A DNA stretch of 64,000 bases from an uncultured virus (IMG/VR IMGVR_UViG_3300043119_000141) (Duplodnaviria > Heunggongvirae > Uroviricota > Caudoviricetes): the IMG/VR virus record IMGVR_UViG_3300043119_000141. One strand, 5' to 3'. The position numbers and the translations under genes are program-made. The notes under the pieces are model-generated. The model ran no database searches. It was not told the origin of the DNA and saw only the letters and a list, made by a program, of their open reading frames with translations. Below are positions 1 through 64,000 of the stretch, piece by piece (the stretch's first letter is position 1; every line of letters begins with the position of its first letter).

Positions 1-99
1 ACCAGCACCCGTGTTAGTAATCGCAGTAACAGTACCACCATTAGAGATATTCACCCCTGAACTACCAGCGGCTAGGTCTATTGCTCCTGTTCCTTTGGA
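1..99. repeat. Exact 99-bp direct repeat, copy 1 (copy 2 at 61988-62086); circularisation/assembly overlap
   Basis: ACCAGCACCC...TCCTTTGGA is identical at both places and diverges at base 100. Confidence 0.9.
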
Positions 100-2235
100 T
101 TGAAATACTTGGGAGATGTTGGTGTCAGGCCCTTGTGACGAAAATACTGGAGATTGAGTTGTTGATGCTCCAGCAACTTGCAAATAATTAACCGCTGTTG
201 CTACAGAGCCATCAATCCTAAATTGACGAGATGTATAACCGTTTTGGTTATAAAAATTAAATGCGCCTGTGCTTTTAGTTATGAAAGCCAAGTTTGGGGC
301 GGCATCGCTACCTTGAGCAGAAATTGTAGGAGGCAAGCCAGTAGCCGCACCAGTCACCTGAACGTAATTGACTGCTGATGCGGTGTGGGCTACTTGGAAT
401 TGATTAAGCCCGCCATTACTTGTTGTAAAAGAAATAGAGCCTGTACCTTTAGAAGTTATAGCAAGGCTTACATTTGTGTCTGAACCTGCTGAACCTAAAA
501 CTGGAGGATTACTTGCTTGTCTACCAGCCGCAAAAATATAATTTACAGCCGACCCAGATAGAAAATACTCTGTTGCTTTAAATGCAGTCCCGTTAGCTGT
601 ATTTAAGTTAACAGCACCAGTACCCTTGGTAGTCAGGTTTAGGTCTATGTTGGTGTCTGAGCCTTGAGATGACAGAATTGGCCCTGAAGCAGTAACAGAG
701 CCAGATGCTTGCAAATAGTTAATAGGGGCTGTAACTGTTCCTGAAACTTGAAACTGTCTATTTCCAGAAGCACCATTTGTGGAAAAGATTAAAGCACCAG
801 TTCCCTTTGAAACAGATGCCAAAGAAACATTTGTATCACTACCCTGTGCGCTAATTGCTGTCCAGTTGGTTGTTGATGAACCAGTTACCTGAACGTAATT
901 GACTGCTGAACCAGTATTGGCAACAACAAGTTGTTTTTGAGTGTTATTGCTTGCGGTGTAAAAGTTAATTGTTCCACCGCCAGTAGAAATCAATCCAAGG
1001 TTGGCGGTATTTGCGGCAACAATCTGTTGTTCATTGATGCCAGCGTTTCGTGTAAATTGCGTGTATGTTGTTGTTCCACCAGCAACAGGGTCAACCTGTA
1101 CGTTACGAGAAGTTGACGAACCTCCTAAGTAAGAAGTTCCAGTAGCAGTAAGCGTAGTAAACGTACCAGCCGCAGGGGTTGTGCCTCCTATGACTGTGTT
1201 GTCAATAGTGCCACCAGTAATTGCAACGGCATTAGCACCTTGTGTAGCAATAGAACCTAATCCAAGATTAGTCCTTGATGTAGATACATCAGCAACGTCT
1301 GAAAGATTATTAGCAGACATCAATGCACCAGCAGCAGACACATATGCGGCTACCCACATAGTGCCTTCATATACTTTCATTACATTAGATGTTGTATTAA
1401 AATACAATGCACCAGTAATTAGTGGATTACCATCGTTATCCACTGTTGGGTCGCTTGCTTTAGGACCAAGATAACGGTCATCAAAGTTATCAAATGCCGC
1501 AAGAGCCGCATCTTTAGCCGCAACAGCAGTTGCCGCTGATGCGCTTGCATTAGACGCACTTGTTGCAGCTCCAGACGCAGAGGATGCAGACTGTACCGCA
1601 TATGCCTGTGCATCAATAGCTGAAAGGTTAGCACTACCACTATAACTTAAAGCACTGTTCTTATATCCTTCGGCTTGTGACGCTGAGGTAGCCGCATTTG
1701 AAGCAGAGATACCCGCAGACGTAGCTGAGGTACCCGCAGTTGTTGCACTGGCAAAAGCTAAGTTAGCCTGTGTAGTCGCTGTGTTAGCTGAAGATGAAGC
1801 ACTGCTTGCTGAATTACTTGCGTTAGTTGCTGAGGTAGATGCGTTAGATGCTGAAGTAGAAGCATTAGACGCAGACGTACTTGCGCTAGTAGCACTTGCT
1901 AAAGCCTCAGCCGCCTTTGTTGTTGCTACACCAGACGCAGATGTTGCGGTAGTAGCTGAATTAGTTGCAGACGTTGCCGCATTAGTTGCCGTTGTTGCCG
2001 CAGATGTTGCTGTTGAAGCAGAAGCCGTAGCAGAGTTAGCAGAGGATAAAGCAGATGAAGCAGAACTTGCAGCAGCAGTTGCAGAAGCTTGTGCTTGTGT
2101 TGCAGCTAATTCAGCCGCAGCCGCTTCCTCTGCAGCCAATTGTTGATAACTTACATTTGTTGTTGTGTTTACGTCATCATATTGTCCACCACTAGATATA
2201 CTAGCGGTTGACCCAGGTTTTTGTTCATATGCCAT
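1..2235 (-). CDS. Long tail fibre, N-terminal 745 codons (runs off window start; continues in frame at 61987 if circularised)
   Basis: Not in the ORF track because it has no stop in the window. ATG at 2235 (MAYEQKPGSTASISSGGQYDD), Ala/Ser/Thr-rich coiled region, FDDRYLG..DPTVDNDGNPLITGALYFNT motif shared with 55864-57183, then repeated QGSDTNI/KGTG/AVNY fibre modules. Confidence 0.85.
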   Translation of the reverse strand, partial: MAYEQKPGSTASISSGGQYDDVNTTTNVSYQQLAAEEAAAAELAATQAQASATAAASSASSALSSANSATASASTATSAATTATNAATSATNSATTATSASGVATTKAAEALASATSASTSASNASTSASNASTSATNASNSASSASSSANTATTQANLAFASATTAGTSATSAGISASNAATSASQAEGYKNSALSYSGSANLSAIDAQAYAVQSASSASGAATSASNASASAATAVAAKDAALAAFDNFDDRYLGPKASDPTVDNDGNPLITGALYFNTTSNVMKVYEGTMWVAAYVSAAGALMSANNLSDVADVSTSRTNLGLGSIATQGANAVAITGGTIDNTVIGGTTPAAGTFTTLTATGTSYLGGSSTSRNVQVDPVAGGTTTYTQFTRNAGINEQQIVAANTANLGLISTGGGTINFYTASNNTQKQLVVANTGSAVNYVQVTGSSTTNWTAISAQGSDTNVSLASVSKGTGALIFSTNGASGNRQFQVSGTVTAPINYLQASGSVTASGPILSSQGSDTNIDLNLTTKGTGAVNLNTANGTAFKATEYFLSGSAVNYIFAAGRQASNPPVLGSAGSDTNVSLAITSKGTGSISFTTSNGGLNQFQVAHTASAVNYVQVTGAATGLPPTISAQGSDAAPNLAFITKSTGAFNFYNQNGYTSRQFRIDGSVATAVNYLQVAGASTTQSPVFSSQGPDTNISQVFQSKGTGAIDLAAGSSGVNISNGGTVTAITNTGAG

Positions 2236-2245
2236 TATTTACCTC

Positions 2246-3157
2246 TCAAATTAAACCATTTGTATTAAAATTGGTTTGAACATTACCACCCAGACTTCTA
2301 CGCCACTTTTCTTCTTTGTTCAAAGATTGAATGTTATCGGAGAATTTACCGTAGTATCGCTGTTCCATTTTATCGTCAAACAGGTATGCACCTAAATTAT
2401 AGAGTGCACCCCAGATTAATAGTCGTTCATTCTGGTCTCTCAACCAGTTATCTACTTCATTACCAATATACATCTTTGTTGTTACTGTTGGGTTATACGC
2501 TGACGCTTCTGCATAAGTAGCAAAACATTGCGTAACACCATCTTTTGTACTAAAATAAAGATTAGTACCACCAGACACAACCAGAGTTAAATATGGTTGA
2601 TAAGCATCTGAAAGATTAATAATGTAGTTAATAGGTGTAACATTATAAACAGCATTAAGAGATGGAAGTCGTTTGTAATAATGAATCTCTAATGTAGCAC
2701 CAACAGCTAATTGTGGGTGAATATAAATTTTATTGTCTTGCCACATCCAGTTGTATACAGAATATTTTTCACTGTATAAATCAAAGAATGTTCTTTTGTC
2801 TGTTACTTCATTAAATACTTTACTTACATTAGATGGATAAGTAGAATATGTTGTACCCATATTATCCTGAGCAAGTGTACGAATATAAGTAAACTGTGTT
2901 AAGTCTTCAGGAATATTAAACGAGGTATAAGCGTTACCATAAGGAAGACCTGCGCTTCCGTCTCCTGTATTGTCTCCAGCTACAACTGTGTAGGTTACTG
3001 TTTCTTCCAATGGGGGAATACGTAACAATCGATAGCACTCATCAGCAGAATATGATAAGCAATCCTGAATGACGCTGTCTGGAATAGTATTTACTTCGGG
3101 TTTGTTTGACCAGTCACGTACTTTAGCTACGAGTGCGTCATATCGGGGTGTTGCCAT
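2246..3157 (-). CDS. Head-tail adaptor / tail tubular protein A-like
   Basis: N-terminus YDALVAKVRDW..IPD..I....E.YRLLR and C-terminal NWL...LLIWGAL resemble podovirus adaptors; lies between capsid and fibre genes. Confidence 0.65.
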   Translation of the reverse strand: MATPRYDALVAKVRDWSNKPEVNTIPDSVIQDCLSYSADECYRLLRIPPLEETVTYTVVAGDNTGDGSAGLPYGNAYTSFNIPEDLTQFTYIRTLAQDNMGTTYSTYPSNVSKVFNEVTDKRTFFDLYSEKYSVYNWMWQDNKIYIHPQLAVGATLEIHYYKRLPSLNAVYNVTPINYIINLSDAYQPYLTLVVSGGTNLYFSTKDGVTQCFATYAEASAYNPTVTTKMYIGNEVDNWLRDQNERLLIWGALYNLGAYLFDDKMEQRYYGKFSDNIQSLNKEEKWRRSLGGNVQTNFNTNGLI

Positions 3158-3177
3158 ATTATTATTCTCCTAATATA

Positions 3178-3501
3178 TCAGAGAGCCTTTACATTACTTG
3201 TTTTAAGCAAAGGATAGTCTGTTTCAATAATTTGTTTTAGTCGTCTCATGCTTGCGGGATCGTGCATGAATGTGTCTGAATGAATATCCAGACCATATTT
3301 AGTTAAGATATCGATAGCTACAATATCTGGGATAATAGCAAATGATCGATAAGTACGACCATTAGCGGCAAAGGAGTCTAGCTCACGTTGCTGTGCGGCA
3401 TACTCTTTGTATGCGCCTACATCTTGTTCAAGACGAAAGTCTTTTTCGTCAGTCTTAACTTGGAAACTATTTTTGTTTCCTTCTTGTGATAGAAAGCCCA
3501 T
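3178..3501 (-). CDS. Conserved phage hypothetical protein downstream of capsid
   Basis: 107-aa ORF with RBS, in structural operon. Confidence 0.6.
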   Translation of the reverse strand: MGFLSQEGNKNSFQVKTDEKDFRLEQDVGAYKEYAAQQRELDSFAANGRTYRSFAIIPDIVAIDILTKYGLDIHSDTFMHDPASMRRLKQIIETDYPLLKTSNVKAL

Positions 3502-3514
3502 GTGTCCTCTTACA

Positions 3515-3802
3515 TTAATTGGTCATGTAGTTGCTGAAAGCACCGTCATTAGTGAAACAACCATATTCATATTTTGTATTAGCACCTGTAAACGCAGGTG
3601 TTGCCGCAACCACCAAAGCTCCAGCAGTTCCATTAGCACCGTCATAATATTTTACCTGAGTAATCTTACCACGAATAACTTTTGGTGCGGCATAACTAGA
3701 GCCAGCATCATAAGTGTCTGCAGATGTAGCAACATTTACTACATGATTATCAGGAATATATTGACGAGTACCATCTGTAGCAGTAATTCGTAGAAATTCC
3801 AT
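3515..3802 (-). CDS. Putative virion protein
   Basis: 95-aa ORF with AAGGA RBS just after capsid terminator. Confidence 0.55.
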   Translation of the reverse strand: MEFLRITATDGTRQYIPDNHVVNVATSADTYDAGSSYAAPKVIRGKITQVKYYDGANGTAGALVVAATPAFTGANTKYEYGCFTNDGAFSNYMTN

Positions 3803-3822
3803 TTGTGTTCCTTTTGAGATTT

Positions 3823-3863
3823 AAAAATAAAAAGGGAAGTAAGGTTTCCCTCACCTCCCTTTA
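3823..3863 (-). terminator. Rho-independent terminator after major capsid gene
   Basis: AAGGGAGGTGAGG-GAAA-CCTTACTTCCCTT followed by T-run on the - strand. Confidence 0.75.
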
Positions 3864-3881
3864 TAGGTTAGTTAGCTACTA

Positions 3882-4997
3882 TTAAGCGCCAGACAAACCG
3901 AAAATCATTCCGCATCCTTTTGGATTCCTGCACTCAAGTGTACCCTCTTCAACGATTTGACCGATGATAGAGTCACCCAGCTGACCGAGGTCAACTTCTT
4001 GCAGAGGACGCAAGCTAGCGTAGCTGAACCACATTGGGTCATACAAGAACGCTGTGAAGTTAGCTGCATTGTCTAAACCAGAAACAGCAGTATTAGAAAT
4101 ACCCATTACGTAGTTAGGAACAACCATGATGTCACCGAAGTCAGACATGTAGATTTCAACTGACTGACGGAGTTTACCGTCTGCGTCAATGTTACGGCGA
4201 ACGTTACCGTCACCAGCATTAGAAGTGCTAGAACCTGCAGACTGAGCCTTAGCAGAGAACACACGACGGTTAGCAGGAGACAACATCAATTTAGTTGCCT
4301 TACCACCGTTTTCGTAGATGCCTTGCATTACTGTGTCAACGTGTGACAAAGCCAAAGAGACTTTATCAGCAGAAGTAACAGTAGTGAAAGTACCGCAAAC
4401 ACCACCACCTGGATTTGTAGGTGCTGTGTACTCAGAAGGAGTAGTTAACACGTTCAAAGCAGTAGCAGGAGTTGTGCTAGCAGCAGTGTAGTTAACCCAA
4501 GCTTGGTAGCCACCGAAAGTACGGGTGCCAGAACCGTTAGAAGATTTCCAACCGTTTACCAAGTCGAACTCAACGTCACGGCGAAGTTCGGTACCACGCT
4601 TTTTGAGCTGGTAAGCGTATTCGTCAGCAACACCAGCTTGGTCAACAGCACGTTTAGTGCCAGTAACTGTAACTGTTTTAGAGTTGATCTGTGTGTAGTT
4701 ACCCAAACGTGTACGGAAGGGTTCAGCTGCTTGAGCTGCATTTTGTGTAGAATATGATACACCCTCGGCAACAGGAGCAGAAGTTGGGGCTGCCAACTCG
4801 TCTGTTTGCCACTCGTGAAACACAGCCGTAGCTTTTGTCTTGCCGATAGAGGACAAGAAAGGTGTCTCATCACGAGAGATCATAGAAATAAAGTTCGCCA
4901 AGTCTTCACGCTCACCAGCGTTGACAGCGTTACCAGTAGCAGATGCGCTACGTGCGGCAGCCTTAGGGCCACCTGTTGCAAAAGTTTGTCCAGCCAT
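3882..4997 (-). CDS. Major capsid protein (HK97 fold, SU10/DUF5309-like)
   Basis: REDLANFISMISRDETPFLS..K.KATAVFHEWQTDEL, RLGNYTQI, YQLKKRGTELRRDVE, SDFG motifs; follows scaffold gene. Confidence 0.9.
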   Translation of the reverse strand: MAGQTFATGGPKAAARSASATGNAVNAGEREDLANFISMISRDETPFLSSIGKTKATAVFHEWQTDELAAPTSAPVAEGVSYSTQNAAQAAEPFRTRLGNYTQINSKTVTVTGTKRAVDQAGVADEYAYQLKKRGTELRRDVEFDLVNGWKSSNGSGTRTFGGYQAWVNYTAASTTPATALNVLTTPSEYTAPTNPGGGVCGTFTTVTSADKVSLALSHVDTVMQGIYENGGKATKLMLSPANRRVFSAKAQSAGSSTSNAGDGNVRRNIDADGKLRQSVEIYMSDFGDIMVVPNYVMGISNTAVSGLDNAANFTAFLYDPMWFSYASLRPLQEVDLGQLGDSIIGQIVEEGTLECRNPKGCGMIFGLSGA

Positions 4998-5026
4998 TTT
5001 TTATTTTCCTTTTAGTGAGAAATGTT

Positions 5027-6163
5027 TTAAAGTTTTTTGCTCACCGAAGAAATACGTTTTAGAAAATCTAATTCGTCTTGTTTAGATCCTTGACCATTAA
5101 GAACTTTAGCTCGGTTATTATTAACGGCTTGCTTCTCTTTTTGAGAACTCGGTGTTCCCTTCTTTGAGGGTATCGATTTCACGTTTGGAGTTGCCTTTCG
5201 TTTTGCTTCACCTGTTTCTTTTGCAGTTTTAAGTTTACGATAATCATTGATGAATTTGACTACGTTAGGGTCATAAATACCCTCTAGTAATTCTTCAGGA
5301 ATACCTTCTTTAATAGCGAACTCACGAATATTCTTAGCAACTTTTTCTGAGTAGTCAGGAATAAGAGTCGTAATCGTCTCTTCATACTGCTTCAGTAACA
5401 CTTGTTGTTGTTCAATTTGTTGAGCTTGAATCTTTTCGACTACAGATTTAGTTTGTTGTTCACGTTTATTACGTGCGTTCCAATACTTTTCCTGTACTTC
5501 TTCAAGTTGCTCTTTGAGTTCCCTAGCTGTGTAGGTATCACCTTCTTCTCGGGCTTTATCGATTTCGCCTTTGACTTTATGATATTGTTGTGCAAGATTA
5601 GTTTCAACAGCGGTTAGTTCTTCATTAATAACTGAACCAAGTTGAATAATCTCTTGTAACTTTTCTGCTCGTTCTTGGTCGATCTGTTTCTTCAGTTCGC
5701 CTAATTCACGCCCCTTTTGAGATAGATGTTTGTCAGTAGAATAACCCTTACGGATTTCTTCTAGGGTAACATACTCGGTTTTACCGTCAACTGTGACAGG
5801 TACTTTGTACTCCCAGTCAATATCTTCTTCAGAAGGCAATTCAGTATCTTGGGTAGACGTATCATCCTCAACATTATCTTCTTCCTCTGAGTCACTTGAC
5901 TCTTCCTCTTCATCTAGGTCATTTTCAGACTCGGTATCGTTCTCTTCTTGGGCTTCTTCTTCCGATACTTCATCTGGACTTGGGACGTCATCGCCTTCTT
6001 CTGGTAGAGATTCTTTAAGACCCAACAGTTCTGCTGCTGGAGAATTACGTAGAATGTCATCAAGGCTCTTCACTTCCAAGTCTGCACTATTCGATCCGTC
6101 ATCAAAACTCTGGCTACTGATTTCAGAAGCTGGAGTGCTGGTAGAGAGATGTGGTAGATTCAT
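5027..6163 (-). CDS. Capsid scaffolding protein
   Basis: Highly acidic N-half, V.VDG..EYVTLEE.RKGY..D..LSQK motif, coiled coil; directly upstream of capsid gene. Confidence 0.8.
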   Translation of the reverse strand: MNLPHLSTSTPASEISSQSFDDGSNSADLEVKSLDDILRNSPAAELLGLKESLPEEGDDVPSPDEVSEEEAQEENDTESENDLDEEEESSDSEEEDNVEDDTSTQDTELPSEEDIDWEYKVPVTVDGKTEYVTLEEIRKGYSTDKHLSQKGRELGELKKQIDQERAEKLQEIIQLGSVINEELTAVETNLAQQYHKVKGEIDKAREEGDTYTARELKEQLEEVQEKYWNARNKREQQTKSVVEKIQAQQIEQQQVLLKQYEETITTLIPDYSEKVAKNIREFAIKEGIPEELLEGIYDPNVVKFINDYRKLKTAKETGEAKRKATPNVKSIPSKKGTPSSQKEKQAVNNNRAKVLNGQGSKQDELDFLKRISSVSKKL

Positions 6164-6187
6164 AATATTCTTTTACCTTTGTGTCCG

Positions 6188-6424
6188 TTATTGTTTGGCT
6201 TCAGCTTTAGCTTTTTTAGCTACAGCCATACGTTCAGCGAAATCTGCCTTAGGTTTTTCCATAAGACGATCAATAGCATCAATTGCATTTGTTAAATTAA
6301 CAAAAGTTGGTGCATAATTCCCCGCTCGACCTACGCCGCCATTTGATCCGCATTGGACCAATTCACGTAGGATTTCTTCTCGTGCTTTCTCAAGCACATC
6401 TTTTGCCTTACTCATATCACTCAT
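6188..6424 (-). CDS. Hypothetical protein
   Basis: Start reassigned to MSDMSKAK, which has a GAGGA RBS and is coupled to the upstream stop. Confidence 0.55.
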   Translation of the reverse strand: MSDMSKAKDVLEKAREEILRELVQCGSNGGVGRAGNYAPTFVNLTNAIDAIDRLMEKPKADFAERMAVAKKAKAEAKQ

Positions 6425-6425
6425 A

Positions 6426-6782
6426 TTATTCCTCAGACCCCTCTTGGGTATTTTTGTTTTGTTGATTAATGAACTTAACGTTATTACCGTACATTTCAAT
6501 ACCAACTAGTTTTTCCTTAACACTACCTAATGCCATAGCAGTATGATACAGATACTCTCGTTCCTTGGAACAATGAGGCTCTGTCTTCAACCACGTAACA
6601 AAAAGGTCAGCGAGGATTTCGCTATATGCGTCACCAAAGAATTGTTCACGTTCTCGCTGAACAAACTCTGCACGACCTAAAGCGACTTGGGCTTCACGGA
6701 AAGGTTCTACCTTCATATGCCCGTCTTCATGATCCATCCGTGGTTTCACTTTCTTGTGGAACCCATCTCGGTATTTATCCAT
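6426..6782 (-). CDS. Conserved hypothetical protein between portal and scaffold
   Basis: 118-aa ORF with EREYLY motif, at a position typical for this protein. Confidence 0.6.
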   Translation of the reverse strand: MDKYRDGFHKKVKPRMDHEDGHMKVEPFREAQVALGRAEFVQREREQFFGDAYSEILADLFVTWLKTEPHCSKEREYLYHTAMALGSVKEKLVGIEMYGNNVKFINQQNKNTQEGSEE

Positions 6783-6827
6783 AATTTATTTCTAAAAAGA
6801 CTCCCCCATTCCTGAGGGAGGTTATTG

Positions 6828-9083
6828 TTACATCATTGGGTTTTCACCAGCAGCCGCAGGACCAGCCTGTGGTTGAGGTGCTTGACTACCTGTAGGTTTA
6901 CTTGCATCCATATGCAAGTCACCTTGAATAAAGGATTGTGCAAGTGTTAGGAGTTCTTTAACATCAGGGTGGGGAGGAGGTTCAACACCTTCTTTAGCCG
7001 CTTGAATATAAAGTTTACCCCATTCTTGGTAACTCTTGTCCAAAGCAACCATAAGCTGTTTGGTATTATCCTGCATAGCATTCTTAGCTTGTACATTAGT
7101 GAGATCAAGGGTTGCTTGATTCTGTGCTATAGTAAGCATCTTGATTTGTTCTTCAAGTTGCTTCTGCTTCTCCATTGCCGCCATTTCAGCTTCTCGAGAC
7201 TTCTTAGCTTGTTCAATGAAATTAGGATCAGTGTAATCAACAAGGAAGTCAAGTGGATCAAGATCCATAGACTCAATTGCCTTACACGCAATAGTTACTG
7301 CTGCTTGTGGGTTAACAGCACCACCAGCTCCTGCTTGTTGCAGTGCTGGAATAATCTGTTGACCAACAACATTCATCTTCTTCATGATATTGCTGTTACT
7401 GTTTTCACCAACATCAACATCAACATAGAGCATCAAGTTACTTGGCAAAGTACCAGGATCAACTGACTTATACAAGTCATTCTGATCATAGTAACCAACT
7501 TCTTGACCACGGAGTTTATCCCGCATTGTCTTGTAAATACCTTCACATAAACGTTTAAAACCTGTTTCAGCAAATCTACGAGCCATAAATTGAATACGTA
7601 CTTGAGCCGCAGACATAGCTCTCTGCATCTTTTCTTCTGAGTTACCAGATACGTATAGCGTGTCGTTGAGACCCTGAGCTGCTTTAGACAAACCAGTAGC
7701 TTGTTCTTTATGTAGTTGTAACAACTCAAGAACAGGAACTGTACCAGTACTGATAGTGTCTGGTGTCAAAGCCGCCACAGCATTGTTTGGATTACCGTTT
7801 GTGGCAATAATCTGTTTAGGCTTCATGTTCTGTAGAGCACTGAAGTCAACAACATTAGGGTCAGCAAGCTTAGGTGAGTAGTTAGTAAGATATACGTTCT
7901 CAATAAAACCACGCATAACTGCTGTTGAAGCAAGCGTAGTTGGACGAATCATATCTGCAACTGACAAACCAAAGAATTCGTGAGGTACTTCAAAGGGACA
8001 AAGAGTCGCCAATGGAATCATATCACAATCTTCTTCAAGGAGAATAGTTGAGCCAGCAATAATAAAGTGCTTTAACTCAGCAATACCGTCTCCATCACGG
8101 TCTACACGTAACCAACACTCAATAACAGTAAGTTGTCGATTAGCTTCTGACGGGAATAGCTCCCGTGAATTTCCCCCAAGCCAGTACTCTTCACCAACCA
8201 GACGCTTACGAGCAGCTTGCTCTTCGGTGTACTTGGTAGCCCAATCATAGCTACCGTCTCCAATGGCGTCCCAGTCGATATTCTCTGCTATGTCAGGGAA
8301 AAACTTTCTAACTTCAGAACGAGTCATGTCGATCTGAATACCCACAAATGCCGCATCATCAAGTGAGTGCGCATCCCGTGTAATACGGAAACATTCTGGG
8401 TGTACATTCTTAATCAAGACACGAGTCTTGTTATGTTTCTTTTTAAGGCGAACATCTTTGTATACCATGTTGTATACAGCATTACCTTGTTCATCGGTAC
8501 CTAGTTCTTGTTCATACTTAAGGTCACCAATGATTTCTACATTATCTTCAGATAACAAAAGATCTAGATTTTCTTGGCTGATAGAGTCAAACTCTTCAAA
8601 CTGATAATCAAAATCTTCAATATATTCCCAACGGACAATACTATTCTTCCACAAAAGAGCAGACTTAACCCATGTATTGAGAACTTCCCAACCAGGATTC
8701 TGCTTAAAGATTCCATAGTTAACAAGGTCAGAAGCTACTTTAGCTTCATGATACGCCTTAGGGGAATTACCAGCAGGGATAAACCTTGCAATCTTATTGT
8801 TGTTAAACATAAGTTCAGCAAGGATAGCTGTGTATCCTTCAATAGCTTCTACAGTGTCTGATGAGACAATCTGAGAAGCACCCTGAGGAGTCAGGTGGAA
8901 CATTGGCATCATGCCGTATTCGTATGTGGCTTTCTGACGTTCACGAGCAAGGTCGGAACTATTCAAGAAGTCACCAACAGAGTTCATTACACCCTGTTCG
9001 ATCATGGCTAGGAGTTCATTGTCTCCTACCGGATCTTTATATCTATCCACAAAGCGGATAATATCTTTTGTCGAATCACTCAT
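6828..9083 (-). CDS. Portal protein
   Basis: 751 aa; SQIVSSDTVEAIE, VIECWLRVDRDGDGIAEL, PHEFFGLSVAD, EQATGLS motifs; Q-rich C-terminal barrel. Confidence 0.9.
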   Translation of the reverse strand: MSDSTKDIIRFVDRYKDPVGDNELLAMIEQGVMNSVGDFLNSSDLARERQKATYEYGMMPMFHLTPQGASQIVSSDTVEAIEGYTAILAELMFNNNKIARFIPAGNSPKAYHEAKVASDLVNYGIFKQNPGWEVLNTWVKSALLWKNSIVRWEYIEDFDYQFEEFDSISQENLDLLLSEDNVEIIGDLKYEQELGTDEQGNAVYNMVYKDVRLKKKHNKTRVLIKNVHPECFRITRDAHSLDDAAFVGIQIDMTRSEVRKFFPDIAENIDWDAIGDGSYDWATKYTEEQAARKRLVGEEYWLGGNSRELFPSEANRQLTVIECWLRVDRDGDGIAELKHFIIAGSTILLEEDCDMIPLATLCPFEVPHEFFGLSVADMIRPTTLASTAVMRGFIENVYLTNYSPKLADPNVVDFSALQNMKPKQIIATNGNPNNAVAALTPDTISTGTVPVLELLQLHKEQATGLSKAAQGLNDTLYVSGNSEEKMQRAMSAAQVRIQFMARRFAETGFKRLCEGIYKTMRDKLRGQEVGYYDQNDLYKSVDPGTLPSNLMLYVDVDVGENSNSNIMKKMNVVGQQIIPALQQAGAGGAVNPQAAVTIACKAIESMDLDPLDFLVDYTDPNFIEQAKKSREAEMAAMEKQKQLEEQIKMLTIAQNQATLDLTNVQAKNAMQDNTKQLMVALDKSYQEWGKLYIQAAKEGVEPPPHPDVKELLTLAQSFIQGDLHMDASKPTGSQAPQPQAGPAAAGENPMM

Positions 9084-9144
9084 TGTAAACCTTTCTTGGT
9101 TTCAATCTATCAATCAATCAAAGCCTACAATGGCTTAATATATT

Positions 9145-9891
9145 TTAGGTGGCGGCTACTGTTACAATAACGTATTCATACACCATGTAGTCTGTAGCTA
9201 CTGCCAACTGACCTGTAAAAGTAAGAATTACATCAGAACTTGTATCTTCTGAAGCATATACTGCTGCGGTAGCGGAAGCACCATGGCCAAGAGCAGTCAA
9301 TGGGGTACCAAGCTGTCGTGTTAATTTACCACGGTTAGTCAAATCTTTATCAATGTTAGTGCAAAGACTTGTTGTAATTGCTGAATTATGAATCGTTGTA
9401 GATCCAAAAACAACCTTAGGTGTTTTAGCATTAGCGTTACTTGGAGTTGAAATCAAAAGTTTAATAACAACTTGTCCAGTAGGACCTATCAAATTAGCTG
9501 GGATTGTTTCCCGCATCAAAGTCAAGTCAGATGCAGTTGTTTGTGTATAAGCACTATTAGAGCCTACTGCATTAACATGAAGTACATTTGCTGGGTCATA
9601 TGGAGCAAAATCATAATTTGCTGGATTAGCATAAATAGCAAACACTTGTCCTACAGTAGTAGAACTAAACTCAGCATAATACAAACCTGCTGCACCACCT
9701 ACTACCGCACCTGCGGGTAGCCATACCCATGCATCACTGTATACTGTAGGCAAAGCAGTAGATAAAGTAATTGTACCGTTAGTTGCTACTGTACCGTTAG
9801 ATGGAATAATAACTGGAACACCAGCTCCCATAATACTAACTTCTGACACCGCTGTACTAACAAAAGTACTGCCTAATTTTAATTGACCCAT
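9145..9891 (-). CDS. Putative virion structural protein
   Basis: Thr/Ala/Gly-rich beta-type sequence; start at MGQLKLG with AAGGAG RBS. Confidence 0.5.
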   Translation of the reverse strand: MGQLKLGSTFVSTAVSEVSIMGAGVPVIIPSNGTVATNGTITLSTALPTVYSDAWVWLPAGAVVGGAAGLYYAEFSSTTVGQVFAIYANPANYDFAPYDPANVLHVNAVGSNSAYTQTTASDLTLMRETIPANLIGPTGQVVIKLLISTPSNANAKTPKVVFGSTTIHNSAITTSLCTNIDKDLTNRGKLTRQLGTPLTALGHGASATAAVYASEDTSSDVILTFTGQLAVATDYMVYEYVIVTVAAT

Positions 9892-10163
9892 ATAAATTCT
9901 CCTTATGATTGTCCTTATGATCGTCATAAGGGTATGTGTATGTGCTACTAATTCTTTAATCACCCTGCTAGTAGCCAACAAAGTAGAAGTAAACTTCTCT
10001 TAGGACACAAGGACTAACTCTTTCGGGGATTAAAATCTTTAAGAATTTTATCACCGATTTTTTCCTGTGGATTCAAGAGACGACCACCTTGTTGAGGTTT
10101 AATCAAACTCTTGAATTGTTCTTTTTCTTTACCTGTCAGAGGTACATTCATTTGTGCCATATA

Positions 10164-10424
10164 TCACCATTTAACTTTATTAGCCCAATATGCCGCAGAC
10201 AGTGGTCCCTTAGCAATATTGGATGCATGACGAGCTTTAAAAGCTTCATTACGCTTTGAACCATCGGGACTACCCTGTGTACCTTGTTGACCAAAACGAA
10301 TCGTCTTAATTGTGTCATTACTCTTGGCAACAACAATATGACTCTTTTTAGGGTGACTAGGTGTACGCTTAGGCTTATTAAAGCCAGATACACCAGCTCT
10401 TTCTAGACGTGGATCTTTTGCCAT
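10164..10424 (-). CDS. Conserved small basic phage protein
   Basis: NKPKRTPSHPKKSH.V...IRFGQQG...FKARH...SAAYWA.KVKW pattern common near terminase genes. Confidence 0.65.
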   Translation of the reverse strand: MAKDPRLERAGVSGFNKPKRTPSHPKKSHIVVAKSNDTIKTIRFGQQGTQGSPDGSKRNEAFKARHASNIAKGPLSAAYWANKVKW

Positions 10425-10425
10425 T

Positions 10426-10581
10426 CTATTTTCCCTTCTTAGCAGTCTTAGCAGACTCTTTAAAACTCTTATCTGTTGGAGCACCTTTGCTACCAACTTT
10501 ACGCATTTTCTCTCCGGAACCCTCGGCTATACGTTTTCGTTTAGCATGGATGTTGTCATACAATCCTTGTTTAGTTGCCAT
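10426..10581 (-). CDS. Small basic protein (51 aa, below ORF-track cutoff)
   Basis: MATKQGLYDNIHAKRKRIAEGSGEKMRKVGSKGAPT; fills the gap between terL and the next gene. Confidence 0.6.
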   Translation of the reverse strand: MATKQGLYDNIHAKRKRIAEGSGEKMRKVGSKGAPTDKSFKESAKTAKKGK

Positions 10582-10590
10582 ATTAATTCC

Positions 10591-12231
10591 CTATAACCAA
10601 GTGGTTTCTATTTGTTGATAGTTACCCATCTTCTGTGAGAAAGGTACTGTTGTGTTTGTTAGCCTATCCCCGTGAGTCCTGATAACCTCAAGGGCAATAG
10701 CAAGGGCAATAACCGTATCATCATTCTGACCTAGAATAGCGTTAGTCTTGCCTGTATCGTCTGCTACATAGTTCATCAGTTCACCGATAATAACTCTGGA
10801 CGGAATCCAGATATCTTCCTGTTCAATAGCATTCTTCAAGAATCCAATAATAGCTGGTTTAGAGGCTGAAGTAGTTCTCCAACCAATTCTGCTACCTTCT
10901 TCTTTGGATACATTCGCCATCTTAGTCTGATAGTACATATTCAGGTAACCCATCTGTGTTAACCTGTTTAGTGTAGCAATACCCATACTGTTAGACTCTA
11001 CAGCTAACAAAGCATTATTGTAGTACCTACCTAAATAAAATAGTAAATCGCCAAACTGACTAGGATCAATCGTATTATTTCTATAAACTGCGCAAACTTC
11101 TCTTCGTGCATTAATGACCACGGCTGTAGAATAATCCTTCCCAACACCCAGGCTAACGTCAGCACCAATAGCAAAAGCATCTTCAAAAGTAGGATACTTA
11201 AATATTTCAATCGATCCATCTCTTAAATCCTCCATCATAGAGGACTCAAAGTTAAATTCTCTCTTCGCTAATATTGGTTGTGGTACCAGCTTACTCAGCT
11301 TTTCAATGTTAAATACATTAGAGCCTGATACAATAAACGCTTCCTCAGGTGTTGCAGGATACTCTTGACGGAACTTATCCTCACCACCCTCCGCAATCTT
11401 TAACCTTCTCCAGTATAACTGGTCATCAGTTAGATTGTACCTTGTAACTAATACTTCTTCTTCTGTTGTTCTTTCAAAACCTTCAGGAGCTTTCCTCTGA
11501 TACTCTGTCATCAAGTACCACGGAACAAAGATAGCTATATAATCATTCTCACCCTTTACAGCTCCTTGCCATAACCTGTGAAATGAATTACCTACTCCAT
11601 TCGCTGTACTCTCAAGAATAACTTCGGTACCTTCCGCTTGAGAAATACCTTGGAATAAACCAGCCAAGATTTTTTCATCATGATTCCAGAAGGCTACCTC
11701 AGACAAGTGAGCAATAGTAGGAGTCGTTCCCCTACCCGCCTCAGGTGCACCAGCCGTGTATAGCCTGTACCCTGAATCATTATGCTCAAACATAATCTCT
11801 TTTGCATTAGACTTCTTTAACACTGGTCTGAAGGTATCAGACATGTTATAGATCGTATTTCTAGACATACCAAACAATGCATCACTGGTAGCGGCATCAT
11901 GAGCCATAACTACTGACTTGTTGTAAGCATTAAAGTAACTCTTCCAGAATACTCGTCCTGTTGTGTATGTACTTAAACCCATTTGTCGAGCTTTAAGAAT
12001 AATAGCTCTGACTCTCCCTGTCTCCTTGAGTTGTTTCTCAAGAGCTTCATTCACAATCTTTTGAGCTTCATTAAACTCAAAGAATTGGAATCCCTTGGAG
12101 GAGTCCTTGGGTAAGATTTTAATTTGTTCTTTGGCGAATAATTCAAAGTCGCCTTTATAAGCAGAAAGTTTCTCCCGCTTTTTTAATTCCCTCAGAGCCT
12201 CTAGCTTATCAGAATTGTTTTGTTGTTTCAT
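10591..12231 (-). CDS. terL: Terminase large subunit
   Basis: ILKARQMGLST Walker A, HLSEVAFW Walker B, ESTANG coupling motif, GADVSLG and DDTVIALA RNase-H-like nuclease. Confidence 0.95.
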   Translation of the reverse strand: MKQQNNSDKLEALRELKKREKLSAYKGDFELFAKEQIKILPKDSSKGFQFFEFNEAQKIVNEALEKQLKETGRVRAIILKARQMGLSTYTTGRVFWKSYFNAYNKSVVMAHDAATSDALFGMSRNTIYNMSDTFRPVLKKSNAKEIMFEHNDSGYRLYTAGAPEAGRGTTPTIAHLSEVAFWNHDEKILAGLFQGISQAEGTEVILESTANGVGNSFHRLWQGAVKGENDYIAIFVPWYLMTEYQRKAPEGFERTTEEEVLVTRYNLTDDQLYWRRLKIAEGGEDKFRQEYPATPEEAFIVSGSNVFNIEKLSKLVPQPILAKREFNFESSMMEDLRDGSIEIFKYPTFEDAFAIGADVSLGVGKDYSTAVVINARREVCAVYRNNTIDPSQFGDLLFYLGRYYNNALLAVESNSMGIATLNRLTQMGYLNMYYQTKMANVSKEEGSRIGWRTTSASKPAIIGFLKNAIEQEDIWIPSRVIIGELMNYVADDTGKTNAILGQNDDTVIALAIALEVIRTHGDRLTNTTVPFSQKMGNYQQIETTWL

Positions 12232-12257
12232 ATAACCTATGTAATAAAAAGTTTTCT

Positions 12258-12274
12258 CTATTATGTACCGGCTA
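12258..12274 (-). promoter_or_regulatory. Phage RNAP promoter (TAGCCGGTACATAATAG) for the terL/structural operon
   Basis: Copy of a 17-bp motif found 10 times upstream of genes. Confidence 0.75.
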
Positions 12275-12576
12275 ACTAAGGAGCAGTGTCTGCGACCCTG
12301 TGTTGATTTATTTATAAAAATAATTCCAATAATTTTAGAAATGTAATCTTTTGTATACTTTTTTTCGGGTACCCCTGCTTTTTATTGGGGGTGTTGTGTG
12401 GGAATGTCTTTGGAGAATTGTCGTGGGTAGAAGTCTTTGTGTGTGTTTAAAAGAATCCAGTGTTGGTTTGGCGTACCCTCTGTGGGTTTCCCTGCCCCCC
12501 TTGTTTTCCTTGCCGTGTCGGTGCGTGGCGCTGCCCGTCTCGGCTTTCCTTGTCCTGCGCTCTTTGGAGGTGTTCC

Positions 12577-12924
12577 GTGGTTTCTTCTCTTTCTTCTTGG
12601 GTCTCTTCTCTTCCCGTCCTTGGCTCTGTGGCTCCGGCTGCTCGCCCGTCTCTTGCCGCTTCCGTTCCTCGTGGTTCTGTCTCTGCTCCCGTGTCTGTTG
12701 TTGCGGTTGCTTTGTCTGGTGCTGACGCTGTGTCTGTTGTTTGCTCTGACGGTCGTGTTCGTGTCTGCCGTGTCCCGTACGCTGTTCGTGCCCTTGGTCG
12801 TCCTGTGTCTCGTGACGCTGTGTTTGCTCGTTTGTCTGCTCGTGTTGGTGGCACTCCTGTTCGCTTTGTTGCCGCTTTTGGCTACTCTGCTGACTCTTGG
12901 TTCGTTGCTGTTGAAGCCGCTTGA
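12577..12924 (+). CDS. First early gene; 115-aa protein encoded with almost no adenine
   Basis: GGAGG RBS at 12566-12570, GTG start, TGA stop; C-terminus aligns with 14466-14750. Confidence 0.75.
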   Translation: MVSSLSSWVSSLPVLGSVAPAARPSLAASVPRGSVSAPVSVVAVALSGADAVSVVCSDGRVRVCRVPYAVRALGRPVSRDAVFARLSARVGGTPVRFVAAFGYSADSWFVAVEAA

Positions 12925-13011
12925 GGGCTTTCTCGGTTGGCTCCTTTGTCGGGGTCTTCCGAGAGCGTCTTGCTCTACCTGCTCCTCGGGGTTTCTGGGG
13001 TTGGAGTTGTA

Positions 13012-13335
13012 ATGTCTTCTTCTCTTGGCGCTTTGTTGCGTGCTAAATTGGAGGAGTCTGCTTTTGCTCCTCGTGTTCCTTTTGTTCGGGATGCGTCTGC
13101 TGTTGTGCCTGTTTGGTATGATGGTAGTACGTATTATCGGCTTGAGGCTGGGGAGCGTGGTATGGAATACTGGACTGAAGACCAGTGGGACAACTACGAA
13201 GCAGATCAGCGTGAGGATTCTATCTGTAATGATATGAATGCTTGCGATGAAGCATTTGACGATGGTGCATATGAACGTATGCAACAAAAACGTGAGCAGC
13301 GTTATTTAGAGAACGATGCTAACTGGGTCAAATAA
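13012..13335 (+). CDS. Early protein with acidic, aromatic-rich C-half (possible DNA mimic)
   Basis: GGAG RBS, ATG at 13012; EYWTEDQWDNYEADQREDSICNDMNACDEAFDDGAYE. Confidence 0.65.
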   Translation: MSSSLGALLRAKLEESAFAPRVPFVRDASAVVPVWYDGSTYYRLEAGERGMEYWTEDQWDNYEADQREDSICNDMNACDEAFDDGAYERMQQKREQRYLENDANWVK

Positions 13336-13429
13336 GGCTTTGTCTATTGGGTGTAACAACCCAATGGAGAACGTCTTTCGTTCGTCCGTGCCTGTCGGTT
13401 ACAGGTTGTCATAGCTCAAGGAGATTAAT

Positions 13430-13612
13430 ATGACTAAGTTAATGCACGTTGTTTACATTCTGTTGTGGTCGCAACTAATGGTGTTCTGTGTCGATAAGAT
13501 ACAGTTTGAGGCAATGTATGGTTGGTTCCATGTCATTGGTCTGATCGCTGCAAGCATCTGTGCTGGTGTACAGATTGCTATCCTGTTAATCGAAATCAAC
13601 GAAGGAGAATGA
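13430..13612 (+). CDS. Small early membrane protein
   Basis: AAGGAG RBS; two hydrophobic stretches. Confidence 0.6.
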   Translation: MTKLMHVVYILLWSQLMVFCVDKIQFEAMYGWFHVIGLIAASICAGVQIAILLIEINEGE

Positions 13613-13613
13613 A

Positions 13614-14096
13614 ATGGCTAAACGTTATAGCTTGACGTCTAATCTTATTAACCGTAGAATTAGATCTGCACCTATTGATGTTCTCATTGGACATCCCTGT
13701 GGAGCTATTGCTCCTGCCTCGTACCTACGTACGCATCCTAAGGCATCAAGGAATGTTGCTTATTACCTGCAAGGTGATGCCTCATTTGCTGGTGACTTTG
13801 AACTCATGCTGATAGAGATGGGTCTTTGTGGTTGTGAAATGCCTCGGTCCACTTGGCGACACCTTAAGTTCTGGGTGTCTAAGGGTTGTCCTCACTGGTC
13901 AGGTAACAGTGCCTTTTCTAAGGCAATGGTGTGGTGGTGGAAGAGGCATGCATGGTGCTTTGTTCCTAACAGAAATGGGTCAAGCCAAGAAGCAAAGGAT
14001 GCTGCTGAGTATTATGTGAATATAGCATACTTAGAGTTAGAGCAACTTCAACTGGCAAGAAACAAAGCTGAAACACCTTTAAACCTACCATTTTAA
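13614..14096 (+). CDS. Early hypothetical protein
   Basis: AGGAG RBS, 160 aa. Confidence 0.6.
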   Translation: MAKRYSLTSNLINRRIRSAPIDVLIGHPCGAIAPASYLRTHPKASRNVAYYLQGDASFAGDFELMLIEMGLCGCEMPRSTWRHLKFWVSKGCPHWSGNSAFSKAMVWWWKRHAWCFVPNRNGSSQEAKDAAEYYVNIAYLELEQLQLARNKAETPLNLPF

Positions 14097-14106
14097 GGAG
14101 ATAATT

Positions 14107-14265
14107 ATGTATGAAGTATGGGTTGTTAGACCAGACGAGTCTGAAGAGTTACTCGAGACTTTTGAGTTTGAGTACCAAGCAGATTTTGTCTGTAACGAGC
14201 TTAATATTGCCGCATCAGATGTACCTGGGTGTGGTGACTATCGTGTTTGCTTTAACAAAGGTTAG
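14107..14265 (+). CDS. Small acidic early protein (52 aa)
   Basis: AAGGAG RBS; MYEVWVVRPDESEELLETFEFEYQAD; a better call than the overlapping 14111-14380 ORF. Confidence 0.55.
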   Translation: MYEVWVVRPDESEELLETFEFEYQADFVCNELNIAASDVPGCGDYRVCFNKG

Positions 14266-14465
14266 TATGTACTTAGTATACTGTAACAAAACAAACAAGT
14301 TAATCGACAAAGTAGTATCAGCCATTGACTTACTCAAGTACAAACCAGAAGATGTAACGATTCACATCGTTCACCTGTAATCACCTGCTCTTCTCGGGCT
14401 TACGGAGAGACCTCTTGGGGTAAGTACCAAGATTTCATTAACAGTCATCACCAAAAGGATCTAAC

Positions 14466-14750
14466 ATGACTACAGCAACCATGAACTTCGCTACTAAAGG
14501 CGATACAGTATCAGCATCATTCACTATGGAGACATCCATGTTGATGGTAGTGTACACAGACCCAGCTAATCGGTATGTATATGCAGTAGATGACAAAGAA
14601 GTTGTCCGTAAACTGTCTATCAGCCGTAATGTTGAGCATGCTCGTAAGCAATACAAGATTGCTCGTGGCTTAGTTGGCAAACAAGTAAGGTTTGGTGTCA
14701 CAGCTGGTTGGAGTTCTGACACTTGGTTCAATGAAATCGTAGAAGCATAA
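14466..14750 (+). CDS. Early protein, apparent paralogue of the A-free protein at 12577
   Basis: AAGGA RBS; shared C-terminal VG..VRF....G[WY]S.D.WF..VEA. Confidence 0.7.
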   Translation: MTTATMNFATKGDTVSASFTMETSMLMVVYTDPANRYVYAVDDKEVVRKLSISRNVEHARKQYKIARGLVGKQVRFGVTAGWSSDTWFNEIVEA

Positions 14751-14760
14751 GGAGAATAGC

Positions 14761-15012
14761 ATGTCTACAAAGTATTTACTCTTAAACCCACTCAAAGCAA
14801 GACACTTTCACTGCACAACAGAGGAAGTCATCGAGTCACTACACGAGTTTGGCTGTAAAGCTATCCTCTCTCCAGACACAACAGGAGAAACACTCATTTA
14901 TGCCACAGCAGACAGGAAAAGTGTGCTGGAAAACATGGTAAACGAGGTAGAACTCAACGGAATCATCATAGAATACACAGGAATCTATGATCAAGTAGTG
15001 GAGGGTACCTGA
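14761..15012 (+). CDS. Early hypothetical protein
   Basis: AAGGAG RBS. Confidence 0.55.
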   Translation: MSTKYLLLNPLKARHFHCTTEEVIESLHEFGCKAILSPDTTGETLIYATADRKSVLENMVNEVELNGIIIEYTGIYDQVVEGT

Positions 15013-15014
15013 AA

Positions 15015-15218
15015 ATGGCATTCCTAAGACAGTCTTTCGGGAAATACACTCTAGATCTCTCTGACAAAGAGCTAGACGCTATCACATTAGCTATGGCTAA
15101 CATAGGTGTCTTCACAGAAGTGGAGAAAGGTATATATCATCAACTAACAAAGTACAGGGATTACTTGAAAATGGAAGATAAATGGTACAGAGAACAGGAA
15201 AAGGAGTTGGATAAGTAA
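15015..15218 (+). CDS. Early hypothetical protein
   Basis: Tightly packed ORF. Confidence 0.5.
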   Translation: MAFLRQSFGKYTLDLSDKELDAITLAMANIGVFTEVEKGIYHQLTKYRDYLKMEDKWYREQEKELDK

Positions 15219-15412
15219 CCACAAGACACTCTCTCAAGACATACAACAGTATAACTGTTGCCATCCTCTCAAGAATGTAATCGAAAGACTACATTCGCTG
15301 AGAAACAGGCGAGAACTGTGGGAAGTCTTGAGGGATTTTTGTGGGTGAAAAACCTGAACGTTCTTTTTGAACGTTTCCTGTCACTTTTTGTAATTTTTAA
15401 ACAAAGGTATAT

Positions 15413-15634
15413 ATGCAAGCCATCACAAGACGCACCAAACCAGTAGCCTTCCAACCCTTTGAGCTAACAGTCTCAATCACCACCCGAGAAGAATTCAATG
15501 ATATGATTTCATTGTTCTCATACTACACGGACATCCCAAATGTAACTCACACAAAGGATACCGAAATGCACAAACGTATGACACTCATATGTATGTCCAT
15601 CTATGACGCACTCGAAGCAGAAGATCAATACTAA
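15413..15634 (+). CDS. Early hypothetical protein
   Basis: AAGG RBS, co-oriented with neighbours. Confidence 0.5.
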   Translation: MQAITRRTKPVAFQPFELTVSITTREEFNDMISLFSYYTDIPNVTHTKDTEMHKRMTLICMSIYDALEAEDQY

Positions 15635-16209
15635 TATGAAAATCTCCAAAGACACCCAAATCGAATACACCATCACAATGTCTGAAGAAGACGCATTAAC
15701 GATTTTGAACGGCTTAGGTCGTTTAGACTACCATGAATTAGCCAGGCTATCAGACAACCTAAAATTTGGCTCTGTGATGAATAACCTATATGAAACGCTT
15801 GTTAGTAAAATCAAACGAGGTTCAATCCTGAAAGACTCATAATGCACTCTGCAGCACAAATCTATACAGACTTAATCAAAAAGATTAAATCTCAAGTAAA
15901 GTCTGAAATATCCGTAGTATTTGACGATACAACAGGTATCCAAAAGGCTTTCCTTAAAGGCAAACTATTGTGGATCAAGAAAGTGAGATTAGATAAATGA
16001 ACAACCCCTTATGGATATGCGTTGATGAACGTTTTTGCACAGAGTTCGGTATCACAATCGAACAATGTATTGAAAGATACAGAAAATCAGTGGATGAAAA
16101 TGTAGATATCTCTAAACTAACATTCTACTCATTAGCTCAACCTTATGAAGTAGAAGTACTCTACGTGTTAAAGGAGAAAAAGTAAAAGACTATCTAGTGG
16201 GAACGCTGT

Positions 16210-16226
16210 TAGTCGGTACCTAATAA
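16210..16226 (+). promoter_or_regulatory. Phage RNAP promoter (TAGTCGGTACCTAATAA)
   Basis: Consensus match upstream of endonuclease VII gene. Confidence 0.7.
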
Positions 16227-16242
16227 GAAAGAAAGGAAGTAT

Positions 16243-16641
16243 ATGGCTAACAGATACGTTACTGGTGATAGACCAGAAATATGTATTTCAGATGGATGTA
16301 ATAACAAAACTACTATAACCAGTAGTTATGGAAAACCTAAATACAATTCTAGATGTAGAAAATGTAAAGACAACCTATCTAAATACAAAATAACAACTCC
16401 AGAAAGAAATAAACTACTAGAAGACCAAAACAATGAATGTAAAATTTGTAAACACACAATAAGTTTTACAGGTGTAATAGGTGTAAACGGAGACAGTGCA
16501 GTAATAGACCACTGTCACACAACAGGTAAAATAAGGGGAATACTATGTAACACATGTAACGTAGGACTAGGAAAATTCAAAGATGACAAAGAACTACTAG
16601 AAAAGGCTATGAAGTATATAGAAAATTCAGCCGGAACCTAA
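16243..16641 (+). CDS. Endonuclease VII-family (His-Me finger) homing endonuclease
   Basis: Q...CKIC...IDHCHTTGKIRGILCNTCNVGLGKFKDD. Confidence 0.9.
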   Translation: MANRYVTGDRPEICISDGCNNKTTITSSYGKPKYNSRCRKCKDNLSKYKITTPERNKLLEDQNNECKICKHTISFTGVIGVNGDSAVIDHCHTTGKIRGILCNTCNVGLGKFKDDKELLEKAMKYIENSAGT

Positions 16642-16644
16642 TAG
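16628..16644 (+). promoter_or_regulatory. Phage RNAP promoter (CAGCCGGAACCTAATAG) before AT-rich tract; candidate origin primer promoter
   Basis: Consensus match; no + strand gene follows directly. Confidence 0.6.
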
Positions 16645-16769
16645 AGAACCGTCCCTAAGTAGTATTATATAATATATTTAATAAAAGTATATTATTAAAG
16701 AGTAATAAAAAAGAGAACATCAATAGGGTATTTCCCTAAAGACATTCTCTTATGACATTCTCTTAAGAC

Positions 16770-17159
16770 TTACTTATCAAGACCTTCTTCTGAGATAATT
16801 CTCTGAAGTTCTTCATCTGTGAGGTCTGCTGTACGTGTAGTAGTAGTCTGATCAATCCTCTGTAGTTTAGGTTGTTCATATTCTGCTACCATGTTAGCAT
16901 ACCTAGCAGCATCTTCAAAGTTATCTTGTTGAAGTGCTTGATGCATAGCCATGCGTAAAACATCCAATGAAGATAGTTGAGGTAAGTCTTTCATTACTTC
17001 TTGGAAGTTTTTAGCATTGAGTTTAAACTCATCTCTGATCTGTTTATTCAACATTCTTGATTGAATAGATTTCTTTTGATTCTCTCTAGCTGTCTCTGAA
17101 GTAATTAACTTTAAGTTAGCCAGTGAGTTAATGTTACGGGCTTTACCACCTGATGACAT
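16770..17159 (-). CDS. Putative terminase small subunit
   Basis: NSLANLK N-terminus, AA.....YEQPKLQ and DLTDEELQ motifs as in many TerS; has its own phage promoter. Confidence 0.55.
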   Translation of the reverse strand: MSSGGKARNINSLANLKLITSETARENQKKSIQSRMLNKQIRDEFKLNAKNFQEVMKDLPQLSSLDVLRMAMHQALQQDNFEDAARYANMVAEYEQPKLQRIDQTTTTRTADLTDEELQRIISEEGLDK

Positions 17160-17197
17160 AACTGTTCTCCTTGTTTGTTACTGATAATACACAATAT

Positions 17198-17214
17198 CTA
17201 TTAGGAACCGACTA
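17198..17214 (-). promoter_or_regulatory. Phage RNAP promoter (TAGTCGGTTCCTAATAG)
   Basis: Consensus match upstream of 16770-17159. Confidence 0.7.
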
Positions 17215-17266
17215 GCGAGAAATATACTTGAAACACAAATTTAATTTAAATCCATAGGAAAATATC

Positions 17267-17770
17267 ATGACACAAGCAACAAACACACCTAACATCATCA
17301 TCAAAGACGTAGCCTTGTTCTGGGCTAAGTTAGACAAACCTGTATCACCATTCGGTGTTGATCAGTATGAGTTACAGATTCAAGGTGAAAAGAAACGTGA
17401 GAAAGAGTTCTCTCAATTCGGTAAAGTTAAAGCCATTGAAGGCGGTAAAATCTCTGTTAATCTTAAGAAGAAAGCCTTTAAGAAAGATGGTAGTGATGCC
17501 GCCAAAGTTCGTGTAGTTGATGCAGGTAAAAAAGAGCTTAATCCAACATTAATCGGTAATGGTTCTATCGGTAACGTTATGGTGTATTGCTCTCCATATG
17601 AAATCAAACTGCCTAACGGTAAAATTAGTAAGTCAGGTATTTCTACCATGTTAGTTGCTGTTCAAGTAACTGATCTTGTTCGTTATGAACGTAAATCTGA
17701 GAACTTTGTTGACTTCGATGTTGAAGGTGCTTCTGTTGATACAGAAGTTACTGAAGAACCAATGTTCTAA
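17267..17770 (+). CDS. Single-stranded DNA-binding protein (T7 gp2.5-like)
   Basis: WAKL, IGNGS.GNV, LVAVQVTDLVRY, acidic tail ending in Phe. Confidence 0.8.
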   Translation: MTQATNTPNIIIKDVALFWAKLDKPVSPFGVDQYELQIQGEKKREKEFSQFGKVKAIEGGKISVNLKKKAFKKDGSDAAKVRVVDAGKKELNPTLIGNGSIGNVMVYCSPYEIKLPNGKISKSGISTMLVAVQVTDLVRYERKSENFVDFDVEGASVDTEVTEEPMF

Positions 17771-17779
17771 ATTATAATT

Positions 17780-17827
17780 ATCCCTTGTGATAGTCTCTAA
17801 AGAGTCTGTCATGAGGGATTTTTATTT
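17780..17827 (+). terminator. Rho-independent terminator after SSB
   Basis: ATCCCTTGTGATAG...CTGTCATGAGGGAT stem then TTTTATTT. Confidence 0.6.
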
Positions 17828-17859
17828 CTCTCGTTATTAAACTTTATAGGATATACAAA

Positions 17860-20715
17860 ATGAAACTAAATAAAACACAACGTGACTATGCTATCTCTCG
17901 TCTCAATGACAAGATCCGTGAGAAATCTTCTGCTGAAATGCCTGAATACATCCCATCAAAAAAAGATGATATGTCTGCTATCTATCGTTTGTTAGAAAGC
18001 TGTAATGTCCCTATGATTCCTGAAGACCAATTCAAAAGTTTATGGAATATCCGTGTGTTAAATGAAGTACTAATTTTCCCTGTATACTTTGATAAAGAGT
18101 ATGAAGAAAACGAAAAGAAATGTAGAGATATCCGTGTTAAATACGAAGATATGCAACAACAAATCCTCGATAAAATCTACCTGTGTGACGAAGCAGAAGA
18201 AGCCCTTGCATTAATCAACTCAATCTAAAGGAAATATCATGAAACTCAATCCATTCTTTTCCACAACACTACAATTCGAAGTAAATGTTGTTGAAACAGT
18301 ACCTGAAGAATACTACAGCGCAGATAAATGGGAGCAAGGTGAAGGTGTGTATTACCATAAGGAAAAAGATTGTATGTATTTCGTAAATAAATACTCAGTA
18401 GATACAATGTGGAATCCATCACAAAAGAATTTCTTCCAAATCATTGATAACACATATGATTCACCTAAAGTTGAAGAACGTCTTCTGCTTCAAATCGTAG
18501 CTGCCTCTCACGGACATAACCTATGAAACCTGATAGGTTTGACTTAGAGCAAGCTATCATGGATTGTTGGCAAGTATGTGATGATCTAAAAGAAAATATA
18601 GATCCTAATGTACTTAGCCAATATTATCATGCTAAATTTGATAAACTCTGGAATATCTTTGAAGAATTAACACATGACAAATACTTTGATTCTAATCCCA
18701 CCAAAACACAAAAATCAACTAGTAAAAGTTCTTCGTAATCGTTTGTATACACTCGAAGACGATTTATCTTACTACAAAGAAATGATTGGTTTCTACTGGA
18801 GACTGTCTGATAAAGACAAACCTGATACAGCCACGCAATTTGCAAACCTAAACCACTGCAAAACTCGTGCTCGTATTATTCGTAAAGAACTTAAACTAAT
18901 CCGTGAATCATTGAAAGCTCTTAAATGACACAATACAATCATTGGTACTACACTGATAATGCAGACTTTGAATGCACTATCGAAGTAGAAGCAGGTAGCA
19001 TTTGTCAAATCCGTGATGAAAAAGGAGGCTATGAACCAGACTACGCTGATGAAATCTATGTCATTGAAGTTAAACACAAAGACACTGATATCATTGATGT
19101 AATCCATCCAGATGTACTCAAAGAAATCGTGTCTCAATTCGTTGAAGTAAATTCCTCACTCTGAAAGCCTATATGCAAAATCCTTTAAGTGAATACCGTA
19201 GTAATCTGTTTGCTACTCATGATAACCTTGATGAGTCATTCGCATACCTAAACAGTATGATCTCCACAATGACAATCAGTGATCAACAAGGTATCAATGT
19301 AGCTGTACGTTGCTTAATCAATACTCTTGCAGAAGAAATTGATAAAGTATACCATCCAAGTAAAAACACTTCTATTGCAACTCTTGTAGAAAACTACCTT
19401 AACAGTAACCTTGCAGAACGTGTTGAAGAACTTGTTAATGACCAGTTAAATAACGCTATCGGTGAATACATGAACAACGAGTTTGATATCAATGACTATG
19501 AAGACAACATTGACTGGTCTTATCGTATTGAATCTAACCTTGACAAAGAAGTTCTAAGAGAACTTGTTGAAGAAACAATCAAAGACAACATAACATTTGA
19601 GGTGCGTGTATCTTGAACCAACCAGAAAATAACGGATACTTTGTATTCACCAAACAAGGTTACGATCGAACCTACTATTGTGTAGGCGGTCGTGAAATTA
19701 AACTTGAAGACGCAGTGTGCTATCTGTTCTCAACAGAAGCTTCCCGAGTATGTACAAAAATGAATCAAAGGCTTAATGATGAACTCCGTCAAAAAGAAAC
19801 GCTCGATGAATCCAGAAGTCCTAGCCAAGGGCAAAGCGGCTCTTGAACAGTGGCGTAAAGAAAAAGCTTATGCTGTAAAGAAAGGTGGTAAGTTCCTTGA
19901 AGCATGGAATGAAGAACAAGAGCTAAAGAAAGCTCAAAAACGTACTTCACCCATGCAAGCTATTAAGAATTTCTGTAATGACTGTGTAGGAGGTATTCGT
20001 ACAGACATAACCAACTGTACTGCTAAACAATGTTCTCTGTATATCTATCGTCCATACAAGAAAGGTGATGATAATGAATGAATACTGCTTTCAAATTAGT
20101 CGTACATCAACAGTGTGGGTATGCGCTATTGATGAAGAAGAAGCTGAGTCTAAAGTCTATGAAACAATAGGCTATGATCCAGAAGAAATGGAACTTGTTG
20201 ATGTAAACTTTGATATATGAAACTCTACGAACTACCCAGAGGATCATACTTCAACTTAATCGGTGATCCAATGATACCGCCTGAAGCAAGACATCCTAAT
20301 CTTGATAAAACATACAAGCTAGGTAATATCGATGGTATGTATTCATACTGTTCTGATAATGAAGGCAACATATACCACTTTGTTGCATGGGCTGAAATTG
20401 AAAAGGTAAATGATAATGATAGCATACAAGCTTTTCAGAAAGCGTACAGACGGTACTTACGGACCACTGTTTATCAATCGTAAACAACGACTAAATAAAG
20501 ATATATGGTACTTCGCTGAAGATCATAAAACTAAAGGCTATGCTCATCGTCCAGGATGGCATGCCTGTGCTGAACCGCTTGCTCCACACTTGTCTAAGAA
20601 AGACCGTGTATGGTGTAAAGTAATTATCAATGACCTTGTTCGTCACCAACGTCCTGAGTCCCAAGGTGGTCTCTGGTTTACTGCTAATGTACTTAAAATT
20701 GTAGAGGAACTATGA
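17860..20715 (+). other. Cluster of about 11 small co-oriented hypothetical genes (17860, 18239, 18523, 18674, 18925, 19173, 19613, 19776, 20217, 20410 and others)
   Basis: Tightly packed or overlapping + strand ORFs typical of phage accessory regions; none recognised. Confidence 0.6.
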
Positions 20716-20857
20716 GTTCAACACTAATAGCAATCATCGGCATAGTCTACTTAGGTGTCTGCATTGATCTGTTCTTCAAAGGAGATACAGGTCTAAGCAT
20801 TGCATTCTTAGGTTATGCTATCGGTAATGTAGGTTTATACTTAGAGACAGTAACTAA

Positions 20858-21265
20858 ATGAAACAAAGAACTATCTACCTTGCAGGTCCAATGGAACATG
20901 TATCTACAGACGAAGCTAAAGGTTGGCGTTCAACAGCCACTCACCTATTAGCCCACAGCTGTAAAATTCTTAATCCATGCAGACGTCTTCATGCATTTGA
21001 AAAGAAATACATGAAACGTATCTTTGAGTTAGATCTTCGTGACATTCGTGAGTCTGACTTAATCTTAGCAAACCTAGATAATCCACTTGTACCTAAACAC
21101 GGTACTGCTATGGAAGTCTTCTATGCTGCTTATGTGTTGCAAATCCCTGTTGTAGCCTTCAAGTCTACTGATGCAACAATTCATCCATTCTTTGAGTCTC
21201 TTGTCACTGAATGGCGTTCAAGTGTCGATAAAGCCTGTGATACAATTCTTTCGGAGTACTTATGA
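20858..21265 (+). CDS. Nucleoside 2-deoxyribosyltransferase-like protein
   Basis: IYLAGPM...WR...LNP...DLRDIRESDLILANL...GTAMEVFYA. Confidence 0.85.
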   Translation: MKQRTIYLAGPMEHVSTDEAKGWRSTATHLLAHSCKILNPCRRLHAFEKKYMKRIFELDLRDIRESDLILANLDNPLVPKHGTAMEVFYAAYVLQIPVVAFKSTDATIHPFFESLVTEWRSSVDKACDTILSEYL

Positions 21266-21410
21266 TCGGTTTAATTTCAATCATCGTCATCTATACAATC
21301 TGGTATAAGGTTTCCTTTCATGATTAAATACATCTGGATCGGAATCCTTTGTTTCGCCTCACTGTGCGTAATTGCACAATTCTTTCGTAAACCTAAAGTA
21401 CACATCTAAT

Positions 21411-21653
21411 ATGCCATACATCACTGAAGAAAATCGTCAAGCACCACACATGTTGCAATATGAACCAAGTAATGCAGGAGAATTAAACTTCCTCGTAACA
21501 ACATTCATTCGTGACTACTTCGATAGAAACCCTTGTTATCAATCCATCAACGACATAGTTGGTGCTCTTGAAGGGGCTAAACTCGAATTCTATAGACGAA
21601 TTGCCGCCCCATATGAAGATATGAAGATTAACCAAAACGGAGATGTATACTGA
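21411..21653 (+). CDS. Conserved phage protein (MPYI...GELNF...GALEGAKLEFYRR family)
   Basis: Motif pattern; start reassigned to MPYI. Confidence 0.65.
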   Translation: MPYITEENRQAPHMLQYEPSNAGELNFLVTTFIRDYFDRNPCYQSINDIVGALEGAKLEFYRRIAAPYEDMKINQNGDVY

Positions 21654-22132
21654 TGCCTTTCATTGAAAAAAATATATCTGAAGAAGAATACAAAAAAATC
21701 CTAGCTTCTTGGGATAATGAAGACTTTTTCGATATTCAATCTAAAAAATATATTGAAAAAGAACGTGAAGAAATCCAACGAGGATGGTCTGAAGTGTTCG
21801 GTCAGGAATATAACAAAGAAATTGATAGATATGCAGATGCAGAACCACAATTCAAAACACAGGAGTTTAAAAACTTGGTAAAAGAATCATTATACGGTAA
21901 AGATCACATAAACCCACAACACTACAAGAACGTAGCCGCAGGAAAGCAATACATGGAACTCATGGTTGATATGCTTGAACGCTTTAATGGCGTAGAAGCG
22001 CATTTAATGGGTCAAGTATACAAATATCTTATGAGAGCAAAACTTAAAGATCCGCTACCACAAGATCTTAACAAAGCTAAATGGTACTTAGAAGCACTTA
22101 TTAAATATACTGAAACAGGTAAAGTAATGTAA
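21653..22132 (+). CDS. DUF3310-family protein (T7 gp1.7 nucleotide kinase-like)
   Basis: DHINPQHY...KYLMRA..K...QDLNKAKWYL. Confidence 0.75.
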   Translation: MPFIEKNISEEEYKKILASWDNEDFFDIQSKKYIEKEREEIQRGWSEVFGQEYNKEIDRYADAEPQFKTQEFKNLVKESLYGKDHINPQHYKNVAAGKQYMELMVDMLERFNGVEAHLMGQVYKYLMRAKLKDPLPQDLNKAKWYLEALIKYTETGKVM

Positions 22133-22138
22133 TCCTTT

Positions 22139-22155
22139 TAGCCGGTGCCTAATAG
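22139..22155 (+). promoter_or_regulatory. Phage RNAP promoter (TAGCCGGTGCCTAATAG)
   Basis: Consensus match upstream of HNH gene. Confidence 0.7.
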
Positions 22156-22176
22156 GAAAAATAGATAAGGAGATAT

Positions 22177-22755
22177 ATGAAATCTAAAACACTACATAGG
22201 CACCATATAATACCAAAACATATGGGTGGAACAGACGATAACTGGAATTTAACTCAACCTATTACAGTAGAAGATCATGCAAAAGCACATAAAGAACTAT
22301 TTGAATTATATGGTAAACCGCAAGATTATATTGCTTGGAAATGCTTAGAAGGAAGTATAACTAATCAAGAAGCAAGAATACTAGCTTCAAAATTAGCAAT
22401 AGCAAAAGAAATTGTAGTTAATAATATAAAATATGATTCAATAGCTGATGCTCAAAAAGCACTGAAGCTATCCTATCGTAGAATAGTAAAAGCTGTAATA
22501 GAAAATAGAGATCCTACAATAAGAGCTGATGCAACACCAATAATTGTTAACGGAGTTAGCTATAAATCTCTTAGAGAAGCTGAAAAAGCTACAGGAATAT
22601 CTAGAGCTAAACTTAAATCTAACACAGATTTAAACAAAGATATGAGAAAAGAAAAAGTTAAATGCCCACACTGTAACAAAGAAGGAGATACACTTAACAT
22701 GAAACGCTGGCATATGGATAATTGTAAACATAAAACTGAAGGTAAAGTTCTCTGA
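22177..22755 (+). CDS. HNH homing endonuclease with NUMOD1-like repeats
   Basis: HRHHIIPKHMGGTDDNWNL...HAKAH; YDSIADA and YKSLREAEKATGI repeats; CPHC. Confidence 0.85.
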   Translation: MKSKTLHRHHIIPKHMGGTDDNWNLTQPITVEDHAKAHKELFELYGKPQDYIAWKCLEGSITNQEARILASKLAIAKEIVVNNIKYDSIADAQKALKLSYRRIVKAVIENRDPTIRADATPIIVNGVSYKSLREAEKATGISRAKLKSNTDLNKDMRKEKVKCPHCNKEGDTLNMKRWHMDNCKHKTEGKVL

Positions 22756-23369
22756 TGAACCACATCAAAACGGTCAAACGTTTTGTCGCTGGAAGTATTA
22801 AGTTCTTCGACATCTATGAATGCACTGTAGATGAAGTTGATACTTATACTTCTAGTACTGGCAAAGCAATGGTCAAGGTGTCTGTTGAAGGTAAAGAGTA
22901 TAGCGGTCTCCATAACAAGTGGGTCTATGAATACCTCTGCGCTAACGAAGGACAACCTTCTTTCGTAGTCTTCTGGAAAGCCCCTAAAGGCGATCCTATG
23001 GTAGCCTACGTTAAAGAGATCTGGCAGAACCACATCGATGGAACTCCTCAAGAGACTGTCTATTTAGCTTCTGATGAAGAGGCTCATAAGCAAGAAGGTG
23101 AGTCATTCCTATACATGTGGGTTAACAAAGACACCGATAAGAAGTATATCGGTAAACATCGAGGTAAACCTGATGACGGATACGTATGTTCATCTGAAAG
23201 CTTTATGGCTGAATACAATGAATGTCCATCGAGATTCATACGAACAATCTTGGCATATGGTTCTGACCAAGAAATGCTAGAGTTAGAGACTATAATGCTT
23301 CTGCAGTTAAAGACCCGTATGAGTCCTCTATACTACAACCTTTCAAACAACCTTAATAAGGATAATTGA
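22755..23369 (+). CDS. Protein with C-terminal GIY-YIG-like (Seg-type) domain
   Basis: FLYMWVN...KKYIGKH...DDGYVCSS...E....YYN. Confidence 0.6.
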   Translation: MNHIKTVKRFVAGSIKFFDIYECTVDEVDTYTSSTGKAMVKVSVEGKEYSGLHNKWVYEYLCANEGQPSFVVFWKAPKGDPMVAYVKEIWQNHIDGTPQETVYLASDEEAHKQEGESFLYMWVNKDTDKKYIGKHRGKPDDGYVCSSESFMAEYNECPSRFIRTILAYGSDQEMLELETIMLLQLKTRMSPLYYNLSNNLNKDN

Positions 23370-23370
23370 T

Positions 23371-23628
23371 ATGGCAAAATTAAATACTATTAAACATGAT
23401 TTCAATATCAAGCTTGGAGGTCAAAACTATGAGGTACAAATCAGTCCATCTACTAAGTATGGTTGGTTTGAACATAAAGAGCTTGGTGACGAATCGGGTG
23501 GAGGTCTCTGGTTTGATCGTGGAATGTTCTTAATTGACTACGATGGTGTATACGAATTACCTTCTGAGGTTAAAGATACACTAATTCGATTTGGCTATAT
23601 AGACAAGGCAGAAGCTAAAGACTGGTAA
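23371..23628 (+). CDS. Hypothetical protein
   Basis: AAGGA RBS. Confidence 0.55.
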   Translation: MAKLNTIKHDFNIKLGGQNYEVQISPSTKYGWFEHKELGDESGGGLWFDRGMFLIDYDGVYELPSEVKDTLIRFGYIDKAEAKDW

Positions 23629-23636
23629 GCCAACCG

Positions 23637-23653
23637 CAGTCGGTACCTTATAG
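23637..23653 (+). promoter_or_regulatory. Phage RNAP promoter (CAGTCGGTACCTTATAG)
   Basis: Intergenic consensus match. Confidence 0.65.
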
Positions 23654-23823
23654 ATACACACGGAGAACTATGAAAAAGTATGTTGTAACTTGTTGCTTTG
23701 AAATCAACTATGAGCCTGAAACAATGGCTGATATTGATACAATCATTCATGAACTAGTAAAAGAGGACTTCTTAAATCACTATAACGGTGAAATGTTTTA
23801 CGTAGTACAAGCGGAGGAAATCA

Positions 23824-24102
23824 ATGAACAGAGATAAAGCGTATACAATGTATACAACAGCAGAAGAATGTAATGAAGTATCACAAAACATTATGAAGGT
23901 TCTTCGATTCGGACTTGATACTATCTATCCAGCTGATGGTAAAGAAAGTAACAGGCAAAAGCTTGAGGAAGAGATGGGTCAGCTGATGTTCTGTCTTAAT
24001 CACTTAATTGATGATCTTGATCTAAGTGAAGACAACATTATGGAAGCTTATAACCAAAAAGCTAATACATGGTTAAAATGGAAGGCATACTATGTTAATT
24101 GA
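23824..24102 (+). CDS. MazG-like NTP pyrophosphohydrolase
   Basis: AEECNEVSQ...K.LRFG...LEEEMGQL. Confidence 0.7.
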   Translation: MNRDKAYTMYTTAEECNEVSQNIMKVLRFGLDTIYPADGKESNRQKLEEEMGQLMFCLNHLIDDLDLSEDNIMEAYNQKANTWLKWKAYYVN

Positions 24103-24254
24103 TACGTCTCAAGAAGGTGTAGTACGAGTTACTATTGACTTCTTTGTTCCACTAACAGATGAACTTGAATATAAGCTTGACTATATCTTGGATAGCATAG
24201 CTGAACTAGAGTCTGACTATGATAAGGAGATCGAACTTGAAATCACAAAGTGAC

Positions 24255-24271
24255 TAGACGGTACCTAATAG
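24255..24271 (+). promoter_or_regulatory. Phage RNAP promoter (TAGACGGTACCTAATAG)
   Basis: Consensus match upstream of GIY-YIG gene. Confidence 0.7.
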
Positions 24272-24281
24272 GAGGTGCTAT

Positions 24282-24908
24282 ATGGACCATTATGTATACA
24301 TACATTACAAACAAGATACAAAAGAACCTTTTTACATAGGTAAAGGTAATAAAAAGAGATACAAACAAACTACAGGTAGGTCTGAATATTGGAAAAGAAT
24401 AGTAAACAAATACGGTTTTTATTCTGAAATACATTCTTACTATGAAACCCATGAAGAAGCTTTAATTAAAGAAATAGAATTAATTAAAGAATATAAAGAT
24501 CTTGGCTTCAATTTATGTAATATATCTGAAGGTGGTGATGGTATTACCGGCTACAAACATACAGATGATGCTAAAGAAAAAATATCTTTGTCATTTAAAA
24601 ACAAGCCATTATCTGAGGAACACAAAAAGAAAATATCTGAAGCTAAAAAAGGTATAGCTACTGTAGTGTTTACTCAAGAAATTAAAGATAAGCTATCCCA
24701 AGCTTTAAAAGGTAAACGTTTAACGGAAGATAATTGGAACTATAAAGGTAAAATAAAAGCAACAAAAGTTAGTACAGGTGAAGAAATTATCCTTAATACT
24801 ACACACGAAGCAAAGCTAATAGGTTGTAGCCAAGGAACTGTTTCTTTATGTTTAAATGGTAAAAGAAAAACACACAAAGGTTTTAAATTTGAATGGCTAA
24901 ACAACTAA
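24282..24908 (+). CDS. GIY-YIG homing endonuclease with NUMOD3 repeats
   Basis: YVYIH...FYIGKG...R, LCNISEGGDG, HTDDAKEKIS/SEEHKKKISEA, C-terminal HTH. Confidence 0.85.
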   Translation: MDHYVYIHYKQDTKEPFYIGKGNKKRYKQTTGRSEYWKRIVNKYGFYSEIHSYYETHEEALIKEIELIKEYKDLGFNLCNISEGGDGITGYKHTDDAKEKISLSFKNKPLSEEHKKKISEAKKGIATVVFTQEIKDKLSQALKGKRLTEDNWNYKGKIKATKVSTGEEIILNTTHEAKLIGCSQGTVSLCLNGKRKTHKGFKFEWLNN

Positions 24909-25351
24909 CAGATTGGGATTTGTTCTACATGCGTATTGCTGACTTAATATCTCAGCAGTCGTATGCAGAAGACCGTAAGGTAGGTGCTATCATTGTTAAA
25001 GATGATAACATCATTGCATTCTCATACAACGGTACACCACGAGGAACAAACAATGATACCCAAGTACATGAGGTTCTCCATGCAGAAGCTCAAGCAATTG
25101 CCAAAGTTTCCCGCTCTAATCAATCTACTATGGGTGCTACTCTGTATAGCACTCTTGCCCCTTGTATTGATTGCGCTAAGCTTATCTACGCTGTTGGAAT
25201 TCATCGGCTGGTTTATAGAGACCCTTATAAATGCACTCGAGGAATTGAGTTCTTAACTAAACAAAATGTAATCATTAACAACACACAACTACACGAAGCA
25301 TTCATTGATCCAATGCTGCTGATTAACACAGGACTATACAACAATGAATGA
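24893..25351 (+). CDS. dCMP deaminase
   Basis: KVGAIIV..YNGTPRG, HAEAQAI, PCIDCAK zinc motif. Confidence 0.9.
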   Translation: MAKQLTDWDLFYMRIADLISQQSYAEDRKVGAIIVKDDNIIAFSYNGTPRGTNNDTQVHEVLHAEAQAIAKVSRSNQSTMGATLYSTLAPCIDCAKLIYAVGIHRLVYRDPYKCTRGIEFLTKQNVIINNTQLHEAFIDPMLLINTGLYNNE

Positions 25352-25518
25352 AACAAATTTAATCCTTATTGTGACTGTACTTGGCTTAGGTGCTTATAAC
25401 TGGCACCTCCATACAATCATTCAAGGACTTAACGATCAACTTGATAACTTCCTTGAGATGGTCATGGAGATGGCTAAAGAGCTTCAAGATCTGGGATCAC
25501 CTAACGTAAGGATAGTAG

Positions 25519-26013
25519 ATGACAAAGAAAAAGAGGGACTATAATCGTCCTAAAAATATCCGTGTAACAGTAGCTTGTTTACCTGATGCTGAGAATGAAA
25601 TAAGGCAAATGTTTTTTGATTGCCTGAATGATTACAGCAAACGTTTCAAAGTAACTGTATCGGATAAAAAATTCGTAGTACATATTTGCTTAGTTGAATA
25701 TGCAGAAAACAATGTAGAACAAGGTCTAACTATCTACAATGAAGCTGATAACAGAATTCTTATTCAGCTAAGAGATCCGCTATTAAATGATTGGGGAACA
25801 AGTCATTACGTCATGGATAAGTTTATTAACATTCTTGCCCATGAAATTGTACATGCATGTCAGTACCTATGCAACCGTAAGATACCAAAGTTTAATAGAC
25901 TTAACTATGACAAAAAAGATTTAAGAGAGCAATACTTCTTTGATCCTTCTGAAATGGAGGCTCGTATGCTCGAAGCTCCATACACATCCTTCTACGGAGA
26001 TAAGTTCACATGA
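25519..26013 (+). CDS. Putative zinc metallopeptidase-like protein
   Basis: LAHEIVHACQ (HExxH) and downstream PSEMEAR. Confidence 0.6.
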   Translation: MTKKKRDYNRPKNIRVTVACLPDAENEIRQMFFDCLNDYSKRFKVTVSDKKFVVHICLVEYAENNVEQGLTIYNEADNRILIQLRDPLLNDWGTSHYVMDKFINILAHEIVHACQYLCNRKIPKFNRLNYDKKDLREQYFFDPSEMEARMLEAPYTSFYGDKFT

Positions 26014-26236
26014 ACAAAGAAGACATTATTCGCATGGCACGAGAGGCTGACATTGAGCCTAACTCATACGCTGGTTGGTTAGACATTAAAGAACTTGAAC
26101 GTTTTGCCGACCTTGTCGCTTCTGCCGAGCGTGAAGCGTGTGCATTATTGTGTGATGAATATCCCGATGCTGGTTATATTGGTGAAAACCTAACATCTGA
26201 CTACCATTCATATTTAATACGCACAAAGGAATAAAC

Positions 26237-28084
26237 ATGAATAAGCTACGATTATGTGTAGACATTGAAACTAATGGTTTCATTCCAGATGTAAATAAAA
26301 TCTGGTGTCTTGTTGCTGTTGATTCAGACAACGGGAATGTTTACTCATTCTCAGACTATGACGATGAGCTACCAAGCTTATCTGAAGGTCTTGACTTTAT
26401 ATCCAAGGCTGATATTGTCTTTGGTCATAACATTATTGGCTATGACTTAGTAGTACTAGACTATATCCTTAAATTCAAACTACCAGACACCGTTAAAGTA
26501 ATTGACACATGGATCTTATCCCAACTAAACCAGTATAAGCGTGAGCATAAGCATGGTCTTGAGGGATGGGGTGCTAAGTTAAACTATCCTAAGCTTGACT
26601 TCACTGAGTTCGACCAGTATAGTAAACAAATGCTTACATATTGTATTCGAGACGTAGAACTCAACGTAAAGGTATACAAAGTATTAACTGAAGAAGCTAC
26701 TAACTTGATTCGTAAGTACCCTCTGTATAAAAAAGGTATTGAAGTTGAGACTGAGTTTGCTAAGATCGAAGCTGATATCCGTAGTAAAGGTTGGATGTTC
26801 GATATGGCTAAAGCTCAAACACTCTTGACAGAGATCAACAACAAGTTAGATGCTATTGAGATGGTACTTGAACCTAAAATCGGAATGAGGTGTATCAAGA
26901 CAGATGGAAAAGACGAATACAAAGAACCCGCTTGGCGTAAAGACGGATGCTATACAGTCGCCACAGTTAAACACTTTAATCTACCACAAGAGTCAGGAAG
27001 AACTGAAAGACCTATTGAAGGTCCCTACTGCAGAATCTCTTTCGAACAAGGTAAAGTCGGATCAATCGAAGTCGTAAAGGACTGGTTGTATTCTATTGGC
27101 TGGGTACCTGACGAATGGAACGTGGAGAAAATCAATGGTAAGTTTGTTAACAAGTCACCTAAGATTACTGAATCTTCTCTTGAGAAGCTTGGTCCCAGTG
27201 CTATGCTTGTATCTGAGTACTATACAATCAGGAGTCGTAAGGGTATTCTTGAGGGCTGGATCAATGAAGTCAAGAACAGTAAAGACAATCGTCTTCACGG
27301 TCGTATGTGGACTATTGGTACACCTACTTTTAGATGTCGCCATGAAGTCGTTGCTAATCTCCCTTCTGTTGACTCTGTATATGGGAAAGAGATGCGAAGC
27401 CTTCTTATATCCGAAGCAGGAACGACCATTGTCGGTGCTGACTCAGCTGGAAATCAGATGCGTGGTCTTTGCCATTATATACGTAACAATGAATTCACTA
27501 ATGAGGTAATCAATGGAGATGTCCATCAACGAAATGCAGATGCTCTTGGTACAAGCCGCAAACTTGCTAAGCCTTTTCTTTATGCTTTCCTGTTTGGTGG
27601 TGGTGATGGTAAACTTGGTCTCATTCTTACGGGTAAAACTGATGCGAAGACGGGAAAGACTGCTAAAGAAAAGTTCGAGAATTCAATTCCCGGATTAAAA
27701 GAACTTAAGGATAACCTATCAAATCTATTTGATAAGACTTCCAATACATTCGGTAAAGATAAAGCCTTCATCCGAGGTATCGATGGTCGTATGGTATTCG
27801 TAAGCTCTCAGCATCAAGTACTTAACTACCTATTACAGACTGCTGAAGGTGTCAGCTGCAAGGCAGCAGCAGTATATCTCAGAGACAAACTAAAAGAACG
27901 TAACATCCCACATTACTTTGTTCTACACTACCATGATGAAGTTGCTGTTGTAACTAAAGATGAGTATGCAGAAGAAGTAACTGAACTATCTATCGAAGCA
28001 TTCACCGAAGCACCTAAGTGGTTTGGTATCGAGTGCATGGGTGGTGATGCTCATACAGGTAAAACATATGCAGAGGTACACTGA
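26237..28084 (+). CDS. DNA polymerase, family A (T7 gp5-like) with 3'-5' exonuclease
   Basis: DIETNG, GHNIIGYD, YCIRDV exonuclease motifs; ADSAGNQMR, RKLAKPFLYAFLFG, HYHDEV polymerase motifs. Confidence 0.95.
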   Translation: MNKLRLCVDIETNGFIPDVNKIWCLVAVDSDNGNVYSFSDYDDELPSLSEGLDFISKADIVFGHNIIGYDLVVLDYILKFKLPDTVKVIDTWILSQLNQYKREHKHGLEGWGAKLNYPKLDFTEFDQYSKQMLTYCIRDVELNVKVYKVLTEEATNLIRKYPLYKKGIEVETEFAKIEADIRSKGWMFDMAKAQTLLTEINNKLDAIEMVLEPKIGMRCIKTDGKDEYKEPAWRKDGCYTVATVKHFNLPQESGRTERPIEGPYCRISFEQGKVGSIEVVKDWLYSIGWVPDEWNVEKINGKFVNKSPKITESSLEKLGPSAMLVSEYYTIRSRKGILEGWINEVKNSKDNRLHGRMWTIGTPTFRCRHEVVANLPSVDSVYGKEMRSLLISEAGTTIVGADSAGNQMRGLCHYIRNNEFTNEVINGDVHQRNADALGTSRKLAKPFLYAFLFGGGDGKLGLILTGKTDAKTGKTAKEKFENSIPGLKELKDNLSNLFDKTSNTFGKDKAFIRGIDGRMVFVSSQHQVLNYLLQTAEGVSCKAAAVYLRDKLKERNIPHYFVLHYHDEVAVVTKDEYAEEVTELSIEAFTEAPKWFGIECMGGDAHTGKTYAEVH

Positions 28085-28938
28085 TGATTGAATCAGATGA
28101 TCAATTCGACATTGCAATCATTGACGCAGATAGTATTCTGTATCAAATTGCACACATGCAACCATCACCTGCGTTATGTCGTAAGGCTCTTGACGATAAG
28201 TTAAAAGAAATTATGACTAATACAGGGTCTATTAATGGTGCTGTGTTTATTAAAGGTAAAGACAACTTCAGGTATCAAGTAGATGCCGCCTATAAAGGTA
28301 ATAGAAAGGATACTATTGAACCTGAAGTTAAAGACCGTATTGAAGAGCTATACGAGTACTCTAAGGACTTCGCTATACAATCAGACAACGGTGAGGCAGA
28401 TGACTACTGTGGTATTGCCGCTGAGTTAGCCTTACAAGATAACAAACGTTATGTTGTATGCCATATAGATAAAGACTTAGACTGTATTCCTGGATGGCAC
28501 TATAACTTCCGTAAAGATACAATGTATTACGTTGAACCAGAAGACGGTTATAGGTTTCTTATGATGCAGATCTTAACAGGAGATGCAACAGATAATATCC
28601 AAGGCTTAAGAGGTGTAGGACCAAAGACAGCTGAGAAGCTTATTAATGGTGTACCTAATAACCTCTTATGGCAAAAGGTTATTGACATCTGGAAAGAAAA
28701 ATGTGGTGATAATTGGGAGCCTCTCTTTTTGAAATGTGCTAACTGCATTTACATTAGAGAGACGGCTAATGATTTAGTACCACTCTCATTTGAAGAACTT
28801 AAAGAAAGACTATCGTGGACAACGACTACGGACACTGGTTCCCTCTCACAGACAGACCAGACAACGCCTTTGGATTCATCTACTACATCGAAAACCTTGA
28901 AACAGGAAGACGATACATCGGAAGAAAGCAACTCGTAA
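28084..28938 (+). CDS. 5'-3' exonuclease (T7 gp6-like)
   Basis: IIDADS, NFR...YKGNR, EADD, IDKDL..IPG, GDATDNIQGLRGVGPKTA. Confidence 0.9.
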   Translation: MIESDDQFDIAIIDADSILYQIAHMQPSPALCRKALDDKLKEIMTNTGSINGAVFIKGKDNFRYQVDAAYKGNRKDTIEPEVKDRIEELYEYSKDFAIQSDNGEADDYCGIAAELALQDNKRYVVCHIDKDLDCIPGWHYNFRKDTMYYVEPEDGYRFLMMQILTGDATDNIQGLRGVGPKTAEKLINGVPNNLLWQKVIDIWKEKCGDNWEPLFLKCANCIYIRETANDLVPLSFEELKERLSWTTTTDTGSLSQTDQTTPLDSSTTSKTLKQEDDTSEESNS

Positions 28939-29237
28939 GTGTATCAAGAAAACTTAAGCCAGGATCATCAAGAAGAACTGTTACACGTAAGGAATCTGAT
29001 TGGAGAAGTTATCAGTCCAGTTGCCGAGAGCTGCTTGATGATATTAAAAAATACGGATGTGAGGCTTTTACGTTTGTTATCTATAAGTGGTGCTTCGGAG
29101 CTGGAGACCTTACATACAGCGAAGTCCATGAGCAATGGCAATGTGAAGTCCTTTCAAGAGATGAAACGCCTGATGGAGAACGTCTCTGGTACAATGGCAA
29201 CATTGGAGCCGTCAAGTTTTTAAAACCTAAATCATGA
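28815..29237 (+). CDS. GIY-YIG endonuclease (T4 EndoII/DenA-like)
   Basis: FGFIYYIENLETGRRYIGRK...ESDWRSYQSS...YNGNI. Confidence 0.75.
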   Translation: MDNDYGHWFPLTDRPDNAFGFIYYIENLETGRRYIGRKQLVSVSRKLKPGSSRRTVTRKESDWRSYQSSCRELLDDIKKYGCEAFTFVIYKWCFGAGDLTYSEVHEQWQCEVLSRDETPDGERLWYNGNIGAVKFLKPKS

Positions 29238-29393
29238 AAAAGAATATTAAACCTGTTAAACAATTTGATGATGAACCCTCATTAAAAGCAGAGTTCAAAG
29301 ATCAATTTAAAAAGAAGAAAGAAACTCAACAACAAGCTAAAGAACGCAGACAACGTATCAGGGAACTTCAAGAAGACCGAGACTGGAATTAAT

Positions 29394-30998
29394 ATGTCAA
29401 GATGGATTCATACCGCTTGCCCTAAGTGCAGCTCATCAGATGCCTTCTCATACAAAGAAGCTGATGAATTCGGCTATTGCTTTTCATGCTGTAAGTCAGC
29501 ACCAACAGACCCCAATTTTAAACCAACAGTTTATCACAAAGAAAACTACGATATGCACACACTAGAGGAGATCAAAGAGTATGACACAAGAGGATTTCAG
29601 GAGCGAGGGATTACAAAACCGGTATCGGCTCACTACGGGGTTAAGGTTTCGTATGCTGAGGATGGTACTATCAGTAGCCATTTTTATCCATATACTAAAG
29701 ACAATAATATTGTTGCCTATAAAGAGCGTAAACTACCTAAGACATTCCTTATTCACGGTGAGTTTAAATGTGTACAGTTATTCGGTCAGAACGTTTCAAC
29801 GGGTGGTAAGCGCATTATCATCACGGAAGGTGAATTAGACGCATTAGCTGTAGCACAAGCTCAACATGATAAATATGGTAGGTTCTATCCAGTAGTAGCT
29901 TTACCATCAGCGTCTGCTACATCAATGATCCTTGAACAACGTGAATGGTTACGTAACTTCGATGAAGTCGTACTCATGTTTGATCAAGATGAACCCGGTA
30001 AGAAAGCTACTGACCAGGCGGCTAAGATCATTGGCTATGATAAGATCAAGGTAGCATCATTACCTGAGAAAGATCCTTGTGATGTTCTAATTAAGCATGG
30101 ATCAGCTACACTAATGAACTGTATCTTTGATGCACGTACATTTAGCCCTGCTGGTGTTGTTAAAGGTGAAGCTATCTGGGAACAATTCAAGCGTAAGAAA
30201 GAGACTACCTCTTTACCTTATCCTGAATGTCTTAAGACTCTTAACGATAAGATACACGGCATGCGTCTAGGTGAGATTGTATTGTTCACATCAGGCACAG
30301 GCTCAGGTAAGAGTACAGTGATTAAAGAAATTGTACTTGAAATCCTAGCTAAGACAACTGATATGATCGGTATGGTATCACTTGAGGAATCCATTGGTGA
30401 CTCAGCTGAGAAGTTTATTGGTATGCAGTTACGTAAGAACTTACTAACGCATGACGTATCAGAAGCTGAAATGTATACTGCTCACCAACAAGTGTTCGGT
30501 GATGAACGCTTAGTACTGCTTGACCACCAAGGCTCTGTTGGAGATGAGTCTCTCATTGACAAGCTTGAACACCTAGCCTTAATGGGTTGTAAGTATATTA
30601 TCCTTGACCACATCACTATTGCTGTGTCCGAGGGTGCTAAAGGTCGTACAGGTAATGAGGCAGTTGACTCAGTCATGAGTGACTTACTTAAGATCTGTAA
30701 GAAGCATAATGTCTGGTTAGGTGTTGTGTCTCACTTGCGTAAGGGTGAAAAGCCCTTTGAAGAGGGTCACTTACCATCTATCGATGACATCAAAGGCTCA
30801 GGCTCTATTAAACAAATCTCATTTGACATCATTGCTTTTGCTCGTAACATGATTGCCGAGACAGAACAGATGCGTAACACAATTAAGCTCCGTGTATTGA
30901 AGTCTCGATTCACGGGTATGACTGGTGACTGTGGTAGTACTCGATATGACTCGGATACTAGTCGCTTAATGCAAACTACTTTTGTTGACTTTGAATAA
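29394..30998 (+). CDS. Primase-helicase (T7 gp4-like)
   Basis: CPKC..SDA...CFSC zinc finger, ITEGELDA/FDQD TOPRIM, SGTGSGKST, ILDHI, VSHLRK, GSGSIKQ, LKSRF. Confidence 0.95.
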   Translation: MSRWIHTACPKCSSSDAFSYKEADEFGYCFSCCKSAPTDPNFKPTVYHKENYDMHTLEEIKEYDTRGFQERGITKPVSAHYGVKVSYAEDGTISSHFYPYTKDNNIVAYKERKLPKTFLIHGEFKCVQLFGQNVSTGGKRIIITEGELDALAVAQAQHDKYGRFYPVVALPSASATSMILEQREWLRNFDEVVLMFDQDEPGKKATDQAAKIIGYDKIKVASLPEKDPCDVLIKHGSATLMNCIFDARTFSPAGVVKGEAIWEQFKRKKETTSLPYPECLKTLNDKIHGMRLGEIVLFTSGTGSGKSTVIKEIVLEILAKTTDMIGMVSLEESIGDSAEKFIGMQLRKNLLTHDVSEAEMYTAHQQVFGDERLVLLDHQGSVGDESLIDKLEHLALMGCKYIILDHITIAVSEGAKGRTGNEAVDSVMSDLLKICKKHNVWLGVVSHLRKGEKPFEEGHLPSIDDIKGSGSIKQISFDIIAFARNMIAETEQMRNTIKLRVLKSRFTGMTGDCGSTRYDSDTSRLMQTTFVDFE

Positions 30999-33203
30999 AT
31001 GAATCCATTAAATTATCTTACTGAACGTGTATCGAAGGTTGTCCCCAACTCAGATAAGATCTACAATGAGGGTGCTCGCCTTCTAGCACACTATCCAACA
31101 TGGGAATATGAACTTGAAAGATTTATCAACGAGTCTTGGGATACATTACTACGCTATTGTATCCGAAACAAAAATGCAACGCATTCTGCGTCAGTTAAGC
31201 TCACCTTTGCTTCAGACCTTATCGGAAAAAGAATTGCAAGAGCAATTGGAGCAGATGAAACAGATATCAAATCAACTCTCAGCCTTGGAGACCTCCTTCT
31301 TGAAACTTTTCTTCAAGACGGACTGATTGATATCTTCAGAGAATATGCTGGTTACAAGGCTCCCTACATGGTACGCATTGTTAATCAAGCAGATGAGATT
31401 AAACCAACACTGATTGGTACTTCATTTGAACCTCTGTTACCTATTGCTGGTCTGTATAGTCCATTGACTAAAGAACCTTTCATTAAGGGCTGGACTAACT
31501 CTAAGTTATTCCATGAGAACCTTAACAAAACCTTTGTAAGATCCCTCGAGACTCTTCGTCAACAACCTTGGAAGCTTAATATACCTGTATTACAAGCTAT
31601 GCAAGAGCAGACTCCTAAGGAAATACTTGAGTTGATTGATGAGGATGGTGTTATAAGACAATACAATATTCACCATGAAAATTTAGAGTTACCTAAGAAA
31701 CTATTCCATACAGACGGTACTAAGTTCCTTGGTAAGAAAGACCCTAAGCTTCAGCGTATGATGAGTAAGTACTTTGAATACATGCAAGTGCTTAAAAAGG
31801 CTGAGATGATTGGTGACAAAACATTCTATCAGGAAGTCTCATGTGACTACCGTGGTCGAGTGTATTATGCAGAATCATTCTTAGAGTTCCAAGGTAGTGA
31901 CTTAGCCCGTAGCTTGTTCTTGTTTGCTAATAAAAAGAAAGTTACTGAGCGTGGATACTACTGGTTATGTGTTCATACAGCAGCTTGTTATAATAAATCA
32001 TTCACAGTAGATGAATTAAAACAACAAGGGTTTTCTACTGACTATATCTCTTATTTAAAAGAAGAAGGTCTTGATACTATCTCTCTTGATAAGATGTCTT
32101 TAGATGACCGCGTTATGTGGGTTAACCAACATTTAGGTTTTATTACATCAACAAGTTTAAATGATGTGATCGATCAATCAGCTGAAAAGCCATATAGTTT
32201 CTTAGCTTGTTGTAATGAAATTGTAGGATACCATAGAGCTAAGTCTGAGGGTAAACCTTTTATGTCTGGACTACCTATCCCTATCGATGGTAGTAATAAC
32301 GGCTGGCAACACTTAGCGGCTATGTCTAAGGACAAACAAGCTGGTACACTGGTGTCGCTTGTTCCTACACCTATCCAGAAAGACTTCTATGTAGCTGTAG
32401 CTAAAGAACTTATTGGTATTATGCCTGAGTACTTTGAAGAGAAACAGATGCCTATGAAACATATCCGTAAGGGTATTGCTAAACGAGGCTCAATGACTCG
32501 TGCATACAGTGCAGGTAAAATGCGTATTGCAAAGAACATGTACGATGATTGTCACGTAGAAGGTTTTACTGTTAAGTACAACATCACTGAAGAACAGTGT
32601 GACATACTAGCAGGTAACCTAATCAAAGCTATTAACACAGTCTGTGCAGGACCACTTAAGACAACTAAATACTTACAAAAGATTGCAGAACATGAACTTA
32701 ACTCAGGAAGAAACCAACTCACATGGACAACCCCTTCAGGGTTCCCAGTAATATACAAGGCTTATCTCCAGCATGAACGAAAACAAAGGGGAACTATTAA
32801 GGGTATTCAAGGGAATAAAGATGGTCGTGTTATGCACGTTATCAAGGTTGATGTCCTTAACAAAGAAACAGGTGAACGGGTACCGTGTAGGAGAAGCTTT
32901 GCTTCGGGTATTAGCCCTAATGTTGTTCACTCCTATGATGCTGCTCATATGGCTAATACTATTGTTAGCTTTAATGGCTCATTTGGTGCCGTACACGATT
33001 CCTTTAGCACACACGCTGATGAGGTTGATTTCCTACAAGAAGTAACTAAGATGACCTTCATTGCCCAGTATGATGTTGAAAACTTCTTTAACATTATACA
33101 GGATACCCTTATGAATCATAGGGATACATTTACTTTTAATCAACCTGAGCTAGGTAACCTAGTACTCAGTGAGGTTATGGACTCTAAGTATTTCTTCTGC
33201 TAG
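30999..33203 (+). CDS. Single-subunit DNA-dependent RNA polymerase (T7-like)
   Basis: DYRGRVY, PIDGSNNGWQH (motif A), RKGIAKRGSMTRAY (B), SPNVVHSYDAAH, AVHDSF (C). Confidence 0.95.
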   Translation: MNPLNYLTERVSKVVPNSDKIYNEGARLLAHYPTWEYELERFINESWDTLLRYCIRNKNATHSASVKLTFASDLIGKRIARAIGADETDIKSTLSLGDLLLETFLQDGLIDIFREYAGYKAPYMVRIVNQADEIKPTLIGTSFEPLLPIAGLYSPLTKEPFIKGWTNSKLFHENLNKTFVRSLETLRQQPWKLNIPVLQAMQEQTPKEILELIDEDGVIRQYNIHHENLELPKKLFHTDGTKFLGKKDPKLQRMMSKYFEYMQVLKKAEMIGDKTFYQEVSCDYRGRVYYAESFLEFQGSDLARSLFLFANKKKVTERGYYWLCVHTAACYNKSFTVDELKQQGFSTDYISYLKEEGLDTISLDKMSLDDRVMWVNQHLGFITSTSLNDVIDQSAEKPYSFLACCNEIVGYHRAKSEGKPFMSGLPIPIDGSNNGWQHLAAMSKDKQAGTLVSLVPTPIQKDFYVAVAKELIGIMPEYFEEKQMPMKHIRKGIAKRGSMTRAYSAGKMRIAKNMYDDCHVEGFTVKYNITEEQCDILAGNLIKAINTVCAGPLKTTKYLQKIAEHELNSGRNQLTWTTPSGFPVIYKAYLQHERKQRGTIKGIQGNKDGRVMHVIKVDVLNKETGERVPCRRSFASGISPNVVHSYDAAHMANTIVSFNGSFGAVHDSFSTHADEVDFLQEVTKMTFIAQYDVENFFNIIQDTLMNHRDTFTFNQPELGNLVLSEVMDSKYFFC

Positions 33204-33217
33204 TCGGTACCTAATAG
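33201..33217 (+). promoter_or_regulatory. Phage RNAP promoter (TAGTCGGTACCTAATAG, consensus)
   Basis: Overlaps the RNAP stop codon; upstream of GIY-YIG gene. Confidence 0.75.
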
Positions 33218-33236
33218 CAAACCTATAAGAAAGGCA

Positions 33237-33746
33237 ATGATGCATTACGTCTACATACATTTCAAGAAAGATACTCTTGAGCCTTTCTATATAGGAAAAG
33301 GTAAAGGTTATCGCCATAAACGTACTGACAATAGAAATATTTATTGGAACAATATTGTTAATAAACATGGTTTTGTTTCAGATATTTTAAAACAATTTGA
33401 TAACCACAAAGAAGCTTTAGAATACGAAATAGAAATGATACACTTCTTTAAAAATGAAGGATTTAAACTAGCTAATCTAACAAATGGTGGTGAGGGTATG
33501 CTTAACCCATCTGAAATTACTAGACAAAAACTCAAAGATAATAGCTATATGGCTAAACGTTTACCTAACGAAATACATACATACAAAGGATGTATTTATG
33601 CTACTAACATATTAACCAAAGAAGTTACTGTATTTAATGGCAAAAAAGAATTAATAGCTTTTGGTTTCTTACCAAACAAAGTATATGCTTGCTTAAATGG
33701 TAAAAGAAATACACATAACGGTTATACATTTAATCGATTAAATTAA
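33237..33746 (+). CDS. GIY-YIG homing endonuclease (paralogue of 24282-24908)
   Basis: HYVYIH...FYIGKGKG.R...YWNNIVNKHGF...LANLTNGGEG. Confidence 0.85.
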   Translation: MMHYVYIHFKKDTLEPFYIGKGKGYRHKRTDNRNIYWNNIVNKHGFVSDILKQFDNHKEALEYEIEMIHFFKNEGFKLANLTNGGEGMLNPSEITRQKLKDNSYMAKRLPNEIHTYKGCIYATNILTKEVTVFNGKKELIAFGFLPNKVYACLNGKRNTHNGYTFNRLN

Positions 33747-33772
33747 AACACCCCCTTACGGGGGTTTTTATT
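33745..33772 (+). terminator. Rho-independent terminator
   Basis: CCCCC-TTAC-GGGGG then TTTTTATT. Confidence 0.7.
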
Positions 33773-33795
33773 CTCAATATAACAACAAGGAAATC

Positions 33796-35673
33796 ATGAA
33801 CTCATATCAACAACTCATTGCCAAATCTCGTTATGCCCGTTACCTGCCTGAGCAGAAACGTCGAGAGAACTGGGATGAAACCTCTGCTCGCTGGGTAGAG
33901 TTCTTTCAAGAACAACTTAAAAACAAGGTCAGTAAAGACGACTCTATCTGGGGTCTTTTGGGTAACAGTATTAATAACCTAGCAGTACTCCCTTCAATGC
34001 GTTCTATTATGACTGCTGGTGAAGCTCTTAGACGTACACACGTAGCCGCATATAACTGTAGCTACCTACCTGTAGATAACCAACGTTGCTTTGATGAAGC
34101 TATGTATATTCTCTTGTGTGGTACAGGTGTAGGCTTCTCATGTGAACAAGCTTATGTTAATCAGTTGCCTGTTGTTCCAGCTAGCTTTGAAGCTGGTGGT
34201 ACTATTGTTGTAGAAGACTCTAAAGAAGGCTGGTGTGAAGCATATAAGCTTGTGATTCATAACTTGTATAGTGGTTATATTCCATCATGGAATGTATCAT
34301 TAGTACGTCCAGCAGGTGCTCCACTTAAGGTCTTTGGTGGTCGTGCATCAGGTCCTGGTCCACTGATTGATTTGTTCCAGTATACAGTAGATAAGTTTAA
34401 GATGGCTAAAGGTCGTAAGCTTAGACCTATTGAAGCACACGATATTATGTGTAAGATCGGTGAGGTAGTTGTTGTAGGCGGTGTACGTAGGTCAGCTATG
34501 ATTTCTCTTGGTGACTTAGGTGACTATGAACATGCTACAGCTAAAGCAGGTGCATGGTGGGAAATCTACGCTGAACGAGCATTAGCTAACAATTCAGCAG
34601 TGTACAACAACAAACCTTCTATTGGTGAGTTCATGAAGGAATGGTTGGATATCTATAACAGTCACTCAGGTGAACGTGGTATCTTCAATCGTGAAGCATC
34701 TCAGAAACAAGCCGCTAAGTGGGGTCGTAGAGATGCTAACGTAGACTACGGTACTAACCCTTGCTCAGAGATTATCCTGAAGCCATATCAGTTCTGTAAC
34801 TTGTCTACAGTGGTTGTGTCTCCTGAAGATACTGTTGAATCACTCAAGACTAAAGTTCGCTTGGCTACTATCATGGGTACAATGCAGTCTACACTGACTG
34901 ACTTCCCTTACCTCCGTGATGTATGGCGTACTAACACCAACCAAGAACGTCTCTTGGGTGTGTCTATGACTGGTATTCTTGACAACCACATTCTCCGTGG
35001 TAGCAGTACAGAGCATAACCTCCGTAATGTCCTTGAAGAAATGCGTGATGTATCCCGTGAGACTAACAAAGAGTGGGCTGCTATCTTGGGTGTACCTGAG
35101 TCAGCCGCTATTACTTGTGTTAAGCCTGAAGGTACTGTGTCACAACTTACACAGACATCTAGTGGTATTCATGCGGGTCATGCACCATACTACATCAGAC
35201 GTATTCGTCAGGATAAGAAAGATCCTTTGACTCAGTTCTTGATCTCTCAGGGTATCCCTAACGAAGATTGCGTTATGAAACCAGACCAGACTACTGTGTT
35301 TAGTTTCCCACAACACTCACCAGGATTTACTCGTAAAGACCTTACTGCTCTTGAACACTTGAATATCTGGTTGACATATCAGCGTTACTGGTGTGAGCAT
35401 AAGCCCTCAGTAACTATCTCAGTTAAAGATCATGAATGGATGGAAGTAGGAGCATGGGTGTTTGAACATTTCAATGAATGTACAGGTATTTCTTTCCTCC
35501 CTGATGACGGTGGAACTTATCGTCAAGCTCCATATGAGAACACTGATATTGAAACTTATAAACAACTTAAAGAATCATTACCAGCTATTAATTGGGATTT
35601 GTTTTATGAAGACCGTGACAATGTAGAAGGTGTTCAAGCACTTTCTTGTACAGCTGGAGGATGTGAGATTTGA
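33796..35673 (+). CDS. nrdJ: Class II (B12-dependent) ribonucleotide reductase
   Basis: PSMRS, YNCSY, GTGVGFS, GGVRRSAMI, TNPCSEI, VKPEGTVS, C-terminal CTAGGCEI; no nrdB in window. Confidence 0.9.
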   Translation: MNSYQQLIAKSRYARYLPEQKRRENWDETSARWVEFFQEQLKNKVSKDDSIWGLLGNSINNLAVLPSMRSIMTAGEALRRTHVAAYNCSYLPVDNQRCFDEAMYILLCGTGVGFSCEQAYVNQLPVVPASFEAGGTIVVEDSKEGWCEAYKLVIHNLYSGYIPSWNVSLVRPAGAPLKVFGGRASGPGPLIDLFQYTVDKFKMAKGRKLRPIEAHDIMCKIGEVVVVGGVRRSAMISLGDLGDYEHATAKAGAWWEIYAERALANNSAVYNNKPSIGEFMKEWLDIYNSHSGERGIFNREASQKQAAKWGRRDANVDYGTNPCSEIILKPYQFCNLSTVVVSPEDTVESLKTKVRLATIMGTMQSTLTDFPYLRDVWRTNTNQERLLGVSMTGILDNHILRGSSTEHNLRNVLEEMRDVSRETNKEWAAILGVPESAAITCVKPEGTVSQLTQTSSGIHAGHAPYYIRRIRQDKKDPLTQFLISQGIPNEDCVMKPDQTTVFSFPQHSPGFTRKDLTALEHLNIWLTYQRYWCEHKPSVTISVKDHEWMEVGAWVFEHFNECTGISFLPDDGGTYRQAPYENTDIETYKQLKESLPAINWDLFYEDRDNVEGVQALSCTAGGCEI

Positions 35674-35924
35674 AACTACTTAAATTTTCTGCAGCATGGT
35701 GCCAACCATGTAAGCAACTAGACAAGGTACTTAAAGAAGCTTTACCTGAGTATCCTGATATTGAGCTTGTTGATATGCCTATCGAGGATAACAAAGACTC
35801 AGTATCCTACTATGGTATCCGATCAGTTCCTACAATGATTATTGTAGATGATAATGATCAGGTATTACGTACATCAGTAGGTTTTGATGCTAATAAAATT
35901 AAACCTTTCCTAGCAGGTACCTAA
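35670..35924 (+). CDS. Thioredoxin
   Basis: FSAAWCQPCK active site, IRSVPT; TTG start coupled to RNR. Confidence 0.9.
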   Translation: MKLLKFSAAWCQPCKQLDKVLKEALPEYPDIELVDMPIEDNKDSVSYYGIRSVPTMIIVDDNDQVLRTSVGFDANKIKPFLAGT

Positions 35925-35927
35925 TAG
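35911..35927 (+). promoter_or_regulatory. Phage RNAP promoter (TAGCAGGTACCTAATAG) directly before tRNA
   Basis: Consensus match. Confidence 0.7.
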
Positions 35928-35930
35928 AAA

Positions 35931-36004
35931 AGCGGGGTAGCTCAGTAGAAGAGCGCTGGACTCATAATCCAGAGGTCAGAGGTGCGACTCCTTTCCCCGC
36001 AACC
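35931..36004 (+). tRNA. tRNA-Met(CAT), initiator-like
   Basis: AGCGGGG/CCCCGCA acceptor with 1:72 mismatch, GCTC D-arm, CTGGA-CTCATAA-TCCAG anticodon arm; T-loop reads TGCGA rather than TTCGA. Confidence 0.85.
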
Positions 36005-36092
36005 CTCGGTCCGACTCTACCGTTACGGAGTCACTGAACAGAATCCACCTTAGGACTGTTGTCGCTACAGTAAAAGGCGTCATTAGGGAACA

Positions 36093-36160
36093 TAGGATAT
36101 TTTAATTGGTAAAATCGAGGATGTATAAGCTTCGGAATGTGGCGTTCGAATCCCACTCCT
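36093..36160 (+). pseudogene. Degenerate tRNA-like element
   Basis: ATTTT-AATTGGT-AAAAT D-like arm, CGAGG..CTTCG arm with GTA in loop, GTGG-CGTTCGAATC-CCAC T-arm; weak acceptor stem. Confidence 0.35.
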
Positions 36161-36186
36161 TCCCTTCTTTCAATCAAAGGACACAT

Positions 36187-36519
36187 ATGGCTAAATCAAA
36201 ACACCCCAAATATTATTCAAGGAAATTCCTTAATAAGAGTAAAGGTACAGCATTAATAGAAGCATCAGTGGGTATTACTTCTTACTCAATGGACGGTACT
36301 ATATGTATATCTGACTGCTATCGTAAGGTAGAACTTGATATGCACATATATAATAAACAAACACTAAAAGAAAAGTCTGATAAAATAGATTTATTAATTA
36401 AAGAATTAAATTTATTTAGGGATTTTATTAATAATAATAGTGAATACTTTTTAAAGTTAAAAGAAGATAATAAAGATAAAGATATATTATCCGTACTGGC
36501 AGAGGAAGATGATGATTAA
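36187..36519 (+). CDS. Hypothetical protein
   Basis: AAGGA RBS before MAKSKHPK. Confidence 0.55.
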   Translation: MAKSKHPKYYSRKFLNKSKGTALIEASVGITSYSMDGTICISDCYRKVELDMHIYNKQTLKEKSDKIDLLIKELNLFRDFINNNSEYFLKLKEDNKDKDILSVLAEEDDD

Positions 36520-36867
36520 TGAACACGATATTGAGGATCTTTGTCCCAATTACTATGCTACTCCCGAAGAAATACTCCATGATGACCGTGCCTATTGGTA
36601 CGATATTGAGCTACAGGGCTTGAAACTACCTGAGGTATGGGGTAGGTATATCCTAGGTGAAAACGTTCGCTCCTACGAGTTTAATATTAGTAAAGGCTAT
36701 TATGGGTAAGGGTAGTGGACGACGTAACGAGGATACCCAAAAGGTAATAGACAACTGGGATGCTATCTTTGGTATTAAAAAGAAACCAGAGACTCTAGAA
36801 GATCATGTTTGGAATGATAAGATGAAAGAGTATCAAACAGATATTGAAAAAGAATTGATTAAAGGAA

Positions 36868-37353
36868 ATGAACATGGCAACAATGGCACCACCCCAATCT
36901 AAAAGTAATAGTTTGATTACATTACTTACACAGCTTTATGCTGATAACTTTGTAACATACTACAAGTCTCATGGCTATCACTTCAATGTTGATGGTCCTA
37001 TGTTTGCTCAAGATCATGCATTGCTTGAGGAGATCTATGACTTCTTGTGGGAACAGCATGATATGCTTGGTGAACAAATCCGTCAGATGGATAAGCCTGT
37101 ACTATGTTCTCTCAAAGAAATCCTTAGTATTACTGAAATTACTGAGTGCGATTCACCAAGAAAGCCTAGTAAAGAAATGTTTACTTGGCTCAATCAAGAC
37201 TTTGATGACTTAATTAAAGAAGCCCAAGAACTTTATGATGACGCTGATATGCAGTCTTATGGTGGCTTGGCTACTCTTATTGGTGATTATATTAAAGACC
37301 TATCCAAGCTTAACTGGAAGGTCAAAGCAACTATTGGAAAGAGCTTTAAATGA
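36868..37353 (+). CDS. dps: Dps / ferritin-like protein
   Basis: YKSHGYHFNVDGPMFAQDHALLEEIY...DMLGEQIRQM matches the Dps H..V.G..F...H...E.......D..AE pattern. Confidence 0.85.
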   Translation: MNMATMAPPQSKSNSLITLLTQLYADNFVTYYKSHGYHFNVDGPMFAQDHALLEEIYDFLWEQHDMLGEQIRQMDKPVLCSLKEILSITEITECDSPRKPSKEMFTWLNQDFDDLIKEAQELYDDADMQSYGGLATLIGDYIKDLSKLNWKVKATIGKSFK

Positions 37354-37631
37354 AAAGTTATAATGTACAAGCATTAAGAGGTCATGATTATGATGATCAT
37401 GACTTTCAAATAGATATGCGGGATGTTGGTATTAACATTCCAGATAATGTTCTTTACACTAAAGATCTTGGTCCTTATGTAATTAATGAAGTATATAAAC
37501 AAAGTGCTACTGGTTTAGTTGATGTTATCAATGATAAAACAGGTATGCCTTACACACCTTCAGAAGCAGAAATGACTGCTAAAGAAAACAAAACACAAGC
37601 ATTAGATATGTATAATCAGTTGCTTAAATAA
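37350..37631 (+). CDS. Hypothetical protein, last gene of + arm
   Basis: Overlaps dps stop. Confidence 0.55.
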   Translation: MKSYNVQALRGHDYDDHDFQIDMRDVGINIPDNVLYTKDLGPYVINEVYKQSATGLVDVINDKTGMPYTPSEAEMTAKENKTQALDMYNQLLK

Positions 37632-37680
37632 AAAAAAAATAACCCCTACTAGGATAATTCCTAATAGGGGTTTTTTATTT
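37630..37680. terminator. Bidirectional terminator between converging arms
   Basis: A-run, AACCCCTACTAGG-ATAATT-CCTAATAGGGGTT, T-run. Confidence 0.85.
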
Positions 37681-37681
37681 G

Positions 37682-40600
37682 TTAAGTAAAGAAGTAAACT
37701 AATCCTTTAGCGGCTCTTGCTTTAAGCTCTTTAAGGAATGGATCACGTTTGCCTTTATAAAATGGATTTTCCCAAGCAAATATACCTGAGTTATTTGAAT
37801 TAAAGTAGTAATACTTATACATCTGATCTACCAAAGCTTTAGCTTGTGCTTTAGTAATGCGAGTTGATTCTGAACGTTCAGGTCCAGGAGGAACGTATCC
37901 TGAAGATTTACTCTCAAGAAACTCTTTTAATTTCTTTTGGTACTCTGCTAACTCATTTGGCTTTTTATCTTTTAACCACTTGTACTCACGATCTACAGTT
38001 GTAAATATACCTTTGTAAGGTGATCCTGGTCCAATAATAATTTCATCGGAACGCATCATCTCAGGTACAGCTTCTTTAAGTTGTTTAATAAAGTCAGTTG
38101 TAAATCCTTTAGCCATATTCCATTCGAAAACTTTAGGAGCTACAATATTATTAGCAACATAATGTACAAACGGATAACTCATTGAATCAACAATAAAGTT
38201 GTCAAACACAGGAATAATAAAGCTAGAATCTGCAGGTGTCTTTTTACCATTAATTAGCCTTGCTGTCTCCGCAACAATAATTGATTCACGGTATTGACCA
38301 AACGTAGGACCAACTTGGTTAACTGCGGCTGAACCTTCTTCAGGAATAAATAATGAGCCATCATCTAACCTTAAACCTTTAGCTTTAGCAGGGGCTAATG
38401 GATCAAACATCCTAGCTGTTTCCATTATACGTCTACGATTACCTTCTGCACCTTTAATCTGAACAATATTACCTGTAGGTTCATTTCCAAACCTACCAAT
38501 AGAAATGTTTTCATTCCAATAACCAATTGGTTTAGGTACTCGACCAAACATCTGCAGGTATTTAACCATCTTCTTAGGTAATGTATACTGCCAAGAGTCT
38601 GTTGTATGCTTTAAAGTTGCCTTATATATTTCATTAATGTCTTTAGCTAAAGCATTAACATCACCATTATAAGACCTTAATGCCTCATCACGAAACTCAG
38701 GATGACTCTTTAAGAAAGCCTGTGCTTCAGCAATGTGGAAGTTAGCTGGCTTACCATAGTCGGTAGTCATAAGAACTTTCTTTGAGAAGTCTTTGTTAAA
38801 TTGTTTATTACCAGCAACGCCAGCACCACCATACTTGTTAAGCAAGATTTTAAACATCTCAACCTTGTCAGACTGAGCATCTCCAAAAGCAGAAGCTACA
38901 CCTTGATCTAGAGCTACAGTTGTAAAGTAATATCGTGGATCACCCTTTTCGTTTGGCAGGGTATCAACAAACATATCATTAACTCTATCAATAAATCTAT
39001 CCCATACCAAACCTACACGGCTTAGGATATCCATATTACCAACGTCAGAAGCTAAGAAAGATCGACCAGCAGAGTTCATATCCAACGCTACAGTAAGTCT
39101 TGGTGTAAAAGGAATACCATTAAGCTTAGCATCTAAATAGTTTGCAGCATCTAAATAAGCTTGTAACTTGTAACCCCAATCATCTCTATCTGCTTCTTTA
39201 AGGAAGTTATCTACAGCACCCTTCTGAGCAGGTGTTAGCTTTTCAATAAGACCTTCTGGTTTACCAAGAGCATTAACAACTTCACGAGTATTAGTTGGAA
39301 CAATACTTCTTAGCAATCTACCTTTTGCAGCAGCCTCAGCGATAAATTCTGGTGTTACTGTTTGCAACAAGTTAGGTAACAATATAGATTCAGAAGACAT
39401 ACCTACAGATTTACTTGAGTCAAGAACACGACCAAGAGTCAACAAGAAACTAAGTTCCTTTTCTGCAGGTGACAAAGTAAAATTACCACCACGAGCTTTA
39501 CCAGCAATACGATTTAAAAATCCTTCAGCAGTTACTTTACTAACACCTGTATTATGGTACTCACTGTCCAACATAATTGGAGCTGACTTACCAACAGTTA
39601 ATGCACGAGTCCACTTGTTACGTTGTGGGTTAAAGTCAGTAGCATCTTGGTACATACGGTGTGTAGCATAATCTTCCCAATAAGTAGACCATTGTGGACC
39701 ACCATAAGCTACGTGTTTAGCCATGTCGCCAAGTTCTGTTTGTAAGTTACTTACTTTCTGGTCAATAACTTCAGCGGCTGTTTTATTACCATTAACAGAA
39801 GCATCTTGGATATCTTCTTCGGATACCTTAAGCAATCCCATTACATCTAATGGAGCAGGGTTAGCTGGGTTTTTAACATGAGAAAGAATAGCTTCATTAA
39901 ACAAAGCAGCAAAGTAAGATTTAACAGGAGAAATAAACAATGGTACTTTAGCTACAGCACCTTTAGCCTCAGCCATTTCTTTAGTAGCAGTATATTCGTT
40001 CTTTTGTTTATCCATTCCACGCACATCTTGTCGTGCGCCTTGGTAAGCACCTGTTTCTGTTGGTGGAGCTTTCTGAGCTTTACCTGACAATGCGCCTGTT
40101 ACTGAACGTTGCATACCTTTACTTTTGAAACGCAATTCAGCTCCTAAGCCTGGACTTAATCGAAGAATCTCAGTGCCTTGCGGATCTACATCTTCGATCA
40201 AAAAGCCTTTATCAACTAAGGCTTGACCAATAGTTGCTCCAGCCGCTTCATTAGAAAGGTTTTGGTTAACACGTTCGGTATCACCCCAATAAGTATCACC
40301 AACGCCTTTAGAAAGCTTCTTAAACAACCGACCAAGGTTCTTTTCAACCATGTCACGCTTAAGACCACCATCAATAGCCACTTTATTAAGTGGACCATCA
40401 CCATCATCCATTAACAGTTTATCTAGTTCGCTGATATCCGCATTGTCTTCAGTAGATTGAATCTCACCGTTCTTTTGTGAAGCAGCACCTGAAAGCATAG
40501 GGGCTAACAAAATAAAAGAAGTAGTAGCGGCATTACCAACTTGCTTAGTATCTAAACCAGTACCTTGTTTAAGATAAGTAAGACCATTAAGCTTAGCATT

Positions 40601-41245
40601 AGTTGTTGTACCCTCTTTGTACAGTCCAATATCTAAGTCATTAAGACCATTAGTAATGCTCATAGCAGTACGATTAATTGCACCTGCTTCAGTAGCTTTA
40701 ACTGCACCTTCACCATAAGCGGATCGGATTCCTTCTTCGTTTTCCCAACGTGAAGGATCAAGAATCTTCCGTGCTTCCATTTGGCTTTGTCGTTCTTGTT
40801 GAAGCTTACTGTAATAATCTTCATCAGTACTTTCCAAACCAAAGTTTTCCATACCAAACCCACCGTCTTCTTGGGTAGCTTGATCTGGCATTTCAGGCAT
40901 GTCATCAATAGGTTGTCCATTAGGCATCAGCTCTTGTGATGAACTACGACCTGAATACATCTCAGGAATGTCATCAATAGGCTGTCCGTTAGGCATTAAC
41001 TCAGGTAAAGAACCACGTACATCGGTACCAGCAAGAAGCCTTGCATCAGCTGGTAATCCAGAAAACTTTTTTGGAGGAACAAATACTTCCTCTTCGCCAA
41101 ATAACAAAGATGGGTTAGACACTACCTCCTTTTCAGGGGGCGGTGCATTCATACGAGCATTAGCTTCGTTAAGTTGTTGTTGAAGCAAATCATCTGCAAT
41201 ACGTGGTACTGTAGATACATTAGCTTTTGTATTAATGTTAATCAC
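37682..41245 (-). CDS. Divergent single-subunit RNA polymerase; candidate virion (co-injected) RNAP
   Basis: DYATHRMY..DFNPQRNK..R, VALDMNSAG (motif A), FSKKVLMTTDYG (B), GPTFGQYRES, IPVFDNF (C), in correct order; last gene of ejection-protein cluster. Confidence 0.75.
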   Translation of the reverse strand: MININTKANVSTVPRIADDLLQQQLNEANARMNAPPPEKEVVSNPSLLFGEEEVFVPPKKFSGLPADARLLAGTDVRGSLPELMPNGQPIDDIPEMYSGRSSSQELMPNGQPIDDMPEMPDQATQEDGGFGMENFGLESTDEDYYSKLQQERQSQMEARKILDPSRWENEEGIRSAYGEGAVKATEAGAINRTAMSITNGLNDLDIGLYKEGTTTNAKLNGLTYLKQGTGLDTKQVGNAATTSFILLAPMLSGAASQKNGEIQSTEDNADISELDKLLMDDGDGPLNKVAIDGGLKRDMVEKNLGRLFKKLSKGVGDTYWGDTERVNQNLSNEAAGATIGQALVDKGFLIEDVDPQGTEILRLSPGLGAELRFKSKGMQRSVTGALSGKAQKAPPTETGAYQGARQDVRGMDKQKNEYTATKEMAEAKGAVAKVPLFISPVKSYFAALFNEAILSHVKNPANPAPLDVMGLLKVSEEDIQDASVNGNKTAAEVIDQKVSNLQTELGDMAKHVAYGGPQWSTYWEDYATHRMYQDATDFNPQRNKWTRALTVGKSAPIMLDSEYHNTGVSKVTAEGFLNRIAGKARGGNFTLSPAEKELSFLLTLGRVLDSSKSVGMSSESILLPNLLQTVTPEFIAEAAAKGRLLRSIVPTNTREVVNALGKPEGLIEKLTPAQKGAVDNFLKEADRDDWGYKLQAYLDAANYLDAKLNGIPFTPRLTVALDMNSAGRSFLASDVGNMDILSRVGLVWDRFIDRVNDMFVDTLPNEKGDPRYYFTTVALDQGVASAFGDAQSDKVEMFKILLNKYGGAGVAGNKQFNKDFSKKVLMTTDYGKPANFHIAEAQAFLKSHPEFRDEALRSYNGDVNALAKDINEIYKATLKHTTDSWQYTLPKKMVKYLQMFGRVPKPIGYWNENISIGRFGNEPTGNIVQIKGAEGNRRRIMETARMFDPLAPAKAKGLRLDDGSLFIPEEGSAAVNQVGPTFGQYRESIIVAETARLINGKKTPADSSFIIPVFDNFIVDSMSYPFVHYVANNIVAPKVFEWNMAKGFTTDFIKQLKEAVPEMMRSDEIIIGPGSPYKGIFTTVDREYKWLKDKKPNELAEYQKKLKEFLESKSSGYVPPGPERSESTRITKAQAKALVDQMYKYYYFNSNNSGIFAWENPFYKGKRDPFLKELKARAAKGLVYFFT

Positions 41246-44200
41246 TTTGTGATCCTCCTAACTCTCTTTGTAAGTATTTAGCGAAAGCGGGACTTGTTCC
41301 AACTATGGGAAGCAGCTTCGCACCCTGTTCAATCCGTTGATTTTCTGGTGCCTCTAAAGCTCTTTCAATCTTTTTAAGATATGAGAGCTGTGCGGATTGT
41401 TCGGCAATTCTATCTGTAATAGATTTCTTTCTGTTGTCTTCCATCAATGGGAATATCTGATCGAACACTCTTTGTCCTGAACCTAAGATACCCATTTGAT
41501 TAATAACTCTTAGAAATTCTTTGTTCTCTTTTACCCACTTAGGTGGATGCTCATTATACTTGATCATATCTTTAATATACAAAGCAAGCATAGATAAAGC
41601 CATCATCATAGCGATAACAGCGGCAGAATTCTTTTGGTCTTCTGATCCTGCTTTTCGTAAGTCAGATATTAAACGTGGTAACACATTAGCTGTGAATGCA
41701 GATGTGTATCCTGTAAATTGAGTAAACAATTTTAAGTATGGATCACTATAAAACTTAGGTCTATTAAGTGTACTTGGTATAACAACAGCTTCATTAACAA
41801 AGTTATAAGTAGCTTGTTGTAAGTTTTCTACAACACGCTTTTCATTTGAGCTGGTATCAGCATCAATACTCATCATGTACTCGTAGTCAACACCAATCCT
41901 TCTTAAGTGATCTTTAGCGTCTGTTATCTCTTGCTCTGTTCCAATACCTTGCGACACAGTATCTAACCAATTTTGAATAGCATCAGCCGCAATAGCTAAC
42001 CGAGCATGACGAGTAATAGCTGTAACAGATGTGAGACCTGTTATCTTAAAGAAACCGTCAGTCCATTTAGAATAGTAAGAGGTTAAGATATCATTACGGT
42101 GACCAACACCACCTTCTCTAAGGTAACCAGCGTCAGATAATTCTGATCTTATCTTAGAGTTTTTAATAACAACCCTATCGGATACCTTACTACCAATCTC
42201 TCGATAAATAGCACCAATCTCACTACCTGTACTCTTAAGTAATGCAAGAGTAGCTTTAGCCGCTTGAGGTCTATTTAAGTTACGATATATCTGAGCAAAC
42301 TCTACAGTAGAACTAATAGCCGCTAAAGGTAATGATGTAATAGTAGATAAGAAGTTAACAGTATTTAATGCACCTTTTAAATAAGGATTATTAATAGGTC
42401 TGTATTCTCCATTACGCATTGACAATACGTCTTGTATTTCTTTAGCTATAAAACCTGCTTGAGCTTCGTCAATGTCACCATTGTCTAACATTTTTTGAAC
42501 TAATGCGGCAAGATTAGAACCATTCTTACCAATAAGTTCTTTGTTAGTATTGTACGCTGCAGCAGAGGCAGCTAAGGAATAAGCATTATCCAACATATTA
42601 TGAGACATATATTGAGTAAATTTACCTTTAAACTCTGGTTTAGATAGCTTAGCTTCTAACTCTTGTTTACCTTTAATCTTATCTGCAGTATCATTAAGCA
42701 AAGAATCAAGTGAATCTTCAAAACTATTTACTTGTTTGTTATCTAATATAGAATTAGTTAATTGAACAGAGTCAGAATAGTTCATACCTAAATGTTGCTG
42801 AAGATCTCTGGCAAACTGAGCAGAGTTCCTAGACACTAATGCTTTGTCAAGAGGTTTATGCTCTAAAAATTGTTGAACATCTAAGTCTTTACCTGTAGCT
42901 TGGTTATAAGAAGTAACTAGATTACTAATCCTATCAGCATACTCAATAATAGCGTCTTTATGCTGTCCATATTTACCATAATCAATAGCTATTTTATCAG
43001 CAACATCTTTAGTAGACTTAGCAAACAAATCTCTTTTAACTCGTGCTAATTCTTTTACAGCATTAACAACAATAGGAGCAGACAAGATACGTGATGCTTC
43101 TTGAATAGAAACACCACCAAAAGCAGAACTCAATTCTTCGCTAGGACCAAAGTTCCTAAAGATATTTGATTCCATCATAGCCTGATGGTTCTCAATAGAC
43201 GTTCCATTAACAGCATTAGAACTACCTAATAGAGTAGCTAGTGTAGCTGAATAAATACTCTTATGATTGGTATCACCAGTAATAACACTAGAAAACTTGT
43301 CGTATAAACCACCAATACCTTTATCCTTAATAGCTGAATAAGTTTTAGCAATAACACCTTCAGAACCTCTCTTAGCAATCTCAGGTTCTGCTAATGTTTG
43401 AAGAGCTGTCTCTGTATCTTTATCTATTTGTGAAGCTAATGTTTCATTAATAACGTCTTTAGTTGTTGGCATTGTAGCAAGAGCTGATTTACCTTGAGCA
43501 ATTCGCTGATCATTTATATCACGAAGATATTGCTCTCTAAACAGTACGTCTGTTGAAGATCTAGGTATCTGGTTACTAGTAGTTAATGCTGAGTAAGTTT
43601 TGAGTCCACCAGACAATGCACCGCCAAGTACACCACCTCCAGCAGCCGCATTCATTAACCTAGATTTTAACTTCTGCATTTCTTCAGGTGAAGACGGTAA
43701 TTCAAAGCCACCTTGCTCACCAAAGTAACCAGTTAATTCTTGTGCTGTTTCTGTAAGACCTTCAACAACAACACCAGCACCTGTAGCTAAACCAATCTCT
43801 TTTAATTTATTAAGCTTACTACCTGAAATAGCTTTAAAAGCATTACTAACCTCTTTAACTGATTCAGTCATAGACTTTCGTAGCAAATCTTCGGCTGCTT
43901 CCTTACTCATTGTCTTTTGTAATTCTTTTAAGACTAAATCTTGAGTAGACTTTTTAGCAATATTTAAACTAACATTTTTAAATAAATAACCTAATGACAG
44001 CCTGTCAAGCACTGTCATAGTAAAACCAGCAGCAATAGCGGCTGTAGCATTCTTTTCTTTTTGGTCATTCCACACTTGACCTGTATACATACTAAAAGGA
44101 ACTGCCATAGAAGCACCATAAGTTAATGGTGCCGCCATTGTAGCAACAATAGTAGCTAACATTTGTGGAGCAGAAGCAGCAGCACTACCTACTGTCCAAT

Positions 44201-45047
44201 CAACAAACTTACCTAAAGAATCTAATTTCCAATTACCTTTTGAATCAAATGCTTCTGCATTACTTAATTCAGGTATGTCTGATAGTTGTGAATTCTTAGT
44301 ATTGATTCCTGCTTGCGCAAAATCTTTAGTTAATTCACTACCTGTTTTATCGGCAATAAGGTCTAAAGCACCGTACAAGCTTTTAGCGGCTTGCATCTTA
44401 CCTTGATCCCAACCAGTATCCCAGTTAGAAGTAGCTTTACCAAACTTGTCTTCACCTTTTCTTATGATAGCAGGACCAGAAAAATAATCATTGTTACCTG
44501 ACTCATCAGCTATACTACCAAACTGAGGTGCAGTATCTGTATAACGCTTAGCCATAAAGCCAGCGGCATTACGTTCTTTGTTTAAGCTATCAAGAATACT
44601 GTCAGCTAATGTAGGCTTATTATCTGCTCTACGCTGAGCACGTTCAAGGCTACCCATATACATAGAGGTATATTGGCTTGTATCTGCAGATGTGCTTGGA
44701 TCAACAACACCCATCTCTAATGCTTTGTTAGTAAGACGTCTGCCAATAGGATCTACTAAATCACCAACCTCACGTTTGTAAGATTTGTTACCTGTATATA
44801 CTGGTGTAGTATAATTACCCTCACGGATAATATCTTCCATGATTTTTGTTTGTGTGTCAGCACCTAACTGAGCACCTTTAATTTGATCCGGTTGAAACTT
44901 AGCAGTCTCTCTTGCATTAATGCCTTGAAGACGGATGGATTCCCCCGAAGGGGTTACCATAGTGTCGGCATCTTTAGATAAGATACCTCCCGGTAAATCT
45001 GATTTCCTTGAGAAAATCTGTCGGAGTTCTTCGTCTAATCCATCCAT
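41238..45047 (-). CDS. Large internal virion/ejection protein with N-terminal thermonuclease-like motif
   Basis: 1269 aa, helical with hydrophobic segments; DADT...IRLQGINARE near N-terminus. Confidence 0.65.
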   Translation of the reverse strand: MDGLDEELRQIFSRKSDLPGGILSKDADTMVTPSGESIRLQGINARETAKFQPDQIKGAQLGADTQTKIMEDIIREGNYTTPVYTGNKSYKREVGDLVDPIGRRLTNKALEMGVVDPSTSADTSQYTSMYMGSLERAQRRADNKPTLADSILDSLNKERNAAGFMAKRYTDTAPQFGSIADESGNNDYFSGPAIIRKGEDKFGKATSNWDTGWDQGKMQAAKSLYGALDLIADKTGSELTKDFAQAGINTKNSQLSDIPELSNAEAFDSKGNWKLDSLGKFVDWTVGSAAASAPQMLATIVATMAAPLTYGASMAVPFSMYTGQVWNDQKEKNATAAIAAGFTMTVLDRLSLGYLFKNVSLNIAKKSTQDLVLKELQKTMSKEAAEDLLRKSMTESVKEVSNAFKAISGSKLNKLKEIGLATGAGVVVEGLTETAQELTGYFGEQGGFELPSSPEEMQKLKSRLMNAAAGGGVLGGALSGGLKTYSALTTSNQIPRSSTDVLFREQYLRDINDQRIAQGKSALATMPTTKDVINETLASQIDKDTETALQTLAEPEIAKRGSEGVIAKTYSAIKDKGIGGLYDKFSSVITGDTNHKSIYSATLATLLGSSNAVNGTSIENHQAMMESNIFRNFGPSEELSSAFGGVSIQEASRILSAPIVVNAVKELARVKRDLFAKSTKDVADKIAIDYGKYGQHKDAIIEYADRISNLVTSYNQATGKDLDVQQFLEHKPLDKALVSRNSAQFARDLQQHLGMNYSDSVQLTNSILDNKQVNSFEDSLDSLLNDTADKIKGKQELEAKLSKPEFKGKFTQYMSHNMLDNAYSLAASAAAYNTNKELIGKNGSNLAALVQKMLDNGDIDEAQAGFIAKEIQDVLSMRNGEYRPINNPYLKGALNTVNFLSTITSLPLAAISSTVEFAQIYRNLNRPQAAKATLALLKSTGSEIGAIYREIGSKVSDRVVIKNSKIRSELSDAGYLREGGVGHRNDILTSYYSKWTDGFFKITGLTSVTAITRHARLAIAADAIQNWLDTVSQGIGTEQEITDAKDHLRRIGVDYEYMMSIDADTSSNEKRVVENLQQATYNFVNEAVVIPSTLNRPKFYSDPYLKLFTQFTGYTSAFTANVLPRLISDLRKAGSEDQKNSAAVIAMMMALSMLALYIKDMIKYNEHPPKWVKENKEFLRVINQMGILGSGQRVFDQIFPLMEDNRKKSITDRIAEQSAQLSYLKKIERALEAPENQRIEQGAKLLPIVGTSPAFAKYLQRELGGSQSD

Positions 45048-45057
45048 TTGTTTTCCT

Positions 45058-47445
45058 TTATTTTAACTGATTCTCTAATCTTGATTTTAAGAATTGTGCA
45101 AATGCGGTTTCATTTTCTGTACCTTTAAATTGCTCACGGTACTTCTTACCTTCTGGAGAATTCCATACAGTAGCTAATTTATTAACTCCGTCAGCTAAAT
45201 CTTTTTGGCTAACATTGCCTTCTTTATCTGACGCTGCTCGTCTAGCTAGCGAATAAATTTCACCTACCTTTTCAGCTGGCATAGGTTTATTACCAACGGT
45301 AAACATATCAGCTTGAAGACCCATACGATGAGTAACAATATTGCGAGCCAAGTATGGAGCTATATTACCAACCTCTTTAACTCTACCAGAAACTTTATCA
45401 GCAATCATTTGCTCTGTTGCTTGATTAATAAGCGCTGTAGCTTCTTGAGCAACATCAGGGTTAGTAATATTAAATCCTGAATTCTTTAAATAAGACAAAC
45501 TTTGTTGAGTAGCTTGTTTAGGTGTTGGAATACCTTTTCTAAGTGGATTAGCTTGGTCTCTAACATCTGCACTACCTAACTCACGTTTATAAATTTCATC
45601 AACAGCCATAGCCGCTTTTTCAGTATGTTGCTCTAAACGTTTAAGCTGCTCCACAGGACTATTATTCTTTAGGTCTTCCCTAGCAAACAGCATAGCCCAT
45701 TGATTACCTAAAGTAGCTTGCAATCGTTTGTCTTGTTGTGCTTGTTGTGCGGCTAGCACTCGCATCTGTTGCTCAAAGCGATTTGCATCTCTTGTACGAT
45801 TGTATTCTTCCTTAATTTCAGCCATTTTAGTTTGTTGAGCAGCAATAAAACGATCATGCTCCCTACGTGCTTCTTCACGAGTAACAGCTCTCTTTTCAGT
45901 TGCCAAAGCATTTTCTTCTGCACGAGCATCACGAACTTCTTGACCATGAATCTGTACAGCAGCTGCTCGAATAGCTTTATTTTCTGCTTGTTGCTGTGCA
46001 TTACGCTTACTTGAATCTTCAAATGCCTGTCTACCTGCAAATGCAAGAGCACGATTAACACCAAACTTTTTAGCACCAACAGCAGTTGATATAGCCATAC
46101 GAATAATATCTTGATTGTTTAAACCAAGCTCTTCTTTAAACCCATTAGCAGTAAATAAATTAGCTAAAGAATCTGTAAAGGATTTTTCTGTCTTTTTAGT
46201 TCCAGATAGCTCTTGAACAATGTCAGCTACACTACGAACTTTATTTGCGGCTTGCACTGGATCTGTAATAAAATCAACTTTACGTGTAGCCTTTGCTGGA
46301 TCATATGGATCTTCTTTAGCAGGTACAACAATTGTTGGTGTATTCTGAATGTTAGTTTTATCACGCTCAATAAGTTGTTCAGTAGTCATTTGATCTAAAG
46401 CAACAGCAAGAGGCGCTACAGTTTGTGTAACAACGGGTTTTGTTTCAACAACTTTATTAAACATTTCAGGTACTGCATTTACAGCAGGAGTTGGTAATGT
46501 ATCAACTTGAGTAACAACAGGTTTACTAACAACTGGTGGTTCTGTTATAACAGCATTAGAAGGTGTTTGATTAGCAACAGGCGTAGTCACTACTGATGTA
46601 GGTCGTCTATCTATAGCAGTTGTATTAGCATATTCTTCAGCTTTATCTACAGGATAACGATCATCCCACACAGGAATATTTTCAACTGTAGGTTGAATAA
46701 TCATTGGCACTACACCTTGACGTTTCTTTTCTTCATCAATATCTTCATCACCATTAAAGTAACCTGCCGCAGACTGTATTTGTTGTGGTACTACACCATA
46801 TGTACCCATACTATAATGTTGCATATCAGCAGAGCCACGACTAAACACATGTTCAGTACCATCTGCATAAGAAGAACCGGGAACATCTGAATGCTCATAA
46901 GCTAATGATGGAACAACCATAGCAGTACCTTGTGAATGATACTTAGCTTGTGCAGGTGCATCTGAATAACGTACATCTACTGCACCGTCACGCATAGCAT
47001 TAGCCTTACGACCTTCTTGTACCATACGCTTAATAGCTTTCTTATTCTTAGGGTCTTGTGCGGCTGCACGAGGAATAACAGCTTCTCCTGGAGTAAGCAT
47101 AGCAGGAACTGTGTCAGTACCTTTTGCTTCAAACACGGTAGGTTGAGCAAGACTCCGTTGACCTTGTTTAAACATACCAGTACCTGCTAAAGGATTTTGT
47201 GTTGGAATGCCAAGCTTTTGTTTATTCATCTTAGCAGGAGGAATACCCATCTCTTTAAGTTTAGCATTGTTAACTTGTTGTTTATGACCTAAACCTTGAT
47301 TAGCCTTTGCAGCTGCTTCTTGAAGTTTAATCTCATGTAATTGTTGTTTACGTTTTTCGTCAAGTTCCATCTTAGCCGCTTCACGAGCTTCTTTATTTTG
47401 AAACTTGAGGTACTCTCTATGTTGTTTACCTGATAGTGGTCCCAT
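45058..47445 (-). CDS. Internal virion/ejection protein
   Basis: GTDTVPAMLTPGEAVIP motif, low-complexity and coiled-coil regions, position in cluster. Confidence 0.6.
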   Translation of the reverse strand: MGPLSGKQHREYLKFQNKEAREAAKMELDEKRKQQLHEIKLQEAAAKANQGLGHKQQVNNAKLKEMGIPPAKMNKQKLGIPTQNPLAGTGMFKQGQRSLAQPTVFEAKGTDTVPAMLTPGEAVIPRAAAQDPKNKKAIKRMVQEGRKANAMRDGAVDVRYSDAPAQAKYHSQGTAMVVPSLAYEHSDVPGSSYADGTEHVFSRGSADMQHYSMGTYGVVPQQIQSAAGYFNGDEDIDEEKKRQGVVPMIIQPTVENIPVWDDRYPVDKAEEYANTTAIDRRPTSVVTTPVANQTPSNAVITEPPVVSKPVVTQVDTLPTPAVNAVPEMFNKVVETKPVVTQTVAPLAVALDQMTTEQLIERDKTNIQNTPTIVVPAKEDPYDPAKATRKVDFITDPVQAANKVRSVADIVQELSGTKKTEKSFTDSLANLFTANGFKEELGLNNQDIIRMAISTAVGAKKFGVNRALAFAGRQAFEDSSKRNAQQQAENKAIRAAAVQIHGQEVRDARAEENALATEKRAVTREEARREHDRFIAAQQTKMAEIKEEYNRTRDANRFEQQMRVLAAQQAQQDKRLQATLGNQWAMLFAREDLKNNSPVEQLKRLEQHTEKAAMAVDEIYKRELGSADVRDQANPLRKGIPTPKQATQQSLSYLKNSGFNITNPDVAQEATALINQATEQMIADKVSGRVKEVGNIAPYLARNIVTHRMGLQADMFTVGNKPMPAEKVGEIYSLARRAASDKEGNVSQKDLADGVNKLATVWNSPEGKKYREQFKGTENETAFAQFLKSRLENQLK

Positions 47446-48379
47446 AGTTTTTCCTTAAAATATCTTTAGCTTTTTTAACTAACAATGCTCCACCAATGAT
47501 TGCACCTACTGGTCCCATTGCTCCTAATGCGGCTTCACCACCCGCCATTGCGGCGCTTGTAGCACCTGCAGTAGCGCCTGTTGTAGCAGCGGCAGCACCT
47601 TCAGCAGCGGCTAATGGTGCGGCAGTATATGCTTTGTATGCTGTATTAATACCTTGAGTAGCGGCATCAACACCTTTGCCTACCAACATAGAGCTTAATT
47701 GTTGCTCTGTACGATCAGGCATACGACCTAATGCTTGTTCATTAGATGGTTTAATTTCTGCTGATAATGGTGCGGCTACAGGTTGAGCACGAGTCCATAC
47801 CCATGGGTCATCATCAACACCCATAGTACCATTATAGTATCCGGGTACTGATGTTGTGCCGTTAGCCCAACCGGGAGCATCACCCACACCAACAGATCCA
47901 CCAGCAGTACCATCACTACTACCACCTTCACTAGGAGCAGATACACCTTCAGAAATAGAAGCATCGTCAACTGACAATGCGGCAGCGTTTGCGGCAAGAC
48001 CTTCTGCTGTAGCCCCTGTGTTACCAATACCTGTCATAGATACATCAGGTATAGATAAATTAGCGGGTGCGGCTAAACCAGTAATACTGTTTGCTGTATT
48101 ACCGTCTGTTACACCAGTTACACCACCTGATGTACTTGAGTTACCGTCACCACCATTACCACCACCGTCTGTTACAGTATCTTTAGCAAGTGGGGCTACG
48201 TAATCTTTTGTATAATTATTTAAATAAGACTTACCATAAATAATAGGAGTATTCATAGCAGTAAGTGTTGGTCTTCCCATAGCATCTACTGCTGTACCAC
48301 CACCTTTTCCACCACTTGATTGTTGTAAAGCAACTTCTTTATTAAAAGCATCTGCTGTCGTGCCTTGAATACCAGCCAT
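47426..48379 (-). CDS. Internal virion protein (Gly/Ala-rich)
   Basis: Gly/Ala-rich with hydrophobic C-terminus. Confidence 0.55.
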   Translation of the reverse strand: MAGIQGTTADAFNKEVALQQSSGGKGGGTAVDAMGRPTLTAMNTPIIYGKSYLNNYTKDYVAPLAKDTVTDGGGNGGDGNSSTSGGVTGVTDGNTANSITGLAAPANLSIPDVSMTGIGNTGATAEGLAANAAALSVDDASISEGVSAPSEGGSSDGTAGGSVGVGDAPGWANGTTSVPGYYNGTMGVDDDPWVWTRAQPVAAPLSAEIKPSNEQALGRMPDRTEQQLSSMLVGKGVDAATQGINTAYKAYTAAPLAAAEGAAAATTGATAGATSAAMAGGEAALGAMGPVGAIIGGALLVKKAKDILRKNYGTTIR

Positions 48380-49068
48380 TACTTACCTCCAGTTGCCTGT
48401 TGTCTTGCAGGGTTACCATAAATAGTTGATGCATAACGCTGGAGACCTTGCCATGTAGAATCAAGACCTTGCTGATCAATAGCTCGTTGTTGATTACCAA
48501 GGTTAGCAATACTTGATACACCACCTGAAGCAATACCAGAAGCTGTTTGAGCGCCTGACTGCAAAGCAGATTCAGCGGCAAGACGATTCTTAAACATATT
48601 AGCTTCGTAGTCAGCATCTACTTTAGCAAGTTGTGCTGTTGTCTCAGCGTTCTGAGCACCCTGCATAACAGCTTGTCGTGCTGATCCTAAGGTACCAGCT
48701 GCACCGAAACCTGTGTTAAGTCCAGCTACCTTCTTTTGTGCGTCTTGTACAATACCTGCTTTAGTAGCGGCTAATGTTTCAGCACTAGGTGTAGTCGCCA
48801 TAGTAGACAATCTTTTATTCTGGTCACCTAATGACGCAAGAGCTGTAGAAGTAGTAGCACCAAGTTGTTGAGCACCAGTACCAAATGCTTTTTGTTGCAA
48901 CTCAGAAGCACCAGCTACCTTACCTAGTTCACCCTCACCATACGCTGATTCAGCGGCATTACCAACATTCTTCATATATGGAGCAGCCCAATCAGGAATA
49001 CTACTTACTGTATTACCACCACCGCCACCGTAGTTCTTCTTAATAGAACCATTAATTTTATATTTCAT
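48379..49068 (-). CDS. Internal virion protein (small ejection protein)
   Basis: GGGG...IPDWAAPY N-terminus, AGTLGSARQ, Q/A-rich. Confidence 0.6.
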   Translation of the reverse strand: MKYKINGSIKKNYGGGGGNTVSSIPDWAAPYMKNVGNAAESAYGEGELGKVAGASELQQKAFGTGAQQLGATTSTALASLGDQNKRLSTMATTPSAETLAATKAGIVQDAQKKVAGLNTGFGAAGTLGSARQAVMQGAQNAETTAQLAKVDADYEANMFKNRLAAESALQSGAQTASGIASGGVSSIANLGNQQRAIDQQGLDSTWQGLQRYASTIYGNPARQQATGGK

Positions 49069-49484
49069 TTTAATTCCTTTCGCATTACTACGTAAGCTTC
49101 TTTAAATCCTGGTACATACTTAGGTAGTACCTTTGCCCATCCTGGACGACCCCATTGTTCAATGGCTTTACAACCAGAGTCACGGGCAAATTGTTCTACA
49201 GTAGGGAACACTTTAGATTGTTCTTCAAAATTACTTCCAGAAAAAGCAATAATATGAAGTGTTTTATGTTGAGAATATTGCAAATACTCTGTTAAACCTA
49301 CACCAACAATATTCAATTCATCATCTACTACCGCCCAACATTGAGCAAATTCATTAAGAATTTTCTTCATGTAGTCTGTAAGAGTAGATTCACCTTGACC
49401 ATGTTCAAGAACTTTTCTAAGTAATTCTGAAATAGTCTTCCAGTGTTCTAATGCCTGTTGAGGCGATAGTAAAATTATTTTCAT
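49065..49484 (-). CDS. GNAT-fold-like assembly protein (T7 gp13 / P22 gp14-type position)
   Basis: EQFARDSGCKAIEQWGRPGW motif; directly precedes ejection genes. Confidence 0.55.
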   Translation of the reverse strand: MKIILLSPQQALEHWKTISELLRKVLEHGQGESTLTDYMKKILNEFAQCWAVVDDELNIVGVGLTEYLQYSQHKTLHIIAFSGSNFEEQSKVFPTVEQFARDSGCKAIEQWGRPGWAKVLPKYVPGFKEAYVVMRKELK

Positions 49485-51350
49485 TTAAACCTTTAATTTA
49501 GCTTCTAATGCTTCTACTTTAGCGGTTAACTCTTGTATTGCTTTAGTTAATACAGCAATGTATGATGGGTAGTGTACAACATCAAAACCTTTTTCATTAC
49601 CAGCTATTAAGTCTGGTTCATGATAAACAAGAGAACTTCCTTTGGGAATTAACTTTTCCACATCTGTAGTTAAAAAGCCATAACCAAATTGTTCTTTAGG
49701 GTCGTTAATAAGACGATACTTTTTAGGTATTAAACTCTTAACAAAGTTTAAACCAAGATCAATATCTGTAATATCTTTTTTCAATCGTGGATCTGAGGGG
49801 CTTGATGTTTGAACAGTAAGAGTAACTGTATTACCTGAACCTGATGTACCAACATAAGCACCAGCAATACCTGTTGATCCGCTACCTAATATATTTAAAC
49901 CAGAGCCACCTGCATTAGCTGTCCCTGAATTAGTTGGAAAGATTCTTGCCCAAGATGAATCAGGATAACCACCTAAAGCTCCTGAATCAGAGGCATAAGA
50001 AGTACTACCAGAACTACTAGCATAAGATGGTGTTCCACTTAAGGTAAGAGACACAGCACCAGTAGAAGCAGAAGCAGATAAGCTAAGACCACTAGAAGAA
50101 CTACTTGCAGATAAACTTGTTACTCCACCACCACCTCCTGATGGGGTAGCCCATTGACCGTCATTACGAAGAAATAAGGTAGTTGATCCTGTTGGTTGAT
50201 TGATTGTGTATGAACCCCAAACAAATCGACCTTGTTGAATTTGAAATGAAGTTGTGGTTGTTGAATCTGATGAACAAATTAAACCAATACCGCTACTATA
50301 ACCAGTAAAATATCCACCAATACTATTGCTGGATCCTACCACACCAATACCAACACCACCAGAAACACCAGAAGGCGATTGTGCATAACCAACAACTCCT
50401 GCGTTCCAAATACTACCTGAAGATGTTGCTGTTCCTAAAACACCTGCTCTGGCATTTCCAAATGTAGCGTTAGTTGAACCATTACTGAGGGAAGAATAAT
50501 CAATATTGTAATTACCATCATAAACAAAAATTGGTGTTGATGTTGGGTTATCACCTAAAAATACAGCATCACCATTAGTGTTAATGTCTCCTTTAAAAAG
50601 AGCACTACCTGTAGTAGCATCAATGGTAAAGGTAGTATCTGAAGCTGTTCTACCTGCAATACCTTTACTTGTGAATGCTACACCAGCTCCCGTAACATTA
50701 CCTGAACCATCGATAGAAATTGTACCAGTCTTGAATCCACCAGCAGAACTAAATGTAATACCTCCACTAAGAATATCTGAGGCACTTTTATTTAGCTTAC
50801 CAGACAAACCACTTAAAGCCGCATCAGCAGTACTTTGTGCAGTAGCCGCATTTGAGATAGCAATGTTAGCAGTAGCTTGAGCTGCAGCCGCAGCAGCATT
50901 AGCTGTTGAAGCAGTGACAACATCGAGGTCAATAGCAGAACCTGAATCAACTACATAAGATGAGCTTGGTGCAGATGTAGAAACAGAGAACATAATCTGA
51001 CGACCACCATTAACTAAGTAATATAAAAACTTAGTTGTACCAAACCCACCAGAGGCTAAATACCAAGTGTAATCAGCAGGGTTAGTTGACTCTGTTGTTG
51101 ATGCATTGTTATTAACACCAAAGAAAAGTTTATTAGTAGGTGAATTAGAAAGGTTAGTACCAATGTTATCATCAGCATATTTAACTTGAATATATTGATA
51201 CAAGTAATACAAAATACTGCCTGTATTACCATCATAGATTTTACCTGTATTAGGGTCTACTAACACCCCGTTATTAGCATCTGTTTCCAGAGCTAATTGA
51301 GCAAGATAAGCATCAAGCTCACTGTTACCAGTAATAGGCGGATTAAACAT
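49485..51350 (-). CDS. Tail fibre/spike with C-terminal intramolecular chaperone (Peptidase S74)
   Basis: SDPRLKKDI...GL.FV..L.P..Y...YGF...LTKAIQEL. Confidence 0.8.
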   Translation of the reverse strand: MFNPPITGNSELDAYLAQLALETDANNGVLVDPNTGKIYDGNTGSILYYLYQYIQVKYADDNIGTNLSNSPTNKLFFGVNNNASTTESTNPADYTWYLASGGFGTTKFLYYLVNGGRQIMFSVSTSAPSSSYVVDSGSAIDLDVVTASTANAAAAAAQATANIAISNAATAQSTADAALSGLSGKLNKSASDILSGGITFSSAGGFKTGTISIDGSGNVTGAGVAFTSKGIAGRTASDTTFTIDATTGSALFKGDINTNGDAVFLGDNPTSTPIFVYDGNYNIDYSSLSNGSTNATFGNARAGVLGTATSSGSIWNAGVVGYAQSPSGVSGGVGIGVVGSSNSIGGYFTGYSSGIGLICSSDSTTTTSFQIQQGRFVWGSYTINQPTGSTTLFLRNDGQWATPSGGGGGVTSLSASSSSSGLSLSASASTGAVSLTLSGTPSYASSSGSTSYASDSGALGGYPDSSWARIFPTNSGTANAGGSGLNILGSGSTGIAGAYVGTSGSGNTVTLTVQTSSPSDPRLKKDITDIDLGLNFVKSLIPKKYRLINDPKEQFGYGFLTTDVEKLIPKGSSLVYHEPDLIAGNEKGFDVVHYPSYIAVLTKAIQELTAKVEALEAKLKV

Positions 51351-51351
51351 A

Positions 51352-52878
51352 TTATCTCCTGTCTGCTGGTTTTACATCGAAAGCAATAATTGGAAGTCTC
51401 CAATAGTCTGTTGAAGATATTTTAAAATTAAGCAACCTACCGTTAACACGAGGGTCTACTTTATAGCCTTGTGCTTTATCATTACTAGGTTGAAATATAA
51501 ATTGATCTGAAGAAGTATATGATGGTGTATTAATAAGATTACTCTGACCAATAACACTGATAGTAATATTAGCATTAACAGGTACAGTATCAAAGATAGG
51601 ATAAATAGAACTAATAAGAGTACTACCTGTTGTATCACCTGTATTAAGTTTTCTTTTCTCTACATATGAAGTGAACCCTGCAAGAGCAGTTCCATTCCAC
51701 ATTTGATAACCATCATTTGTAATAAGTGTTTGTGTTGTATTAGTAGTCATATATACTACTTGTTTACCGTATTGGAACTGATTACTTGCATTAGCTGGTC
51801 CAGAAAAGGCATAAGTAATATTACCTAATGTTCTCTTTGTCCATGTATTATTTTTATAATTATATATTAATGCTTCAGTACATACAGTAGAAGATCCTTT
51901 AGGATAGCATATCCAGATCTCTTTATAGAATGGGTTCTTTACAATGTGTACTTTATCAATAGCGTTTGTATTAAGGTTAGAAAAGAAATACTTTTTAATA
52001 CGGAAATCAGCAAGAGAAGTAATCTCTCCTGAACCATTATGAATATAAATATCATTACGATCAACAACAAAATGTTTACCATCAAACTCACATACACAGT
52101 CTGTATTGAGGATACCGTAAGACGTAGAATAGTTCGTTACTTTACTGACATTACCAATAGACAATATATTAATACTGTCTGAAGAATACACAAACATGTT
52201 TCCTCTTAGTAGAGCCATATCAAGTACAGGTGAAGTAGAGCTTAATTCAAACTCATCAGCTGTGTCTGTTGTAGTTCCGGGTTGCCATACCTGAGGAATG
52301 TTACCAGTAGGGGCTTGAACAGAAACACGAATAGTTCCGGGAGCGTATGTTGTAATACCACTCTGTGTTAAGCTAAGATTAGCCGCAACAAGAGAGTAGT
52401 TAAGTGACCTGATAACCTTAGCAGTCACTGTAAGACCGCTAATATAATTCCATCCGGGTAATGGTTGAAATGATGATCCTGCTGTTGAACTACCGTATAA
52501 GCAATACAACGGTGTTGTTGTTCCATTGTTAAGGATAATAGCAAAGCCACCATTAAATGTAGTACCTTGCCAGTCACTGTTATTATACAGTGGATCAGAA
52601 CTAGTAAACATACTAGATGAACTACCTGCAGAATCTACTCTGACGATGTCACCATTCTTAGCAAAGATATTATAACCTTGATCAGGTCGTCTCCAATGAA
52701 TACCATAGTCAGGACTAATAGATACAACCCTAGAAGTTGTTTCACCAGTAATTGTTTGTACTGCATCATCATCAAACCTGACGTTAAGTACGTCTGTAAA
52801 TGTATTCATAGGTACAATCACTGGGGCTAGGTCTGTATTTAGACCTCCCTTACCAAGGTCTCTTATTTGTTCTGCCAT
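51352..52878 (-). CDS. Tail nozzle / tubular protein B-like
   Basis: GGLNTDLAP, NVRF, EIWICYP...ALIYNYKNNTWT beta-propeller-type motifs. Confidence 0.7.
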   Translation of the reverse strand: MAEQIRDLGKGGLNTDLAPVIVPMNTFTDVLNVRFDDDAVQTITGETTSRVVSISPDYGIHWRRPDQGYNIFAKNGDIVRVDSAGSSSSMFTSSDPLYNNSDWQGTTFNGGFAIILNNGTTTPLYCLYGSSTAGSSFQPLPGWNYISGLTVTAKVIRSLNYSLVAANLSLTQSGITTYAPGTIRVSVQAPTGNIPQVWQPGTTTDTADEFELSSTSPVLDMALLRGNMFVYSSDSINILSIGNVSKVTNYSTSYGILNTDCVCEFDGKHFVVDRNDIYIHNGSGEITSLADFRIKKYFFSNLNTNAIDKVHIVKNPFYKEIWICYPKGSSTVCTEALIYNYKNNTWTKRTLGNITYAFSGPANASNQFQYGKQVVYMTTNTTQTLITNDGYQMWNGTALAGFTSYVEKRKLNTGDTTGSTLISSIYPIFDTVPVNANITISVIGQSNLINTPSYTSSDQFIFQPSNDKAQGYKVDPRVNGRLLNFKISSTDYWRLPIIAFDVKPADRR

Positions 52879-52893
52879 ATGGTATTCTCCTTG

Positions 52894-53577
52894 TTAAATT
52901 TTTTCTTTAATAAAAGCTCTAACCAATTGACCAACAATATCTGACCTGACAATATCATTTACTGTAAACCTAACAATAGGAATTTCAATATCATGTTTCT
53001 CACAGATATTACAGAAACGAATAATATTAGAACCATTATCAATATCGGATTGAGATGAGTCACCCATAAGAACCATCTTAGAGTTTTCACCTAGCCTTGT
53101 TGTTATAGCCTTAAGCTCTTCAATAGTTAAGTTCTGACATTCATCAACTAGTACTAAAGAATTTTCGTATGATCTACCACGGATAGTTTCTAGTGGCTGT
53201 AATTGTAGGATACCCTTAGCTTTAATATACTCAAATTTAGTTTTACCTAGTTGTTTTTCTAGTACTGTAATAAGAGGTAATAGCCACGGGGTTAGTTTCT
53301 CATTGATGTCGCCAGGAAAGAATCCTAATGATCTTCCTGTGGGTACATTACTTCGGGTAAGAATAATATTATTATACTTACCTGTCAGATATAGTTGTGC
53401 AATCTTACTTGCAGCACAATATGTTTTACCCACACCAGCGGCACCAAGAGTAACTGTAATAGGAAACTCGTTGATTGCTTCTAACAATAATTTTTGGTTG
53501 TGTGTCTTGGGATTAATATGAAAAGCTTTTTCTTCTTTGAAAAACTTTTCGTTACGTTGTTTAATACTACGTTTCAA
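52894..53577 (-). CDS. phoH: PhoH-family ATPase
   Basis: GAAGVGKT, LGFFPGD, RGRSY, VDECQN, TRLGENSK, GDSSQSD, DIVRS. Confidence 0.95.
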   Translation of the reverse strand: MKRSIKQRNEKFFKEEKAFHINPKTHNQKLLLEAINEFPITVTLGAAGVGKTYCAASKIAQLYLTGKYNNIILTRSNVPTGRSLGFFPGDINEKLTPWLLPLITVLEKQLGKTKFEYIKAKGILQLQPLETIRGRSYENSLVLVDECQNLTIEELKAITTRLGENSKMVLMGDSSQSDIDNGSNIIRFCNICEKHDIEIPIVRFTVNDIVRSDIVGQLVRAFIKEKI

Positions 53578-53622
53578 CGTTGTTCCTTTTATTTCTATAA
53601 TGATAGTATAACTATCGTTATC

Positions 53623-53639
53623 CTATTAGGTACCGAGTA
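53623..53639 (-). promoter_or_regulatory. Phage RNAP promoter (TACTCGGTACCTAATAG) for phoH/tail/ejection genes
   Basis: Consensus match overlapping the endolysin stop. Confidence 0.7.
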
Positions 53640-54072
53640 ATTGGCATTCAGCTTTGCGTCTCTTATCGAGTCCAGCAAGAACTTTACCGCCACCTTTATT
53701 CCATTTCATTAACTCCGCTTTAGCGGCTTTCCAATCTTGTTCATTAATCTTTCGTCTTAATGTGCTGGTTTGAAGTCTGCCAACTCCCAAGTTATAGCAG
53801 AAGTCTACAATGGCGTTTAATTTTCTTTCGTCTGTAGCTAGTACAGGACAATACTTAAGTACTCCGGGTAAATAAGTATGGTGTAATTCTCTGAGTAAAA
53901 GGTCGTAAGCCTCAGGCTCACTCATAGGAGCGTCCTGAAGCGTTACCTTTTTACCATCAGCATAGTATGTACTGCCATAGCCAATAGTAGCTACATTGGC
54001 AGGACACAAGTAGGGCTTAGACCTAAAGCCCTCAAACTTTTTACATAAGTCTGCGGCTAGTGTTAAGTTCAT
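53626..54072 (-). CDS. Endolysin, GH24 lysozyme
   Basis: FEGFRSKPYLCPANVATIGYGST, FCYNLG, STL.RKIN, GLDKRRKAE. Confidence 0.9.
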   Translation of the reverse strand: MNLTLAADLCKKFEGFRSKPYLCPANVATIGYGSTYYADGKKVTLQDAPMSEPEAYDLLLRELHHTYLPGVLKYCPVLATDERKLNAIVDFCYNLGVGRLQTSTLRRKINEQDWKAAKAELMKWNKGGGKVLAGLDKRRKAECQLLGT

Positions 54073-54566
54073 AGTCCACGTTTATTTAATGTACGATCAA
54101 GGAACCAGTAGTTTAAAGTACCAGACACAAGAGCAGAGAAATCTGCTGACATCATTACTTTAAATACGTCTACTGGAGGCATACCGTTAACCCATGAGTT
54201 ATAAGCTAACCATACATGAACAAATGACCAGAGAGCTAAGATCCAGTATGTTACTACAGGACGTACTGAGGCAGACAGCGCAGCCACAAAGTTACTACCT
54301 GAAGCTTTAACCATTTCTGTTTGTTGTTCAATAGCAGACTGGAAAGCACCCATGACACCTACGTCAATAGCGGCGTCTCGTTGAGCGCCAATCTCGGCTA
54401 ACTTTTGTTGACCACGTTGAGCTTCAAGATCACACTGAAACTTAAACATGTTAAGCTCATGTGCACGTTCATCTTTCTTATCCATCCATTTAAGGACTTC
54501 AGGGGCAAGTCGGAATAGACCACCGAATAGCGATCCAAGAATACCGCCACTTAAAATATCTAACAT
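54069..54566 (-). CDS. Putative holin
   Basis: ASVRPVVTY and YWFLDRT motifs, transmembrane segments, next to endolysin. Confidence 0.55.
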   Translation of the reverse strand: MLDILSGGILGSLFGGLFRLAPEVLKWMDKKDERAHELNMFKFQCDLEAQRGQQKLAEIGAQRDAAIDVGVMGAFQSAIEQQTEMVKASGSNFVAALSASVRPVVTYWILALWSFVHVWLAYNSWVNGMPPVDVFKVMMSADFSALVSGTLNYWFLDRTLNKRGL

Positions 54567-54569
54567 ATA

Positions 54570-54830
54570 TTATTCCTTACAATGTGGGCAATGATGTTTC
54601 TTTTTATCTTCATCACCATGAGAGAGCTTAACACCAGCTAACAAACCAATAAATCCACCGACAATAGTTTGAAATGCTGGAGAAAGTAGTTTAAAGATCT
54701 CTGCATTATCAACTTCTTTAGCCCATAAGCCAAGAACAAATGCAGCCATCATAGCTAACACTGATAAACACAGTGTAAATGCAACCATAAAAGTAACATT
54801 ATAAGTTAGCTTAGCTTTAATATCATCCAT
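54570..54830 (-). CDS. Two-transmembrane membrane protein (lysis module)
   Basis: Two hydrophobic helices; PAFQTIVGGFIGLLAG. Confidence 0.55.
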   Translation of the reverse strand: MDDIKAKLTYNVTFMVAFTLCLSVLAMMAAFVLGLWAKEVDNAEIFKLLSPAFQTIVGGFIGLLAGVKLSHGDEDKKKHHCPHCKE

Positions 54831-54840
54831 GGATTCTTCC

Positions 54841-55077
54841 TTATACGTAGATGTCGATCGTTGGGTTGTTGATTTGTCTCTCGACAATAAGCTCTTTATT
54901 TTTAATAGCATATAATTCTAGTTCGTAGTTATGAAATTTTCGAGTTAATCTCTCTATTTCCCTTATTATATTTCTCTCTATATTAAATAGTTCGAGTCTC
55001 TTCTGATACAGATCAGATTGAGTAGGGTTATATGATGGGACAACAACTGGGTAATACTTATCAAAACTAAGTATCAT
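54841..55077 (-). CDS. Hypothetical protein
   Basis: Packed ORF. Confidence 0.45.
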   Translation of the reverse strand: MILSFDKYYPVVVPSYNPTQSDLYQKRLELFNIERNIIREIERLTRKFHNYELELYAIKNKELIVERQINNPTIDIYV

Positions 55078-55367
55078 TTCTTTTGTTCTCTCTGAAGTGC
55101 TTTTTCATATAGCAAAGCAACCTTAACTCTTAGTTGAGCGCTGTCAGATGAGCCTAACCATTCACTCATACCGTTCCATATAAAAGTTAAGTCTTCTGAA
55201 GAACACTTTAATCCGTTATAAGATAGCCACTTATCTGCTTGGTCATGCCTCTCCGATGGATTATTCAGGGTCATACATAAACCGTAGAATTCCATAGGAG
55301 AGCATTTAGTTGGTTGAGCAAATAAAGGTACAGCTATTAATAAAATTAAAGTTAATAACCACTTCAT
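55074..55367 (-). CDS. Secreted/periplasmic protein with signal peptide
   Basis: MKWLLTLILLIAVPLFA. Confidence 0.5.
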   Translation of the reverse strand: MKWLLTLILLIAVPLFAQPTKCSPMEFYGLCMTLNNPSERHDQADKWLSYNGLKCSSEDLTFIWNGMSEWLGSSDSAQLRVKVALLYEKALQREQKK

Positions 55368-55594
55368 TTTAAATGTATTCGGTTTTCAATAGCCAACCAA
55401 ATAGCACCAAAGAAAGCTCCAATGATAATAATTGGTTTAACTGCTTTAGCGAACCATTCAAGTACAGTAAATGCACCTTGAGCAGCGTTGAAAGCTTGAA
55501 CAACAGATTGAGTACTCTTATCTAAATTATCTACCTTAGCCTCAACAGCAAGTAGTCTTTCGTATATTTGTTTATGACTTACTTCGTCTGTCAT
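55364..55594 (-). CDS. Small coiled-coil protein with C-terminal transmembrane helix (holin/spanin-like)
   Basis: IYERLLAVEAKVD, C-terminal hydrophobic helix. Confidence 0.5.
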   Translation of the reverse strand: MTDEVSHKQIYERLLAVEAKVDNLDKSTQSVVQAFNAAQGAFTVLEWFAKAVKPIIIIGAFFGAIWLAIENRIHLK

Positions 55595-55854
55595 TATGCC
55601 TCCGGTTTAGGATATTTATCTTTTACTGCTAAACATTTGTTAATGTATTCTTGTATTTGTTGCTGGTCACCTTTAACTACACCATCAATATAGTCTGTAA
55701 TAGGGGGATATTCTTCTTTACGCTGGAACTGGTATTTAATACTATTTTGTTTTTCAACTTCTATTAAATACAATTGTTCTTTTTCATCCCACTCTAATTC
55801 TTCTTCTTCGGTAAAAGGAATATTACCATTTGCTGTTGCGTGAAATCTATTCAT
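55594..55854 (-). CDS. Tail fibre assembly-like protein
   Basis: YQFQRKEEYPPI.D..D...AVKDKYPKP. Confidence 0.6.
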   Translation of the reverse strand: MNRFHATANGNIPFTEEEELEWDEKEQLYLIEVEKQNSIKYQFQRKEEYPPITDYIDGVVKGDQQQIQEYINKCLAVKDKYPKPEA

Positions 55855-55863
55855 AACTATTCC

Positions 55864-57183
55864 TTAACTATTCTTTAAACCATAAACACGAACTACACCT
55901 GTTATAGTTCCAGCTGCTGGGCTTATTTTTAATCCAGTCAAATTATTTGTGGTTCCTGCACCGATAGCACCAATTAACGGGTATGCAGTTCCATTAGAAG
56001 AATTTGACCAAGTACCAGAAACACTTACAGATTTATATATGCTTGTATTTAAGGGTTGTACAACAGACAAAGTTAATGATTGACTTAAGGGAGCATGAAT
56101 TCCATAAGACGGTGATATTAAATACCCTTGATTTTGAGAGCTTGTAGCAAACAAGGTTCCCCATCCACCAGCACAATACTGGAGTTGTGTACCATAATTA
56201 CCTGTATCAAAGTACAAACTACCATTAATATAAAAATATAAATACACGGTAGTTGAATTAGTCATATTCAAACCTTCAGCAAATATAAGATACTGATCAT
56301 AAGTTGATGTAAAAATTCCTGGCATATCAATAGTTGATGCACCTGAAGCTGTAACTGTACTTACTAATGACATTGAACCAGAACTAATATTTGTCCACGC
56401 AGTAGTAGAACCATCTGTAGATAAATATTTACCTGAATTACCTGTTTGACTAGGTGCAAGAGCATTAAACGCTGTATTAGCAGTTGTTTGACCTGTACCA
56501 CCATTATTAATACCTAATGTACCAGTAACTTGTGTAGCTAGGTTTACATCGGTTACTGTTGCATAAGTAACTACCCATGTAGAACCAGAGTACACCTTCA
56601 TTAAATTACTTGTAGTATTAAAGTACAATGCTCCTGTTATTAGGGGATTACCGTCATTATCTACACTGGGGTCACTTGATTTTGCACCAAGATATCTATC
56701 ATCAAAGCTATCATAAACAGCTAATGCAGAATCTCTAGCAGATTGAGCAGAGACCATTGCAGAGTTAGCTGATGATGCAGAAGCAGAGGCATTATTAGAA
56801 TATGTTAGAGCATTAGAAGCACTAGCTGAAGCATTATTAGCACTTGTATTTGCAGACGTTGCAGCATTAGAAGCCGCTGTTACAGATCCAGCTGTTGTTG
56901 CTGCTGCATTAACTGCAGAATTAGAAGCGTTGATTGCTGTTGTTGCAGCTGCAGAGGCAGTCGTAGCAGATGTACTAGCAGATGTTGCAGATAATCCTGC
57001 ACTGGTTTGGCTGACAAGGGCTGCAGCAGCTGATGCCGCTGCCTCTGATGCACTTTGAATAGCAGAGCTTGTAGACTCTGCTGTCAGTTGTTGATAGCTA
57101 AATGAGCTAGATGTATCAGCATCTTCATACTGACCCCCATTAGCAAGCTGGGTTGTTAAACCGGGTTTTCTATCGTAGCCCAT
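55864..57183 (-). CDS. Second (short) tail fibre
   Basis: Same N-terminal anchor as the fibre starting at 2235; GTLGINNGGTG motif; different distal domain. Confidence 0.75.
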   Translation of the reverse strand: MGYDRKPGLTTQLANGGQYEDADTSSSFSYQQLTAESTSSAIQSASEAAASAAAALVSQTSAGLSATSASTSATTASAAATTAINASNSAVNAAATTAGSVTAASNAATSANTSANNASASASNALTYSNNASASASSANSAMVSAQSARDSALAVYDSFDDRYLGAKSSDPSVDNDGNPLITGALYFNTTSNLMKVYSGSTWVVTYATVTDVNLATQVTGTLGINNGGTGQTTANTAFNALAPSQTGNSGKYLSTDGSTTAWTNISSGSMSLVSTVTASGASTIDMPGIFTSTYDQYLIFAEGLNMTNSTTVYLYFYINGSLYFDTGNYGTQLQYCAGGWGTLFATSSQNQGYLISPSYGIHAPLSQSLTLSVVQPLNTSIYKSVSVSGTWSNSSNGTAYPLIGAIGAGTTNNLTGLKISPAAGTITGVVRVYGLKNS

Positions 57184-57203
57184 TTATTAATCTCCTTATT
57201 TTA

Positions 57204-57506
57204 TTAAGCACCCCAAGGTAGTGGAGCAGGTTGTGGTGTAGGAATATTAGCTTGTGCAATCAATGCATCAACTTCACCTTCCATAGCGGCTACACGATCT
57301 TCACCAAGAGCTGACTTAGTCCAGGACAATGCCTGTTCTTGAGTGATTTCATTAAAGGGTGTAAAATTTTCAGGGTTTGCTGGAAGAAGATTAACAGAGT
57401 AGCTAACTGACTGACCGTCTTTAGCAATAGTAAAGTTAGACATTACTACTGTTTGTGGTTCAGGTTCATTCATAACCTGAAGTGAATTTACTGTCCAATT
57501 ATACAT
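57204..57506 (-). CDS. Tail fibre-associated protein
   Basis: MYNWTV...FTPFNEITQEQALSW...PLPW. Confidence 0.6.
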   Translation of the reverse strand: MYNWTVNSLQVMNEPEPQTVVMSNFTIAKDGQSVSYSVNLLPANPENFTPFNEITQEQALSWTKSALGEDRVAAMEGEVDALIAQANIPTPQPAPLPWGA

Positions 57507-57651
57507 CAACGATCTCCTCATTCTTAGGTGTTTGCTCTTGTACCTGACGAGCAATTTCATTCATAACAAGGAAAGCACCTGTTTTACTAGGCAGTTCTCC
57601 AAGGACTTGTTGAATAAAATTTACTGTGTTATCATCTAATTCGAGTTTCAT
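57499..57651 (-). CDS. Small hypothetical protein (50 aa)
   Basis: MKLELDDNTVNFIQQVLGELP; AGGA RBS. Confidence 0.5.
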   Translation of the reverse strand: MKLELDDNTVNFIQQVLGELPSKTGAFLVMNEIARQVQEQTPKNEEIVDV

Positions 57652-57663
57652 ATATATCCTATA

Positions 57664-57933
57664 TTATACGTCTGTTGCACCAGCGTATTGAGTGAAAGTT
57701 TTTAATACACCATAGATAGCTGGAATCAAGTCGCCTGACAAGTCTTCCATGTTAATATAGTGGGCTTGTTGTTGAATAGAGGGACGACCCGTTTTGCGAG
57801 CCTCCTCTGTTGCATGAATCTCAACTTGAACTTGAAGTTGATCCTTGGTACCAAAGAAGTTTGTGATCCTAGCGTAAGCTTGTACCTCAGACTGTCCATT
57901 GGTATTGTTTGTTGCTGTAATTTGTAGTGCCAT
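57664..57933 (-). CDS. Tail fibre-associated protein
   Basis: MALQ...AYARI...YGVLKT...GATDV, directly after long fibre. Confidence 0.6.
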   Translation of the reverse strand: MALQITATNNTNGQSEVQAYARITNFFGTKDQLQVQVEIHATEEARKTGRPSIQQQAHYINMEDLSGDLIPAIYGVLKTFTQYAGATDV

Positions 57934-57943
57934 ATATAGCTCC

Positions 57944-60900
57944 TTAATAAGTCATTTCTGTTGTACGGATCTGAGCTACACAACGAATAGTTGTAGCCGC
58001 TTGCCCTGTGAAAGTAACTGCCAACCCGCCATTGGTAGTATCTGCTGAAACTGCGATTGTCCAAGTCGATGCCCCTGCATCTGCGTAACTTGATGTGACT
58101 GTCGGTGTTCCTACTAGGGCAGTCGAGGCGGCATTAGCACCACGCTTGATGACACCCTCAATAGTCCATCCTTTTGTGTTGCCACCGCCTGTAACCCCTG
58201 CTACTACTTCACCACGGAAATAGTAAGCAGAGTTGTTGGGTAGGATTACTTGATTTGTTGTGGATGCGGCAGATGCGTCACTTGTTAAAACAGTTGCGGT
58301 TGCATCTGTTGTTTGACGACCTAAAAGCAAAGTGGCAGTTTGAATAATTCCAGAAGAACCGCCAAACGGGGCGTTGCAACACGCTATAGCATTATTTCCT
58401 GCTATTCCTCGTGTTGTTCCAAATGTTCCGCCAGCAATTGTTCCATAAGTACTATTAGCAGTATTACTGTATCCCGCACCAATAAATGCAGATTGACCAC
58501 TTGCTGTATTAGACAAACCACCAACTACCGCAGAAGATGTGCCAGATGCTGTATTTGGATAATTATTATTGGGCGCTCCACTAAATACGCCCCCACCACC
58601 AACAAAAGCACTTATACCACTTGCGGTATTTGCCCGTCCACCAACAACAACAGACCAATCACCAGATGTAGTGTTTCTACTGCTCGCAGTACCTGCATCA
58701 CCACCGCCCCCGATGAAACTGTAACTTCCAGTTGCCTGATTGTTACCTCCTCCTACTACTACTCCATGAGGGGTGTAAAAGGATAGGGTTGATGTTGATG
58801 AACCGCTTGCGGCTTGGGATAGGGTTAGGCTTGTTCCTGAGATTGCGGCAACGTAGGTGTCGTTGGGGTAAGTAAGTATGCTTGTCCCCGCAATTAACTG
58901 ACCAACTTTAATGTTTGCGTTTGAACCTGAAAGTGTTACTGCTGTGGTTCCGTTCATCGTTCCAGATTGAGTCGTCACAACGGCATTAGAGGTAGTTGTA
59001 TTGGAATACCCGCTTCCAATAAAACCATAATGACCAGCGGCGTTGTTTCTAAACCCACTTACAACGGAACTATATCCGCTTCTAGCGTTAGTTTCTAATC
59101 CTGCGCCTATGAAAGAATAACCGCCTGATGAGGTATTTGCAATTCCACCAGCCGCAACTGAACCATATCCAGCCGCTGTATTGTTCGAACCACCACTAAT
59201 AACAGAGAATGTTGTAGCAACCTGTGAAGCCGCACTACGACTTGTCTGCCAATCAACAGCATTAGCACCCCTAGCATTACCACCTGTTGCTGTGGAATCT
59301 GTTTGTTGAGCCTGTAGCGCACCAGTACCTTTTGGTTGTAGGACTAATGGGATGTTTGTGTCAGAACCTGTTGCCACTAGTGAAGGAGCAGAACCTGTGG
59401 CAGAACCTGATGCTTTTAAATAATTTACAGCGGATGCAGTATTTCCAAACCTAAACTGTTCCCAACCAGCACCTACAACGCCAATTTCGCCTGTGTTAGG
59501 GTCATAAAATCCCCTGTTTGTATTTGAAAAACATAATGCAGGATTAGAAACAGAACCTGAATTTGTAACCCTTACAGAGCCTGTTCCTTTAGATGTCAAG
59601 GCCAAACTTATATTAGTGTCTGAGCCTTGAGTAGATATTGTTGGGCCATTTGCAACACCAGTAGCCGCCCCCGTTACTTGTACATAGTTAACAGCAGAGG
59701 CTGTGTGGGCTATGTTAAATTGCGTTTGTGCAAAGTTGTTGGTGTAAAAAGTATGGGCACTTGCACCTTTGGTGCTGTATAAAGCAGATACGTTTGTATC
59801 AGAGCCGTTGGCTAAAACCTGAATTCCAGAATTTGTTCCTGCTCCAGAAAACCGCCAGTAATTTGCACCATTACCACCACCATCATTTACTAATAACTGA
59901 AGGCCAGAAGGGGTATGAAGGCCAAGGTTTGAACCAATAGAGCGAACAACAGTCCCAGACCCCACAGTCGCATAAGCCGCCGCACCACTACCACCGCCAC
60001 CTGAGAAGGTCACAGTGGGTTGTTCAACGTAGCCAGAGCCTGCGTTGGTGATGGTGAAGGTAGGCGCAACACCCCATGCAGTTACGTTAAAAGTTGCACC
60101 AGAACCCGTGCCGCCAGTGACAGAAACTGGATTGGTAGGAATTGCCGTGTATGCAGAACCTCCAGACAAAACTGTAACGCCGGTAATAACACCCGCCGAT
60201 ACTGTATTAACCGTTAGTAGTGAGGCCGCTGCAAAAGTTCCACCAACAAGCGTCAGTGTATCGCCTGCGGTGTAACCTGTACCGCCAGAGACAATAGAAA
60301 CTGCTTGAACAAACACGTTTGCATTTGCTGTTGCCTGAACACCACCAGCAGTTGTTGGGGCGCTGATTGCAATTGCTGGAATTGATGTGTACCCACCGCC
60401 AGAAGATGTACGAGTCAACGCAGTAACAGTACCGCCGTTGCTGATGTTCACCCCTGAGCTACCAGCGGCTAGGTCTATTGCTCCTGTTCCTTTGGATTGG
60501 AATACTTGGGAGATGTTGGTGTCTGAGCCTTGGGCTGACAAGACAGGAGAAATTGTCGTTGCCGAACCTTGTGCTTGAAGGTTGTTGACAACAGTTGAAC
60601 CTGCAAAGCCAACGGCTCTAAAATAATTTCCAAAACTTGTTCCAAGAGCAACGCCGCTTGCACTACCTTTTCCCCGCAAAAGTAAAGAAATTTGGCTATC
60701 AGAACCATCAGCGAAAATTACGGGAGTAACACCAGTAGCCGCACCAGTAATATTAACGTAATTGACTGCTGATGCGGTGTGGGAAACTCTTAATTGTTCT
60801 AAAGAAGCACCATTTGTTAAAAAAGAAAGAGAGCCAGTTCCTTTTGAACCAAAGTTTGCAGAAATATTAGTGTCTGCACCATCTGGAAGAATGAAAGGCC

Positions 60901-63139
60901 CTGCACCAGTTCCTCGTGCGCGTGCTTGGAAATAGTTTACTTGTGGCGAACCACCGCTTCCGTCATACACTCTAAAACCAATACCATTCCCAGTATTTAA
61001 GTTAACAGCACCAGTACCCTTGGTAGTAAGGTTTAGGTCTATGTTTGTGTCTGAGCCTTGGGATGACAAACTTGGTGCGGATGAAGCAACAGAGCCAGTT
61101 ACTTGAATATAGTTAGATGTGCCACCAGTGTGGGCAATCCGAAATTGCTGGTCTGTAGAGTTAGTGTTAAACCTAATTGCTTGAGTGCCCTTACTAGCAA
61201 ATGTCAAACCAATGTTTGTGTCGCTACCTTGTGCAGATAGCGTTGGAAAGTTTGTAGTAGCCGCCCCCGTTACTTGTACATAGTTAACAGCAGAGGCTGT
61301 GTGGGCTACACGGAATTGTTCAGTTGCTGTTCCACCTTGAGTTGTTAGGCGAATTGCTCCTGTCCCGTTTGAGCCAAGTAATAGGTTGGTATTTGCTTCA
61401 CCAGTAGAACGCAATTGAGGCTGAACACCACTAATGCCTGAAAGTGCAACAAGATAATTTGCAGAAGTGCCTCCGTTGCCAGAAACTCTAATTGCCTCAC
61501 CTTCTGGTGTATAGAACGACATCGTAGAGCCAATGCTCTTAACAACAGTCCCAGACCCCACAGTCGCATAAGCCGCCGCACCACTACCACCGCCACCAGA
61601 GAAACTTACTGTTGGTTGTTCTACATAGCCTGAACCTGCGTTGGTGATGGTGAAACCAACTGTACCCCAAGATAAATTAAGCGTTGCTCCAGTACCTGTA
61701 CCACCCGTTACTGATGCAGGGTTTGTCGGTAAAGCAGAGTAGGTGCTTCCTGTAGTTACAGAAATACCTGTGATAACGCCAGCAGAAACAGAAGTTACTG
61801 TTGCTGTTGCGGTTGCTCCTGTAGGAGTGCCACCAACAATGCTTAAAACATTTCCTACTGTATATCCTGTTCCGCCAGATTGAATTGCAACAGACCTGAA
61901 ATACATTGTTGCAACAGACACAGTTGCTTGTACGCCACCCGCAGTTGTTGGCGCAGAAATAGCAACAGTTGGAAAAGATGTATATGTACCAGCACCCGTG
62001 TTAGTAATCGCAGTAACAGTACCACCATTAGAGATATTCACCCCTGAACTACCAGCGGCTAGGTCTATTGCTCCTGTTCCTTTGGAGTCAATAACAAATG
62101 CAATATTTGAATCACTACCAAGTGCCTTTACCTCAACAGCCTTAGTAGTTGCTGAACCTTGTGTTTGAAAGTAATTTGCTGAACCGCCACCACCAGTAAG
62201 CGTAGTAAACGTACCAGCCGCAGGGGTTGTGCCTCCTATGACTGTGCCTTCAATCACCCCGCCGGTGATGGACACGTTGTTGGCGTTCTGTGTGGCAATA
62301 GTGCCAAGGCCGCCAATGTCCGCGGCTGTGAGCACCACAGTGCCCGTGAACCCGTTCACCGACGTCACGGCGTCGGTGTTGTCAATTTTCTGCCACACAG
62401 AACCGTTGAAGATGATCCAGTCACCCACCACCCAGTCTGCAATGCCGTTGATGTTCGTGCTACCCGCCACAGACACCACGTAGTAGTAGCCCTTTGTGCC
62501 AACGCTCGACACGATGGCCGGCACGTTAGTCGCCGCGTTCCACGTGCCCTGATAGCTCACGCCGCCCTGAATTGACGCAGGCAGTTGTGACAGCGGCACC
62601 GTGCCACCTGAGTCCAGTGTGGCCGCACCAAATGGAACACCCGCGTTGAGCAATGCCGCAGACCCGTATGTCTGCCACGTTGTTGCGTAGTCTACGTTGC
62701 TGAGTTTGACCAGCGCCTGACCTGACGTACCGCCTGTGGGTACACCCGCGCCTGTGGGTCCGGGTATGCCTTGAGGCCCCTGTGGTCCCTCTGGTCCGAC
62801 ATTGCCCTGTATGCCCTGAGGTCCCTGAGGCCCTGTGGGTCCCGGCACCCCGCGGTCGCCTGTGTTGCCCTGTGGTCCCTGCGGTCCGGTCTGGCCTGCT
62901 GGACCCTGTGGTCCCTCTTGACCCGCGGGTCCAACGTTGCCCTGTGGTCCGGGATCACCTTGGGGTCCCTGCAACCCAGCGGGGCCCTGCGGTCCAGCGG
63001 GTCCTGTGGGTCCCGTAACGCCGCCTTGAAATACCGACGCGGCCACCTTCTTTGTGATGCCCTGCTGGACAACAACGGTCACATCCTCGGCCTGTACATA
63101 GTCCGTGGGTGGTAGTTGAAGGATGCTTATATCGGCCAT
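57944..63139 (-). CDS. Long tail fibre as assembled; 57944-61987 is the C-terminal part of the genome's fibre, and the part beyond 62086 is an alternative N-terminus with collagen repeats
   Basis: Many QGSDTNI...KGTG...AVNY modules, GGxxN beta-roll repeats near the C-terminus, Gly-X-Y tract at about 62750-63020. Confidence 0.85.
61988..62086. repeat. Exact 99-bp direct repeat, copy 2
   Basis: Identical to 1-99. Confidence 0.9.
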
Positions 63140-63142
63140 GTT

Positions 63143-63541
63143 TTAGGTCTTCTTAATATCGCCCGGTGTAGGCTCTTCAGACTCATTACCGTACTCCGCA
63201 GGCGTGAACGCGGCTCCAAAACCAGTACCCACCATGTTGGGGCCCTCGTTGAGCGTGGCGATGTTGGGTGCGTTAGGAATGGGCTTGCCCTTGCCGGGAA
63301 TGGCAACGGACACATCAGGCCTCGGGTGCCTGAGTGTAATATTCTCTGTTTGAATAGCCGCAAGGCGCCATGGATCAAACTGATCTATGTCGTCAGGGCA
63401 CACCATTAGCCCCGGAGAGTTTGGGTCCTCTCGGAGCATGGTGTACGGTAGTTTGCGGCTACATCGGTCGCATACCGCGACGGACAGAACAGTCTGCCCG
63501 CGCGTATCGCAATAAAGGCCGCCGTAAAAGGCGTTACCCAT
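63143..63541 (-). CDS. Phage structural-module protein (GC-rich segment, probably another phage)
   Basis: AVCDRC...GLMVC..D.D..DP......RHPRPD pattern seen in podovirus structural operons. Confidence 0.6.
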   Translation of the reverse strand: MGNAFYGGLYCDTRGQTVLSVAVCDRCSRKLPYTMLREDPNSPGLMVCPDDIDQFDPWRLAAIQTENITLRHPRPDVSVAIPGKGKPIPNAPNIATLNEGPNMVGTGFGAAFTPAEYGNESEEPTPGDIKKT

Positions 63542-63819
63542 TATCGAACCCCGGCTTGAATTACAGTAAGCGTAGGATTAGTGCCGCCAGTTACCTGAAT
63601 AGCCCGGAAGGGCTGGTTCACGATAGGGCTGGCTGGCGCCGCAACCCAAGTCATCACTGGCGGCGTGGGTACTGGGTACCCCTGCGCGTTCAATGGGAAT
63701 GGGTCTGTGTAAGAGATCTGAACGGTACCACCGCCGGTGGCAACGTAAGAAACGTTGACCGGCGCAATGTACTGGTCGATCGGGACGAGGACGTCCGCTC
63801 CAACTGTTACTTGACGCAT
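63541..63819 (-). CDS. Hypothetical virion protein (GC-rich segment)
   Basis: AAGGA RBS, coupled to next gene. Confidence 0.55.
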   Translation of the reverse strand: MRQVTVGADVLVPIDQYIAPVNVSYVATGGGTVQISYTDPFPLNAQGYPVPTPPVMTWVAAPASPIVNQPFRAIQVTGGTNPTLTVIQAGVR

Positions 63820-63827
63820 GTCAGTCC

Positions 63828-64000
63828 TTAGTTGTTAGTGTAGCCAGCACCGTAGGCCGTGATAGAACCGTCAGGGTTACGTGATGTGTACTGGATGTCA
63901 AACGTGCCGGCCAAAGTACCTGTAATAGCTGTAATAGCTGTTGCAGTGAACGTCACAGTAGCGTCTGTTGTACCAACGTTGTTCAACACTGTGGCCACAG
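63828..64000 (-). CDS. Partial ORF (3' end), Thr-rich virion protein
   Basis: Open frame ending ...GSITAYGAGYTNN-stop. Confidence 0.45.
   Translation of the reverse strand, partial: VATVLNNVGTTDATVTFTATAITAITGTLAGTFDIQYTSRNPDGSITAYGAGYTNN

What the first reader, a model, noticed from the sequence alone, without database searches (positions are those of the whole stretch)
12476..13140. Adenine-free leader at the start of the early arm (thymine-free template strand)
Seen: in an otherwise AT-rich genome, the + strand has 11 A in 449 nt (12476-12924). In 12476-12724 there is only one A, and it is the A of the GGAGG Shine-Dalgarno. A content then rises gradually (about 18 A in 12925-13140) to normal by ~13150. 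The tract sits where the two genome arms diverge, which is the likely physical end and first-injected DNA (inference). No TATAAT-type -10 box can lie within it on this strand. Candidate explanations, all inference: (a) anti-restriction, because Type I R-M sites and even-length palindromes containing A/T need an A on both strands, so this tract is largely free of them until defence inhibitors are made; (b) if the phage DNA contains dU or modified T, a T-free template strand would escape uracil glycosylase and double-strand breakage; (c) transcription, or transcription-driven DNA entry, with minimal ATP use, or an mRNA resistant to A-specific toxin RNases.
Basis: partly seen in the sequence, partly recalled or inferred. 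Interest (0 to 1): 0.95.

Follow-up and report, generated by a model that had tools for sequence, protein, structure and literature searches.

The report
Phage early genes written without adenine
The first genes of this aquatic phage and its relatives, including the cultured roseophage CRP-7, are real protein genes spelled almost entirely with C, G and T, an unexplained rule that suggests something in the host reads adenine in the phage's first message or first DNA.

Summary
The tract is the extreme compositional outlier of the window.

It is more than a leader. It is a unit made of four parts:
- a conserved GT-rich motif;
- a 117-nt leader with 2 A;
- a real 115-aa gene with an OB-like fold, which has a normal-composition paralogue 2 kb downstream;
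- a conserved hairpin supported by compensatory changes.

The same adenine-purged unit, 58 to 1170 nt long and holding 1 to 3 genes, starts the early arm in 60 of 65 related viral contigs. It is also present in the cultured marine Roseobacter phage CRP-7. It is absent from one more distant relative.

At fourfold-degenerate third positions A is used 8 of 2993 times, against 541 of 1729 in normal genes. Orthologues differ mostly by synonymous changes, so the constraint acts on the nucleic acid and is continuing.

The cause is not settled. My best reading (about 0.35) is that the first message is kept free of adenine, and capped by a 3' hairpin, to escape an adenine-dependent attack on RNA. The main rival (about 0.25) is restriction-proof first-entering DNA. 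The genome end was not mapped, and the promoter was not found.

I found no published description. Earlier notes of this scan report adenine-purged genes on plasmids and A-poor ends of T7-like phages on other DNA.

The parts
10591..12231 (-). Large terminase gene, first gene of the structural arm; marks the divergence point
   Evidence: ORF. 66% nt identity and 60% aa identity to the terminase of Roseobacter phage CRP-7.
12258..12290 (-). Phage-RNA-polymerase promoter-like motif (variant of CGGTACCTAATAG) facing the terminase gene
   Evidence: The core motif recurs at 16214, 24259, 28651, 33205 and 35916 (+) and at 53634 (-), and a one-mismatch variant at 23642 (+). The copies at 16214, 23642, 24259 and 33205 lie just upstream of start codons, 35916 lies just upstream of the tRNA-Met gene and 28651 lies inside the exonuclease gene. 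So the minus arm has its own promoter to the left of the tract.
12365..12376 (.). Conserved GGGTACCCC palindrome in the intergenic region; role unknown
12434..12459 (+). Conserved GT-rich motif (TCTTTGTGTGTG..AAAAGAATC) that directly precedes the A-free run; promoter, terminus or other signal, undecided
   Evidence: Found in 62 of 65 relatives' upstream regions (54 distinct sequences) and only once in the window. The sigma-70 consensus scan found 0 sites in 12150-13500.
12460..12576 (+). Adenine-free non-coding leader (2 A: 12475 and the Shine-Dalgarno A at 12568), with two conserved C-runs
   Evidence: Its folding energy is no lower than that of shuffles (z = 0.30).
12577..12924 (+). Gene 1: 115-aa basic protein (pI 11.1) with GTG start, 10 A in 348 nt, OB-like fold
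   Evidence: BLASTP to the paralogue at 14466-14747 gives E 4e-6. Family alignment A1. Third-position-biased divergence. AlphaFold2 pLDDT 83.7, above 90 for residues 30-115. OB-fold-like matches at Z 5-7.6.
12925..12971 (+). Conserved two-tier hairpin directly after the stop codon of the last A-free gene; keeps 2 paired A (12962, 12964)
   Evidence: 22 distinct sequences give 16 pairs, 3 of them with compensatory double changes and only 2 broken cells. Single-sequence fold z = -1.83.
13012..13335 (+). Gene 2: 107-aa acidic protein (pI 4.3), A-poor only in its first ~40 codons; present in a subset of relatives
   Evidence: No family match.
12460..13117 (+). Whole adenine-depleted segment (658 nt, 24 A)
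14466..14750 (+). Normal-composition paralogue of gene 1 (94 aa), the internal control

Best explanation
What it is (shown, about 0.9). This is the first transcription unit of the early arm of a CRP-7-type podovirus. It consists of a conserved upstream motif, a non-coding leader, one to three small genes, and a conserved hairpin after the last stop codon. Adenine has been purged from the sense strand down to the few positions that function requires: Shine-Dalgarno, start and stop codons, paired hairpin positions, and Asp, Tyr and Glu codons at conserved residues. The genes are real. Gene 1 is an OB-like protein whose relatives elsewhere are written in normal composition.

Why (inferred, about 0.35). 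The property belongs to the RNA. The first message made in the cell gives no foothold to a factor that needs adenine in single-stranded RNA. That factor could be an endoribonuclease or an RNA-modifying enzyme, from a host defence or toxin system, from housekeeping decay at A/U sites, or brought by the phage itself for host shut-off. The 3' hairpin would block exonucleases coming from the ordinary, A-containing RNA downstream, and may be a processing site. The first proteins can then be made when other messages are being destroyed. Lineages under less pressure let A drift back in.
For: Selection acts on the nucleic acid. A at fourfold third positions is 8 of 2993 in 41 distinct A-poor genes, against 541 of 1729 in 22 normal genes of the same arm.

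The constraint is continuing. Orthologues differ mostly at third positions (1369 differences, against 693 and 555 at positions 1 and 2; 930 synonymous codon differences), yet never towards A.

The purge also covers the untranslated leader. Many relatives use an A-free GGGG ribosome-binding site.

The right-hand border coincides with an RNA-type structure. The hairpin has compensatory changes. In 13 of 25 distinct loci that have the hairpin, the A-poor segment ends 20-45 nt after its CCGAGAG arm.

Among retained A, the A-T dinucleotide is avoided. GAT:GAC is 18:80 and TAT:TAC is 7:52, against 188:122 and 129:100 in normal genes. T follows A 144 of 714 times although T is 41% of the tract.

The degree of purging varies between close relatives. 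The same protein family exists as 14 A-purged, 4 intermediate and 26 normal representatives. That pattern fits an arms-race pressure better than a structural need.

A defence enzyme that reads adenine in single-stranded mRNA is known: CmdT (PMC11618068, abstract and passages).
Against: - No transcript data: start site, processing and half-life are unknown, and no promoter was recognised.
- No adenine-reading enzyme was identified in any host.
- A-poorness runs about 100-160 nt past the hairpin in 9 of 25 loci, this window included, and stops before it in 2.
- The leader is not unusually folded.
- G-A is the commonest context of retained A (328 of 714), so a CmdT-like G-A reader is not what is being avoided.
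- The NAC-over-NAT bias could be ordinary translational selection.
- The counts over relatives are not phylogenetically independent.
- Earlier notes of this scan report A-poor, reportedly untranscribed, ends in T7-like phages. If those are the same phenomenon, they point to DNA rather than RNA.
Confidence: 0.35

Rival explanations
1. Restriction-proof antechamber (DNA level). The tract is the first DNA to enter and stays alone in the cell until its products are made. An A-free strand cannot carry any site that needs adenine on both strands, which covers Type I and inverted Type III sites and every palindrome containing A/T. The hairpin would then act as a stop that gates further transcription-driven entry.
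For: The logic follows from the sequence itself. The only palindromes still possible are also depleted in 49 distinct tracts: GGCC 19, CGCG 19 and CCGG 18, against Markov expectations of 67, 52 and 77. The phage is clearly under restriction pressure, since these three are the lowest of all 256 tetramers in the rest of the window (observed/expected 0.39-0.47). A content rises with distance. The phage has T7-like replication and RNA-polymerase genes and giant virion proteins. GT-rich short repeats lie just upstream. Earlier scan notes describe A-poor ends in T7-like phages (unchecked).
Against: - The physical end is not mapped.
- No T7-like phage is among the 41 of 479 terminase relatives listed. 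Outside the clade the nearest are Vibrio phage and uncultured Caudoviricetes records, and T4-like cyanophage and Stx-phage types are among the most numerous, so fixed ends are not assured.
- About 230 nt of ordinary, A-rich DNA lie between the terminase gene and the tract.
- Palindrome depletion is genome-wide, not specific to the tract, and GCGC is not depleted in tracts (123 observed, 66 expected).
- This reading gives the covarying hairpin no necessary role.
- Tract length varies 20-fold between close relatives.
Confidence: 0.25
2. Template-level protection or nucleotide economy. A thymine-free template strand lets RNA polymerase cross the first operon when thymine is damaged (UV dimers), modified or replaced by uracil, or when ATP is depleted by a defence system.
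For: A T-free template removes all T-containing dipyrimidines. Upstream blocks would hurt every downstream gene, which predicts the observed gradient. These are surface-water phages (CRP-7 was isolated from surface seawater). A dCMP deaminase and a nucleoside 2-deoxyribosyltransferase-like gene are present.
Against: - A recurs about 15 nt into the leader of most relatives and in start codons, so transcription cannot proceed without ATP.
- Retained A sit in G-A-C and G-A-G contexts, which give T-C dipyrimidines on the template.
- GG (template CC) is only mildly low, at 0.64-0.82.
- Protecting 0.2-1.2 kb of a genome of about 60 kb gains little.
- No thymidylate-synthase-like, hydroxymethylase or other base-modification gene was found among the 58 ORFs scanned against Pfam.
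Confidence: 0.1
3. The A-poor composition belongs to a genome-end or packaging element, as at the terminal repeat and concatemer junction of T7-like phages. The first genes merely lie inside it.
For: GT-rich short repeats and a conserved motif precede the tract. Earlier scan notes describe A-poor terminal regions in several T7-like lineages (unchecked).
Against: Most of the tract is coding and turns over by gene gain and loss. The sequence is not conserved as a signal, only the composition is. The terminase is not of T7 type among the relatives listed. No repeat of this region occurs elsewhere in the window.
Confidence: 0.08
4. A local, strand-specific mutational process removes adenine without selection for A-freeness. 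Candidates are self-templated adenine mutagenesis of the kind made by diversity-generating retroelements, or damage to an exposed strand.
For: It would give an absorbing A-free state with A kept only where selection defends it.
Against: - No reverse transcriptase appears among the 58 ORFs scanned against Pfam or the 26 scanned against PHROGs.
- The lost A is replaced about equally by T, C and G, unlike deamination.
- The borders are sharp and shared across a clade spanning marine and other-sample phages.
- C is not depleted.
Confidence: 0.05

Closest known systems
Cleavage-site-free messages that escape sequence-specific mRNA endonucleases (ACA-less mRNAs under MazF; recalled, not checked in a paper here)
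   Same: Immunity comes from composition: the message lacks the letters the enzyme needs, and synonymous sites carry the signal.
   Different: Here a whole nucleotide is removed rather than a triplet. The amino-acid alphabet of gene 1 shrinks to 15 residues, with 10 making up about 92%. No cognate enzyme is known.
First-step-transfer region of phage T5 and the slowly entering left end of T7 (recalled)
   Same: The earliest-expressed block sits at the head of the genome. The idea is to keep it free of restriction sites until protective proteins exist.
   Different: Entry order and termini are unknown here. The avoidance is of a base on one strand, not of particular sites. The terminase is not T7-like among the relatives listed.
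RNase III processing hairpins between T7 early cistrons (recalled)
   Same: An irregular two-tier hairpin with an internal loop sits between early cistrons, conserved by compensatory changes. It could leave a protective 3' end.
   Different: No sequence relation was tested and no cleavage data exist. It has no match in Rfam.
CmdTAC defence: CmdT ADP-ribosylates N6 of adenine in GA of single-stranded mRNA (PMC11618068; abstract and passages read)
   Same: It shows that bacterial immunity can read adenine in mRNA, including in Shine-Dalgarno sequences. Many relatives here use an A-free GGGG site.
   Different: G-A is the most common context of the retained A, so this particular specificity is not what is being avoided.
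Roseobacter phage CRP-7 (MK613349.1; PMC6918029)
   Same: Same genome plan. Its terminase is 60% identical, and it carries its own 737-nt tract with 15 A ahead of gp01.
   Different: The passages of the paper naming CRP-7 do not mention the tract. The record annotates a minus-strand ORF (gp72) across it, probably a false call in stop-free DNA.

Membership tests
CRP-7-type podoviruses | Terminase, portal and capsid on one arm; DNA polymerase, exonuclease, primase-helicase and T7-like RNA polymerase on the other; three giant virion proteins | tested here: met
   PHROGs and Pfam hits. The CRP-7 annotation shows the same order. Terminase 60% aa identity.
Site-free first-entering DNA (T5 first-step-transfer / T7 left end) | The segment is the first DNA to enter the cell | not testable with these tools
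Contig ends are uninformative.
Site-free first-entering DNA (T5 first-step-transfer / T7 left end) | Depleted of restriction sites relative to the rest of the genome | tested here: inconclusive
   A/T-containing palindromes and two-strand adenine sites are impossible in an A-free strand. GC-only palindromes are depleted 2.7-4.3 fold in tracts, but also 2.1-2.6 fold genome-wide, and GCGC is not depleted in tracts.
T7-type terminal repeat / concatemer junction | Non-coding repeat region at the genome end, packaged by a T7-type terminase | tested here: not met
   The tract holds conserved genes. No second copy occurs in the window. No T7-like phage is among the 41 of 479 terminase relatives listed. 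The end itself is unmapped.
Cleavage-site-free mRNA | The message lacks the enzyme's target letters at synonymous and non-coding positions | tested here: met
   A at fourfold third positions is 8 of 2993. The leader has 2 A in 117 nt.
Cleavage-site-free mRNA | A cognate adenine-dependent RNase or modifier acts during infection | not testable with these tools
   The hosts of the uncultured relatives are unknown, and no host genome was examined.
Diversity-generating retroelement (adenine mutagenesis) | Reverse transcriptase and a template repeat | tested here: not met
   No reverse transcriptase among the ORFs scanned. No long repeat of the tract.
OB-fold nucleic-acid-binding proteins (gene 1) | Five-stranded barrel with a helix between strands 3 and 4, and similarity to known members | tested here: inconclusive
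   The model shows strand-strand-strand-helix-helix-strand-strand at high confidence. The best matches are OB-fold chains (AB5 toxin B subunits, SSB, PriB, RecG wedge) at Foldseek E 4e-3 and Z 5-7.6, which is within the range of chance for this tool. No sequence family matches.
RNase III-type intercistronic processing hairpin | Conserved irregular hairpin between cistrons | tested here: met
   16 pairs, 3 with compensatory changes, across 22 distinct sequences.
RNase III-type intercistronic processing hairpin | Cleaved by RNase III | not testable with these tools
   No RNA data.

The most novel reading that the evidence does not exclude
Invading DNA follows a general, undescribed rule: its very first message is written in a three-letter alphabet without adenine. 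This would reveal a widespread adenine-reading attack on RNA (or on its template) in aquatic bacteria that has not been characterised. Alternatively, the phage brings its own adenine-specific shut-off enzyme and is immune to it by composition. The CRP-7-type phages would be the first culturable system in which to find that enzyme. The adenine-purged DprA-like genes of plasmids noted earlier in this scan would be the same phenomenon.
Probability: 0.25. Interest if true: 0.92.

Novelty: categorically new. Interest (0 to 1): 0.86.

Why it matters
Protein-coding genes kept almost free of one nucleotide, over a clade spanning marine and other-sample phages, show that a strong selective agent reads single adenines (or template thymines) at the start of infection.

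Finding that agent would add a new layer to phage-host conflict. It would explain similar adenine-purged genes on plasmids, and it would give a design rule for messages or DNA that survive it.

The case also shows that a confidently predicted OB-like fold (AlphaFold2) can be written with about ten amino acids plus a few Asp, Tyr and Glu. And it flags a systematic annotation error: stop-free tracts attract false ORFs on the wrong strand, as in the CRP-7 record.

A cultured phage-host pair (CRP-7 / FZCC0042) makes the question directly testable.

Tried and rejected
- Sigma-70 consensus scan of 12150-13500: 0 promoter-like sites and 3 terminator-like sites, no more than in shuffles. By eye I could not place a convincing -35/-10 pair on the conserved motif.
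- Rfam with permissive threshold on 12200-13450: one sub-threshold match, outside the tract.
- Leader fold no better than shuffles.
- Genome ends:
  - Nine contigs that stop near the junction stop at different places.
  - Of 5 near-complete relatives, 1 is classed as having terminal repeats, and its ends lie about 11 kb into the early arm.
  - The right end of the window (63140-64000) is GC-richer minus-strand coding DNA, not a repeat of the junction.
- Function of the early proteins:
  - No PHROGs or Pfam family for genes 1 and 2, the paralogue or their neighbours.
  - tblastn of gene 1 and of the paralogue against 50,697 phage records found nothing.
  - Word-based protein searches found close relatives only.
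  - The protein atlas gave no hit at 0.9 or above.
- Context of normal-composition family members: a search with P0037 found no locus in the viral contigs. The diverse alignment A3 was too variable for the tool. Alignment A1 returned only A-purged copies (16 of 35 loci examined, and I took the rest to be contigs already seen, without checking).
- Literature: searches for adenine-free, adenine-depleted, adenine-poor, A-less and related terms, and for phage early genes lacking adenine, returned nothing relevant among the papers listed (15 of 736, 40 of 181). Only title and abstract listings were seen. The passages of the CRP-7 paper that name CRP-7, and term searches in a 2025 roseophage paper, do not mention the tract. 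I did not read whole texts or supplements.
- Ideas dropped:
  - An antisense, U-free leader for the terminase arm, because that arm has its own promoter-like motif to the left of the tract.
  - ATP-free transcription, because of the early A in the leader.
  - Evasion of a G-A-specific reader, because G-A is the commonest retained context.
- T-runs are strongly depleted in tracts (TTTT at 0.17 of shuffle expectation). The T-rich third codon position can explain this, so I draw nothing from it.
Full report
**Observation.** The counts are exactly as reported.
- 12476-12924 has 11 A in 449 nt. 12476-12724 has 1 A in 249 nt. 12925-13140 has 18 A in 216 nt.
- The single A in 12476-12724 is at 12568, inside GGAGG.
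- The window averages 75.7 A per 250 nt (sd 15.1).
- A log-odds maximal segment gives 12460-13117 (658 nt, 24 A, score 151.6). The best segments poor in C, G or T score 20.1 or less. The second A-poor segment (62745-63016, score 41.4) lies in a collagen-repeat part of a minus-strand tail gene.
- The lost A is replaced about equally by T, C and G (T 40%, C 30%, G 28%), so this is not a deamination signature.

**Setting.** The window is a podovirus genome with two arms.
- The large terminase gene (10591-12231), portal, scaffold and capsid genes run leftward.
- The early and replication genes run rightward from about 12.46 kb: endonuclease VII, a gp2.5-like SSB, DNA polymerase, exonuclease, primase-helicase, a T7-like RNA polymerase at 30999-33203, and ribonucleotide reductase.
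- The plan and the terminase (60% aa identity) match the cultured marine Roseobacter phage CRP-7.
- A phage-promoter-like motif (CGGTACCTAATAG) recurs at seven places, counting the one-mismatch copy at 23642. Four copies lie just ahead of start codons, one lies ahead of the tRNA-Met gene and one lies inside the exonuclease gene. A variant faces the terminase gene at 12290-12258. The structural arm therefore has its own promoter to the left of the tract.

**Anatomy of the tract.**
- A 26-nt GT-rich motif (12434-12459) directly precedes the A-free run. It is found in 62 of 65 relatives and only once in the window.
- Next comes a 117-nt leader with 2 A and two conserved C-runs.
- A GGAGG site lies 6 nt before a GTG at 12577. 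The ORF runs to a TGA at 12922-12924.
- A conserved hairpin follows at 12925-12971.
- A second gene follows at 13012-13335. Its first ~40 codons are still A-poor, with 13 A in 43 codons.

**The tract codes for protein.**
- The 115-aa product of 12577-12921 aligns to the 94-aa product of the normally composed ORF at 14466-14747 (BLASTP E 4e-6).
- An alignment of 12 A-poor orthologues and 10 normal paralogues has invariant D58, G91, V95, F97, G102, W108 and F109.
- Among 12 orthologues, differences fall 693, 555 and 1369 on codon positions 1, 2 and 3, with 930 synonymous codon differences against 862 non-synonymous (all pairs, not independent).
- AlphaFold2 on that alignment gives pLDDT 83.7, above 90 for residues 30-115. 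The model is strand-strand-strand-helix-helix-strand-strand.
- Fold searches return OB-fold chains (AB5 toxin B subunits, SSB, PriB, RecG wedge, LEF-3) at Foldseek E 4e-3 and Z 5-7.6. This says OB-like and no more.
- The protein is basic (pI 11.1) and uses 15 residue types, 10 of which make up about 92%.
- A profile search of 1.84 billion representatives found 48 proteins at E 0.001 or better. Four are long multi-hit proteins that I set aside. Of the other 44, judged by the share of residues that can be encoded without A:
  - 14 are A-purged (share 0.86 or more);
  - 4 are intermediate (0.75-0.81);
  - 26 are ordinary (0.40-0.67).

  The same fold is thus written both ways in nature.

**Conservation.**
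- A terminase search of IMG/VR found 204 relatives, and the best 80 (82-100% aa identity) were kept.
- In the 65 loci with at least 700 nt upstream, an A-poor maximal segment always begins 87-281 nt from the terminase start. It is 58-1170 nt long, scores 30 or more in 60 of 65 and 100 or more in 24 of 65.
- In 473,134 other bases of these loci, nothing A-poor or T-poor scores above 13.4.
- Long tracts hold further genes, each with its own ribosome-binding site (often GGGG, without A) and an ATG. These include small membrane peptides and a 178-212-aa Ala/Ser/Val-rich family ending in YFCAVS.
- CRP-7 itself has a 737-nt tract with 15 A at 57347-58083, just ahead of gp01 (score 188.6, next best 10.6). 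It contains a plus-strand ORF of about 128 aa ending in WFCAVSPA. The record instead annotates a minus-strand ORF across it.
- A more distant two-armed podovirus record (MW202692.1, terminase 33% identical) has no such tract (best score 24).
- Sixteen further loci examined from a gene-1 search all carry the tract.

**The constraint acts on the nucleotide and is continuing.**
- At third positions of fourfold codon families, excluding Thr, A is used 541 of 1729 times in 22 normal genes of the early arm. It is used 8 of 2993 times in 41 distinct A-poor genes, and 0 of 97 in gene 1.
- The A-containing codons that remain are mostly GAC 80, TAC 52, GAG 19, GAT 18 and GAA 17, which encode Asp, Tyr and Glu at conserved residues.
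- Synonymous sites have turned over many times without ever settling on A.
- The strictness differs between close relatives. Some keep 0-2 A per 50 nt for 850 nt or more. Others let A return to 4-10 per 50 nt in the same genes.

**The hairpin.**
- In 22 distinct sequences, 16 pairs are predicted. Three show compensatory double changes, several show G-C/G-U changes, and only 2 cells are broken.
- Two A are retained in its 3' arm.
- There is no U-run after it, so it is not a classical intrinsic terminator.
- In 13 of 25 distinct loci with the element, the A-poor segment ends 20-45 nt after the CCGAGAG arm. In 9 loci, including the window, it runs 96-159 nt further into the next gene. In 2 it ends earlier, and 1 is cut by the contig end.

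**Weighing the explanations.**

*RNA-level reading.* An adenine-purged message with a 3' barrier accounts for the purge of both leader and genes, the A-free ribosome-binding sites, the hairpin border, the lineage-to-lineage relaxation, and the extra avoidance of A-T among retained A. That avoidance is GAT:GAC 18:80 and TAT:TAC 7:52, against 188:122 and 129:100 in normal genes. A defence enzyme that reads adenine in single-stranded mRNA exists: CmdT (PMC11618068). Its G-A preference does not fit, however, because G-A is the commonest retained context (328 of 714).

*DNA-level reading.* Restriction-proof first-entering DNA is coherent. An A-free strand excludes every site that needs adenine on both strands. 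The only palindromes left (GGCC, CGCG, CCGG) are 2.7-4.3 fold below Markov expectation in tracts. They are also the three most depleted tetramers genome-wide, at 0.39-0.47. This reading needs the tract to enter first and alone. I could not test that, and the terminase type does not encourage it.

*Other readings.*
- ATP-free transcription fails, because A recurs early in the leader and in start codons.
- The UV and modified-thymine ideas have little support.
- A purely mutational origin lacks a reverse transcriptase and does not fit the replacement spectrum.

I put the RNA reading at about 0.35, the restriction reading at about 0.25, and the rest below 0.1 each. A real chance remains that the cause is something not listed here.

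**Comparison with what is known.** The closest ideas are:
- site-free messages under sequence-specific mRNA endonucleases;
- the site-poor first-entering DNA of T5 and T7;
- T7's intercistronic processing hairpins.

All three are recalled rather than checked here. None removes a whole nucleotide from coding genes. Two literature searches (title and abstract listings only) and passages of the CRP-7 papers gave no description of this.

Earlier notes of this scan, which are unchecked AI notes, report adenine-purged DprA-like genes on plasmids and prophages, and A-poor ends in T7-like phages, on other DNA. They suggest the phenomenon is wider, and they pull in both directions on RNA versus DNA.

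**Limits.**
- There are no transcript, terminus or base-composition data.
- The promoter is unidentified.
- Hosts of the uncultured relatives are unknown.
- Pooled counts over relatives share ancestry.
- Supplements of the papers were not read.

Noticed in passing
window 16214, 23642, 24259, 28651, 33205, 35916 (+); 53634, 12268 (-): A recurring motif (TAG.C)GGTACCTAATAG. Six copies, counting the minus-strand ones, lie 15-30 nt upstream of start codons, one lies upstream of the tRNA gene, and one (28651) lies inside the exonuclease gene. It is probably the promoter of the phage's own T7-like RNA polymerase. The polymerase gene itself (30999) lies behind such motifs, so how it is first expressed is unclear.
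   Followed up: partly
MK613349.1 (CRP-7) 57271-57966, locus L082: The GenBank record annotates a minus-strand ORF (gp72) across the stop-free A-poor tract. The conserved plus-strand ORF (about 57608-57994) is not annotated. This is probably a false gene call caused by the composition.
   Followed up: partly
window 62745-63016: The second A-poor stretch on the plus strand (272 nt, 18 A) lies in the collagen-repeat N-terminal part of the 1731-aa minus-strand tail protein. The repeat explains it, and it is unrelated to the finding.
   Followed up: partly
window, whole (outside 12300-13400): CGCG, GGCC and CCGG are the three most under-represented of all 256 tetramers (observed/expected 0.39-0.47). 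Several 6-bp palindromes are absent. This is a classic sign of restriction pressure.
   Followed up: yes
window 62-1174 versus 60459-62222: Scattered 25-mer identities at varying offsets between the left end of the window and the big tail-fibre gene. These may be repeat modules or a second fibre-like gene.
   Followed up: no
window 63140-64000: This stretch is visibly GC-richer than the rest of the phage (by eye, not computed) and carries a minus-strand ORF starting near 63820. It may be a recently acquired tail-module gene. The structural arm continues beyond the window.
   Followed up: no
window 35931-36004: A tRNA-Met (CAT) gene lies directly behind a promoter-like motif. The CRP-7 paper reports a tRNA-Arg in that phage.
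   Followed up: partly
window 22177-22755, 24282-24908, 33237-33746: Three NUMOD-type homing-endonuclease-like genes are scattered through the replication module.
   Followed up: no
protein P0005 (94 aa, 94% identical to the product of 14466-14747): One source names this small OB-like protein '3-methyladenine DNA glycosylase Mpg'. No family search here supports that name.
   Followed up: no
tracts of 49 distinct relatives: T-runs are strongly depleted (TTTT at 0.17 and TTTTT at 0.08 of shuffle expectation) although T is 41%, while CCCC is enriched 1.7-fold. Codon structure may explain the T-run depletion. The two conserved C-runs in the leader are unexplained.
   Followed up: partly
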